The notes below the pieces were generated by a model. The model made no database searches and was not told where the DNA came from. It saw nothing but the letters and a program-made list of their open reading frames with translations. The translations under genes and the position numbers were made by a program. From Eledone cirrhosa (lineage: Eukaryota): a stretch of 64,000 nucleotides of DNA. The stretch's first letter is position 1, and each line of letters begins with the position of its first letter. Positions 1-64,000 of this stretch are shown here, one piece after another. The DNA lies in NCBI GenBank assembly GCA_964016885.1, contig OZ024741.1, positions 89,156,001-89,220,000 on the forward strand. The letters are read 5' to 3'.

Positions 1-236
1 TCTGCCTTCCGCTCAGCTGTGTCGTCTTCCGTTTGGTTTTAATTGGCACATCAGCAGACGATCCTCCTCTGTTTGTGTCTTCTATTTATTATGAAAACTT
101 CTGATACCCCAAACCCCATTTTTGCTGATGGCGGCGACATTAGTCCACAAAACTTAATAACTTTTAATGTTATATGACTGTTGACTGCCACAAAAATACG
201 GAAATTTCTCTGTCTGTCTGTCTGTCTGTCTGTCTG

Positions 237-283
<47 letters not shown>

Positions 284-328
284 ATGGCTGGCTGTCTGTC
301 TGTCTGTCTGTTTGTCTGTATCTATCTA

Positions 329-794
329 TTGTGTGATAGCTATGGCGAAAAAGGTTGTATGGTGGACAAGGTTGAAAGGGCTGAGGTCAGACACCTTTCT
401 CTCCGGCCAACAACTGATTCTTTTTTTCAAATACCACTTTGGAAGAAGAATCAGGGTGGAGAGAGAGGTGCTGTACCCCTGCAAGTTTTATGAAAGGTGG
501 GTGAAAGTGGCGAGAATGGCCCGAGTTAATGGGCCTTCTCTCTATATCAGCCTGTAGGTTGAGGAAAAGGAGGAGGAGAGGAAAGGAGTACAAGCTCTTC
601 GTACTCCTGGAGATGAGGGTTGCACATTTTTTTCGGGGGTATGTGTTACCCATATGTAATGTCTCCCCTATTGGGGAAAATCGACTAACTTTTTAAATTC
701 CATTTGTGATAACATTTTACACGTTTTTATTGTATGTAAACTTCCCCCTTTGTATTTGTCCCCTTCTTTTGTGCCCCTGTGGCTAATAAAGAAA
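329..794 (+). mobile_element. 5'-truncated L1/Tx1-clade LINE (ORF2 C-terminus + 3' UTR) in (TATC)n/(TGTC)n
   Basis: Encodes AMAKKVVWWTRLKGLRSDTFLSGQQLILFFKYHFGRRIR, near-identical to 56620-57079. Ends GTGGCTAATAAAGAAA followed by TATC repeats. Confidence 0.9.
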
Positions 795-856
795 CATATC
801 TATCTTTCTATCTATCTATCTATCTGGCTGGCTGTCTGTCTGTCTGTCTGTTTGTC

Positions 857-923
<67 letters not shown>

Positions 924-1129
924 GGCTGTCTGTCTGTCTGTTTGTCTGTATCTATATATCTATCTATCTATCAATCTGGTTGTCTGTCTGTTTGTCTGTC
1001 TGTCAATCAGCTCATCTATTTATCTATCTGTCTCTCTGTTTGCTTTCATTCTATCTCTAAATATACACATATACACGTGTATCCATGACCATGCATAGAT
1101 ATAAAGGTACAAGAAAAGTGGGAAAGTAA

Positions 1130-1627
1130 GCAATGAACATACATCAAGATGGTAAATACCTGATTCCTAAAACCTTATTTCGCCTCCTAATATTTCTAAT
1201 TTAGTAGAGCTCATTTATGAACCTAACGAGGAGCTATTTTTAGCATTCCTTTTGGCATGTGTGATTGCCGTCAACACGATCGATATTTCGTGCATTGACC
1301 AACATTTTTATTTTGTATATCTGCTCCTAACATTTGTCGAGCTGAGTTACGGAGCTAAGGAGGAACTATTTTTTATATTCCTGTTGACCCGCCCGTATCC
1401 TTCTGCTTGAGTGGTATTTACATGTGCTTTCACAATTTGTGTTTTGACTGCATGGCCGATGACAAAGCTATGTATATGTAGTAAGATGTTGGCCACTGAT
1501 GATGAGCTAAACATCTTAATGATGCCTGTTATCTAATAATGGTAACTGCCATGATTTCTTGTCAGCTCGAAACAGCTGCATAGGCCTTAGGAGTCGGTAT
1601 TTACCATCATCATGTAAGTTCATTGCA
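1130..1627. mobile_element. Old Penelope pLTR-derived foldback element with degenerate hammerhead
   Basis: Inverted ends GCAATGAAC.TACAT..GATGGTAAATACC (~1130-1177 vs ~1581-1627). Hammerhead-like motif at 1491-1586. Confidence 0.55.
1491..1586 (+). ncRNA. Degenerate type I hammerhead ribozyme motif
   Basis: GGCCA-CTGATGA-T-GAGCT...AGCTC-GAAA-CAGCTG-CA-TAGGCC. Palindromic stem III CAGCTG; U16.1 mutated to C. Confidence 0.55.
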
Positions 1628-1711
1628 CGGGTCAACAAAAATTCTAAAAATAACTCATCGTTATGTTTATGGATCAGCTTTATTAGGCTAAAAATAAATA
1701 TACGTATGCAT

Positions 1712-2590
1712 ATCTACATCTACATCTAAGGTCCCCTTCGGTCAGGTCTGACAATGTGTTGTATCCCAGTTGCTGTCTGCTCAGATCTATGTGTGAGTGT
1801 CAGTCTCCGTCACATAGGTCACATCTATTTATGGTCTCTGGTCCGTTGGAGTTACTGCGCACCTTTCGCCGGGCTCGTTTGTCTGCTGCTGCAGTCATCA
1901 ACTTCTCCTCCCCTGCTTGAGACGTTGATTCAGGATGCTCCTCCATCTTGTCCGGTCAGCTGCGACATCCTCTCAGGATTCCGTGTTGATGTCAAGGGCC
2001 TTCAGGTCTCTTTTTACAATATCCTTGTATCGCAGTCGAGGTCGACCGGTGGCTCTGCTTCCAGATGCCAGCTCTTCGTAAGGATGTCTTGTGGGATGCG
2101 TTCATCCTTCATGTGTGACAGTTTGGTCAGGTCATTTTCTGTCATTCTCCAGCATCATGTACTATACATAAGGGCGGAAATAACACAGCTCTGATATATT
2201 CTCAATTCGTCTATATTGATATACAAACATCAATTTTGTCGACTTCGAGAAGGCGTTCGACAGCCTCCACGGCGTCAGCTTATGGCAAATTCTATGAATC
2301 CTCAGCACATTGTTTCCTCATCAAGATTTTCTACAACTTCACATGCAGTGTGGAGAACAGTGACTCCAGCTATGAAGTGAAAACAAGAGTGAGCCAAAGA
2401 TGTGTGATGTCAGCACTTCTTTTCAGCCTTGCCATCGATTGGGTGATGCGGTGAACAACTGAAGATCAAGCTAGAAGCATACACTGGACTCTCTTTTTAA
2501 CATTGAAGGATCTTGACTTTGCCGATGATCTGGCTTTATTGTCTCATATGCATCAACAGATTCAGGAGAAAACCTCTTGCCTCAGCCACT
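1712..2590. mobile_element. RTE-clade LINE fragment with internal inversion
   Basis: + strand ~2120-2590 encodes RT motifs DFEKAFDS, V.Q.CVMSALLFSLAIDWVM and LDFADDLAL. ~1712-2120 reads as the 3' end on the - strand with a (TAGATG)n tail. Confidence 0.7.
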
Positions 2591-2599
2591 AATATAACT

Positions 2600-3509
2600 A
2601 GTCGTAATTGGCGAAGGTCTTTGACTGAATTGCATTGCTCATTGCGAGAAAAAGGGTGATAGTCTGTAGGCACGAGGTCTGGCGAATACAGCGGATGGGA
2701 CAGAACCTCTCAAGTAAGCTCCACCAGCTTCTCACGGTTCATCATTGATGTATGCGGCCGAGCATTATTATGAAGGAATCTAATAGGGTTATGGAGTGGC
2801 TGTATCTGTCAAGTTGTTAGTAATAGACGTCAGAGGTTATACTGGTGCTTGGTGAGAGCAACTCGTAGTGGATGACACCTTTCCATTCACACCAGACGCT
2901 CAGTAGGGCCTTGGGAGGGTGGAAGCCAGACTTAGATTGCCGTTGTGGCACACTCACTTTATCAACCCACAATCGCTTGCGTTTGACATTAATGTAGAGA
3001 CACAATATTTCATCACCAGTGACAATAGAACATAACCGGTTGATTTTGCAATGGTAGGAGAGCCTGGCATTCACGATTACGGTAAATCAGTCAGTTGGTG
3101 AGGCCCCCATTGCTCCAGCTTGGATACCTTCCCGATTGCATGCAAGTGATTGGGGGTGGTTGTTATCGATTCCCAAACATTTTGGAGAATTGATATGATG
3201 TTTAGCGTAGGTCAGCTTCCACCAGCTCACGAGGCTGCTCGTCATTGAAGTCGGATGGATGTCATGCGCGAGGTCGGTCTTCCAGGCTTTAATCACCGGA
3301 ACAGAAGCGTACGAACCTGTCGCTGGTACTGCGGTCAGATATGGTGTGTGACCCAAGTGCATACTTAATACGATGAGTCGATGCTGCTGCGCTTAGGCCA
3401 ACGACACTTCTTATATATGTGCGCATGTGCAACCTTCAACATTTCCTGAAAATTCTACCAAAATGTCTCCTTTTGAAAAACGGCGAGAACCTTTTGTCCA
3501 ACCCAATAT
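2600..3509 (-). mobile_element. Decayed mariner transposon (transposase pseudogene + one TIR)
   Basis: Remnant motifs IVTGDE, LLSVW..WKGVIHYELL. TIR ATATTGGGTTGGACAAAAGGTTCTCGCCG at 3481-3509. Homologous to 47413-48561. Confidence 0.85.
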
Positions 3510-3536
3510 TTTCTATGTATCGTTTAAACTTAAATT

Positions 3537-3584
<48 letters not shown>

Positions 3585-3901
3585 CATCACCTACCACACA
3601 CACACGTACACACACGCGCGCACATACACTCACACCATACACACACAAACACACACACACACACACACACAAGCACACATTCTTGAATCAATAGGGTAGT
3701 AGAAAGTTATGCGAATAATTCCAAGACAAAATACTTGAAAAAGACTTAAGTAATTCAAATAAATAATATTTCGAGTAAGATATATGATGGTGGGTGTTGT
3801 AGTTTTGTGGGATGGGTGCCCTAGTTTCACGGATGGTGTCAAAATCGCGACAAACGAACACCCATCCCACAAGAGACATAGTGGAGTTTTAGTAAAAGAC
3901 G

Positions 3902-3958
<57 letters not shown>

Positions 3959-4234
3959 GGACGAAACAACGTAAAAATGTATCATATGCCACTAAATGCT
4001 GGATTAACAAGATATTACACAGTGACAGGTGAGATAAGTTATGGTATAAAAGTGCAGTTGCGAGTCTTTTTGAAGAATAAAGAAAAAATAAATATATATA
4101 ATAGAATTAGGATTTAGCTTCGAGCATAGCTGTATACAGATATGCATTGGAATTTCGTATTTCTAAAGAAATACGGTATGTTTATAGATAAACATTTAGA
4201 AAGCCGTAGCTATGCAAAAACATCTCCCCCCCCC

Positions 4235-4276
<42 letters not shown>

Positions 4277-4279
<3 letters not shown>

Positions 4280-4723
4280 GAAGAGATATTTAATTTGTTG
4301 GAAATCCAACAAATATAGATGTTTACAACTGATTCAAAGCACTCGACAGATTTCTGGAGTAAGTATTCAATGATATTAAATAAATGGAAACTATATTTAT
4401 AAAACCATATTTATTCTATTATATATATTTCAAAGGTACCAAAAATTTTGGTCCGCTATCATCAGATAAAATACAAAATGTTTTATAAATATTTGACATG
4501 ACCAAGGATGATATACCTTAACGGTTCAAGTTATCCCTGGAAAGTCAAAATTCCAGGGATAACTTGAACCGTTAAGGTATATTATCATTGGTCATGTCAA
4601 ATATTTATAAAACATTTTGTATTTTATCTGATGATAGCGGACCAAAACTTTTGGTACCCTTGAAATATATATAATAGAATAAATATGGTTTTATAAATAT
4701 AGTTTCCATTTATTTAATATCAT

Positions 4724-4725
<2 letters not shown>
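4277..4725. mobile_element. Penelope pLTR-derived asymmetric foldback element in (TA)n
   Basis: ~175-bp inverted arms 4368-4542 / 4551-4725, ~90-bp unpaired extension 4277-4367, hammerhead in each arm. Confidence 0.85.
4621..4680 (+). ncRNA. Minimal type I hammerhead ribozyme (antisense copy 4413-4472)
   Basis: ATTTTAT-CTGATGA-T-AGCGGACCAAAA C TTTTGGTACCCT-T-GAAA-TATATA-TA-ATAGAAT. Stems I and II pair; palindromic stem III; AATAAA follows. Confidence 0.85.
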
Positions 4726-4778
<53 letters not shown>

Positions 4779-4789
4779 CAAAAAGCCTA

Positions 4790-5090
4790 CATGCTTTAAT
4801 TTGATCGCATGGCTAGAGTGTTCGGCTCGCGATTGCAAAGTCACCACTTTGATTCCAGGCAGCGCCTTCTAACTTTGGGGAAGACATTTTATTTTGCGTA
4901 CTCCAGTCCCCTCAGCTGACAAAAATTAGTTTTACCTGTAATTCAAAGGCCTAGATTTGTCACACTCTGTGTCACGTATAATTTCCCTTTGAACTACAAT
5001 ATGAGTGTACGCGTGCCTATGCAACTTGGACGGTCATTCCACCAACAACTAGAACTCTCGACGTCGGAAGCGCCGGATGTCCAATAGTAC
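4790..5090 (+). mobile_element. tRNA-derived SINE (CORE-like family), diverged
   Basis: TGGCTAGAGTG head, GGGGAAGACATTTTATTT..CTCCAGT..CTCAGCTG core. Related copies at ~5300-5550, 9300-9640, 11000-11270 (-) and 14140-14430 (+). Confidence 0.55.
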
Positions 5091-5647
5091 TCTACATGGT
5101 TTACATGCTTGTATGGGATCGTCTCTCTATCCATTTATTCAAACTTGTAGAAATAGCTACTAAATATCTCTCTCTGTACGGTTTTAATAAACAATGGATA
5201 CATTTGATGATGTACGAAAAAAGACGGAATCGTGAAAGATGAACGTATTTATTTTCAATCAGAGATAATGGAATGGACTGCTGTCAACAATGAGTCTTCC
5301 AGTTGTTCGGTCAATCAACAGATGGCTCTTCAAATTAACGTGTAAGGGCTGATAATTCCACAGATACGTTTACCTTTAACGTAATTCCGTATGACACAAG
5401 ATGTGACAAGGTTGGTCTCGTGACTGACCTATCCGACGAGCTTCCAAACAGCTCCCTTCTACCAAATTTCACACACAAGGCATGAGTCGACAAGAGGCTT
5501 ATGGTAAATGATTCTGGCTCAAAATGCAAACTAGTGGGATCGAACTCATTAACTATGATATGCCCACCATTTATATTGTGTTAATAAAATAGAAATGCCC
5601 CCAAAAATATATATTCTATATCAGTTTCACGAGAGAAAGAAGGAGAG

Positions 5648-5686
<39 letters not shown>

Positions 5687-5890
5687 GAGAGGGGTAAAAA
5701 GGGAGATGAGAGAAAGAGTGAGAGAGAGGAAGAGGGAGAGAGAGAAGGAGAGATAAAGTCAGAGAAGTAGATGGTGAAAGATGAGCGAGAAAGAGAGAAG
5801 AGAAAGAATATACGATTTCGATAATTTGGGATTAGCGGATCCTAATAAGAATTTCCAATGCTTAAAACAATTTCTACCTTAACATAATAA

Positions 5891-6682
5891 ATGTTTCTAC
5901 GTTAGGCACAATGCCAGCAATTACTCCAGTGTATTACTGGTACTTTATTTTATCGACCCCGTAAGGGTGAAAGGCAAAGCTAACCTCAGCAGGATTCGAA
6001 CTCATAACGTAAAGGGCCATAACTCTATGCTGCGAAGCATGGTGTCTGACGCTCTACCGATACTGCAAATCCATGAAGCCGAGTGCATTACTACTGCAGC
6101 TGCTAAAGTTGAATAAAAAAACAACAACATAATTACGGTTTTGAATTTAGGTAGAAGGACAGCAATTTAGGGGAGGAGAAACTCCATTAAATCCACCTCA
6201 GTACTTAACTGGAAATTATTTTATGGATCCCGGAAAATGAAAGCCAAAGTTGACCTCGGTGAAATTTAATCTCAGAATGTAAAGAGCCGTAACAGATGCT
6301 GCGATGTACTGTGCTCGACGCTCTATCGATTCTGCCAACCCACCACCCCTATGCTGCTGCTGTTGGTGCTGCCATTGCTGCTGATGATGATGGTGGTGAG
6401 GATAATGATGATGATGACGACGACGGCGACGACAACAACAACAATAATAATTGTTTCTACTATTGGCACAAGGCCAGCAATTACACAGTGCATTACTGGT
6501 ACAATGATTTCAACGATTAAATCGACCTCAGTACATTACTGGTACTTTATTTTATCGACCCCCGTAAGGATGAAAGGCAAAGTTAACCTCGGAGGGATTT
6601 GAACTCAGACCGTAAATGGCCGTAACTCTATGCTGTAAAGCATGGTGTCCGACTCTCTACCGATACTACCAATCCACCGCCG
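5891..6682 (-). mobile_element. Cluster of three tRNA-derived SINEs (Meta-domain-like family)
   Basis: Three copies of GGCGGTGGATTGGCAGTATCGGTAGAG (A box), GAGTTCAAATCC (B box) and CTTTCATCCTTACGGGGTCGATAAAATAAAGTACCAG. Confidence 0.85.
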
Positions 6683-6716
6683 TCAACAACAACAATAATA
6701 ATAAAATAATAAATAA

Positions 6717-6809
<93 letters not shown>

Positions 6810-7245
6810 TATTTATTTATTTATTTCTTTATTTATTTATTTTCGTAATCTCTTCTCTGTCGCAATTTCCCATATGGAGGATGTGGTGAATGTTGATATA
6901 AACTTAACTGAAAATAACACCAGAGTTTGTTGAAGGTAGGGGTGGACTGGCAGTAGATATTTTATGGAGTTGCCAAATTTGTGCCCGTTCTTTTTACACC
7001 AACAGACTTGGTCGGTCGAGCAACGACAAGAACATTTTGTCAGCTAAAGAAAAAAATATGACTTCTACGGTGGGCAATAAATAACACTAAAGTGTGGGAT
7101 AGATACAGATAGACATAGATTGACGTGTGTGTATATATACATATATTTATGTGTGTGTGTGCGTGCATATATATATACACCCATAGATATACGTACGTAT
7201 ATATGTATGTATGTGTGTATCTATATATATATATATATATATATA

Positions 7246-7435
7246 AAACAAAGGAATTGTGGTAAGGAACCAGATGGACCATAAAGCACCAGAGTACTCA
7301 ATACTTAGGGTAGTAGAGTGGGGAATAGGAAAAAGTATGACCCCGACGGCAGAGCTGAAGCCGTTTCGACGGCTATTTCTGTCCAGAAATAGCCGTCGAA
7401 ACAGCTTGAGCTCTACCGTCGAGGTCATACTTTTT

Positions 7436-7440
<5 letters not shown>
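7246..7440. mobile_element. Short pLTR-derived foldback in (TA)n
   Basis: Palindrome 7325-7440 centred ~7382, with CGAAAC(A/G)GCT (possible hammerhead 3' half) in each arm. ~80-bp left extension; (TA)n on both flanks. Confidence 0.6.
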
Positions 7441-7494
<54 letters not shown>

Positions 7495-7506
7495 GTATAT
7501 ATATAT

Positions 7507-7602
7507 CGGTAAAATTCCATTTTAACGAATACCATTATAACGAATTTTTCGTTACAACGAATTTTTTTAAACGCCATGAATTTCGTTATAATGGAATTCT
7601 AC

Positions 7603-7604
<2 letters not shown>
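7507..7604. mobile_element. pogo/Tigger-like MITE
   Basis: TIRs CGGTAAAATTCCATTTTAACGAA / TTCGTTATAATGGAATTCTACTG, in (TA)n. Confidence 0.7.
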
Positions 7605-7658
<54 letters not shown>

Positions 7659-7674
7659 TATATATATATATAAT

Positions 7675-7717
<43 letters not shown>

Positions 7718-7914
7718 AACACCCCCCCCCCCATATATAGAGAGAAAAAGAGGAAGAGAGAGAAAAAGATTGAGGGTGGAAAAACTGTTTATTTTATTAT
7801 ATTTATTTATTGTATGATAAATGCTTTAAGGAATAAATCAAAATATCCAGACTATGGCGAGTGTATCATGTAATGTATATACGATTGGTGCCGTTTTTAC
7901 AGTCTCCAGTGTAA

Positions 7915-8550
7915 TCTGAAGTCGTGTGATAATAGTAGAACTTGCATGTAAGTGTGTAAACTTTGTAGGTATTGTGTGATAGATAGTATTGGGGTGTGTA
8001 TGTATAAATTTTGTTGAAGTCGTGTTATAGTATATGTCTGTGGGAATGTGTATGTAAATTTTGTTGAAGTTGTGTGACTGTATTGGCGTGTATATGCATG
8101 TGTGTGTGTGTGTGTAAATTTTTTTGAAGTTGTGCGACAGTGTTGGTGTGTGTGTGTGTGTAAATTTTTTTGAAGTTGTGCGACAGTGTTGGTGTGTGTG
8201 TGTGTGTGTGTTAGTGTGTGTGTAAATTTTGTTGAAGTTGTGACAGTGTTGGTGTGTGTGTAAATTTTGTTGAAAATGTGATTGTATTTGCGTATACGCG
8301 TGTAAATTTTGTTGAACTTGTGTGATAGTACTGGTGTGTGTGCGTGTGTGTGTGTGTGTGTGCGTGCATGTGTGTGTGTGTGTGCATGTGTGTGTGTGTG
8401 TGTGTGTAAATTTTGTTGAAGCTGTGTGATAGTATTGGTCTGTGTGTACGTAGGTTTTGTATGATTGTGTGACACAATATATGTAAACGTTGTGGAAATT
8501 GTGGACAGTATTGGTGAGTGTGTATATGTAAACGTTGTGGGAATTTATAA
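7915..8550. repeat. Minisatellite (~40-55 bp unit TGTAAATTTTGTTGAAGTTGTG.GA.AGT.TTGG(TG)n)
   Basis: About 12 recognisable units with a variable (TG)n tract. Confidence 0.85.
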
Positions 8551-8687
8551 GATAAGGGTCATAGGAAGTGTTAAGATAATTTGTAAATGTAAATGTTGAC
8601 AATTGTCAGTTTGCTTCTAGAGGAAGTGTTGTGTATATAGCGTTAATGACTTAATCTTTGTTTGTGTACTACATTGGCAAGTATTAT

Positions 8688-8768
8688 ATCACCTTCATCA
8701 TCATCATCATCTTCATCATCATCATCATCATCATTACCACCACCACCACCACCATCATCATCATCATT

Positions 8769-8799
<31 letters not shown>

Positions 8800-8870
8800 T
8801 TACCACCACCACCACCACCATCATCATCATCATTACCACCACCACCACCATCATCATCATCATTACCACC

Positions 8871-8904
<34 letters not shown>

Positions 8905-8906
8905 TT

Positions 8907-8937
<31 letters not shown>

Positions 8938-8942
8938 TCATC

Positions 8943-8977
<35 letters not shown>

Positions 8978-9029
8978 TACCACCACCATCATCATCATCA
9001 TCATCTTCATCATCATCATCATCATCACC

Positions 9030-9062
<33 letters not shown>

Positions 9063-9131
9063 TTCATCATCATCATCATCATCATTACCACCACCACCAC
9101 CACCATCACCACCACCATCACAACAACAACG

Positions 9132-9165
<34 letters not shown>

Positions 9166-9260
9166 CCACCACCACCATCACAACAATAACCACAACCATC
9201 ATCATCATCGTCGTCATCATCATCATCATCATCATCATCATCGTCGTCGTCATCGTCATT
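8688..9260. repeat. Compound (CAT)n/(CAC)n microsatellite
   Basis: Direct reading. A similar (CAT)n tract lies at 9993-10206. Confidence 0.95.
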
Positions 9261-9741
9261 TGGTAATTCTAGTTGAGCTCATGATTCTACATTGCTAATG
9301 TTATTGCTGTTGGGCCTCCGTCGTTCCCGACGATGAGTGTTCCAGTTGTTCAAACAACGGTACAAGCTGCTCATGAATGAATTTAAAGTACAAATGATTG
9401 AGTATTCTACAGACATGTGTACCTTTAATGCAGTTCTTAAGGAGATTCAGCGTGACAAAGCTGGTCCTTTGAAATATAGGTGCAGTCCATCTGACGGGTT
9501 TCCAAATAGTTTTCGTCACAAGATATGAATCGAACCAAGATTAATGTAAAAGCCACTTGACTGAGATGCCCAGCAGTAAGATCGATCCAGGAACCGAATG
9601 ATTGCTAAGCAAACGCTTTAGCCAATCTGCCATGCTTATCAGAATGGACTTTGCTAAAGATACTTAAGAATCAAGTGGTGTGGGTTAAACTGGGTGCTAT
9701 GTTAGGTTTTCTACAAAATAATATTTTCTTATAATAGATAT

Positions 9742-9910
9742 AATTGTTTCTACTTTTGGCACATTATTGGTACTTTATTTTATCGACCCCGTAAGGATGA
9801 AAGGCAAAGTTAACCTCGGCGAGACTTGAACTCAGATTGGAAAGGGCCGTAACTCTATGCGTCAAAGCATGGCGTCCGACCCTCTACCGATACTGCCAAT
9901 CCACCGCCCG
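9742..9910 (-). mobile_element. tRNA-derived SINE (Meta-like family)
   Basis: Same head, B box and central domain as 5891-6682. Confidence 0.85.
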
Positions 9911-11299
9911 ATTTTATTTCTTATAATATATTTAATATTATTCATATAGCATTACAAATACTTATTAATATTCATGGGTATGTTATGTTAGATATCATCA
10001 TCGTCGTCATCATCATCATTATCATCATCATCATCGTCGTCATCATCATCATTATCATCATCATCATCGTCATCGTCATCATCGTCATCATCATCGTTAT
10101 CATCACCACAACCACCATCATCATCATCATCATCCTCATCATCATCATCATCATCATCATCATCGCCATCGCCATTATCATCATCATCATCATCATCATC
10201 ATCATCGTTCGACTGCAGCAGTAGATAGCCACAATCACCCCCCCCCACCCGTTGCAGCTTCCATAATCAGTTGTAGTCCCGTGTTCGAGTGATTAACTCT
10301 ATCCATCTGTAGGACTTGGGACTCTATCCAAGGCGGAATTGGGACACTCAGACTGCACAGAACCGAAAAATATTTAATCCGACACCCTAACTTCTACCAA
10401 TTCACCACCTACGTTAAATGAGTGATGTCATGTTATGTTTGAAATCAATATTCATGGGTTAATTCATGGGTTAATTCATGTGGTGGTATGAATGACATTT
10501 GATTTCTAAAATTAAAATAAAAAATTCCGCTTCACAAATTAGACATTTGTCGAACATCGTATAGCTAAATAAAATACATTATATTCAATGTCACAATGAT
10601 CCTTACTAGGTGGATAAGATATGAAACTACTAGTTCGCGGAATATGTATTCAAAATCCCTTGAGGTTGTTTCGTCGTTATTGTAGGCAAAACAGTATATT
10701 CCACGCGTCTGAACTCACTGAAATATAAGAAATATATTCCGAAATTTCAGCCAAACTTCACTCAGGCGTTTTCCTAACTAGTAAAAATAGTGTTGTTTTT
10801 TTTTTTTTAAATTTATTTATTTGTTTTGTCTGCTTGAGAACCTGGAATTTCGTAGTTAATCCAGACTTCGTCGTTGATAACTTTATTAAAAATCGACTGG
10901 TTCTGAGAGTGTTTTTTTTATTACATTAAAACAGAACGCTTCAAAGCTAGTACTTGTTCTCTTTAAATATTTCCTTCTTTGGCTATTAGTTTATGCTGTA
11001 GTTTATAAAAAGTAGTTGGAATTCCGTCAATTCCGACGACGACTGATCCAGTTGTTCAAATAATGGAACAGTCTGTTCATGAAATAAACGTACAAGTGAC
11101 TGAGTATTCCACAGACACGTGTACCTTAATGTACTTCTCAGAGAGTTCCATTTTTTTCTCAGCTGAGTGCAGTGAAGCAATGTGAAACAAAGTCTTTTGC
11201 TCAAGGACACAAAACGCCGCCAGGAATCAAACCCATTACCATACGATCGTGAGCTAAACACACTAACCGTCTTTACAATCTACAGAAACATGCCACATA

Positions 11300-11570
11300 A
11301 TTACAATGTATTCTGTCCTACGTACCACCCTCGCGAAGTTCGGCAAAAGAATGTTATCTCTTGACATCAGCAAATCTTTCGACTGTATCCAACACAAGAA
11401 CTTCCTAGCTGCGTTAACTGTTTATGGTCTCCATCTGCTTTTTATCTTTCTGATCGGGGTTTGCATTTCCATCATAGCATACGTTAACAAGGAATCCGAC
11501 GACCCGCATTCTATGAATTCCAGTGTAGCCCACGGTTCGATAATATTTCGCACAATACCCATTCTGTGCT
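11300..11570 (+). mobile_element. Highly decayed non-LTR RT fragment (CR1/L2/Jockey-like)
   Basis: LSLDISKSFDCIQH and NSSVAHGSI resemble RT motifs LDxSKAFD.V.H and GVPQGS. Confidence 0.5.
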
Positions 11571-12042
11571 TTAATATCCAATGGCGGTCGTTAGAACGAA
11601 GGATATTTGTTCAAGGTTTCTGCATTCTAAGTTCAAATCCTGTCGAGGTCCACTTTGCCTTTCATCCTTTTGAGGTCGATAAAGAAAGTACCAGCTCAGT
11701 CCTCTCTCCTTCGAGCCGACACATCCTAGATGCAACGCTGGATTAAGGGAAATAGTGTAGAGAAAGTATCTGTGTCTGTTCGATAAATAAAGTACCGTGT
11801 CCAGAGTTGAATTGTTATAGTATCGACTGTGATATCTTGCAGTAACACTTCCGGCATTTGTGTTCCGGGTTCACACGCGACGTCACCGACGCCACACTGT
11901 ATCGATCCTTACTTTTGATTTGGACAACATCAGTGGCCTGGAGCAGGGAGACTGGAATCCATACACATCAGATGGTTTTCCATAAGAATCGTTCTCAGTG
12001 TAGAGATCATTCATCTTATAAGATCTACGAACGCCCTAAATG

Positions 12043-12125
<83 letters not shown>

Positions 12126-13479
12126 CGGTTAAGATTTCTATGATAAAATCAAACGATGCATTTTAATACACGCGAAATATGATTAAAAGATGTTACTGCG
12201 GGAATTATAGCTCGCATCTTCTATACGTATGCTAAGATAACCCAACAATTTTTAAACCTTAAATTTAGCGTATTTAAATTCAATGTTATTCCTACTACCA
12301 TATCACGATAATCAATGGAATGGGAGCAATCACTTAACCACTTCGGAATTCGTTCTGTTGCTAAAATCGTCAAGTAGCTATCGTACCTTCTTCGTTTGTT
12401 GAACTTTCATGAGATAAATTATCTATAACAGGCCTCCTCGGTCATGTATGATTTATTTCTTCCTGTGTAGAGCGAGAACCTTGACGAATTTCAAACTGCT
12501 CTGATGTGATGGCATGAGACTTTCACGCGACTCACGCTCTACAATGGAAAAGTATGCTGTACGCTCTGCAGGCCCTTAAAAATATGTTCATATTATAAAT
12601 AGGGCAGTTTGGCTAATATACAGACATTGTTGCCGTGCGTGAGCTGGCTCCCTGACTGTCATTTTCTGAGGAGAGGACCAAAGTGTGTCAGATGTATATT
12701 CACTCTCTCGGTTGCTTGGATAATTGCAGTAGTTGTTCTGTCGTTAAAGTGCAGCAGTTTCAATAATCACGTGCTGTGGTCGGAGTTGTAAATTTTGTTG
12801 GGGATATATCTGGGATATTGTAGTGGATATATATACTCATGTGACGAGTAAATAGAAAACCATTAGCAGCAGAAACAACATCAAATTAAATGTATTCTAA
12901 TGAACGGTTGATTCGTGCTGGTGTCGTCCTAAATCCAATTTTGTGTAGTTCTAAATTTAATTTTTTGCAGTAAGTTTATATTTTCTGTCAAATATTACAT
13001 GCGCTTACATCGCAAATGATGATTAAAAGACTGAAAACACCCATAACATGCTTTTCAGACCCAAAGACTATTAAATACTGGGTCATGGTTCCTGTCTTAA
13101 AGATTTGTACAGTTCTAAAATAAACCGTGCTCCGCAACAAATCTTTACAATAAATTATAAAAACCACGGAAATAAAATAGCTGTATTCGCACCAACACAG
13201 ATTCTATTATCACGAAGCCAAATTCTTAACCGTTCTGCCATAGCCACGCATAATTATAATAAAAACATCGAAAGTAATACTGTAAGTTCAGAAAACATTT
13301 ATAGCAACAACAACAGTAGAAGTAACAGGAACAACAACACCAACAACAACAAGGAAAGCCACTAACAACGATAGAAATAACAAAAATAAAAGTGAACAGC
13401 ATCAAATGTCAGCAACGCTAAAAATAACTGTTTGCATACGTTCAAATATGTATGTGTGTGTATGTATGTGCGTGTGTGT

Positions 13480-13579
<100 letters not shown>

Positions 13580-13903
13580 CAGAGAGAGAGAGAGAGAGGG
13601 AGAGAGAGAGAGAACGTGCGTGTGTTCTCATGGGTGTATACACACACCTTCATATAATAGAAATGTGCAATGACGTATAGTGTGTGCAAGTAGCAGCAGG
13701 TTTCTAGTCGTCACTGCGATGTGCACTCGAATACACTGGAAAATACCAACAAACATCTTTATCTCTCTATTGACAGAAAGAAAGTATTGGGATTGCCCAG
13801 ACCGTTTTAGATTCGAGTTGGGTTTTCTCCATCAGAGACCATGCATCCGCCTTTGTTCACAAAGAGGTGTAGCCTACAGATATAAATACACACACGCACA
13901 CAT

Positions 13904-13935
<32 letters not shown>

Positions 13936-14433
13936 GCACGCACACTCATAGAGAGAGAGAGAGAGAAAGAGTGATTTAGTGAATTCCTTATTCGTAGTGA
14001 CAATATTACATACACACAGACACAGACACAGATACATACACACATATATATATGTGTGTATGTATGAGTGTGTGTGTGTGTGGTAAGTACCATCCCAGTG
14101 ATGAGGGTACAGCTCTTTCATCTTTCAGTTATCACATTGTAGATGTTGGGCTTGCAATCATGAGGTTGTGAGTTCGATACTCAGATCGGGTCATGTGTTG
14201 TGTCCTTGAGCAAGACACTTTATTTCAGGTGTACTCAGCTGTAGCAATGAATTGGGACGTCATTAGTGCCAAACTCTATCGGCCATTGCCTTTCGCTTGG
14301 ACAACATCGGTGGCGTGGAGAGGGGAGACTGATATTTATGCTGGTCTTCCACAAACATGTTCCTCGAAGGGGAACTTTCTAGGTGCAAACCCCATGGTCA
14401 TTCATAACCAAAGTGGGCCTTCACCCTTTACCA

Positions 14434-14642
14434 CAGAGGCGGTGGGAGCATTTTTTAATGGGGGGGAAAATTTGGTCAATTTAGTTTTAGTGATTAGTTT
14501 AGCTCTTTGCACTCTAAAATGGTCAGAAAACTTAACATGTACATAAAGTGTACCGCATATCCAAATAGATGTGTGTTTAGGCAGTTTGGGAAGAAAAATA
14601 TAATTATTAGGGGTAGGGGACATCTCCCCCTCCCGCCCAGTT
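14434..14642 (+). mobile_element. hAT-like MITE fragment (second partial copy 17395-17515)
   Basis: Left end CAGAGGCGGTGG is complementary to right end CCACCGCCTCTG at 17504-17515. Shared internal ATAGATGTGTGTTT.GG.AGTTTGGG.AGAAAAATATAATTATT. Confidence 0.5.
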
Positions 14643-14761
14643 ATATATATACATAATTTCAAAAATAATTATGCTCTGTACCCTTTCCTAAGGAGTTAAT
14701 ATATCGATCTTCTTCGCATTTGGTAATAAACTGGTATTATACCCAATTTATTCATCTCCTA

Positions 14762-14794
<33 letters not shown>

Positions 14795-15345
14795 GTATGT
14801 ACACGTACATACATATATGTATACAGACGTACAGTAGTATGTATATATATATACATACATGCACACATATATATATGTACGTATGGATTCACCGAACATT
14901 TATTATAATGCTCGGTGTGTTTGTAAATAAATATCTCGTATTAAGCCGTAGTGTCTAGCAACCATCGTTGCTCGTTTGTTCAACACTGACAAAGGAACGC
15001 CGTACTAGTTTCAAGCTTATTAGCTATCGTCAGCAACGTATACCTTCCTGCCAGATTGTTGAACGTATATACTTACCTTATGCATATTAACGGCTGAGTA
15101 GCCCAATTTGCATATCGAGGTATACGTATATGGCAGGAAGGTATACGTTGCTGACGATAGCTAATAAGCTTGAAACTAGTACAGCGTTCCTTTGTCAGTG
15201 TTGAACAAACGAGCAACGATGGTTGCTAGACACTACGGCTTAATACGGGATGTTTGTTTACAAACACACCGAGCATTATAATAAATGTTCGGTGAATCCA
15301 TACGTACATATATATGTGTGCATGTATGTATATATATATATGTGC
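14795..15345. mobile_element. Penelope pLTR-derived foldback element
   Basis: ~210-bp inverted arms ~14843-15053 / 15131-15340 with a 77-bp spacer and a hammerhead in each arm. Relatives at 37830-37950 and 38325-38640. Confidence 0.85.
15145..15187 (+). ncRNA. Canonical minimal type I hammerhead ribozyme (antisense copy 14997-15039)
   Basis: ACGTTG-CTGACGA-T-AGCT AATA AGCT-T-GAAA-CTAG-TA-CAGCGT. Intact core, GUA cleavage triplet, palindromic stem III ACTAGT. Confidence 0.9.
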
Positions 15346-15348
15346 ATG

Positions 15349-15384
<36 letters not shown>

Positions 15385-15474
15385 ATATAAATACATTCAT
15401 TTATTATGGCTATTGGTGAGTTTTGTTGCTCTAAAGTTTCACCAGAGCACTCACAGGAACACCAGTCTTGTCTG

Positions 15475-16578
15475 ATGATCCACCAAACTCGTCTCCTCTT
15501 TATGTCTATCACACAAAACTTTCTTTTAATCCACCTTTCTGTATCTACTAAAACAAAACTTTCTCTCTCTATATCCATCACGACACGACCTCTTTTATCC
15601 CCCTCGCTATATTTAACATACAGAACAATCTCCCAATTACCCTCTTTATACCAATCATCTCCAAACTCTCCCCCTCACCATCTCTATCACACTCTTTTGT
15701 AATCGTTCTCTCTCTATCCATCACAAACTTTCTCCTGTATATCTTTTACGACAATATCTCATCCAGTCCCACTATATATTTAGCAATATTTATCTCTCCC
15801 AAGCCCCTCATTACATCTACCCTTCTCTATATCTACTACACGACACTCTCTGTCCCAATCCCCCTCTCTATATTAATTACCACCAAACTATACCCCTCTC
15901 CATATCAACCATACAACACTCTCTCTCATTTCCTCTCACTCTATCCATCACTACAAAATTCTCCCCATGTCAATACTTATCTCTATCAATACTTATCTCT
16001 ATCAATCCTCTCACTCTATTCATTAGCACCAAACTCTCCCCCTCTGTATATCTACTACACGGAACTTTCTCCTCTCCCCCTCTATATCGATTATCACCAA
16101 ACTCTCCTCCTCTCTATATTTACCATGCAAAACTCTCTCATTTCCTCTCACGCTAACCATCACTACTAAACTCTCCCCCTCTCTATATCTATCAATATTT
16201 ATCTCTATTAATCCTTTCACTCTATTCATTACCACCAAATTCTCCTACTCTCTACATCAACCATACAACATCCTCTCCCAACCCCCTCTCTATATCAATT
16301 AACATCAAACTCTCACCCCCTCTATATCTACTACACCGAACTCTCTCCCAACCCTTCTTTCTATATCAATTACCACCAAACTACCTCCCTCTCTATATCT
16401 ACCATGCAACACTCACTCGCATTCCCTTTCACTCTATTCATTACCACCAAACTCTACATCAGCAATGCAACATTCTCTCCCAATCCCCCTCTCTATATCA
16501 ATTAAGGCCAAACTCTCCCTCTCTATATCTATTACACGGAACTCTCTTTCAATTCCCCTCTCTATATCAATTACCACT
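15475..16578. repeat. CT-rich minisatellite (~70 bp dimeric unit), resumes at 17316-17395
   Basis: Repeating CTCTCTATATCAATTACCACCAAACTCTCCCCCTCTATATCTACTACAC..AACTCTCT...AATCCC. Confidence 0.8.
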
Positions 16579-16584
16579 TGATAT

Positions 16585-17295
16585 AGACGTGATTTACTTC
16601 GTTCCGGATTTTTACGGATTATTGTCAAAAAAACTGTGAGTTTATTGCTCAGTTTAATAACATTGTGTAGTTTAACCCCTTGCCTGGGCCGTCAGACGTT
16701 GAGTCAACTAATTTTCGCCCCTTTCTGGGGCGAAATTTTCAATTTTCATCTCAAAACTGTAGACTTGGTGGCAATGGATGCCATTTCCACCTCGCACACT
16801 GTCGTGAGTGCCACGCCCACTAAGAAAAGTGGTGGAGGGAAGGTAGGAGTACAAAGCTTGCAGCCTTCCCCCCTCGCATCATCGAAAAACGTTAAAAAAA
16901 ATATTGAAACCACGAAACCAAACCCGGTAAATAATACCAGCACCAACAACAAGAACAATGACAATAACACCACAACCAACAACTGCAACAATAGCAACGC
17001 CAAGGAAAACATGAACAATATTACCAACAGTGACAGCAACAAAAAAGACAACAACACCAAAACAACATTCGCACAGACTATTAAAAAAAACGAACTATAC
17101 ACGCCAATAGACATAACAAATGCTAAACAACTATTACAATACGCAAAACAATTCGTGACTTTTGGCGAAAACGGTGCTTTTAGCATCAATTCTCCACAGG
17201 AATTACGTAGAGAGGCTGTCCTGAAAACTGGTTTTCAGGACAATATCGAACGAAACAAGAAAACCAGCTCAATTATCACAAAATGAAATTGAACC
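16585..17295 (+). mobile_element. 5' fragment (5' UTR + ORF1 start) of a third Tx1 subfamily
   Basis: Starts GACGTG like the other copies and has the TTTCGCCCC..GGGGCGAAA hairpin. ORF has an Asn-rich tract and TFAQTI..DITNAKQLLQYAKQFVTFGENGAFSINS, homologous to ORF1 at 40381. Confidence 0.85.
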
Positions 17296-17514
17296 ATCAA
17301 TTTATATAGAAATATATATCAATTACCACTAACGTCTCCCCCTCTCCATATCTACTACACGGAACTTTCTTCTAATCCCCCTCTCTATATCTATATGTAC
17401 ATAAATTCTAGCGCATCTACATATAGATGTGTGTTTTGGTAGTTTGGGGAGAAAAATATAATTATTGGTGGGAGACCATGGTCCCCCCTTTGGTCCACCA
17501 GTTCCACCGCCTCT

Positions 17515-17577
<63 letters not shown>

Positions 17578-17743
17578 CGTTTTTTTTGGCTATGCGAATG
17601 ATTGTTTAACCATCGTCTCAGTGTGTTTGGCCTTTAACGTTTGTTATAGCTCTGGTTCTTCTGAATCATTGAGCACTTGCTGCACATCTCGGAGGTTGTT
17701 TTTCGTTATTTCGTGGGCCGAAATGCGAATCTCGATAATTTAT

Positions 17744-17825
<82 letters not shown>

Positions 17826-18127
17826 TATTAGCTCAGATTAAAAGTTGAAGCAAACAGTCTCTGCTTTATATATACATATATACAAAAATCACGAACAAGT
17901 GTGCGCACTCACACACTTACACAAACAATAGACATACACGTCTTTTCAAACAAACATACTGAAATAGAGAGACAATAAAATTCACATATGCATAGACATA
18001 CAGACGCACAAACACACACACACACACACAGTGGCATACGGGCGCGCATACAAGATTAAGCCCTACACGCACAAAAACAAACACGCACGCACACGCACAC
18101 ACCCGCACACGCACACATACACACATG

Positions 18128-18224
<97 letters not shown>

Positions 18225-19139
18225 TCGTACACAAACATACACACAAAAGGCACACATACGTACACAAACATACACACACACACACACACACGTGCACAAA
18301 TATACACACAAAAGGCACACACACTTATCTATATCCACATATGTATTCACACAAGCACGCAACATACATACGCACGCACGTACACACATATATACATATT
18401 CATACAGCTGCATGCTAAAAGCTGTTTGGTCGTTATGTAATATAACCCCAGAGAAAGATAAGATAAAGAACGATTGGCTGTTTGTACGACACGTGTCTCC
18501 TGCCCTTAGACCTTTTCTTCTGGGTTGAGTCTGATATGAAGAGAAACCATTCCAATGTCTTTTAAATGAATTACTAGTCTCTTAGAAGTTAATAAGCCAC
18601 TCTGTCTCCCCTCTCTCTTTCCCCTTGTCTCTCTGTCTTTCTGTCTCTCTTCGTTTGTCTCTTTCCGTCTGTCCCTTTGTCTGTCTGCCTCTCTCCCCCT
18701 CTCTCTTTCTCTCTCTTCCACACACATATATACACACAAACACGTTTATACATAAACATATTCATACATATATGCTTACAGGCATACATTCACGTTTCAA
18801 TATATAAATATATAAATATATAAAGATTAAAGGAACCAGCTGGCTATGTTAGTAAACAGCACTAACAAGAACAACGGAAGCAGATCACTGGCAAGACCTT
18901 TTCAATTCAATAACACAGTTAACTCAGGCAGTTAACGCTCTGCACAACTCACACATCACATACTCTACACAATTGCAATCCAATAAAATAATATAACACA
19001 TAGTCATACACAACTGACAACCAACACCCGACAGAACATCACAAACAAATATTCCATGTAACTGCAACTCAATAATGGAATACTTCCGTCGGTTTGGAAT
19101 TTAAGTTTCAAGTTTAAACGAACTTTAGGCTTCAGATAT

Positions 19140-19419
19140 CTAAAGTCTGTCTTAAGCTAGAAGGCTCATTTGGCTGGTGCTTATCCCGGTTTCATGGCGT
19201 GAAGCGACTGAGAGTACAAGACTACCCCCTGGACAGGACGCCAGTCCATCGCAGGGTTAAACCTCCAGCTATTGCTGGTACTCATTTTCAGCTGAGTAAA
19301 CTGGAGCAACGTGAAATAAAGTGTCTTGCTCAAGGAAACAACACGTCACCCGGTCCGAGAATTGAACTCACAACCTTTCGATTGCAAGCCTATCTAACCA
19401 TTAAGCCATGCGCCTTCAC
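19140..19419 (-). mobile_element. tRNA-derived SINE with 14-bp TSD
   Basis: CORE-like CCTTGAGCAAGACACTT plus CCTGCGATGGACTGGCGTCCTGTCCAGGGG segment. TSD TAGGCTTCAGATAT at 19126-19139 and 19420-19433. Confidence 0.85.
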
Positions 19420-19757
19420 TAGGCTTCAGATATACATATGAATAATACACCCAACCTCCAAGGCGGCGTCAGGACGTCGATATAAGATTGCTTCGGTATT
19501 TGATCCGGCTCCCTAACAGAGTCGTTAGAACGTCAGATAGAATGTTTTGCAGTGTTCGTTTCGGTTTTCTGCTCAATGAGTTCAAAACCCACCGAGACCA
19601 ATTTTGCATTTCATTCTTTCGAATTGATAAATAAAGTACTACTCGAGTACTGGAGTCGATTCTTCCTCTTTATCTCTTTCTATCCCTCTCCTTCTCTGGA
19701 AGAAATCGACTGTGTTCAGAGCAGGAAAGAGGGGTTGGGCTCCCCCAGGTTTTAAAT

Positions 19758-20226
19758 TCGTCCTTGTATGGAATACTGTTGTCTTATTTGGGCAGGTGCA
19801 CCATCTTGTCACTTGGATCTCCTTGACCGAGTTCAGAAGCGAGTCACTAATTTGATTGCAACCTTTGTCACAACTCTGCAACCTTTGTCACATCAACGTG
19901 GCATCTCCAGTCTTAGTCTTTTCTATTGTTATTACCACAGGAAGTGCGCTGCTAAACTTTCTCTTTAGGTCCCAGATCACTTTATGCCATTTCGTCTAAT
20001 TCTAAACTCACTGAGTCTTCATCCAGATGTTTGTTGTGGTTCCACAAATAAAGAAGTCTTTCTATAGTCGTACGTGCCAGACTTTGTAACTCTTTTCCAT
20101 CTTATTGTTTTCCTTCTCGTTCAAGTTTAAATAAATTCATTCTTTTCGCCTTAATTTCTCCTTCATAATCCCTTATATTAAGTAGCTTCACGCCTTATTT
20201 GGGACTTTCATGAAAAAAAAACAAAA
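19758..20226 (+). mobile_element. 5'-truncated CR1/L2/Jockey-like LINE 3' fragment
   Basis: RPCMEYCCLIWAGA..LDLLDRVQKR..LQPLSHQR..SLSLFY.YY; A-rich tail. Interrupts a repeat whose empty allele is at ~30700-30855. Confidence 0.75.
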
Positions 20227-20470
20227 ATGCCCAAGACGGCGCCCCTACAACTCACCAAGAGCTAAAGGACCTTTATTTACACAAAGGCCTGTAAAGTCCT
20301 AGATTACTACAATAAACTAACTAGTATTTATGAATAATTTTATTATTTTGCTACAACTCCATAAAGGTATTTCAACTCCAAAATCTATACCTTTCATAGA
20401 ATGCTTTATGTATAAATGCCTGCAAACTCTGTAGGTTGCTCATTTTACTCACACACACATTATATATATA

Positions 20471-20544
<74 letters not shown>

Positions 20545-21624
20545 ATAATAATAAAATTGAAGACTAAAATCCAAAGAGGGCTCGATAAGGAAAATATATA
20601 TCAAATATATAAGAACCGTAGAGCAAATATTTATTAAAATAACAGATTAAAGTTTAAGCAAAGAATCGCTGCTTTCACCCTTAACGGGATCTTCTGAAAC
20701 TAACAAAGTCAATCTGTAAACGCAGAACTGGATATTTCAAAAAACGTTGCAACCGGAGGAAGACAGGAAGACGATACTTTGGTTCATGGTAGCGTTCGCT
20801 GGCAAAGAACGGGGAAAAAACGAATAATACGTCATTAATAGGAGCGGTGAAAAACAATTACGCGCAAAGACAAAACCACGTTTATGGTATAAAAGAGGTC
20901 GTAGACTAATGTTCTCTTAGGTGGTGCATAGAGACGTTCTCTGGCAATGAACGAAAAAACGAAGATAATAAGTCATATGTGGAGCGTGGAGAACAATAGC
21001 ACGCAAAGACAAAACCACGTAAATGGTATAGCAGAAATCGTAGACTAAAATTCTAACTAGGAGACCAAATGAATCTCCGCTACAGAGTTAAGAACAAAGT
21101 AAATAAATACAATACAGAAGTAATAGAAACAAATAAATACATACACGCAAACAGATACGTACATACACAAGCATACGCAAAACCTTACCATGGGTATACA
21201 AAACCACGCACATATAAATATGTGTGTATGCTTGTGTACAAATAAATAAATAATTATATAAACGTATATAAGTAAATAAATACGTATATAACAAGCGCAC
21301 ACGCATACCTACATATAAATACACGAATGTTCGGAGACGTAAGTCAACTAAAACAAAAAGTACACATATACACACACCCACCATACGTACGAACCTGCAC
21401 ACTCACGCGGACGCAAAACTCCCGTATACACATAGCCAAACCCTAAATACCAGAACATGTAAAAATTATACGCTATAACAGTAAAATATACGTACGAGAA
21501 GGTATACATACCTTCACAAAACATACGGGTAATATATACTTACCTATGCAAATAAGTAAAGGAATAAACAAAACATATACTTAGCTCCCACATCAAGACG
21601 TAAGTTATCCACGTATAGATCGTG

Positions 21625-23519
21625 CTATCCGTTAGGGTATAACGTGGGGCTGTAATACAGGAAAGTTTTGTGCAATTTATGTTTACAAGCCGAAATTGCC
21701 TCAGATTTTTTGTTTAAGATGTGGTCTGTAGCGTAGAGTATTTCCAGGGCCTCAGCCCTGAGGTCACATGGTCTTTTATTTCCGTTATACGATCTAGCCC
21801 TAGCTAGGATCTCCCAGTGTAACTTATATTGGGTGTGGTTGTCTTTTAGACTCCAGATATAAGCTGAAAGTGACGTCATATTCCTTCTTAGAGGGTAACG
21901 AAAAGAATGGGTATGCATGTAAAGACGCTGCTTGAAACTATTGGCGGTTAACCCTATGTAGGCCCTACGGGACGTGGGTGTTACAACCTTACATTTGTAG
22001 ACAATGTTACTAGAGCGGCATTTCCCGGATAGGGGCAATCAGCCCGATTCCTACAATTACAGTTAGTACTAACTACAGGGTTGCACGTGTTCCTACGGCT
22101 AGGTAGTTTAGCTAAATTTGAAGCTGTGATGTTATGTGCATGGTTAGGAGTCGTAGAGTAAGAAATTTTAATAGTATTTCTATTAAAAATTTTACTATAT
22201 TTATGTGTAGGGGGAAAATGCTTCGTAATAAGGGAAAGAAAGATCTTAGCTAATGGTGTGGCCACCTCCATATTATATGGTGGGTTAAACCAACAAATGC
22301 GACGGGATCTATTACTTCTAGGTCTATTTTCGTACTCTGTATATGCTACCTTATCGACAAATCCACTTCGAGCAAGAGCTTCATTGTAATAAGTGGAATG
22401 GTCATTGAAAATGCGCTCGTTGGTGGAAAGACGGGAAAGCCTCAACGAAACGTTTCTTACCAGGTTCTTGGTTATGCTGGCAGGATGGTTGGAATGCTTA
22501 CTTATGTAATTAAGCGTATCATTCGGCTTTCTATACGGGTAATACAACCCATTCAATAAATTGAGGGTAACGTCGAGGTAATTAACGACCGAGAGATTGG
22601 CCTCAACCTGTATAGAGAGGTTGAAGCCTTTAAAGAAGGCTGTGAGTTCTTTTCTGAACCTGTCGCAAGCACGAGGTCCGCACTTAGTCATGGTCAAAAG
22701 ACCATCGTCACGGTACAAACCACCGCCCGCGTTGGGGAATTCGTCCTTGATAGAGAAAAGAAGGAAAAGGCCAATAAGATCAGTAACCTCCGCAGAGTCA
22801 CTGGCGCCCATACTCACGTCGAATGGGGTACTATTGGATTTTTTAATCCAAATAGAGTCGTCGAAATTAATCACCGACTTTCGGGCATTAAGGATGACAT
22901 CAACTTCAAAATCCTTAACCACTGTGAGTGTTTTAGCGAAATTGATAGCTCTAAGGAGAAGTGGTAAAGTGATGGAGGAGTAGTAATTGTTGATGTCGAA
23001 TTGGATAAAACGGCAATGTTCCTTGTTACATATGCCGTTGAACCAATCAATCACCGCGAAAGAATTGTTCCACAGTGCGAGAGGGGCCAAACTTCTAATT
23101 TCAGGTATAATTCTATCAAGAATCGTTTTACTAAGTCTACCTAAATCGGACTTCGTAGGGTTAATAAGCCGAATAGAGGGGTTGTTCGGAAAATTGGATT
23201 TGTGATCCTTCAGGGTAAAGTGGGGAGAGATAGGGTCCAGAGGTTCGGTCCGGTCCAGGATGTTGAGATCAGATGTGATTTTAAACCCAGCATCGTTGAT
23301 TTCATTGATGACGCACCGATTAGTTTCACGGTAATCCTTAGTTACAGCAATATGTAGTAGTTGATGGTAAGTACTGCGCTCCACTTGATATAGGTTGCCA
23401 GTTTTGTCGGAATGGACGTGCACGGCGTTAGAATCCTTAATAGAACGAATTCTATTCTTCAGGTCTTGCTGGAAGGAATTGCTCCTATTCCGAAATTTGA
23501 TATTCCGAATGAGTTCCAA
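21625..23519 (-). pseudogene. Penelope RT + GIY-YIG endonuclease, one frameshift near 22030
   Basis: SDKTGN, QFDINNYYSSI, MGASDSAEVTDL, LYRDDGL, YRKP, WFNPPY; linker CNCRNRADCPLSGKC (CxCx5Cx5C); IVY..YIG..FKQR..H. Confidence 0.92.
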
Positions 23520-24136
23520 GACATCATTTTCGAAGGGTAGGTATGCGTGTGCGCTTGTTATATACGTATTTATTTACTTATATACGTTTATATAATTATT
23601 TATTTATTTGTACACAAGCATACACACACACACATATTTATATGTGCGTGGTTTTGTATACCCATGGTAAGGTTTTGCGTATGCTTGTGTATGTACGTAT
23701 CTGTTTGCGTGTATGTATTTATTTGTTTCTATTACTTCTGTATTGTATTTATTTACTTTGTTCTTAACTCTGTAGCGGAGATTCATTTGGTCTCCTAGTT
23801 AGAATTTTAGTCTACGATTTCTGCTATACCATTTACGTGGTTTTGTCTTTGCGTGCTATTGTTCTCCACGCTCCACATATGACTTATTATCTTCGTTTTT
23901 TCGTTCATTGCCAGAGAACGTCTCTATGCACCACCTAAGAGAACATTAGTCTACGACCTCTTTTATACCATAAACGTGGTTTTGTCTTTGCGCGTAATTG
24001 TTTTTCACCGCTCCTATTAATGACGTATTATTCGTTTTTTCCCCGTTCTTTGCCAGCGAACGCTACCATGAACCAAAGTATCGTCTTCCTGTCTTCCTCC
24101 GGTTGCAACGTTTTTGAAATATCCAGTTCTGCGTTT

Positions 24137-24212
24137 ACAGATTGACTTTGTTAGTTTCAGAAGATCCCGTTAAGGGTGAAAGCAGCGATTCTTTGCTTAA
24201 ACTTTAATCTGT
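24137..24212 (+). ncRNA. Variant hammerhead (CAGAAGA core) in pLTR; antisense copy 20642-20717
   Basis: ACAGATTGA..AGTTT-CAGAAGA-T-CCC GTTAA GGG-T-GAAA-GCAG..TTGC-TT-AAACT-TTAATCTGT. Extended bulged stem I. Confidence 0.65.
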
Positions 24213-24219
24213 TATTTTA

Positions 24220-24309
<90 letters not shown>

Positions 24310-24410
24310 TAGCGTCCGAAACGTCAAGTCCGTCTTCCTGCTATATCAAGCGTTAACCAAATATATCCCTGCTATATAACAATTACCGATTGTGTTGGTT
24401 TTTCTGTTTA
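24310..24410 (+). mobile_element. Probable Penelope pLTR remnant (hammerhead 3' half)
   Basis: CCGAAACGTCAAGTC motif between microsatellites. Confidence 0.3.
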
Positions 24411-24412
24411 CC

Positions 24413-24474
<62 letters not shown>

Positions 24475-24582
24475 GAATAAACGTGCTGTGTAGTTGCTGG
24501 ATAAGGTGTACTTATAAAAAGTGGAAAGCAAGAACGGAAGAAATGTTCTTTCATTAGTTGTCTGCTGGGGGGTCTATATATA

Positions 24583-24677
<95 letters not shown>

Positions 24678-24856
24678 ATGTATGTATATGTATATATGCA
24701 TACATAGGCAGATAAAATGCATTGCGGAATTTTTTCTGGCTTTCTTCTCCCTGATTTCATATCTCACCGAGGTTAACTTTACTTTTCATCATTATAGGGT
24801 CGATAAAAAAGTACCAGTCCAGTACAGGGGTAATGTCTTCTTTTACGCCATTCTCT

Positions 24857-24945
<89 letters not shown>

Positions 24946-24962
24946 TTCTATATCTATCTATC

Positions 24963-25399
24963 TCAAATACCACTTTGGAAGAAGAATCAGGATGGAGAGA
25001 GAGGTGCTGTACCCCAGCAAGTTTTATGAAAGGTGGGTGAAAGTGGCGAGAATGGCCCGAGTGAATGGGCCTTCTCTCTATATCAGCCTGTAGGTTGAGG
25101 AAAAGGAGGAGGAGAGGAAAGGAGTACAAGCTCTTCGTACTCCTGGAGATGAGGGTTGCACATTTTTTTCGGGGGTCTGTGTTACCCATATAAACTGTCT
25201 CCCTCTATTGGGGAAAATCGACTAACTTTTAAATTCCATCTGTGATAACATTTTACACGTTTTTATTGTATGTAAACTTCCCCCTTTGTATTTGTCCCCT
25301 TCTTTTGTGCCCCTGTGGCTAATAAAGAAATATATCTATCTATCTCTTTCCCCTTTGTATTTGTCCCCTTCTTTTGTGCCCCTGTGGCTAATAAAGAAA
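24963..25399 (+). mobile_element. 5'-truncated Tx1 3' fragment with tandemly duplicated 3' end
   Basis: Near-identical to 56715-57079. Last ~50 bp (CCCTTTGTATTTGTCC...AATAAAGAAA) repeated after a TATC tract. Confidence 0.9.
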
Positions 25400-25452
25400 T
25401 ATATCTATCTATCTCTCTCCCTCTCTCTCTCTCATACACACACACACACACA

Positions 25453-25558
<106 letters not shown>

Positions 25559-26005
25559 TCCTCTCTCTAGAAGACATTGGCAGTGTTCAGACCTGGAGGG
25601 GAGGTGAGCTCTCCAATTTAAAAATGCTCAAAAAACGTTGTATGTCACTACGGCGCCTCTTCGACTCCATCAGGAGTTACGGGTCCATGCATACACACAT
25701 ACACACATACACACATACATACATACATACATAAATATATACATACATACATACATACATACATACATACATACATACATACATAAATATATACATGTAT
25801 ATAAATATACTAAACACAAATGTAAGACTTACTCTTTGAAAAACCCTTTTCTTTGTTTTTTTCTTTTTGTATTTCAGTAAAACACGCGAACACAGACACA
25901 GACACACGCACGCACGCATGCACACACACACACGGACATATATATATATGTATGTATATATATATATATATGTATGTATATATATAAACATATATATATA
26001 TATAT

Positions 26006-26067
<62 letters not shown>

Positions 26068-26087
26068 ATATATATATATATATATAT

Positions 26088-27075
<988 letters not shown>

Positions 27076-27076
27076 A

Positions 27077-27108
<32 letters not shown>

Positions 27109-27151
27109 ATATATATATATATATACATACATATATATAATATATATATAT

Positions 27152-27306
<155 letters not shown>

Positions 27307-27386
27307 TATGTATGTATATATATATAGAGATATATATGTATGTATATATATATATATGTATGTATATATATATATATATATGTATG

Positions 27387-27581
<195 letters not shown>

Positions 27582-27655
27582 ATATATAAAGAGAGAAAGA
27601 TAAATATAGATAAATATGGATATATGTATATTTATATATATGTCTGTGCGTGTTC

Positions 27656-27737
<82 letters not shown>

Positions 27738-27899
27738 ACATGAACACACACATTAACCATTTAGTTAAAACTACAGTGCTTCTAAATGAAATCAATCTAA
27801 TTTTGACACTTGTAGAAAATATGCGAGGCAATGAATATTTAAAAAAAACTGAGGAGCAAAATAGAGACTTTCTTTATGAATTCCTATTATTCATTAATT

Positions 27900-27981
<82 letters not shown>

Positions 27982-28002
27982 TGTATGTGTGTGTGTGTGT
28001 GC

Positions 28003-28051
<49 letters not shown>

Positions 28052-28691
28052 TCTCTTCTTTCTCTTTAATACGTTTCTTTTGTGTGAAATCATGTTAGTG
28101 TTGGTCAGATGATTTGTTTCTTAGAGGTGTTACAAAGTTCATTGGTATATTATTAGTTTATTATATTGGTGGATTTTGATATAAAATAGAACTTCCTTGT
28201 GACTCTATGAAGTAAATCTTATGGAAGATGAGTTTAGCTCCTTTTGAAAACAAAAGGCATTGATTTCTAAAATAGATTTCTTTGATTAGGGCATGAGAAT
28301 GAAAAAAAAAAGGAAAAAGAAAAGGAAAAGGGAGATAATAAAAAGGTAAGCAATTGAAGGATCTCAGCGTGGAGATGCACATGAATGAATAACTATTTTG
28401 CATAGTTGTTAACAAAAGCATTAATTTATGAATGTGATATAAATATGTGTGTGTGTGTGTGTGTGTTTGTTTGTGTATATACATGTAAATATGATATATA
28501 TATATATATATGTACGTATGTATGTATATAAGCAGACAGACACACACACACAGAGATATACATGTATGTGCGTTCAGTCTCTCCTCTTTCATTGTTTCTC
28601 TCCCTCTCTCCGTATTTGCACAAATAGAAACAGATACCTACATTTAGTTATTTGTTTTTACACGCATACACCTATTCACACTCACACGCAA

Positions 28692-28775
<84 letters not shown>

Positions 28776-28919
28776 GGATTTATTTGGTCTGTATGATTAA
28801 TAATCGTAATAACACATTGTGCTTCCAATTATCTTGTCAAGACAAAACTAAGTAGATATCTCCATTTATAAATCTGTGCCTCTCTATGTATATATTTACA
28901 TGTGCATGTGTGTGTAGGT

Positions 28920-30160
28920 GCGGACTGGTACTTCTTTTTATCGGCCTGGAAAAGATAAAAGCAAAGTTGACCTCGGCATGTTTTGAACTGAAAGCGCAAA
29001 GATGCAGAAAGAATACTGCAAAGCATTCAATCCGACCTTCTAACGACTCAGTCAATTCGCCACCTTTCCATGTCTTGATTAATCAACCTTTTCGAGTTCA
29101 TCATGGTTTATTCAACACTGGATACCTTGGGATTTGGACTTAGAATGTAAAGGGCAGAAACAAATGCCGCACAGCATTTTATCCAACGTTCTAACGATTC
29201 TGCCAAATCCACCGCCCTTACTATACGAAAATAATTGTTTCTACTTTTGGCACAAGTCTAGCTATTTTGGGGAAGGGAAATTCGATTAAATCGGCCCCAG
29301 TGCATTACTGGTGTTTTATTTTTTGACCCCGTAAGGATGAAAGGCAAAGCTAACAACGGCGGGATTTGAACTCAGAACGTAAAAGGCCGTAACTCTCTGC
29401 CGCACAACATTTTATCCAACACTCTAACGATTCTGCCAATCCACCGCCCTTACTATATGAAAATAATGGTTTCTTATATAGGCACAAGGCCAGCAATTTT
29501 GGGGGAGGGGAAAGTCGATTAAATCGACCACAGTGCGTGACTGGTACTTTATTTTATCGATTACGTTAAGATGAAAGGCAAAGTTAACCTCGGAGGGATT
29601 TGAACACAGATCATAACGAGCCGCAACTCTATACTGCAAAGCATGGCGTCCGACCCTCTACCGATACTGCCAATCCATCGCCCCCTATATGAAAATAATA
29701 CCACTTCATAATGCATTTTGAAGTAGTCTTAACAGCAATAGTTTTAGTACCTTATATATATACGCATTTGTAGTTTTATTACTTGGAACAAAGTTCCAAG
29801 TAATAAAAGGAATATCATCCTTAATTGTTATTTGATACAATTCAAAAAGAGCTTTTTCCTCTTAACTCTACAACATATTGGTGAAGAGTACAAATTTTCC
29901 TCTCTAACTCCGTCGGCATTTTTGTTTTAGCTATTTTCGTTTTAGTTCTCATTACTAGAAGGTGGTGAATTAGGATCATTAAGGGCTTAGATTAATAATA
30001 GTTTCTACTTTTGGCACAAGGCCAGCAACTACCCAGTGTATTACTGGTACTTTATTTTATCGACCCCGTAAGGATGAAAGGCAAAGTTAACCTTGGCGGG
30101 ATTTGAACTCAGAATGGCAAGGGCAGTAACTGTATGCGTCAAAGCATGGCGTCCGACCCT
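28920..30160 (-). mobile_element. Cluster of Meta-like tRNA SINEs (~28920-29065, 29125-29220, 29236-29452, 29468-29684, 30000-30160)
   Basis: Repeated head, B-box and central-domain sequences. Confidence 0.85.
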
Positions 30161-31215
30161 TAGATTAATAATGCGGTCTGGTTTCAAATAGCACCGAAGC
30201 CAACTATACCTTTCATCCTTTCGATGTTGATAAATAAAGCACTACTTCAGTAGTGCTGTAGATTCTCTCTCTCTCTCTCTCTCTCTCCCCCTCTCTCTCT
30301 CTCTCTCTCTCTCTGTTAAAGAAATCGGCACGAGACATGCCAGGTATCAGCTGGCGCTTCTACGACTCCAGCAGGAGTTAAGGGTTCGTGCTTGTTTCCG
30401 TGTTTCATGAAATGATAATTCCATTGTGTATGACAAGTTAACTTCTAAATTATCATCACGCGCAATCTGCTTTGCTTTCCCACTTTTAACCATCTTCGTT
30501 TCATCATTTTCGTCTTGATTACGCCCAAAACGGATCATTTTCTCCGTTGGTGGAAGGACAAAATATCGTTCGAACGCTCTATTTTCATGAAAAGGCGGCG
30601 AATTGGCATAGATAAAATGCTTTGAAGCATTCGTTCTGTCTCTCTGTACTGTAAGTTTAAAACCCACCATTTAAATAAAGTACCAGTCCTGTATTGCGGT
30701 CGATTCTTCCTCTGTATCTCTTTCTCATTTCCTTTATCTCATCCTCTCCTTTTCTGGATCAAATCGGTTGTGTTTAGATCAGGAGAGAGAAGGTGGGCTC
30801 CACGAGGTTTTAAATGCCCAAGATACGCCATATGTAACGACGGGGCCCCTACGCCTCTTCATACAAAACAACAACAACAAAAATAACAACAATATGCTAT
30901 CTCACTTCCTTCTTTTAGTTAGGTGTTTAAAGTGAAAGTTGTTTTGCGTCGCGTTAATCAGCGATTAGTATATATTTAGAAATGCTTTCGCCTACATTTA
31001 TTACGATTCGTTTTCGTCTTTTACAAATTAGCGAGTAATAAAAATAGTTATGTTTTCTTAGAGGAAAAATATCAATTTTGGTATTAATTAGGCATTAAAA
31101 TAAACTAAACTGTGCATACTTATTTAAATATACAATTATACTTATACATGACTTGAGTATCGTATACATATGTGGCCAATAAAGAAATCATCACCATCAC
31201 CATCATTATGTTTAC

Positions 31216-31755
31216 CGGTGGATTGGCAGTATCGGTAGAGGGTCGGACGCCATGCTTTGCAGCACAGTTACGTCCCTTTACGGACTGAGTTCAAATCCCG
31301 CCGAGGTTAACTTTGCCTTTCATCCTTACGGGGTCGATAAAATAAAGTACCAGTAATGCACTGGTTATTTGCGGGCCTTGTGCCTAAAGTAGAAACAATT
31401 ATTATTATTATTATTATTATTAGGGCGGTGTATTGGCAGTATCGGTAGAGCGTCGAACACCATACTTTGCAGCATAGAGTTGCGCCCCTTTACGTTCTGG
31501 GTTCAAATCCCGTCGAGGTTAGCTTTGCCTTTCATCCTTACGGGATCGATAAAATAGAACACCAGTAAATGCACTGGGATCGATTTAATCGATTTTCCCC
31601 TCCTCCCAAAATAGCTAGCCTTGTGCCAAAAGTAGAAATCATTATTATTATTATTGATGGTTTGCACAGTAAAGTACCAGTAATGTACTGGTTAATTGCT
31701 GGCCTTGTGCCAAAAGTAGAAAGAATTATTATTATTATTGATGGTTTGCACAGTA
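31216..31755 (+). mobile_element. Tandem Meta-like tRNA SINEs with (ATT)n tails and a duplicated 3' part
   Basis: GGTGGATTGGCAGTATCGGTAGAG..GAGTTCAAATCC..AGTAGAAACAATT(ATT)n, twice plus a partial copy. Confidence 0.85.
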
Positions 31756-32127
31756 AACATTATGATAACTGGCCTTCAACTGTCTGACAATTCTAAGCAA
31801 AGACCTTTGATAGACTGTACTTTCTTGAGAATACATCTAGTGCCTGGCAGAGCATTCTTTTCTATGAACAATTTATGATTCCATGTTTATTTTCCCAAGG
31901 CAGTCTCTTCGTTTCAATGGTATCGAACCCAACTGATGATAACTGGAATTAATCTTAAGGTTCTTAGTGGGTATTGACCACATTCGTGTGATTTCGATCT
32001 CAAAGTCAGCAGATTTTGTAAGATTTTTATTTGTTTTCAATTTCTTTCAAGATTATGGTACTGTCTTATAGGAGGGTAACATCAATAACCTGGCATACAC
32101 ACCTATTTCTGTGCATAATTAACATCA

Positions 32128-32176
<49 letters not shown>

Positions 32177-32235
32177 TGCTGCTGGTGTTGCTGTTGCTGC
32201 TGCTGATGTTGCTGTTGCTGCTGCTGCTGCTGCTG

Positions 32236-32279
<44 letters not shown>

Positions 32280-32304
32280 TTTATATTAAGGCTAAAAGTG
32301 AGTC

Positions 32305-32350
32305 TTGTTACTCTGGAGTTTCGCCTGTTTATCACAGGGTCATCAGATAA
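32305..32350 (-). ncRNA. Type I hammerhead motif in a tiny pLTR remnant within (TA)n
   Basis: Reverse complement: TTAT-CTGATGA-C-CCTG TGATAAA CAGG-C-GAAA-CTC CA GAG-TA-ACAA. Stem I has one mismatch. Confidence 0.75.
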
Positions 32351-32353
32351 TAC

Positions 32354-32403
<50 letters not shown>

Positions 32404-32551
32404 AATATATATATATTTAAATTAGGGCATTAGTATATCCCTGGAGATCATACAACTGATGACAGCTTTTCTGATATTCTGAAATTAGAACACTGGAGGC
32501 CTTTAGTTGAGACCAGACTTCCGGAAATGAGGGATGGGGGAATTATAGTGC

Positions 32552-32604
<53 letters not shown>

Positions 32605-33133
32605 GTATATTTATATACATATATACAAATATATATTTATATAAATTTACTTGCAATTTTTAGCTTGCAATTTCCCTCCCCGTCTCTCAGCCTTTTCATA
32701 TACTCACTTATATATGTCTTCCTCTCTCTTTCTTTCTTTCTTTCTTTTCCCCACTCTCTCTATATATATACACACGCACACACATACCCATATATATGTA
32801 TATATATATATATATTCCAACCGTGACCATCCCCACTGAAAGTTTCGTGAAATAGTCTTTTTAAGACTATATAGAGCATTTGTAGTTTTTCCAAATTGAC
32901 GGATGAATATTTAAACTTTATTTTATTCAGAGTTAAGGCTCTATTGATTTTTTCCCTGGATTTCACAAAATTCTGTGGATAAATCTATGTCTTGATTTTT
33001 TTAAAAATTGAGTTTGAATTATTTTCCCACATCTTAGGTTAACTATTTTTCCATTTTGACGTTATAGTCACATATATATTATGGAATACTGTTGGCTTCA
33101 CGCTACAATAATTTCTATACTTTCATTTATATA

Positions 33134-33228
<95 letters not shown>

Positions 33229-33910
33229 GTCTATGTATTTAAGTCTATATATGTGTGTGTGTGTGTGTGTGTAACCATTGTATTATATCTTAATAGATTT
33301 ATTGAAAGCACTACTGTTGTTGCTGTTGTTGTCGTTAGTGATGATGAGTTGGTGGCAGCGGCGGTGTTGGTGATAAACGTGTAAATTGATGGAGTGTTAG
33401 GCAAGATAGGTGATGATGATGATGATGATGACGATGATGATGATGACGACGAGGGCTTTGATGATGGTGGTAATGATGATGATGTTGTTGATGATGATGA
33501 TCATCATCATGATAGCGACGACAATAACGACTATGATGACGATGGTGATGATGATGAAGGAGATGATGAGGATAATTTGGTTGTAATGGTGGGGGACACG
33601 AGCCGTGACTAATAAGTGCCACATTCCCTAAACTGTGGGGATTTATGACTGATAATATTTGATTGTTGGTCGCCGGAAATGAACACATTTAGAAAGGAAG
33701 TATTACTTACATGTTCGGATAGACGTCAGGTGGTATGTATGTAGTTTCACTTCACAAACCAGAATTCTTACTGACTCATCAAGTCTGTTCCAATGACTTC
33801 TTTACAACATTTGCACCACCCCAAAAACTCTCTGTATCTTTATCTGTTTGCCTGTCTATCTATCTGTCTGTTTTCCTCGCTTTCTCTCACTCTCTTTTGC
33901 GCAAGGCTGA

Positions 33911-34019
<109 letters not shown>

Positions 34020-34455
34020 CACACAGACAAATACAAACTCACACAATGGAAGCCTGGAGGTCGGGTAAATATACCCCTAAGGACGGAAAATTGTTGTAAG
34101 TGGCCTCTACGGAGAAACGGAAAGTTGTTAGGTCAGGTGAGTGAAAGGTACATATGATTAAGAGAGAGGTGTGTTGGCATGTAGGAATGATAAGAAATGG
34201 AGAATAAAAAAAAACTGAAGACCAAAGTTACAAAATGAGTGGAGATTATAGTTACAAAAGTTACAAGACCAAAGCACAGACGTATCACAACCTCATCAGC
34301 TCTCATCTGGCTATGTGGTTTCGCACAATACATACTCGACTTTTATGCTGTTATTATTAACGGTATTCGGCTATTTTAACAACTATTTCTCTCGTTTGAG
34401 TTTCCCATTTTTCTAGGAACTTCATGTTGCCTCGACACTTCGTTTCAATACACCC

Positions 34456-34551
<96 letters not shown>

Positions 34552-34601
34552 GCGAGAGAGAGAGTAACAATAAGAAGTCAGATTTGTTACGAAACTTTAT
34601 T

Positions 34602-34689
34602 GCATATTACAACTGTTTCTATATCGATCAGCTTGGGTTTGATCAGGCGATCGGATCCCAACTCTAAATCAACACCTCTTCAGATATGC
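34602..34689 (-). ncRNA. Type I hammerhead ribozyme with extended stem II
   Basis: Reverse complement: GCATAT-CTGAAGA-G-GTGTTGAT...ATCGATAT-A-GAAA-CAGTTG-TA-ATATGC, followed by AATAAA. Perfect 6-bp stem I. Confidence 0.85.
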
Positions 34690-34730
34690 GAGTTTACATG
34701 GGTGGTTTCATATACGTATATATATATATA

Positions 34731-34945
34731 GTATTAGTAACATTAATATATATAAAGACCAAAATCTAGAGAGAACTCGATAAGTGCTGTATATATATAT
34801 ATATATATATATATAATTATATATAAACCCGTAGAGCAAAAATGTATTATTAGCACAGATTAAAAGTTTAAGCAAACAATTTCTGCTTTCACTCTATGCG
34901 AGATAATCTAATTTTCAGACGATCATGCTTAAGGCAGAAGTAAAA
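34731..34945 (-). mobile_element. 3'-end remnant related to the 20549-24227 Penelope family (another at ~17825-17870)
   Basis: AAGAC.AAAATC..AGAG..CTCGATAAG..CCGTAGAGCAAA..CAGATTAAA.GTTTAAGCAAA..CTGCTTTCAC matches 20560-20680. Confidence 0.75.
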
Positions 34946-34958
34946 ATAAATAAATATA

Positions 34959-35410
34959 TATTGTTATACTTGGGAGAGGTCATATTGTTGTAATAATATT
35001 GCCAGAAATAATAACAGAACACACTCACTGTTTGGTTGCTTTTCGCTTCTGTATCTTTTATATCTCCACAGTTAATTCATTCGGTCCTCAATGTTTACCA
35101 TTGACTGACCAACGGTCAAAAATACAGATATATTATAGATAATGGGACTATATATGTGTCTTTAATATCTATATTATATCTATATTTTTGACCGTTGGTC
35201 AGTCATGGTAAACAGTGAGGACCGAATGAATTAACTGTGGAGATATTAAATATACAGAAGCAAAAACCAACCAAACAGTGAGTGTGTTCTGTTATTATTT
35301 CTGGCAATATTATTACACAAATATGACCCTCCCCAAGTATAACAATATTTGTTCCGACACACGATTTCATATCAAAAACCTTGCAAAACAAATTCATTGC
35401 CGACAATAAA
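34959..35410. mobile_element. Asymmetric foldback element in (TA)n; second copy 35862-36119
   Basis: Arms ~34959-35140 / 35167-35348 plus ~60-bp extension (TTCGACACACGATTTCATAT.AAAAACCT). Both copies share the arm end point. Confidence 0.8.
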
Positions 35411-35431
35411 TAAATAAATAAATAAATTTAT

Positions 35432-35522
<91 letters not shown>

Positions 35523-35591
35523 ATATATATATATATATGTGTGTGTGTATATATATATATATATATGTGTGTGTATATATATATATATATA

Positions 35592-35714
<123 letters not shown>

Positions 35715-35729
35715 GTGTATATATATATA

Positions 35730-35864
<135 letters not shown>

Positions 35865-36117
35865 TGTTATATTTGGGGAGGGTCATATTTGCGTAATATT
35901 GCCAGAATTAATAACAGAACCGCCGGTCAGTCAATGGCAACATTGAGGACCGAGTAAGTTAGATCGCAGATATAAAGGACAGCGAGAAGCGACGAAAACC
36001 AACCAAACAGTGAGTGTGTTCTGTTATTAATTCTGGCAATATTACGCAAATATGACCCTCCCCAAATATAACAATATCTGTTTCGACACACGATTTCATA
36101 TAAAAAACCTCGCTAAA

Positions 36118-37098
<981 letters not shown>

Positions 37099-37142
37099 TA
37101 TATATACAGTATATAAATTTATTTATATATATATATATATAT

Positions 37143-37815
37143 GTAGAAGGTGAGTTTTATTGTAGAACAATAAAGCAATGCAAATATCGGATAAGTAGCA
37201 CTCCACAGTTTATAGGACTGGAATATCCAATACTGAGCGTCATAATAATAGCAATAGTAAACCCGACGTCAACGTTAACTCTAGGCTAGATTCAGTAAAT
37301 TTAAATACGACGTCAAACGTAACTTCTTTGAATGTTCATAGCACCAATCTAAATCAGGAAACTATAGTTCCTATCGTAAATAACTTCTCCAATCCAATTC
37401 CTTCTATAAATAATACTAGATCACTTGTTAATAACTCTGGTAATTTCTCTAATCGTAATTGTAATTGCCCTGTTAGAACTAAATGTCCTCTTAATAACCA
37501 ATGTCTTGATAAAAACTTTTACGCGCAAAGACAGAACCACGTTTATGGTATAAAAGAGGTCGTAGACTAATGTTCTCTTAGGTGGTGCATAGAGACGTTC
37601 TCTGGCAATGAACGAAAAAACGAAGATAATACGTCATATGTGGAGCGTGGAGAACAATAGCACGCAAAGACAAAACCACGTAAATGGTATAGCAGAAGTC
37701 GTAGACTAAAATGCTAACTAGGAGACCAAATGAATCTCCGCTACAGAGTTAAGAACAAAGTAAATAAATACAATACAGAAGTAATAGAAATAAATAAATA
37801 CATACACGCAAACAA
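37143..37815. mobile_element. Mosaic of Penelope fragments
   Basis: + strand ORF remnant with RNCNCPVRTKCPLNNQCLDKN (CxCx5Cx5C), joined at ~37520 to 3' UTR sequence matching 20859-21150. Confidence 0.75.
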
Positions 37816-37955
37816 ATACTGTATATATATGTATATAAGTATCTATACGTACATACATATATGTGTACAGACGCACAGTAGTATGTATATACATACTTGC
37901 ACACATATATATGTACGTATGGGTTTACCGAACATTTATTATAATGTACACATAT

Positions 37956-39146
<1,191 letters not shown>

Positions 39147-39660
39147 CGGAGTAACAGATTATTGTTATAGGTAGTCCACTTAGGTGTAGTCCAGTTAGGG
39201 TACTCCGAGTAGTGGATGATATCAACGCTTGGCTAAGTTTGACTCGACAAGGCGTTTCCATAGTGATACTGCGAGTGCGCGGTAATTTCTATGTTGTTAA
39301 CACTTGGAGTAATGATAAATCAGGAAAAAAGAGTGACACGCTTTGCTATACAAAAAAGGTTTTTAATCTCATTGCTGACAATTCTTTCTCTGAACTGGTA
39401 GGTCTAGAGATCGCTACCCGCTTGTTTTCACGTCATTCGATCACCAATACATAGTTGTAACCAGTCAATTCATCGGAGCTTGTGAGATGAAAGGAATATA
39501 CAGGCATGGCTACAACTATGTATTGGTGATCGAATGACGTGAAAACAAGCGGTTAGCGATCTCTAGACCTACCAGTTCAGAGAAAGAATTGTCAGCAATG
39601 AGATTAAAAACCTTTTTTGTATAGCAAACCGTGTCACTCATATATATATATGTATGCATA

Positions 39661-39750
<90 letters not shown>

Positions 39751-39979
39751 TATATATGCATACATATACACATACTCATACATTCATACATGTATACAGT
39801 TCGCCCTTTGACACCCGGTGTGAATAAGGAGTGTTGTGTCTCAGTGCGTGGGTAGATTATCCACTCATGAAAATTATTCATCCAAAACACTGATTTTTCA
39901 AACTTCTGAAAACATTATTTCTCTTTTCCTCTCTCTTTCCATGAAATTCTTTCCTTTCTTCCTTTCTGTCTAGCTATTC

Positions 39980-40053
<74 letters not shown>

Positions 40054-40054
40054 A

Positions 40055-40087
<33 letters not shown>

Positions 40088-40380
40088 GTCTGACGCGTGG
40101 AACATCGCCGGTAAGCTTTTTTGTTAATTTCTATACAAAAAACTGAACTAATTGTTTGAAAAAACATAACATTTTGTAGATTAGCTCCCAAGCTGAATTG
40201 TCAGCTGGGTGGTAATCCCATTTTTCGCCCCTGTGGGGGCGAACATTTTATTTTAAAAGTTGTTTTAAAATATCAGATTTTACAAACTAAATAACTTGAG
40301 CAACACAAGAACGCTGGAGAACGTTAATAGAGAAAAGAGAGAAAGAGGCAGATATTAACGTTATATCTGCTTCTGCTACT

Positions 40381-42216
40381 ATGGACGTCGCCATAGATAC
40401 GACTGTCAACAAAGAGGAAAATATATTACCACTTGAAAATTTTAAAATTTCTACCGTCGAAGCGGAGAAAAATAACAATAACACACAGGAAAACACAGGA
40501 ATTAAACCCATTAACATACATACACATGAAAAAGACATCAACAACTCTACAGATACATCTACACATAATGTTTCACCTCGACAAGGAACTGAGATTTCCA
40601 GCACCGAGGCCAACAACGATAACAACAACAACAACAACAGCAACACCACACAAAAAAAGAAAATGTCTTTCGCTGAAACAGTAAACAAAATACAAGATTT
40701 TATAAATCTTGATATCTCCAACGCAAGAGATATGCTCCAGCAAGGGAGAAAATTTGTAACTTTCGAAGAAAGAGGTGGGTTTAGAATTAACTCACACCTT
40801 GGAATAAAGGAAGACACAATTCGCAGATCAGTCACCTTTAGGACTGTGTCAAATTCCACAAGAATGCCGACATTTGTTAGCCAAGCAGATATAGAAGATA
40901 CTTTCAAGGAAATTCTAGCAAATGTCGATTTTCTCCACCGAGGAAAACAGTACGGAAGTGTTTCCGTACTGTTTAAAAGCGAGGCACTCGCCCAAAAACA
41001 TTCTGTGACACCAATGGTGTCAAAAGCATACACCTTTTTCCCTACATACATGGGAAAAAGGACACAAAAAATAAAAATAAAAAACATACCCCCAAACATT
41101 AACATCTGGTGGATCTTGGCTGGCTTCGTAGAGCCAGAAACTAATATGATTCTTTCGATACGAAAATCTATTCGACAAAGGTGGGCGGGTACAGATTTGG
41201 AGATTCTGTTGCAAATGAAACCGGAGAGAATCTCGAAAATACCTGAAAGAGTCGTCATCGATAATAACAACAAAATAAACATTTCGGCTGAAGGACGAAA
41301 ATTTCATTGCTTTCGCTGTGGTAGCACAGCACACCTAAAAGCCTCTTGCCCACAAACACACAACACCAACATCATTAAAAAAACACTATTACCAACACCA
41401 ACACCAAAACAACCACCACCACCACAAGTACAACGACAGACGAAACGAGCAACCACACCAAAACAAACAGACACTCAACCAACAATAACAGAAAAAACAG
41501 AAACAACACCCCTGAAGAACACAGCCCCACTCCATCCCACTCCATCAAACACTACCACAAACACACACACCGAAACACTACCACCACACAACATACCCCT
41601 ACCCCACACACCTGACGATTATTATTCATCGACGGATGAAGCTGCTTCTCCTTCTTTAAGTGAAGAAGAGGGAGAACCGGGGAAATCTAAAAAACAAAAA
41701 AAGCGACACCACAAAACCCCCAAAACTCCAATCACCAACACCAACACACAACCACAGACACAAACAACAACACAAACAACAACACAAACAACACCACAGT
41801 CAAACATCCCCCTATCAGCAAAACCAGCACCAACACCACCCCAAACACAAGCACCCACCATAAAAAGAAAACTCCCGGATGAACAACAAACTAAAACAAT
41901 ACAACAAAAACACAAACAACAATACGCATACATCAACACAAACAACAAGAGTTTGATGGAGGTCATCTCCCAAAACCCCAAGGTGGAGGAGGGCAAAACT
42001 TTCGTCAAGGCAGAATCGTCTCCACACCTTAAACTTATAAGGGTTTCTATGGAAACCTATAAAGACCTGAAAATTAAATTTTCACAGGACGTGGGCAACC
42101 CCTGCCACAAACCCATCAACCGCGTCCTGTTGAAAGGTTTCCCCACCCCACCCAACACCCCATCCAGCACCCAAATGGAGATTGAACAACCCGATCTCCA
42201 GGAAACGAAAAGGTAA
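40381..42216 (+). CDS. LINE ORF1p (gag-like, CCHC zinc knuckle)
   Basis: Open 611 aa; CFRCGSTAHLKASCP; Asn-rich N-terminus and Thr/Pro/Gln-rich linker; homologous to 51432-53375. Confidence 0.9.
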   Translation: MDVAIDTTVNKEENILPLENFKISTVEAEKNNNNTQENTGIKPINIHTHEKDINNSTDTSTHNVSPRQGTEISSTEANNDNNNNNNSNTTQKKKMSFAETVNKIQDFINLDISNARDMLQQGRKFVTFEERGGFRINSHLGIKEDTIRRSVTFRTVSNSTRMPTFVSQADIEDTFKEILANVDFLHRGKQYGSVSVLFKSEALAQKHSVTPMVSKAYTFFPTYMGKRTQKIKIKNIPPNINIWWILAGFVEPETNMILSIRKSIRQRWAGTDLEILLQMKPERISKIPERVVIDNNNKINISAEGRKFHCFRCGSTAHLKASCPQTHNTNIIKKTLLPTPTPKQPPPPQVQRQTKRATTPKQTDTQPTITEKTETTPLKNTAPLHPTPSNTTTNTHTETLPPHNIPLPHTPDDYYSSTDEAASPSLSEEEGEPGKSKKQKKRHHKTPKTPITNTNTQPQTQTTTQTTTQTTPQSNIPLSAKPAPTPPQTQAPTIKRKLPDEQQTKTIQQKHKQQYAYINTNNKSLMEVISQNPKVEEGKTFVKAESSPHLKLIRVSMETYKDLKIKFSQDVGNPCHKPINRVLLKGFPTPPNTPSSTQMEIEQPDLQETKR

Positions 42217-42257
42217 GTGCACCTTTCGTCCTTTTTCTCCAACTTTTCTTCACCAAC

Positions 42258-45200
42258 ATGGCTGGTTTACGAGTTGGAACCGTGAATGTGCGTGGCCTAG
42301 GGATGCCCTGGAAACAGGGCCAACTTTTAAACGACCTTAGGTCACACAGTATGGATGTGATAGCCATCACCGAGTCCAGAATCCACAACAGGCAGCAACT
42401 AACCCCCATCTTCGACGACTTTGAGATCTACGCATCTCTCTGTCAGCCAGGAGGTGGAGGTGGAGTGGCTGTTATGTTTCGGAAGAACCTGGACGTCGGA
42501 GTACAGCAAGTACACTTGGACCCGGAGGGTAGACTGGTAGTCCTAGACGTGAACAGTATCGGAGGTAGAGCCTTCAGACTGGTGGCCGTTTATGCCCCGA
42601 CCGGGCATTCGCAATCACGGCCAGACTTCTTTAAGCGTCTAGAGTCTTTTCTGGGAACGTCTCGCTCCTTACTTTTAGTGGGGGACTGGAATGGTATCCT
42701 AGATGCACGATGGGACTATGTGGGAGCATGTCCCAGTAGAGCGGGGTGCAACAGCCTCAAAACTTTAATCGGCCAATTCCAACTGGCCGATAGGTATCGA
42801 CTGGATTTCCCGACTGCACCACAGTGGACGTGGGTAAACCGCAGTGGGACATCTAGATCGTATTTAGATAGGTTCTTCATTAGAGAAAGGGACAAGGATA
42901 TGTTAAGCTGTCCACGAATGCACATGGTTGCCTATTCAGATCACAAGTTAGTCGTCTGCTTAGTCAACCGTGATAGAATACATAGACAGGGTCCCGGATA
43001 CTGGAAGCTGAACGTGTCGTTGCCGGCACGTAAAGCTTACAGTGAACGGATAAGTAAACTAGTCAAGCAACAGTTAACGGGAGCCATCGTCAACAATAGA
43101 TGGTGGTACTCTCTCAAGAAAGCAATTAGAATAGAATCGATAGGGTATAGCAGAGAGTTAGCCTTAAAGAAAAACAAAATAGAAAGAGAACTAGTAGCCA
43201 AGGTAGAGGAGGCACTTAGAAGTGGCAACGCGGCTAGAGTGTTAGCGTTGAGAACGGCACTGGACCAGTTCTTCGATGCGAAACACGAAGGCTGCGTGGT
43301 CAGAAGCAAAACACGTGCTCTAGGAAACGAAGGAGCGAAAGCTGTCAGCTGGGCCCGAGTGGCGGAGGCAAAAAGTGGCAACAAGTCCACGATTCGGTCT
43401 TTGAAAGACCAAAACGGACGCGTGCTACTTGACCCCAAGCAAATGTGCGCGGCCTTTCAGCGGCACTTTGCGCGACTGTTTGAGCAGAACGACGGTGAGC
43501 CGAACGGGGCAATGGACTTTAGTTCATACCTCGGCGGCCTGCCGCGTCTCTCGAACACGGACGCCGAGTTCTGCGAAAGACCGATCACGGACACTGAGAT
43601 ACGGGACGCTCTGGGCCGCTGCGGGAAACGCAAGTCACCCGGTCTAGATGGTCTACCCTACGAATTTTACATAGGCATGCCGGACTTGTTCTCTGGCGTC
43701 CTCGAAGCCGTCTACTGCAATTGGCAGCAGAACGGGAGAATTCCCAGTTCTGCAGGCAAGGGCGTAGTAACGCTGATCAGGAAAGACGAGAACAAGGGGG
43801 ACGAAATTAACAACTTCAGGCCCATAACTCTGCTCAACACAGAGTTAAAGATTTTGGCCAAGGTGCTAGCGACGAGGTTGGCGCTTGTCGTCGAGAACCT
43901 GGTAGGGAAAGCGCAAACGTGTGCAATCCGGACCAGGTCCATACACGACAACCTCCACCTCATGCGATACATCATAGAGAGGGTGGGTAGTAAACCCGGC
44001 TTCGGTGGGGCTCTGATCAACTTGGATCAGTCTAAGGCATTCGATAGGGTCGACCATCGATACTTGGAAGCGGTTCTCAAGGCGGCCGGTTTCCGTCCCG
44101 TGTTCAGAGGATGGATCGAGGCGATGCACACCAGCATCTGCTCGAGGGTCAAGGTGAACGGCTACCTATCGGAGCCGTTCGCAATCACGCGTTCCATTCG
44201 ACAGGGATGCCCTCTCTCCTCCATTCTGCGGAAATTGGAGCTGTTGCAGGGCATCCCCCTAGAACCGGGACTGCGCAAAGCGGCGTCGGCTTATGCCGAC
44301 GACGTGACAGTAATGGTGTCGAGCACCTCGGAAATCGGGGTGATCGGCAACATACTGAAAGAATACGAAACGCTGACGGGAGCAAAACTAAACCCAGACA
44401 AGTCTGTCGGTTTGCAACTCGGTACGTGGAGAGGCAAACCGATGACATCCGACAGCGTCGTTGGACGCTGGACGGACGGACCGGTGAAATTGCTCGGGGT
44501 CTGGTTCGGTCCAGACCTCCAGGTGGAGAAAAACTGGAACGAGGTCACGGCCAAGGTGTTTGCACTCACTCAGAAGTGGGCAGAGTGCAAACTGTCCTTG
44601 AAAGGTCGAGCGGAGGTGGCGAACACTTTCATAGCGTCCGTCATCTACTACCGCTTGACTGTCGTGCCTTGTCCCCGTGAACACCTCGCCAAGATGGAAC
44701 GCATGCTCTTCCAGTTTCTGTGGAAGAAGCAGGCTCCGCTGGTGAGGAGATCCGTCTGCTGTCAGCACCCTTCCAACGGAGGGCTGGGAATGCCGTGGCT
44801 GATGATGCGCAAACATGCGCTGAGGCTGCGGCATCTCCAGGTATTCCTCACCGACCCCCAACCAGTGTGGGCACCGTTTGTGAGACAGGCTTTCCCACAG
44901 CTCGTCTCGCTAACGGAGCTGCAGTCCTGGGTGAAGAAAAGACCGAAAACGATGGGCGCCTGGCACATTGAATGCGCTCAGGCGCTCACAGTCCTCTGGC
45001 AAGCGGGCGCAGCAATCAGTGGAGACTCCACTTCGACATTCTATAGAGGGATTGTACGTTACAAGGGCGACGACGTGCTCGGAGAGACTCTGGGCGTCGA
45101 AGACGATGAGCTCACCAGTATGTTTGGTAGGACTTTCCGCCCGGGACCTATGGACAACTTCCAGAGGTCCCTGGCCTGGCAGTGCTACCGAGGAGCTCTA

Positions 45201-45675
45201 CCGGTTCGTGACAAGATCTACAGGCACGGACGCCCTGGCAGGGATCCTTCCAAGAAGACGTGTCCAAGATGTGCGCAGGACATTGAAACAGTTCTGCACG
45301 CAATTGTACACTGCCCGGGCGTAAGCGACCTGTGGAACTATGCAGAACAACTGCTGTCGCGTATGGGACAAATCCAGTTGACTGCCGAGTCCATAGTAAG
45401 GATCAAACCGCCAGACTCTTTCAAAAACGAAAGAGAGGCGGTTTTCCTCTGTACGGTGGCTATGGTGAAAGAAGTTATATGGTGGACGAGGTTAAGGACT
45501 GAGGACAGATGCCTTTCTCTCCGGACAACAATTGATTCCCTTCTTTAAGTATCACTTTAGAAGGAGAATCAGGGTGGAGAGAGAGGCATTGCACCCCAGT
45601 AAATTTACTGAAAGGTGGGTGAATGAAGCGAAAATGGCCCGAGTGATTGGGCCTTCTCTGTTTATAAGCCTGTAG
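42258..45675 (+). pseudogene. LINE ORF2p: APE endonuclease + RT + C-terminal Cys-rich domain (slightly damaged)
   Basis: TVNVRG, GDWNG, SYLDRFF, YSDH, PGLDGLP, RPITLLN, LDQSKAFDRVDH, QGCPLS, YADD, CPRC..ETVLHAIVHC. ~10-codon deletion after QGCPLSS; frameshift at ~45497. Confidence 0.93.
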
Positions 45676-45959
45676 GTTGAAGAAGAGAGCAAAAGGAAGA
45701 AAGGAGCACTTGCACAACACGCTCATCGAGTTGAGGGTTGTTCTATCGACGGGGTATTAAACAACCCATTTGTGGCGCCTCCCCCCTATTGGGGATTTCG
45801 ATTGTTGAAATTGTTTGTTTTTATATTTTTTACACGACTATGTAAAATCCCCGGCATGTCTTTGTATTGTCCCCTTTCTTGTTGCGCCCTTGTGGCTAAT
45901 AAAGAAATCTATCTATCTCTGCCTGTCTGTCTATCTATCTATCTAACTATCTATCTATC

Positions 45960-45991
<32 letters not shown>

Positions 45992-46571
45992 ACTATCTAT
46001 CTATCTCTGCCTGTCTGTCCCCTTCTTTTGTGCCCCTGTGGCGAATAAAGAAACATATCTATCTATCTGTCTGTCTGACTGTCTATATTTTTCCTATTCA
46101 TTTTTTCCTTTCATTATTATTAATATTCTCGTCATTCAGGTCACACGGACACATCTCTTTTGCTCACTTTAAATTGTTGCTGTTGTCCTTGTTGTTGTCG
46201 ATGTTGTCGTCATTGTTATTAATAGGTCACAGCGTTTCCATGCGAGCAATCCGTAAAGTGCGGCATGTTAAGAGGAATTATTGCGGTTCAGCGCTTCCGA
46301 GTGCTATATAGGCGCACACTGAACAACATTCATGTATGTACACACACACACACGCGCACGCACGCACATCCCCCACATACAGCACACGCACATACACACA
46401 CACACCACACACACTCACACAGAGACAGACAGGCACACAGACAGACACACAGACGCACACACACAGACACATACACAGGCACAGACAGACACACACACAA
46501 ACACAGACACACACACACACACACACACACACGCGCACACGCACGCACACACACACACACACACGCACGCG

Positions 46572-46655
<84 letters not shown>

Positions 46656-46657
<2 letters not shown>

Positions 46658-48900
46658 AAGTCTGTCAAAAAAGTATTCGACCTTAGCCTGGGTAAAAATG
46701 ACGTACTTGGTAAGGTTCAATTGTTAACCACCTCCAACGTAGGCCCTTTTTCTCCTCCATACACTTAACTCAGTGATCCTTTCCCTGTCTTGAATGGTCC
46801 TCAGTTCCACCACTGTTGTCCGCATGATGTTATCTCGGCTCTCAAAATGTGAGCCTTTCAGTAGCTTCTTCCTTTTGGGGAACAACCAGAAATCAGAAAG
46901 AGCCATGTTTGGAGAGCAGGAAGCCTAGCAAATGAGCGAAATGCTTTTCTTTACCAAGAAACTTTGGAAGTGTTTCGATGAATGAGCAACGATATTGTCA
47001 TACTGCAACTGCCAGTTTTGCGAGGTTCGCAGATCCGTCCCTAGCGCTGAACTGCATCACAAAAACGTCTGGGGATTTCATAGAAGTACTTCTTTGTAAA
47101 TGTTTGTCCTTCTGTCAAGTATTTGTGCTGCGCAAAGCTTCGATAGTCGAAGAAAACAGTCAGCGTTACCTTCATTTTGTTCCGCACCTGACGTCATGGG
47201 CGAGTTTGGATGCTTCCATTGTGATGACTGACTTGGTTTTCGCGTCGTACTAGTACACCCACATCTAATATCTAGTTCTCACGGTATTCAGGAACTCAGG
47301 GTCCTTGTTGGCAATATCCAGCAGATCCTGCGCAACCTCAAGATGAAATTGTTGTTCCTGAGAAAATATTTGGCTGCCACTCTGCACGTGCCTAAATCCT
47401 TCCTTAAAATCATAATAGGTTTGACAGGAAGTTCTCGCTATTTTTCAATTTTACAAGTTAGAAGATTCGCCATCATTTGGGATTACCGTTTGCCATCGTT
47501 TCGGAAGCCATATGATTCCATCCCTGTAGAATTCTTTTGGCTTCGATGCAAAAAAATTCCGTCTGCTACTGATTTAACTGGTCTTCATTGCCGAAGGTCT
47601 TTGACTGCATTGCATTGCTTATTGAGAGAAAAAGACGGTAGTTTGTAGGTGCGAGGTCGGGTAAATATGGCAGGTGGGGCAGACCCTCCCAACCTAGCTC
47701 CAGTAGCTTCTCACGGGTCATCCTTGATGTATGTGGCCGAGTATTATCATGAAGCAATTGAACGGGACCATGGTGTGGGTGTACCTGTGCGATTTTCGCC
47801 GCTAATCTGTGAAGTTGTTGGCAATAGATGACAGAGGTAATGCTAGTGTTTTGTGGGAGCAGCTCGTAGTGGGTGACACCTTTCCAGCCATATCAGACGC
47901 TCAGTAGGGCCTTGCAAGGGTAGAGGCCAGCCTTTGATTGCCCATTGTTCATCACCAGTGACAATGGGACAAAACCAGTTGTTTATATACGATGGTAGCA
48001 GAGCAGAGAAGTTGCGACTGCCGCCCGCCATTTATGATGACGGTCAGTCACATTGTGGGGCACCCATTGGTCCTGCTTGGATACCTTTCCTAGTGCATGC
48101 AAGTGATTGAGGATGGTTGCTCTAAGCACTTCGGAGAGTTGACATGATGTCTGGCGTAGGTCGGCTTCCACCAGCTCACGAGGCTGCTCATCATTGAAGT
48201 CGGATGGACGTCATGCGCGAGATCGGTCTTCAAGGCTTTAATCACCGGAAGTGTGCGAACCAGTCCCTGGTACTACGTTCAGATATGGTGTGTGACCTAA
48301 ATGCAGTGTTAATGCGTCGATTCGATGCTGCTGCGCTTAGGCCAGATTTGAAGTCATAAGGTAAACAGCCATGAATTATCGATTTAGATAGATCCGGGTT
48401 GCTTTCCCTTTGACGGTGTAACATAAAATGAGAAATGCACATAGTGTATACCAACGTCACTTCTTATACAATGTGCACATGTGCAACCGTCAATGTTTCC
48501 AGAAAACCTACCAAAATACCTCCTTTTGAAAAATGGCGGGAACTTACTGTCCAACCAAATATATGTAGTATCTTTACTTATCCCAACCTCGTCAGCGATT
48601 TCCCGCACCATCAAACGAGGATCTCCCATTATCAAGATCCGTACTTTCCCCATAACAACTGCATTGCAAATTGTTCGATGCGTGGCCATCTTTGAATCAG
48701 CAGAAATATTTTATTTAGATAACACCCATGGTATTGTCTCCAAAAGCCTGTTGAATTTCGCAAATTGTTTCCGCTTGAATATCTCCAAGATTTTCACAAA
48801 ACTTGATGCAAGATCATTGCTCCACATGTCATGTTATCACGAGCGAAATGATTATGCAACGAGTTAGTACAAAAACTCACACACTGGTTTCCTGGCACAT
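46656..48900 (-). mobile_element. Decayed mariner (outer element), split by a second mariner
   Basis: DPRLMVREIADEVGISKD (48570-48640) continues as MILRKDLG..RVAAK (<47413); SDFWLFPK.KKLLKG.HF near 46850-46900; TIR-like AAGTCTGTCAAAAAAGTATTCGACCT at 46658. Confidence 0.75.
47413..48561 (-). mobile_element. Decayed full-length mariner (inner element) with both TIRs
   Basis: TIRs TAATAGGTTTGACAGGAAGTTCTCGC / GCGGGAACTTACTGTCCAACCAAATA. Motifs WVPH, IVTGDE, HDNTRPH, HLPYLPDLAPTNY. Confidence 0.88.
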
Positions 48901-49083
48901 CCAGCGAGCTCACAAAAAATCATGTATGCGCAATTATCTGCCAAACTATCTGCTAGTCTATATACCAGTCTAACTATTTATCAATCTATCTGTCAGTCAA
49001 ACTATCCATCTGTCACTCTATATACCAAACTATCTGTCTGTCAGTCTATTCATCCATCCATCCATTCTTCCTTCCATCCATCC

Positions 49084-49145
<62 letters not shown>

Positions 49146-49146
49146 A

Positions 49147-49235
<89 letters not shown>

Positions 49236-49237
<2 letters not shown>

Positions 49238-50560
49238 GCGCAAACACGTACTGCGGCTACGCCATCTCCAGGTACTCCTGACCGGTGAACCGGTGTGGCT
49301 GTCGTTTGTGAGACAAGCTCTTCCACAACTCGTCTCACTAACAGAGCTGCAGTTCTGGGTCAAGCGAAGACCGAAAATGGGTAGCTGGCACCCCGAGTGC
49401 CTTCAGGCGCTCACAGCCCTCTACCAAGCGGAAACGGCAATCAGCGGAGACTCCACTTCGACATTCTATAAGGGATTAGTGGAGGATAAGTGGGACGACG
49501 TTCTAGGGGAAACTCTAGGCATCGAGGAGGACGAACTGACCAGTCTGTTCGGGAGGACTTTCCGTCCAGGGCTTATGGATAACTCCCAGAGGTCTCTGGC
49601 CTGGCAGTGCTACCGAGGAGCTCTACCAGTTCGAGACAAGATCTACAGGCACGGACGCCCTGGCAGAGATCCTGCCAAAAGGACCTGTCCTAGATGCGAG
49701 CAGGACATCGAAACCGTTATGCACGCAATTTTTCAGTGCCCAGAGGTGACCGACCTGTGGAATTATGTCGAACAGCTACTGTCACGTGTGGGACTCATCT
49801 AGTTTTCAGCCGAGTCCATGGTGAGGATCACCCCGCCGCCTTCATTTAAGAATGAAGGAGAGGCGGTTTTCCTCTGTCTGGTGGCTATGGCGAAAGAGGT
49901 AATATGGTGGACGAGGTTAAAAGGACTGAGGGCAAATACCTTTCTCTCCGGACAGCAACTCATCCCCTTCTTTAAGTACCACTTCAGGAGGAACGTGAGA
50001 GTGGAGAGAAAGGTGCTACACCCCAGTAAATTCGCTGAAAGGTGGGTGAATGTGGCGAAAATGGCCCGAGTGAATGGGCCTTCTCTGTATATAAACTTGT
50101 AGGTTGAGGAAGATAAACAGAGGGAAGACAGGAACACCTACAAAACGTGTTCCTAGTGTTGAGGGTTGTTCTATCCACGGAGTGTAAAACAACCCTGCAG
50201 TAACGTTCTCCCCTATTGGGGATTTCAATTATTATTTTATTATATATAAGGGCGGTGGATTGGCAGTATCAGTAGAGGGTCGGACGCCATGCTTTCCAGC
50301 ATAGTTACGTCCCTTTACGATCTGAGTTCAAATCCCGCCGAGGTTGACTTTGCCTTTCATCCTTACGGGGTCGATAAAATAAAGTACCAGTAATGCACTG
50401 GGTAATTGCTGGCCTTGTGCCTAAAGTAGAAACAATTATTTTATTATATATAGTTTATTGTTATTTATTAATGTTAAAGTTATATGATTTTTATGTAAAA
50501 GCCCCGCCGTCACGTCTTGTAATGTCCCATTTTTGTACGCTCCTGTGGCAAATAAAGAAA
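49236..50560 (+). mobile_element. 5'-truncated Tx1 copy in (TATC)n, carrying a SINE
   Basis: Begins MRKHVLRLRHLQ directly after (TATC)n and ends AATAAAGAAA-(TATC)n. Confidence 0.92.
50249..50434 (+). mobile_element. Meta-like tRNA SINE with 18-bp TSD
   Basis: TSD ATTATTTTATTATATATA at 50231-50248 and 50435-50452. Empty site in the sister copy at ~51035-51060. Confidence 0.92.
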
Positions 50561-50562
50561 GA

Positions 50563-50626
<64 letters not shown>

Positions 50627-50627
<1 letters not shown>

Positions 50628-51167
50628 CCATCGTGTGGATCACCCGCCGCCTTCATTTAACACCAAAGCAGAGGCGGTTTTCCTCTGTCTGGAGGCTATG
50701 GCGAAAGAGGTAATATGGTGGACGAAGTTGAAAGGACTGAGGGCAAACATCTTCCTCTCCGGACAACAACTCATCTCCTTCTTTAAATACCACTTCAGAA
50801 GGAGGGGATGAGAGTTGAGAGAGAGGTGCTGCACCCCAGTAAATTCACTGAAAGGTGGGTGAATGTGGTGAAAATGGCCCGAGTGAGTGGGCCTTCTCTG
50901 TATATAAATCTGTAGGTTGAGTAAGACAAAAGAGGGAGGACGGGAACATCTACAAAACGTTTTCCTGGTGTTGAGGGTTGTTCTATCTTGTAAAATAATC
51001 CTGCACTAACGTTTCCCCCTATTGGGGATTTTGATTGTTATTTTATTTTAATATATAGTTTATTTTAATTTATTAATGTTAAAGTTTACACAATCTTTAT
51101 GTAAAACCCCCGCCGTCACGTATTGTAATGTCCCATTTCTTGTGCACCCTTGTGGCAAATAAAGAAA
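50627..51167 (+). mobile_element. 5'-truncated Tx1 copy in (TATC)n
   Basis: ORF2 C-terminal remnant plus 3' UTR, same subfamily as 49236-50560. Confidence 0.9.
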
Positions 51168-51431
51168 CATCTATCTATCTATCTCTCTCTATCAGACGTG
51201 TGTAACTTCGCGGAGAAGTTAATTTATGTAAGAAAAAAACGTGAGTTTTCAGTTAAATTTTATATTATTGTGTAACTTGCCCCCCCCCCCCCCCCCCGTC
51301 TGGACCTTCAGGTGGTGGGTCAACTCATTTTCGCCCCTACAGGGGCGAAATATTCGTTTGAAAAATTTTTTCTCCATCGAATTTAAAAAAAATAAAAAAA
51401 AAAAAAAAAAAATTATAACTTTGATTACGTT

Positions 51432-53375
51432 ATGAAGGCTGCGTTCAACGATAATGGTGGTGGAGAGTCGGTAAGACTACATAGCTCACAGTCAACATCG
51501 TCTTCTTCCCTTTCCTTCTCAATAGATACTATAGAGATGGAAAGACGAAATGAAAATGTAAAAACAAATTCATATCCAAGCAACACAAATGACACCAAAC
51601 AGTTCAATGACAACAAAAATAACAGCAACACCAATAATGATGATAAAAACAACAATGATAACAACAACAAAGAAAAAAATAAAGACAACACCAATAACAC
51701 CAGCATCAAAGACAACAACAACACTAACACCAATACCAAGGAAAATACGAATAATATCAACATTGGTGACAACAAGAATAACAACAACAATAACAACAAT
51801 AATGACAACACCACCAACACGGATAATTCCACAAAGAAACCAAAATCTCCTTTGCACAGACAGCTCAGAAAAAGGAGGAACTGACATATCTCGACATAAC
51901 AAATGCCGAACAACTTTTAAAAGACGCTAGGAGATATGTCACTTTCGAAAAAAAATGGTGCTTTCAGCATCAATTCTTCGGTAGAAATTCGCAAGGAAAC
52001 TGCTCTCAAAACGATAGTTTTTAGGACAGTTTCCAATTCTACCCGAAAACCAGTCCAATTGTCACAGAAAGAAATTGAACTGGTTTTCAAAAATTCAATG
52101 AATGATATTGCATTCATTCAAAGAAGCAAACTTTTTGGGAGTATTTCGGTACTCATGAAGGATCAATTGACGGCCCAAAATTACTCTGTGTCGCCAATTG
52201 TATCCAACCTGTACACCTTTTTCCCTACATACATGGGAAAAAGGACACAAAAGATCAAAATCCCGAGTGTCACACCAAAGGTGAACATATGGTGGATACT
52301 GTGCGGCTTCATCAATTTTGATGAAGACAGAATACTGTCAGTAGGAAAGTCCCCCAGAGATGTATTCAATGGGACTAGCATTGAAGTTCTGGTGCAACTG
52401 AGCTCAGAGCGAATAGCTATGATTCCACAACGTGTACTCCTGGACGGACTCACCTACATAAACGTTTCGGTTGAGGGTAGGCGGCCTTCATGTTACCATT
52501 GCTTTAGCAGGGGTCACCTGAAGGCTTCCTGTCCTAAATTAATGAGTCAAAAAAAGGCTCTTCTGCCGACACCCATCAAAACAACACAACCACCAACACC
52601 ACCACCACAACAACAACACTAACACACAAAAATAACCACAACAAACACAGTCCCAGCCAACCCCACTCCACCTAAAACCACTGCAAAATCACATGCAGAC
52701 ACAACAGCTCCCCAAGACATACCCCTCCCCAATCACACAGACGATACAACAGATGAGGCTATCTCGCCATCACCCAGTGAAGACGAGGGAGAACCCCATC
52801 GCTTGAAAAGAAAGAAAAGACATCACAAAAGCAAAAAACGAGCAAACACTACCACAAACATACAACCACCAACACAAACAACAAAAACATCACAAACAAA
52901 ACCCCCACCTCCTGAAAACAAAATATCTACAACAAAACGAAAGCACACACAAGAACTACAGACAAAAACAAACACAACACAAGAAAATTACCCTTACACT
53001 TACATAAACACTGAAAACAAAACACTAATGGAGACCATCACGAACGACCCTTCGGTGAAAACCGAAGGGAAAACTTTCGCCCACTCTATTAAAAATAACA
53101 AAAAACTGAACCTAAAACTGATTAGGGTCCCTATACAAACTTATAGGTCCCTAAAAGAAACATTTGAGAAGGATGTGGGGAATTCCTGCGTGAAACCACT
53201 TAACCGCGTCCTTCTCAAATGTCTCCCCACCCCAGACACCCCTATCCCACCAGATCCCACCCCACCAAACATCTCCGTCCCCACCCCGCCGGAAACCACC
53301 ACCCATCCAGACAACCCCTCCAACACCCACATGGAAATCGTGCGGCCTGGTCCCCAGGAGACGAAGGGTGAGTGA
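51432..53375 (+). pseudogene. LINE ORF1p, disrupted
   Basis: CYHCFSRGHLKASCP knuckle; FFPTYMGKRTQKIKI shared with 40381; breaks near 51880-51930 and a stop at 52620. Confidence 0.9.
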
Positions 53376-53408
53376 TCTCTTTTCCTCTTTTAACTTTTCA
53401 GCACCAAC

Positions 53409-56400
53409 ATGGCCAATATAAGAGTTGGATGTGTGAACGTACGCGGCCTGGGGATGCCCTGGAAACAGGGCAAACTCTTAAACGACCTCAGGTCGCACAG
53501 TATGGATGTGGTAGCCATTTGCGAGTCCAGGATCCACAGCGAGCGACAGCTGGCCCCCATCTTCGATGACTTTGAGATCTACGCATCTCTCTGTCAACCC
53601 GGGGGTGGGGGCGGAGTTGCCGTTTTGCTGCGGAAACACCTGAGCCTTGTAACAGACGGTACATCTGGACCCGGAGGGTCGACTGGTGGTCCTAGACGTT
53701 GACGGTAGTGAAGGTGGAGCCTTCAGGCTGGTGGCCGCATATGCCCTATCCGGGACACCGCGGCCAGACTTCTTCAAAAGTCTAGAGACTTTTCTGGGAA
53801 CGTCCCGCTCCTTGCTTTTAGTGGGGGACTGGAATAGAATCCTAGATGCACGCTGGGACTATGTGGGAGCATGTCCGATAAAGGGGGGTGTAACAGCCTC
53901 AAACAGTTAATCGACCGATTTGACCTGGCCGATAGATATCGACTAGATTTTCCGACTGCGCCACTGTGGACGTGGAGTAATCGTAGCGGAACATCTAGAT
54001 CGTACCTAGATAGGGTTCTAGTTAGAAATAAGGATAGGGACATGTTAAGCTGTCCACAAATGTTCATGGTTGCCTATTCAGATCACAAACTAGTGACCTG
54101 CATGGCCAACCTTGATAGAACCCATAGACAAGGACCCGGCTACTGGAAGCTGAACTTGTCGTTACCGACAAGCAAAGCCTACAGTAGACGGATTAGCACT
54201 TTAGTTAAACAGCACTTGACAGCGGCCATTGTCAACAACAGATGGTGGTACTCTCTCAAGAGGGAAGTTAGATTAGACTCGTTAGTTTTTAGTAAAGAAT
54301 TAGCGTTAGATAGAAATAGAACCGAGAAGGAACTGGTAGATAAAGTAGAAGAGGCAATTAGAAGTGGCAACGTAGCCAGCGTGCTAGCAACGAGACCGGC
54401 CTTGGACCAGTTCTTCGACGCAAAGCACGAGGGCTGCGTTGTCGGAAGCAAAATACGTGCTCTGGGAAACGAGGGAGCCAAAGCTATTAGCTGGGCCCGA
54501 GTGACGGAGGCAAAAAGTGGCAACAAGTCCACGATTCGGTCTTTGAAGGACCAAAACGGACGCGTGATACGTGAGCCGAAGCAGATGTGTGCGGCCTTTC
54601 AGCGGCACTTTGCTCAACTGTTCGGGCGGGGCGGCGCGCCGGGAGGGGCTATGGATTTCGGTCCATACCTCGACGGCCTACCGCGACTCTCGGACAGCGA
54701 GGCAAAATTCTGCGAAAAGCCGATTTCAGCCGCTGAAATAGGGGACGCGCTGAGCCAATGCGGCAAACGCAAATCTCCAGGTCTCGACGGTCTACCCTAC
54801 GAATTTTACGTAGCAATGCCGGACTTATTCTCCGGTCTCCTGGAAGCGGTCTACTGCAACTGGCAACAGAACGGGAGAATTCCCAGTTCTGTAACCGGGG
54901 GCGTGGTCACACTAATCAGGAAGGACGAGAATAAGGGGGATGACGTAGGCAACTTCCGGCCCATAACTCTGCTAAACACAGAGTTACAGATTTTGGCCAA
55001 GGTGTTGGCAAAGAGGCTGGCGCTTGTCGTCGAGAACCTGGTGGGAGAAGCGCAGACATGCGCAATCCCGACCAGGTCCATACACGACAACCTCCACCTC
55101 ATGCGATACATCATAGAGAGGGTAGGGTGTAAACCCGGCTTCCGTGGGGCCCTGATCAACCTTGGATCAGTCTAAGGCTTTCGATAGGGTTGACCATCGT
55201 TACCTGGATGCGGTGCTCGAGGCGGCAGGCTTCGGACCCGTGTTCAGGGGCTGGATTGCTGCAATGCACAACAGCAACATCTGCTCAAGGGTCAAGGTGA
55301 ACGGCTACCTCTCGGAGCCGTTCCATATTACGCGATCCATTCGACAGGGATGCCCTCTCTCCTCCCTTCTGTACGTACTGACTCTCGAGCCACTAGTGCG
55401 GAAGTTGGAGCTATTGCAGGGCATCCCTCTGGAACCGGGACTGCGGAAAGCGGCGTCGGCCTACGCCGGCGACGTGACAGTAATGGTGTCGAGCGCCTCG
55501 CAAATCGAGGAAGTCGGCACCTTACTGAAGGAATACGAAAGTTTCACAGGAGCGAAGCTGAACCGGGACAAGTCCATCGGTTTGCAACTCGGATCGTGGA
55601 GAGGCAAACCGATGCCTTCCGATGGCGTCGTCGGACGCTGGATGGAAGGACCGGTAAAGCTGCTCGGGGTCTGGTTCGGTCCGGACCTCCAGGTGGAGAA
55701 GAACTGGAACGAAGTGACGGCCAAGGTGTTTGCACTCACCCAGAAGTGGGCCGAGTGCAAACTATCCTTGAAAGGTCGAGCGGAGGTGGTGAACACTTTT
55801 ATAGCGTCCGCCATCTACTACCGCTTGACCGTCGTGCCTTGTCCAGCCAAAACGCTCGCCAAAATGGAGCGCGCGCTCTTCCAATTCCTTTGGAAGAGGC
55901 GGGCTCCTTTGGTGAGAAGATCCATCTGCTGCCACCACCCTTCAAACGGAGGGCTGGGGATGCCGTGGTTGACGATGCGCAAACACGCGCTCAGGCTGCG
56001 GTATCTCTACGTATTCCTCACCGGACAACCGGTGTGGGCCCCGTTCGTGAGGCGAGCCTTCCCACGACTCGTCTCGCTGACCGAGCTGCAGTCCTGGGTC
56101 AAGCAAAGACCGAGGAAAATGGGCGACTGGCACATCGAATGTGATCAGGCGCTCACAGCCCTCTGGCAGGCGGACCCGGCGATCAGTGGAGACTCCACTT
56201 CGTCATTCTATAGAGGGTTGATCCGCAGCAAGTGCGACGACGCGCTCGGTGAAACTCTAGGCGTAGAGGAAGTTGAACTGGCCAGTCTGTTTGGTAGGAC
56301 CTTCCGCCCGGGACCGATGGACAACTTCCAAAAGTCCCTGGCCTGGCAGTGCTACCGAGGAGCTCTACCAGTTCGAGACAAGCTCTACAGACATGGGCGC

Positions 56401-56842
56401 CCGGGCAGGGACCCTGCAAAAAAGATCTGTCCGAGGTGCATGCGAGACGAAGAAACCGTCGTGCACGCATTCATACACTGCCCGGGCGTCACTGACCTGT
56501 GGGGCTATGTAGAACGACTATTGTCGCGGGTGGGACCAATCCGGTTGACCACCGAGTCCATTGTCATGATCAAACCGCCACCCTCCTTCAAAAACGAAGG
56601 AGAGGCGGTTTTCCTTTGTATGATAGCTATGGCGAAAGAGGTTGTATGGTGGACAAGGTTGAAAGGGCTGAGGTCAGACACCTTTCTCTCCGGCCAACAA
56701 CTGATTCTTTTTTTCAAATACCACTTTGGAAGAAGAATCAGGATGAAGAGAGAGGTGCTAACCCAGCAAGTTTTATGAAAGGTGGGTGAAAGTGGCGAGA
56801 ATGGCCCGAGTGAATGGGCCTTCTCTCTATATCAGCCTGTAG
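53409..56842 (+). pseudogene. LINE ORF2p (APE-RT), disrupted
   Basis: Frameshifts near 53655, 53880, 55160 and 56760; catalytic YADD mutated to YAGD. Confidence 0.92.
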
Positions 56843-57627
56843 GTTGAGGAAAAGGAGGAGGAGAGGAAAGGAGTATAAACTCTTCGTACTCCTGGAGATG
56901 AGGGTGGCACATTTTTTCGGGGGTATGTGTTACCCATATAAACTGTCTCTCTCTATTGGGGAAAATCGACTAACTTTTTAAATTGCATTTGTGATAACAT
57001 TTTACACGTTTTTATTGTATGTAAACTTCCCCCTTTGTATTTGTCCCCTTCTTTTGTGCCCCTGTGGCTAATAAAGAAATATATCTATCTATCTATCTGC
57101 GTATCTATCTGCTATTCTACCTAACTACATGTCTATCTTCCAATCTATCTCTGTATGCCAGTCTATCTCTTTATCTGTCTGTCTATCTGCCATTCTAACT
57201 ATTGGCAGTTTATATGTCTGCCAGTCTGTCTTCACTATCTCTGTATCAATTCGTCTGTCAGTTTATATATATATATGCAAATATGTCGTCTCATTGTCAA
57301 TTTATCTCGATTTGTCACTCTCTATCTACTAGCTAGACTGTCTGTCTGTCTGCTAGCCTATTTTGGCAGTCGTTCTTAGAGAATTTCACAATGTTAGAAA
57401 TCATTGTTTTGTAAGATATGTTTTTTTTTTTTGCTTCTGTTATAACTGTTGCTATTGGCGGCGTCGTTGTGCTTGTTTTTATTGATATCTTCATTTGGAG
57501 TCGTTGTTGTTGTACGCACCGTCATTCATTTTAATAAAAAATAAAATAAAAAGAGAACGCTTTGCACGTGATGGCTACATGACACCAACCCCATCCTTCC
57601 ATACCCTTGTTTGTTTGTTTGACTGTA

Positions 57628-57707
<80 letters not shown>

Positions 57708-58683
57708 GAGTTTATGTTGGTTATATTTCAGTGACAGCCATCTTTGGCTGTGACCTCTTCAGGCAGTTTGAATTAGTATGGTATAGACAAGTACATATGT
57801 TATTTAGGTGTATGATATTGTCAATACTCTGATATGCCCAGTTCCTTGTTGGGTTGTTAATTCACTGGGGAACTGGAGTCATATGAATTCAAACAAACGA
57901 ATTTTCGTGTCACAGGTCCCCTTCTCCTCTCATTGGTCAGTTATTAGAACATTCCTCATTCTAAGTGTTGTTATTGTTGGAGTTAGCTTAAAAATTGATA
58001 AAATGGTAGAAGGGACAAGGTGTTAAAGGAACAAAATAACAAAAAAAGTGTCAAACTTCCCATTGTTCAGTTCTGAGAGCATTCCTCAGTCAGAAGTCTA
58101 TAGAATTCTTTCTGGGGTGAGGCTCCCTGTAGTGTTTTTGCCTGCTATTGTTCAGTACATTTGACCTCCACCATTATTTTGGTACTGTTGTTGTTGTAGT
58201 GGTCAGCTTATATCTTGCTGCTGCTAACAATGTAGAAGTATCCAGTTTGTGTATTTTCTTCATCCCTCCCGCCACCATCGTAGTGGTGGTGGTGGTGGGG
58301 GGGGTTCTTTCATGTATATGAAGAAATATAAGGCAATAAATGAAGAAAACAGAAAATAAATAAATAATATAATAAAATAAAATAATTAATATAATTTGTG
58401 TAATTTGAAAATAAATAAATAAATAGAGAATAAAGAATAAAGAGTAAATGAGAGATTGGTGAAAAAGTAATGATAATGTATATGGAGAAGTGAGAAATAA
58501 TGTAGGATAAAGTGTGTGTGTGTGTGCTATAACCAATCTCAAGGTCAGAATATGTTGGATAGATTGGTATGATACAAGATGTTAAGATGAGATATTCAAT
58601 GTGTTTGTGTTATAATCTATCTCAACTTAAAATAAATATAAGGTGATACAGTGAAGAGGGCAGAAAACAAATAACAAATTAAT

Positions 58684-58877
58684 TGTTTCTACTTTAGGCA
58701 CAAGGCCAGCAAATTACCCAGTGCATTACTGGTACTTTATTTTATCGACCCCGTAAGGATGAAAGGCAAAGTCAACCTCGGCGGGATTTGAACTCAGATC
58801 ATAAAGGGACGTAACTATGCTGGAAAGCATGGCGTCCGACCCTCTACCGATACTGCCAATCCACCACCCTAATAAAT
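58684..58877 (-). mobile_element. Meta-like tRNA SINE with 18-bp TSD, in one arm of the Penelope inverted repeat
   Basis: TSD AACAAATAACAAATTAAT at 58666-58683 and 58878-58895. Empty site at ~62615-62632. Confidence 0.92.
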
Positions 58878-59214
58878 AACAAATAACAAATTAATAAAGA
58901 GAAATCAAGATTTAAGATTGGAACTTGAAAGTCAGAAATCTGGTAAATTAAAAGTGTTTGTGTTATAGATGTTGGCCAAATTATTATGGCTGTGTCCGAT
59001 TCTATCTCTAGGCTATCATGGTGTCTGCTCCGCCTGGGTTGTTCCCTGTGGCTTGAGGGGAGTTCACAACCTAGGGTGTTGTTATTGCCCATATAGCTTG
59101 AGGGAGGTCTGGCCGAGAGGTGTTTTCATGTTCTGTAGAAGTCCCTATAGCTTGAGGGGAGTTCACATCTTCTTGTGTTGCTACTGTCCATATATTTTGA
59201 GAAAGGTCCCGGCT

Positions 59215-61862
59215 CTAAGGTGTCTGCATGTCCCATGTCCTGAAGAAGTCGGTTCTGAGGTTTATCAGGCCGCTTCCACCTCTTAGTATCTCGAGGGTCT
59301 CGTTCAGGCATAGTTTGCATATGCAAGATCCCCCTTTATCGGGTGGTACTTTCCTGATTATGTACCAGGCCAGAGAGTATGGGGTCCTGTCCAGCTTAAG
59401 CTTCCAGATCAGGTCGGAGAGAGCTGTGCTTTTCCTTTTCGCCTCCTTCTTGAATGAATGGCGATGGTTGTACCAGCGGTCCTTAAAGCTCGTTGATGTG
59501 GCTCCTATGTAGAGGTGTTCGGAGTTGGGGGTTTTAACCCTACAACCGTACACTAAGTTCTTCTTGAGACATTCATTACCAAGGGGGCATGATTCGGGGT
59601 TTCTGCAGTTGCAGAGGGTGGTCGGCCTCTGCGTGCCTAGATTAGGGTTCTCATTATGTGTTACATGTTGGTCTTCCCCCATGCTCGGTGGGGGGTCCTT
59701 GGGTCTGTTTGTGTTTCTTGGGTGGGCTCTGGGTCCCCCCTTCCCTCCTTTCACATGGTTCTGCTGAGTGTTTGTATTGCCATCTTCTGGTTGTGTGTGG
59801 TTTTTAAGCCTACTTCTGTTGATGCTAGCTATGTGTTAGGCCAAATTTCTCGTGGTGGAATACGAAAGCTTCACAGTGTGTCTGTTGAAGATCCTGTGGT
59901 ATCTGTGGTCCCTCGGGAAGCATTTGTCAAGTGCTCCAAAGAATAATCGGGCCAAGCTTTTCTTTAGGGCCGCTGAGTAGGGTGGGTTGTACCACGTGAT
60001 TTGTCGGTGTCTTCTCCTATATGTGTGGGTTGGGGGCTTCGTGATTTGTTGGAGATTTGTTGGGTTGCTGGTGGTTTACGCACTGTTGCTTCCCTTTTGG
60101 GCTCTATACTTTTTGTTATCTTCGCGGCCCGGATTTGTGGGGTGGTTGTTGTCCGCCCCAGGAGATCCATCGTGGGGTGGTCGCCCGTTCCCCCCCACCC
60201 ACGTTTCCTGCGGTTGGGGTTGTCCATCCTGGGGTAGTTAGCGTCACGCCTGAGACTGCTACTCATATTGTGCTCCATCTCGTGGTCAAGCGCACTAGTC
60301 CCCACCACCCGTGTGGTGGTGTCTGGTACATGGTGCCTATTTGATTCTGTTCTGCCTGTATTGTTAGGGTTCGCCCTCCCCCCTCTGGCAACGCGGTTGT
60401 GGGTGTCTGTTGGGCTATCCACCTCCCGGCTTTTCGGACTATATGTTATATTTTTTCCATGTGCCGCCTTTAGAGCTACGTTGTAATATTCCGCGTGGTT
60501 GTTGAATATTTCCTTACTTGCGGACAGGCTGGAGATCCTGTCCGAGACACTCTTCACCACTGCCTTGGTTATGGATCTAGGGTGGTTTGATTTGGCGTTA
60601 ACATATACGAGTTTCTCGTTGGGCTTGTGGTAGGGGTAGTATTGCTCGGTGTTCAGGTTTAGGGTGGTGTCTAGGAAGTTAACTACCTTCCTATTTGGGT
60701 CTATTTCTATGCTGAGCCCCTGGTTCTTAAAGAAATGGCGAATACGCCTCCTCATACCCTCCAACATATTGGTGCTGTGGTCATGTACTGTGAATAGAGC
60801 ATCGTCACGATATAATCCGCCGCCCAGGCAGGGGATTTCATCTTTTATCTGCTTCAGCAGGTAGAGCCCAACCAGGTCCGTTACCTGCGCTGAGTCGCTG
60901 GAGCCCATCGTGATGTCAAAGTTATTTGGCCAATCACTCCTGGTCCAAAGGTCTCCATCGAAGCGGATTAAGGTCTTTCTTGCGGCGTGGATGATGCTCA
61001 CCTCCTCTCGGGTTAGGTCCGTATTGGACATCGCTAAAAATAGGGCCTTATTAAGTACTATGAGTGAGATTGAGGAGTAGTAGCTTGCGATGTCCAGTTG
61101 TATAAAGCTGGTCCTACTTTTCTCATGCAGTATTTTGAACCATTCTATTACTTCTCTCGTGCATGACCATTGCTGTAATTTGGTTTTCTTCCGAAGCTTG
61201 GGCAAAATCCTATCCAGTATTCTTTTACTGACGATCCCTAGGTCAGATCTGGAGGGGGCTATTAGTCTGACAGGGAGGTCGGACTCAAAGTTTGACTTGT
61301 GGTCTTTAAGGGTAATCCGCGGCTCCCTTGGTTGGTATGGGGCCGTCCTGTCCTCTATGCCGATTCTGGATATAATCCTGTAAGCGGTGGCATTGATCTC
61401 ATCCAGGGTAAATCCAGGTGTTTTTTTGTAGCACTTCCTCAGTTCCCTGAGAATTAGCTTATTGTACAGTTCAGTGTTCATGTTGTAGAGGTTGTTTGTT
61501 TTGTCAGCATGGACAAGTATTCCAGTTGTCCCTTTAAGTACTATAATCCGGTTTCTCAGGTGTCTGAGGTACTCCTGACTTCTGGTTGGGTTTCCGGAGA
61601 ATTTGAGGTTGGATATGATGTTAATCATCTCGTTTTCAAACTCCTCCATTAGTCAGTTGTGGGGGGGATTCCTCCTTGATCGAAAAAGGTACTCCATGTT
61701 TTCTGTGTTTGTAGTTTTCTGCGTTCCTCTTTCGAAGTGGAACGCCTTCCATCTCATCCTACGGATGAGGGAGTCCGTACTCTTGATGAGATCACTGGTG
61801 TATTCTCGTTTATCAGGTAGGGGGATGTCCTTCGGTGACGCTAAGGTTGCCAGTTTATCCAT
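59215..61862 (-). pseudogene. Penelope RT + GIY-YIG endonuclease (in-frame stop at 61653, frameshift before WYNPP)
   Basis: RRMRWKAF, ADKTNN, QLDIASYYSSI, MGSSDSAQVTDL, LYRDDAL, YHKP, WYNPPY; CNCRNPESCPLGNEC; LVY..YIG..FKDRW.NH; C.LC..E. Confidence 0.92.
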
Positions 61863-63532
61863 AGTGACTTAGGTCCGCTACTGTTTGAAGCGCTCAACCC
61901 GTGTGGGAGCTAGATAGATTTTGAGTTTATGTTGGCTGTATACCAACACCTCAATATGCAGGCTGGAGCACTCGACGAAGTGCGCAGGTTGGTTTGGTTA
62001 CTCCGGAGTAGTGTAAAATAAAGTTAAATAAAAGTCAAATGATTAAAATTTAGCTTCGTTTATTACTGCTAAAAGGAAAAGCACAGCTCTCTCCGACCTG
62101 ATCTGGAAGCTTAAGCTGGACAGGACCCCATACTCTCTGGCCTGGTACATAATCAGGAAAGTACCACCCGATAAAGGGGGATCTTGCATATGCAAACTAT
62201 GCCTGAACGAGACCCTCGAGATACTAAGAGGTGGAAGCGGCCTGATAAACCTCAGAACCGACTTCTTCGGGACATGGGACATGCAGACACCTTAGAGCCG
62301 GGACCTTTCTCAAAATATATGGACAGTAGCAACACAAGAAGATGTGAACTCCCCTCAAGCTATAGGGACTTCTACAGAACATGAAAACACCTCTCGGCCA
62401 GACCTCCCTCAAGCTATATGGGCAATAACAACACCCTAGGTTGTGAACTCCCCTCAAGCCACAGGGAACAACCCAGGCGGAGCAGACACCATGATAGCCT
62501 AGAGATAGAATCGGACACAGCCATAATAATTTGGCCAACATCTATAACACAAACACTTTTAATTTACCAGATTTCTGACTTTCAAGTTCCAATCTTAAAT
62601 CTTGATTTCTCTTTATTAATTTGTTATTTGTTTTCTGCCCTCTTCACTGTATCACCTTATATTTATTTTAAGTTGAGATAGATTATAACACAAACACATT
62701 GAATATCTCATCTTAACATCTTGTATCATACCAATCTATCCAACATATTCTGACCTTGAGATTGGTTATAGCACACACACACACACTTTATCCTACATTA
62801 TTTCTCACTTCTCCATATACATTATCATTACTTTTTCACCAATCTCTCATTTACTCTTTATTCTTTATTCTCTATTTATTTATTTATTTTCAAATTACAC
62901 AAATTATATTAATTATTTTATTTTATTATATTATTTATTTATTTTCTGTTTTCTTCATTTATTGCCTTATATTTCTTCATATACATGAAAGACCCCCCCC
63001 CCCCCCACCACCACCACTACGATGGTGGCGGGAGGGATGAAGAAAATACACAAACTGGATACTTCTACATTGTTAGCAGCAGCAAGATATAAGCTGACCA
63101 CTACAACAACAACAGTACCAAAATAATGGTGGAGGTCAAATGTACTGAACAATAGCAGGCAAAAACACTACAGGGAGCCTCACCCCAGAAAGAATTCTAT
63201 AGACTTCTGACTGAGGAATGCTCTCAGAACTGAACAATGGGAAGTTTGACACTTTTTTTGTTATTTTGTTCCTTTAACACCTTGTCCCTTCTACCATTTT
63301 ATCAATTTTTAAGCTAACTCCAACAATAACAACACTTAGAATGAGGAATGTTCTAATAACTGACCAATGAGAAGAGAAGGGGACCTGTGACACGAAAATT
63401 CGTTTGTTTGAATTCATATGACTCCAGTTCCCCAGTGAATTAACAACCCAACAAGGAACTGGGCATATCAGAGTATTGACAATATCATACACCTAAATAA
63501 CATATGTACTTGTCTATACCATACTAATTCAA

Positions 63533-63587
63533 ACTGCCTGAAGAGGTCACAGCCAAAGATGGCTGTCACTGAAATATATATAGCAGT
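63533..63587 (+). ncRNA. Minimal type I hammerhead ribozyme in Penelope pLTR (truncated antisense copy 57723-57768)
   Basis: Identical to 26747-26801. Confidence 0.92.
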
Positions 63588-63656
63588 AATAAACGAAGCT
63601 AAATTTTAATCATTTGACTTTTATTTAACTTTATTTTATATATATATATATATATA

Positions 63657-63707
<51 letters not shown>

Positions 63708-63708
<1 letters not shown>

Positions 63709-63950
63709 TTATGTAATAAACAACTTAAGATAATTATTTCATTTACCAAAGGTTTCAGGAAGACAGACGAGCCTGACACAGACGTCTGGCTTCGGTCGTC
63801 ACATTTCTGACGTGAAATCAGTCAGACGTCTGTGTCAGGCTCGTCTGTCTTCGTGAAACCTTTGGTAAATGAAATAATTATCTTATATTGTTTATTGCAT
63901 AACATAGAGCACTCTCTTTTCCTTTACCTTTCCTACGGAAACACTTCATA
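63708..63950. mobile_element. Foldback element in (TA)n with degenerate hammerhead-like motif
   Basis: Arms ~63708-63788 / 63823-63903 plus extension. CATTT-CTGACGT...GAAA-CCTTTGG-TA-AATG. Confidence 0.65.
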
Positions 63951-64000
63951 TATATATATATTTTTTTTTTTTTTCGGTCGACTTTCGTCAAATCGGGCCG

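Follow-up and report, generated by a model that had tools for sequence, protein, structure and literature searches.

The window, a 64-kb stretch of the Eledone cirrhosa genome, contains several copies of one LINE family (Table 1). Their 3' ends are marked on the plus strand by AATAAAGAAA at 785, 25321, 25390, 45898, 46044, 50551, 51158 and 57070. All eight continue with two variable letters (NN; in the same order CA, TA, TA, TC, CA, GA, CA and TA) and then with a TATC-phase repeat, without poly(A). The original prediction had listed 3' ends of this kind, and each one is present. Ten plus-strand matches to the 3' motif were detected, eight being these ends and one (4076) being unrelated. The remaining match at 31178 runs into TCATCACCATC. 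At 31172–31210 we noticed the 3' motif of an ATT-type sister clade, which leads into TCATCACCATCACCATCATT; no further element sequence was found upstream of this motif, which is possibly a tiny sister-clade remnant. The orientation is uniform, as had been claimed, since there are 19 runs of (TATC)≥3 and no run of (GATA)≥3 in the window.

Some boundaries had to be corrected. The copies exist, the head of copy A starting at about 40083 instead of 40092 and that of copy B at 51194. The end near 46053 is present as well but belongs to a 40-bp scrap (46016–46055), and both ends at 25330/25399 were found, 25346–25401 being a duplicated 3' tip.

Table 1. Copies of the TATC-associated LINE family and adjoining repeats in the window.
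Feature	Positions	Strand	Remarks
B-subfamily 3' fragment	329..796	+	TATC on both sides
Young B-subfamily fragment	24963..25401	+	99.7% to nearest relative; 14-bp duplication
Duplicated 3' tip of the young fragment	25346–25401	+	
(TATC)n array	39965..40082	+	5' of copy A
Copy A	40083..45909	+	Near full length; ends AATAAAGAAA-TC
Copy A ORF1	40381..42216	+	Stop to stop 40300–42216; low-complexity N-terminus, CX2CX4HX4C knuckle, Pro/Thr-rich tract
Copy A ORF2	42258..45548	+	APE endonuclease, RT, C-terminal zinc finger
3' scrap, B subfamily	46016..46055	+	40 bp; inside TATC/TGTC tract
(TCCA)n/(TATC)n array	49053..49235	+	5' of tandem stack
Copy C	49236..50562	+	5'-truncated; SINE inserted at ~50221–50447
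(TATC)16 spacer	50563..50626	+	Between copies C and D
Copy D	50627..51169	+	5'-truncated; oldest-looking
Short TATC/TC spacer	51170..51193	+	Between copies D and B
Copy B	51194..57081	+	Full length; stops and frameshifts in both ORFs

Compared with copy B, ORF2 of copy A lacks 27 nt in frame near 44227 and shifts frame by 2 nt near 45494; it is therefore probably defective. The family had been assigned to the L1/Tx1 group. ORF2 matches the profiles Exo_endo_phos (2.7e-13), RVT_1 (4.9e-23) and, below the cut-off, zf-RVT (5.6e-5). Among solved structures the RT is nearer to L1 ORF2p (E 1.6e-36) than to R2 (E 1.2e-18), in a comparison that held no CR1, RTE or I references. The best PDB match of the endonuclease is 2V0R, the L1 endonuclease carrying the Tx1L hairpin, by a marginal difference (E 2e-6 versus 1e-5 for the L1 endonuclease). 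5'-truncated copies, target-site duplications and the lack of LTRs, all features of L1-group APE-type elements, are present, and assignment to this group is supported. ORF1 has a weak zf-CCHC match (E 0.11), shows the CX2CX4HX4C knuckle and is placed with CCHC/RRM/ZCCHC3-like Atlas clusters at 0.90–0.92. An ORF1 with a CCHC knuckle and an RRM-like region marks the Tx1 clade. The family is likely to be a Tx1 member. Named Tx1 proteins were absent from the protein-search matches and the cluster look-up, and no ZCCHC3–Tx1 link was found in the accessible part of PMC9004415.

The head of copy A, with its leader of imperfect repeats, was found again at other loci. Such leaders are passed on between loci, which suggests that transcription may start in the upstream repeat. 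As a separate observation, the heads of several subfamilies (40092–40130, 51194–51230 and flanks of L002, L043 and L059) share a motif similar to GACG(C/T)GTG and, after it, GTAAG; we take the two to resemble a downstream promoter element and a splice donor, respectively.

Copies C, D and B form a head-to-tail stack in this order (49236–57081), with TATC spacers between them. Because their nearest relatives among the sampled genomic loci are 95%, 86% and 98% identical, respectively, the copies are, as judged from sequence, of different subfamilies and probably of different ages, in line with the predicted tandem array of different-age copies; copy B shows 98% identity to many genomic copies. 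Among the first 100 ends of contig C1, 25 of the 99 neighbours are no more than 7.5 kb apart, and 23 of these have the same orientation. A control with uniform placement, which assumes a homogeneous genome, gave a mean of 2.5 and a maximum of 9. Newer copies were found both before and after older ones.

The window contains further repeats. At 20627–24227, 692-bp inverted repeats (99%) flank a minus-strand ORF of 530 residues with RT-like motifs (YRDD), next to (TA)n; this ORF had no Pfam match, and the element is presumably Penelope-like. What we take to be a second Penelope-like element (57640–63674) consists of nested long inverted repeats around a 562-residue RT-like ORF (59964–61652, minus strand). 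It also holds a GIY-YIG ORF (59218–59835, minus strand; E 5e-4) and has related repeats at 26356–27011. Palindromic (MITE-like) elements occur inside (TA)n tracts at 4368–4725, 14773–15404, 26423–26852, 34958–35348 and 36426–37033, and two diverged copies (75–84%) at 2582–3509 and 46660–48560 were labelled by eye as a Mariner-like remnant. Among the sampled loci, the 3' flanks of L021, L027, L042 and L228 reveal repeated insertion into TCTATCTATATATTAC.., the start of another multicopy element which we assume to be Helitron-like, and at L017 a (TAACCC)n telomere-like repeat directly precedes the 5' end of a B-subfamily copy.

Genome-wide counts are based on exact matches to the 17-letter 3' motif in the 3.0-Gb genome; they miss diverged copies and one subfamily with an extra A. 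The motif occurs 15,935 times and its reversed control three times. AATAAAGAAA-NN-TATCT was found at 12,801 of the 15,935 ends (80%) and never in the control. This excludes a chance association of the 3' ends with TATC, and the genome-wide check of 3' flanks thus bears out what had been seen in the window. Five A's follow at only three of the 15,935 ends, the opposite repeat orientation at four.

TATC on the 3' side could be either target or tail, and the 5' junctions of truncated copies were used to tell these apart. From the window and the genomic loci L001–L140 we sampled 160 distinct 3' ends. After dropping 30 ends shorter than 150 bp, 23 leaving the locus edge and 16 below 85% identity, 91 were kept. 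Ten of these were full-length-type copies and were set aside, because their imperfect-repeat leaders are inherited across loci. Of the 81 truncated copies, 51 (63%) have a TATC-phase run of at least 7 nt at the 5' junction and none has one in the opposite phase. The background, determined at 57,000 positions from 20 evenly chosen 10-kb stretches, is 313 (0.55%), which corresponds to an enrichment of about 115-fold. By identity class the counts are 25/36 (at least 97% to a relative), 17/28 and 9/17. Copies lacking TATC on the 5' side, which the original prediction would have taken as a sign of an element-made repeat, do exist in part (30 of 81 lack a 7-nt run), but for several of them (L080, L112, L033 and L048) the target is a short motif and the duplication is clear, and a few are rearranged or inverted copies. 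About half of the 30 (up to ~15/81, judged by eye) show neither TATC nor a duplication and are read as deletions or later rearrangements. A further idea, namely that the element accompanies the majority of TATC arrays, was dropped. In 200 kb of random sequence, one of the 11 arrays adjoined a copy; a head-like repeat at three other TATC arrays is part of a different element (checked for L121).

Target-site duplications were analysed in 133 junction pairs, including loci picked for having one or two 3' TATC units. Duplications with non-repeat letters were found in 44 of the 133. They are 7–25 bp long, with a median of 18, or of 16 if only letters outside the element are counted. In 39 of the 44 the duplication starts directly after NN, at TAT, a soft tally because several of the 39 permit one mismatch inside repeats and, like the logo, biased by the selection of part of the loci for one or two 3' units. 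The five later-starting cases comprise four that are ambiguous or tandem duplications, and L072, whose TATTAT site appears to have gained a single TATC unit. L112, L048 and L033 are the unambiguous cases. At the 3' junctions of the first two, TATC units are missing altogether; their target sites, TATC^TATAAT and TATC^TATATT, offer 3–4 pairable letters next to an intact upstream TATC. The copy at L033 splits the endonuclease ORF of an unrelated LINE at a lone TATCT without gain of repeat, and the unsplit version of this site occurs 552 times in the genome.

Taken together, the 5' flanks, the duplications and the paralogous empty site support TATC as the target and not as an element-made tail. 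The predicted specificity for (TATC)n/(GATA)n therefore stands as far as TATC is concerned, but an array is not required: as read from these sites, a short motif of about TATC^TATCTAT serves as the target, and TATC arrays are its richest source. The net gain of repeat units on insertion is almost nil. From sequence, the nick register can be fixed only to within multiples of four letters, because a nick before TATC with nothing added and a nick after TATC with one RNA-derived unit yield identical sequences. The terminal NN agrees with the upstream letters of the target in only 4 of the 39 duplications and with the NN of the nearest relative in 103 of 151 copies (38 of 48 at 99% identity or above; chance 29%), and is thus inherited with the element.

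A sister-clade LINE, whose ORF2 is 61–67% identical, shares the 3' motif and runs into (ATT)n at 2,152 ends genome-wide. We computed an RT tree of 69 rows (quick IQ-TREE, SH-aLRT only), consisting of 54 of 64 genomic RTs, kept if at least 60% identical and with an assigned 3' end, and of 15 unnamed homologues as outgroups. The 31 TATC copies and the 23 ATT copies each group in a clade of their own, both with a support of 99, so that target type follows the tree with one change. An alignment of the endonucleases (20 TATC versus 20 ATT copies) reveals the same split with 33 near-fixed differences, which go back to one evolutionary event and hence single out no residue. One of them is situated in the hairpin loop, which aligns with the L1 betaB6–betaB5 loop (Ser in 19/20 TATC, Ile in 18/20 ATT copies). 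On the 5' side, ATT was found in 8 of 8 sister-clade copies reaching the reference start and at 6 of 22 truncated junctions, against a background of 1% (a hand count with one reference and older copies). Targeting is less well shown for this clade than for the TATC clade, and its repeat may still be an element-made tail. The 3' flanks of L174–L213 contain (ATT)n arrays followed by at least five recurring heads of different elements and an abundant SINE; the ATT-associated elements form a guild.

The family always inserts immediately 5' of TAT in TATC-phase DNA and in a single orientation, with few exceptions, making duplications of 7–25 bp and carrying no poly(A). We think it quite probable that this abundant L1-group Tx1-like LINE does so by means of its APE endonuclease nicking the (GATA)n strand at the motif. 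By analogy with Tx1L, R1Bm and L1, the endonuclease would read about TATC^TAT (PMC1950540, PMC1919474). The transcript would pass AATAAA into the downstream TATC of the donor, and a short UAUC stretch on the RNA would pair with the nicked strand, from where reverse transcription would start; such priming would account for the precise, tail-less junction. AATAAA is located only 6 nt from the element end, which is closer than the usual cleavage distance. Its position and the reported finding that RNA–target annealing aids priming of SART1 and R1Bm (PMC7265360) lead us to propose this read-through priming. As every insertion would leave one copy of the target on each flank, subsequent insertions, whatever their subfamily, could land beside earlier ones, which would give rise to head-to-tail stacks with newer copies on either side of older ones. 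Tandem SINEU-3 copies have likewise been ascribed to sequential insertion (PMC4494074).

Alternatively, a loose endonuclease might nick near TAT while the repeat on the RNA 3' end picks the nicks that are used, the preference being inherited from the donor flank and not with the protein. We consider this unlikely. The stronger conservation of the letters downstream of the junction, with which the RNA could pair (+1 to +7, 35–39/39), than of upstream letters (27–30/39), although biased by locus selection, would fit, as would the unit gained at L072, the presence of TAT in the targets of both sister clades with their nearly identical hairpin loops, and a tail–target coupling of that kind described for RTE elements (PMC6007223). 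L112 and L048, however, combine few pairable letters with an intact upstream TATC, net unit gain is rare, and the target type changes once on the RT tree with a matching split of the endonucleases. It is likewise doubtful that the donor-repeat copy on the RNA mainly chooses the target; in that case a lineage could exchange (ATT)n for (TATC)n with an almost unchanged hairpin (NRIG versus NRSG). If true, RNA-borne choice would make the two clades a natural pair of high copy number in which to dissect how LINEs choose their targets, and perhaps to reprogram this choice.

An element-made microsatellite tail, similar to those of CR1/L2, with otherwise random insertion is very improbable and largely refuted: the up to ~15 of 81 copies with TATC at the 3' end only and the L072 gain are what it would predict, but it leaves unexplained the TATC enrichment at random 5' truncation points, duplications beginning at the repeat, zero-unit 3' junctions and the empty site of L033. 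That insertion is random and copies merely survive, or are ascertained, where microsatellites are dense is hardly conceivable even in this very microsatellite-rich genome, as the phase is precise to the base (a fixed two-letter offset, with the opposite orientation practically absent) and (TATC)≥3 arrays number only ~55 per Mb versus ~3,400 TA runs per Mb.

Endonuclease targeting of the short motif thus remains our preferred reading. Repeat targeting is a known LINE habit and the surprise is moderate; the TATC/GATA target adds to this class. With every insertion the family duplicates TATC, and it makes up a large, unreported part of the repeat organization of the genome. Single mutations and loop grafts have only partly answered how APE-type LINE endonucleases gain or change specificity (PMC1919474, PMC1950540). 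Two sister clades on different repeats, together with thousands of dated insertions, offer a tractable natural experiment.

The specificity had been suspected to be undescribed, and in the full-text literature searched we found no GATA/TATC-targeting LINE; such a target may be listed in Repbase, Dfam, Kojima and Fujiwara 2004 or the target figure of PMC4494074. Libraries of Octopus vulgaris contain 80 L1-Tx1 families (56 Mb, 13 recently active), among which the TATC family may be included; the terms 'target site' and 'GATA' occur zero times in the accessible text of these papers (PMC13282606, PMC8967140).

Known systems are compared here as described in the accessible parts of the cited papers. 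The R1-clade elements SART1, TRAS1 and R1Bm are also repeat-specific APE LINEs (PMC7265360, PMC1919474), but belong to another clade and have other targets, and SART1 uses poly(A). Human L1 (TTTT/AA) has the closest RT among solved structures, a short motif and similar duplication lengths; it differs from the TATC family, which has no poly(A), another motif and a CCHC ORF1. Like R1Bm, Xenopus Tx1L has a sequence-specific endonuclease of the APE type (PMC1950540, PMC1919474) and shares sequence-specific insertion with our family, yet its target is a site in a DNA transposon and not a short repeat motif. In PMC4494074, more than 20% of flanks serves as the criterion for a target sequence preference; the values here are 63% for truncated 5' flanks and 80% for 3' junctions. 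An element-derived tail independent of the target, as in CR1/L2/RTE-like elements, is not observed, with L072 as one possible exception. According to the same source, Kibi targets (TC)n, Koshi (TTC)n, and the crocodilian Tx1-1_Crp/5_Crp/6_Crp, Tx1-1_Gav and Tx1-2/3/5/8_AMi target (TTCC)n/(TTTC)n. The TATC family resembles them as an APE-type L1-group LINE inserting into microsatellites. It differs in its TATC-phase target, which matches none of these four repeats, in its ATT-tied sister clade, in its invertebrate host with ~16,000 ends, and in the use of single-unit targets as well.

What the first reader, a model, noticed from the sequence alone, without database searches (positions are those of the whole stretch)
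61916..62085. 5' junction of the full-length Penelope element falls at the predicted hammerhead cleavage site
Seen: on the - strand the element's 5' pLTR begins (T)A-GCAGTAATAAACG (62071/62070 downward) and is then joined to an inverted GIY-YIG segment. In the intact ribozyme (63533-63587) cleavage is predicted at ...GAAATATATATA^GCAGT. The cDNA therefore stops within 1-2 nt of the scissile bond. Inference: this is genomic evidence that the transposition template was a ribozyme-processed RNA whose 5' end was made by self-cleavage, for example from a tandem or read-through precursor.
Basis: partly seen in the sequence, partly recalled or inferred. Interest (0 to 1): 0.8.

Follow-up and report, generated by a model that had tools for sequence, protein, structure and literature searches.

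The report
Penelope template: capped, ribozyme mostly uncut
This jumping gene carries a predicted self-cutting RNA motif, but nearly all of its thousands of genomic copies read straight through the predicted cut and their commonest fixed end lies 167 bases upstream at a likely capped RNA start, so the one copy here that ends beside the cut is probably a coincidence.

Summary
The ORF-bearing arm of this Hydra-type Penelope element starts 1-2 nt upstream of the predicted hammerhead cut. But only this copy, of 60 ORF-bearing loci, starts within 3 nt of the cut; the others scatter from -1888 to +151 (chance of one such hit 0.4-0.6). An estimated 97-99% of 5,647 arms read through the cut. The dominant fixed 5' end is at -167: 13 of 30 sampled arms stop there, often with an extra untemplated G (G 178, A 50), as expected for a capped transcript with an uncut ribozyme. 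A small class (12 of 43 short head-to-head insertions near the cut) has both arms ending at the scissile bond, so cut RNA is probably copied occasionally. Two further regularities: in 153 of 154 typed insertions one arm ends at +56 and the other near +154; and ORF-bearing arms never stop at -167 (0 of 22), which points to an end-less (circular or jumped) template for full-length copies. No RNA data were available. The scan noted a similar fold-back pattern in another genome.

The parts
57701..62071 (-). Main (ORF-bearing) arm of the Penelope-like insertion, from -2 through the ORF and 3' UTR to the 'long' 3' end (about +154), followed by CT/TA repeat
61916..62071 (-). 5' pseudo-LTR remnant, -2 to +154; lacks the ribozyme 5' part and the -167 start
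62068..62072 (.). Head-to-head junction between the two arms; GC.A microhomology; main arm ends at -1 or -2, partner at about -1499
59215..61862 (-). Broken RT plus C-terminal GIY-YIG ORF with RWK, DKT and CxCx5C motifs (Hydra type); in-frame stops and a frameshift
   Evidence: (GIY-YIG E=5.6e-4, below the Pfam cut-off)
58684..58877 (.). Interspersed repeat (SINE-like by eye) in the 3' UTR of the main arm only; absent from the inverted arm, so likely inserted later
57722..57767 (-). 3' ribozyme of the main arm, broken by a deletion from about -4 to +133 that removes the cut site
62071..63638 (+). Inverted 5'-truncated arm (about -1499 to +56), 99-100% identical to the main arm, ending at the 'short' 3' site in TA repeat
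63533..63587 (+). Type I hammerhead motif, intact; predicted cut 63582/63583; G10.1-U11.1 wobble in this subfamily
63416..63416 (+). Position -167: the family's dominant fixed 5' end, inferred capped transcription start (same site at 57884 on the - strand arm)
26423..26950 (.). Short head-to-head insertion of the same family: one arm -154 to +56, the other -165 to about +154, both with the intact ribozyme

Best explanation
The junction is an ordinary head-to-head join between two truncated copies of a Hydra-type Penelope-like retrotransposon that probably falls beside the predicted hammerhead cut by chance, and the family's usual template is likely a capped, uncut RNA starting 167 bases upstream of the cut. 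Mechanism: (1) The element inserts in TA repeats (shown); both DNA strands are nicked and each primes a cDNA (inferred; both-strand cutting and extension is shown in vitro for a lizard PLE, PMC11167929). (2) One cDNA starts at +56 and the other near +154 (shown as paired ends in 153 of 154 loci; that these are priming sites on one RNA-protein complex is inferred). (3) Both cDNAs run toward the RNA 5' end through the ribozyme (shown) and stop by drop-off or at the capped end at -167, where a G is often added (end and G shown; cap inferred). (4) The two cDNA ends, or a cDNA and host DNA, are joined by microhomology or with short templated inserts (shown). (5) In about 1% of arms the RNA had been cut and both cDNAs end at +1 (inferred). 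(6) Full-length copies come from a template with no end at -167 or +1, most likely a ribozyme-made circle or a homologous jump across the terminal repeat (inferred; not separated here).
For: ORF-bearing junctions scattered; 1 of 60 within 3 nt of the cut, chance 0.40-0.57. 5,647 arms hold +1..+24 exactly; 230 differ at -10; 9 of the first 30 of those are true junctions, giving about 1-3% of arms ending in -9..+1. Head-to-head loci by zone: 403 at about -150..-180, 114 at -50..-90, 43 around the cut (anchors differ in length). 42 of 49 fetched loci of the first zone have an arm at -166..-169; where arms do not overlap the end is -167 and the next base is G in 6 of 8 (reference C). Genome-wide, G precedes -167 in 178 of 1,753 arms and A in 50; the G is not explained by the partner arm in 13 of 30, the A in 5-7 of 20. 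13 of the first 30 arms reaching -167 stop at -167..-170, but 0 of 32 inverted arms of ORF-bearing loci do, so it is a template end and not an intrinsic pause. Pairing short/long: 42 of 43, 40 of 40, 34 of 34, 37 of 37 typed. Published: ribozyme mutants still insert in vitro and no RNA-seq read began at the cut (PMC11167929); the Drosophila Penelope transcript initiates inside the upstream pLTR (PMC2377424).
Against: The window junction keeps one private base at -1, the same pattern as 7 of the 20 arm ends in the cut-site cluster. Drop-off is slightly higher around the cut (0.52 per 100 nt) than in neighbouring zones (0.29-0.35). The -167 end sits in an 8-nt palindrome, so about half of the head-to-head joins there (23 of 49 listed as -169/-169) are ambiguous by several bases and could be favoured by fold-back alone. 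In 17 of 30 G-class arms the G can come from the partner arm. No RNA evidence. The ORF-bearing set was picked by one exact 24-mer and so favours the young subfamily; 5 of its 60 loci are on small unplaced contigs and may duplicate others.
Confidence: 0.7

Rival explanations
1. One reading: the template was cut at its 5' ribozyme but not at its 3' ribozyme, and the long cDNA ran off the cut end and gained one base before joining.
For: End at -1 or -2. A cut-site class exists: 12 of 43 short head-to-head loci have both arms in +4..-1, with 13 arms exactly at +1 and 7 at -1, mostly blunt or with templated inserts; background windows average 1.3 loci, maximum 5.4; negative-binomial p about 6e-5.
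Against: One of 60 is what chance gives. The extra base matches the uncut precursor. The partner arm reads through an intact 3' ribozyme. Against the single best control window the excess is only p=0.07, and the window of +4..-1 was fitted after seeing the data. A GC self-complementary join at +1/+2 explains some of the class. In a by-eye tally of the first 100 of 158 rows, ends at +1 (7), -1 (6) and -2 (6) were no higher than +5 (9) or -5 (7). The class is not enriched for the subfamily with the canonical G10.1-C11.1 pair (2 of 12 against 9 of 27 typed, linkage read by eye).
Confidence: 0.3
2. The -167 end is not a capped start but a fold-back hotspot made by the palindrome there, or a pause of the reverse transcriptase.
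For: An 8-nt palindrome spans -169..-162 and 23 of 49 loci are perfect fold-backs on it.
Against: Non-palindromic joins, host-joined arms and arms with inserts still end at -167; untemplated G excess; 0 of 32 inverted arms and 0 of 22 main arms of ORF-bearing loci stop there although they cross the same sequence.
Confidence: 0.15
3. For full-length copies only: the template is linear, and the seamless upstream partial unit comes from a homologous jump across the roughly 320-nt terminal repeat, or from read-through of very young tandem donors, with no role for the ribozyme.
For: Upstream partial unit, inverted arm and 3' end differ equally little within a locus (19, 22 and 19 private differences over 3,686 columns in 10 loci; 14 of 510 discordant at segregating sites against 42% between loci). 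This fits a jump as well as a circle. Ribozyme mutants insert normally in vitro (PMC11167929).
Against: A jump at the cap should sometimes fail or leave a G scar: 0 of 22 stops at -167 and C at -168 in 20 of 20 upstream units.
Confidence: 0.45
4. Head-to-head structures arise by self-priming on an antisense template (model proposed in PMC3846280).
For: Palindromic junctions are common.
Against: A fixed sense-strand 5' end with an added G, many non-palindromic joins, and two different fixed 3' ends paired in 153 of 154 loci are expected from two cDNAs on a sense template.
Confidence: 0.07

Closest known systems
Hydra clade of C-terminal EN+ Penelope-like elements (Craig et al. 2021, PMC8557442; section 11 and passages read)
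   Same: RWK, DKT, CxCx5C linker, no CCHH, hammerhead in the pLTR, TA-repeat targets, partial tandem plus inverted 5'-truncated copy, tail at one end
   Different: Unit about 4.1 kb (paper: generally under 3 kb); tail about 100 nt (paper: 30-40 bp for PLEs); the one-short, one-long pairing is near absolute here; no phylogeny run
Poseidon element of Anolis, PAc (Frangieh et al. 2024, PMC11167929; parts 1-2 of 4 read)
   Same: Two internal RT start sites that define the tail, AT-rich targets, both strands cut and extended, uncut RNA as main template
   Different: That paper saw no difference in start site between strands and did not report pairing within one insertion, a capped genomic end, or a class ending at the cut; here the start sites lie upstream of the ATG
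Drosophila virilis Penelope (Schostak et al. 2008, PMC2377424; passages read)
   Same: Transcript starts inside the upstream pLTR; partial tandem flanked by inverted repeats
   Different: Start mapped from RNA there, inferred from genomic junctions here; the paper leaves pLTR regeneration open
PLE hammerheads and the circle proposal (Cervera and de la Pena 2014, PMC4209133; parts 1-2 of 4 read)
   Same: Type I motif with long helix II, short helix I and palindromic loop 3, thought to need a dimer; opposite-strand pairs 100-700 bp apart
   Different: Circularisation was proposed without in vivo evidence; the data here fit it but do not prove it
R2 elements with a 5' HDV-like ribozyme (recalled, not read)
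   Same: Ribozyme at the 5' part of a target-primed retroelement
   Different: In R2 the cut sets the 5' junction of full-length copies; here it does not

Membership tests
EN+ Penelope-like element | Single ORF with RT and C-terminal GIY-YIG | tested here: met
   RT motifs (YRDD) seen in the translation; GIY-YIG E=5.6e-4, below the Pfam cut-off; no Pfam or PDB hit for the RT part
EN+ Penelope-like element | Partial tandem (pLTR) and adjacent inverted 5'-truncated copy | tested here: met
   42 of 60 ORF-bearing loci have an adjacent inverted arm; 35 of 60 extend upstream of the cut
EN+ Penelope-like element | [quoted passage not shown] | tested here: met
   One short and one long end in 153 of 154 typed loci; tail about 100 nt
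Hydra clade | RWK and DKT motifs | tested here: met
   Both in the translation against the definition
Hydra clade | CxCX5C linker, no CCHH, CxxC before the conserved E | tested here: met
   Read by eye from the EN translation; a CxH motif appears only in another frame of this broken copy
Hydra clade | Insertion into (TA)n | tested here: met
Hydra clade | RT phylogeny groups with Hydra elements | not tested
   No reference Hydra proteins were fetched
Type I hammerhead ribozyme | Core CUGANGA, GAAA, UH with stems I and II | tested here: met
   no Rfam match; no covariation, the family being young
Type I hammerhead ribozyme | Self-cleavage at the predicted bond | not testable with these tools
   Indirect only: 12 short insertions end at the bond
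R2-like ribozyme-processed 5' end | 5' junctions of full-length copies fixed at the cut | tested here: not met
   1 of 60 within 3 nt, none at +1 unambiguously

The most novel reading that the evidence does not exclude
The genome records three RNA templates of one Penelope element: a capped uncut RNA (short twin-arm insertions ending at -167 with a cap G), a ribozyme-cut linear RNA (rare twin arms ending at +1), and a ribozyme-cut and re-ligated circle that is copied for more than one round to give every full-length copy with its seamless partial tandem. One complex primes both DNA strands, one at each of two fixed RNA sites. The hammerhead would then exist to make the circle that regenerates the promoter-bearing pseudo-LTR.
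Probability: 0.35. Interest if true: 0.8.

Novelty: new member of a known kind. Interest (0 to 1): 0.55.

Why it matters
How Penelope-like elements regenerate their pseudo-LTR, why their insertions are head-to-head, and what their hammerheads do are described as open in the papers read (PMC2377424, PMC3846280, PMC8557442, PMC11167929). This young family of thousands of copies gives countable answers: a likely capped sense template, a near-absolute pairing of two priming sites, a rare class ending at the scissile bond, and full-length copies that ignore both possible RNA ends. Each gives an exact nucleotide to test.

Tried and rejected
Rfam found no hammerhead at gathering or E-value thresholds; the motif was judged by core and fold. 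Pfam and PDB gave nothing for the RT part. The 30 best BLAST copies were set aside as biased toward junctions at or upstream of the query start and replaced by an ORF-side anchor. Sequencing runs: no RNA holder listed; no reads were laid. The subfamily test (canonical G-C pair enriched among cut-site insertions) was negative. Short deletions spanning the cut occur in one arm only in the two loci where both arms could be read, so they are not template scars. Covariation in the ribozyme stems was not detectable, and a per-column scan matched no rows. An intron reading of the window's 3' deletion was rejected because its ends do not match GT-AG splicing. Comparing upstream and downstream repeats could not separate circle from jump. 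Literature searches (listings only, except the papers named) showed no report of a cap G at PLE junctions or of strict pairing of the two ends; subscription papers and all supplements were not seen.

Full report
Numbering: +1 is the first base 3' of the predicted scissile bond and -1 the base 5' of it. 'Arm' means one reverse-transcribed segment.

Anatomy in the window. A Penelope-like element lies on the - strand from 62071 to about 57701, and an inverted, 5'-truncated copy of its 3' part lies on the + strand from 62071 to 63638; both outer ends sit in TA or CT repeats. The two arms are 99-100% identical, against about 3% median difference between loci, so they were copied from the same template. 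The ORF (61862 to 59215) has stops and a frameshift and carries the RWK, DKT and CxCx5C motifs that define the Hydra clade. The hammerhead motif at 63533-63587 has the type I core, a 5-bp stem I, a long stem II and a palindromic TA loop; the cut is predicted between 63582 and 63583. Rfam does not detect it. The main arm's own 3' ribozyme is broken by a deletion from about -4 to +133.

The junction. The main arm begins two bases upstream of +1. The base at -1 cannot come from the partner arm; the base at -2 is shared with it. A cDNA running off a cut RNA would end at +1, so the extra base is either copied from uncut RNA or added without template.

Test 1, ORF-bearing copies. An exact 24-mer at +157..+180, blind to the junction, gave 61 places, or 60 loci, all fetched. 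Their 5' junctions run from -1888 to +151. 29 keep the whole ribozyme upstream, 25 start downstream of the cut, and only the window copy lies within 3 nt; one more, joined to host TA repeat, is ambiguous between -9 and +1. With the density of the other 59, a hit in any 5-nt window has probability 0.40-0.57. 42 of 60 have an adjacent inverted arm, 29 of these with 1-11 nt of overlap.

Test 2, all arms. 5,647 places match +1..+24 exactly; 230 differ at -10. Of the first 30 of these, 9 are true junctions and 21 are loop-length variants, small deletions or point changes (by eye). That gives about 69 arms (34-114), or 1-3% after allowing for chance matches. The rest read through an intact site.

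Test 3, where the ends really pile up. Head-to-head loci number 43 around the cut, 114 at -50..-90 and 403 at about -150..-180 (anchors of 15, 12 and 12 nt, so the comparison is rough). Of the first 49 loci of the last zone, 42 have an arm at -166..-169. 23 are perfect fold-backs on an 8-nt palindrome and are ambiguous, but non-overlapping joins end at -167 and carry G at the next position in 6 of 8 cases, where the reference has C. Genome-wide, 1,753 arms match -167..-142; G precedes them in 178 and A in 50. 29 of the first 30 G cases are true junctions; in 13 the G is not explained by the partner, two of these being host TA repeat plus a single G; for A the figure is 5-7 of 20. Of the first 30 arms that reach -167, 13 stop at -167..-170. 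As a control, 0 of 32 inverted arms of ORF-bearing loci stop there; for them the site is internal to the RNA. So -167 is a template end, not a pause. An added G at a fixed 5' end is what copying of an m7G cap leaves (my knowledge, not a paper read here), and the site resembles an initiator (recalled consensus). This agrees with the Drosophila transcript starting inside the pLTR (PMC2377424, passages) and with uncut RNA being the main substrate in vitro (PMC11167929).

Test 4, a minor class at the cut. All 43 cut-zone loci were read. 13 arms end exactly at +1 and 7 at -1; 12 loci have both arms within +4..-1, ten of them blunt or with inserts. Other 5-nt windows in this zone and in a control zone (40 of the first 50 listed of 114, picked for the two young subfamilies) average 1.3 loci, maximum 5.4. 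Against this: the window was fitted after seeing the data; compared with the best control window p=0.07; GC self-complementarity at +1/+2 helps; a by-eye tally of the first 100 of 158 rows shows +1 no higher than +5 or -5; and the canonical-pair subfamily is not enriched. I read it as probable occasional copying of cut RNA, about 1% of arms or less.

Pairing of 3' ends. Arms end either at about +56 or at about +152 to +159. One of each is found in 42 of 43, 40 of 40, 34 of 34 and 37 of 37 typed loci. 12 of the 49 loci of the last set could not be typed, nor 26 of the 60 ORF-bearing loci (no inverted arm, or an end not reached). Independent choice would give half. [quoted passage not shown] The near-absolute pairing implies that one complex uses each site once, one per DNA strand. 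The window copy obeys the rule.

Full-length copies. 22 ORF-bearing arms reach -167 and none stops there (p=0.0002 against 13 of 30); none carries a G scar (20 of 20 C). Their upstream partial unit is as close to the 3' end as the inverted arm is (19, 22 and 19 private differences in 10 loci). Their template therefore had no end at -167 or +1. A ribozyme-cut, re-ligated circle, as proposed in PMC4209133, explains this; so does an efficient homologous jump across the terminal repeat, or read-through of very young tandems. The data do not separate these. An intact ribozyme in the DNA thus does not prove the RNA was never cut, only that it had no free end there.

Verdict. The window junction is probably chance (0.7) rather than a cut end (0.3). 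The element is a new member of a known kind. Its interest lies in the family-wide census, which names exact nucleotides for testing an unresolved replication cycle. No RNA run was available, so cap, cleavage and circle remain inferences. The preprint 10.64898/2026.07.22.740005 (part 1 of 5) and PMC3846280 (passages) were also read; no supplements were opened.

Noticed in passing
L269, L270, L277, L280, L283, L287 (about base 1500-1523 of each): Arms whose 3' end is at -1, joined to TA repeat (6 of the first 30 of 73 places); in two the partner is a 'long' arm. Could be priming at the end of the 5' cleavage fragment, priming on the TA loop, or a later deletion.
   Followed up: partly
window:57721-57722: The main arm's 3' repeat lacks about -4 to +133, so both ends of this arm break near the cut site; absent from the inverted arm.
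   Followed up: partly
window:58684-58877: SINE-like repeat in the 3' UTR of the main arm, with many relatives in the window.
   Followed up: no
window:63708-63903: Small element with 84-nt inverted arms, 94% complementary, 28 nt apart (MITE-like), next to the TA repeat.
   Followed up: no
window:53838-56778: Two long + strand frames that look like a non-LTR retrotransposon RT region; preceded by an A/C-rich low-complexity stretch at about 51600-52900.
   Followed up: no
L063, L079, L103, L113: Internally deleted mini-elements that join the ORF start region to the 3' UTR and still show the paired ends; possible non-autonomous derivatives.
   Followed up: no
L099: The same inverted junction occurs twice in one locus, suggesting a template switch onto the nascent partner arm or a later rearrangement.
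   Followed up: no
window:63570 and loci: Two subfamilies differ at ribozyme position 11.1 (U in the window's, C in the sister; 196 against 17 rows for the commonest stem II forms); loop 3 length varies by TA units.
   Followed up: partly
L249, L252, L259: Recurrent 9-11 nt deletions that remove +1..+8, in one arm only where both arms could be read.
   Followed up: partly
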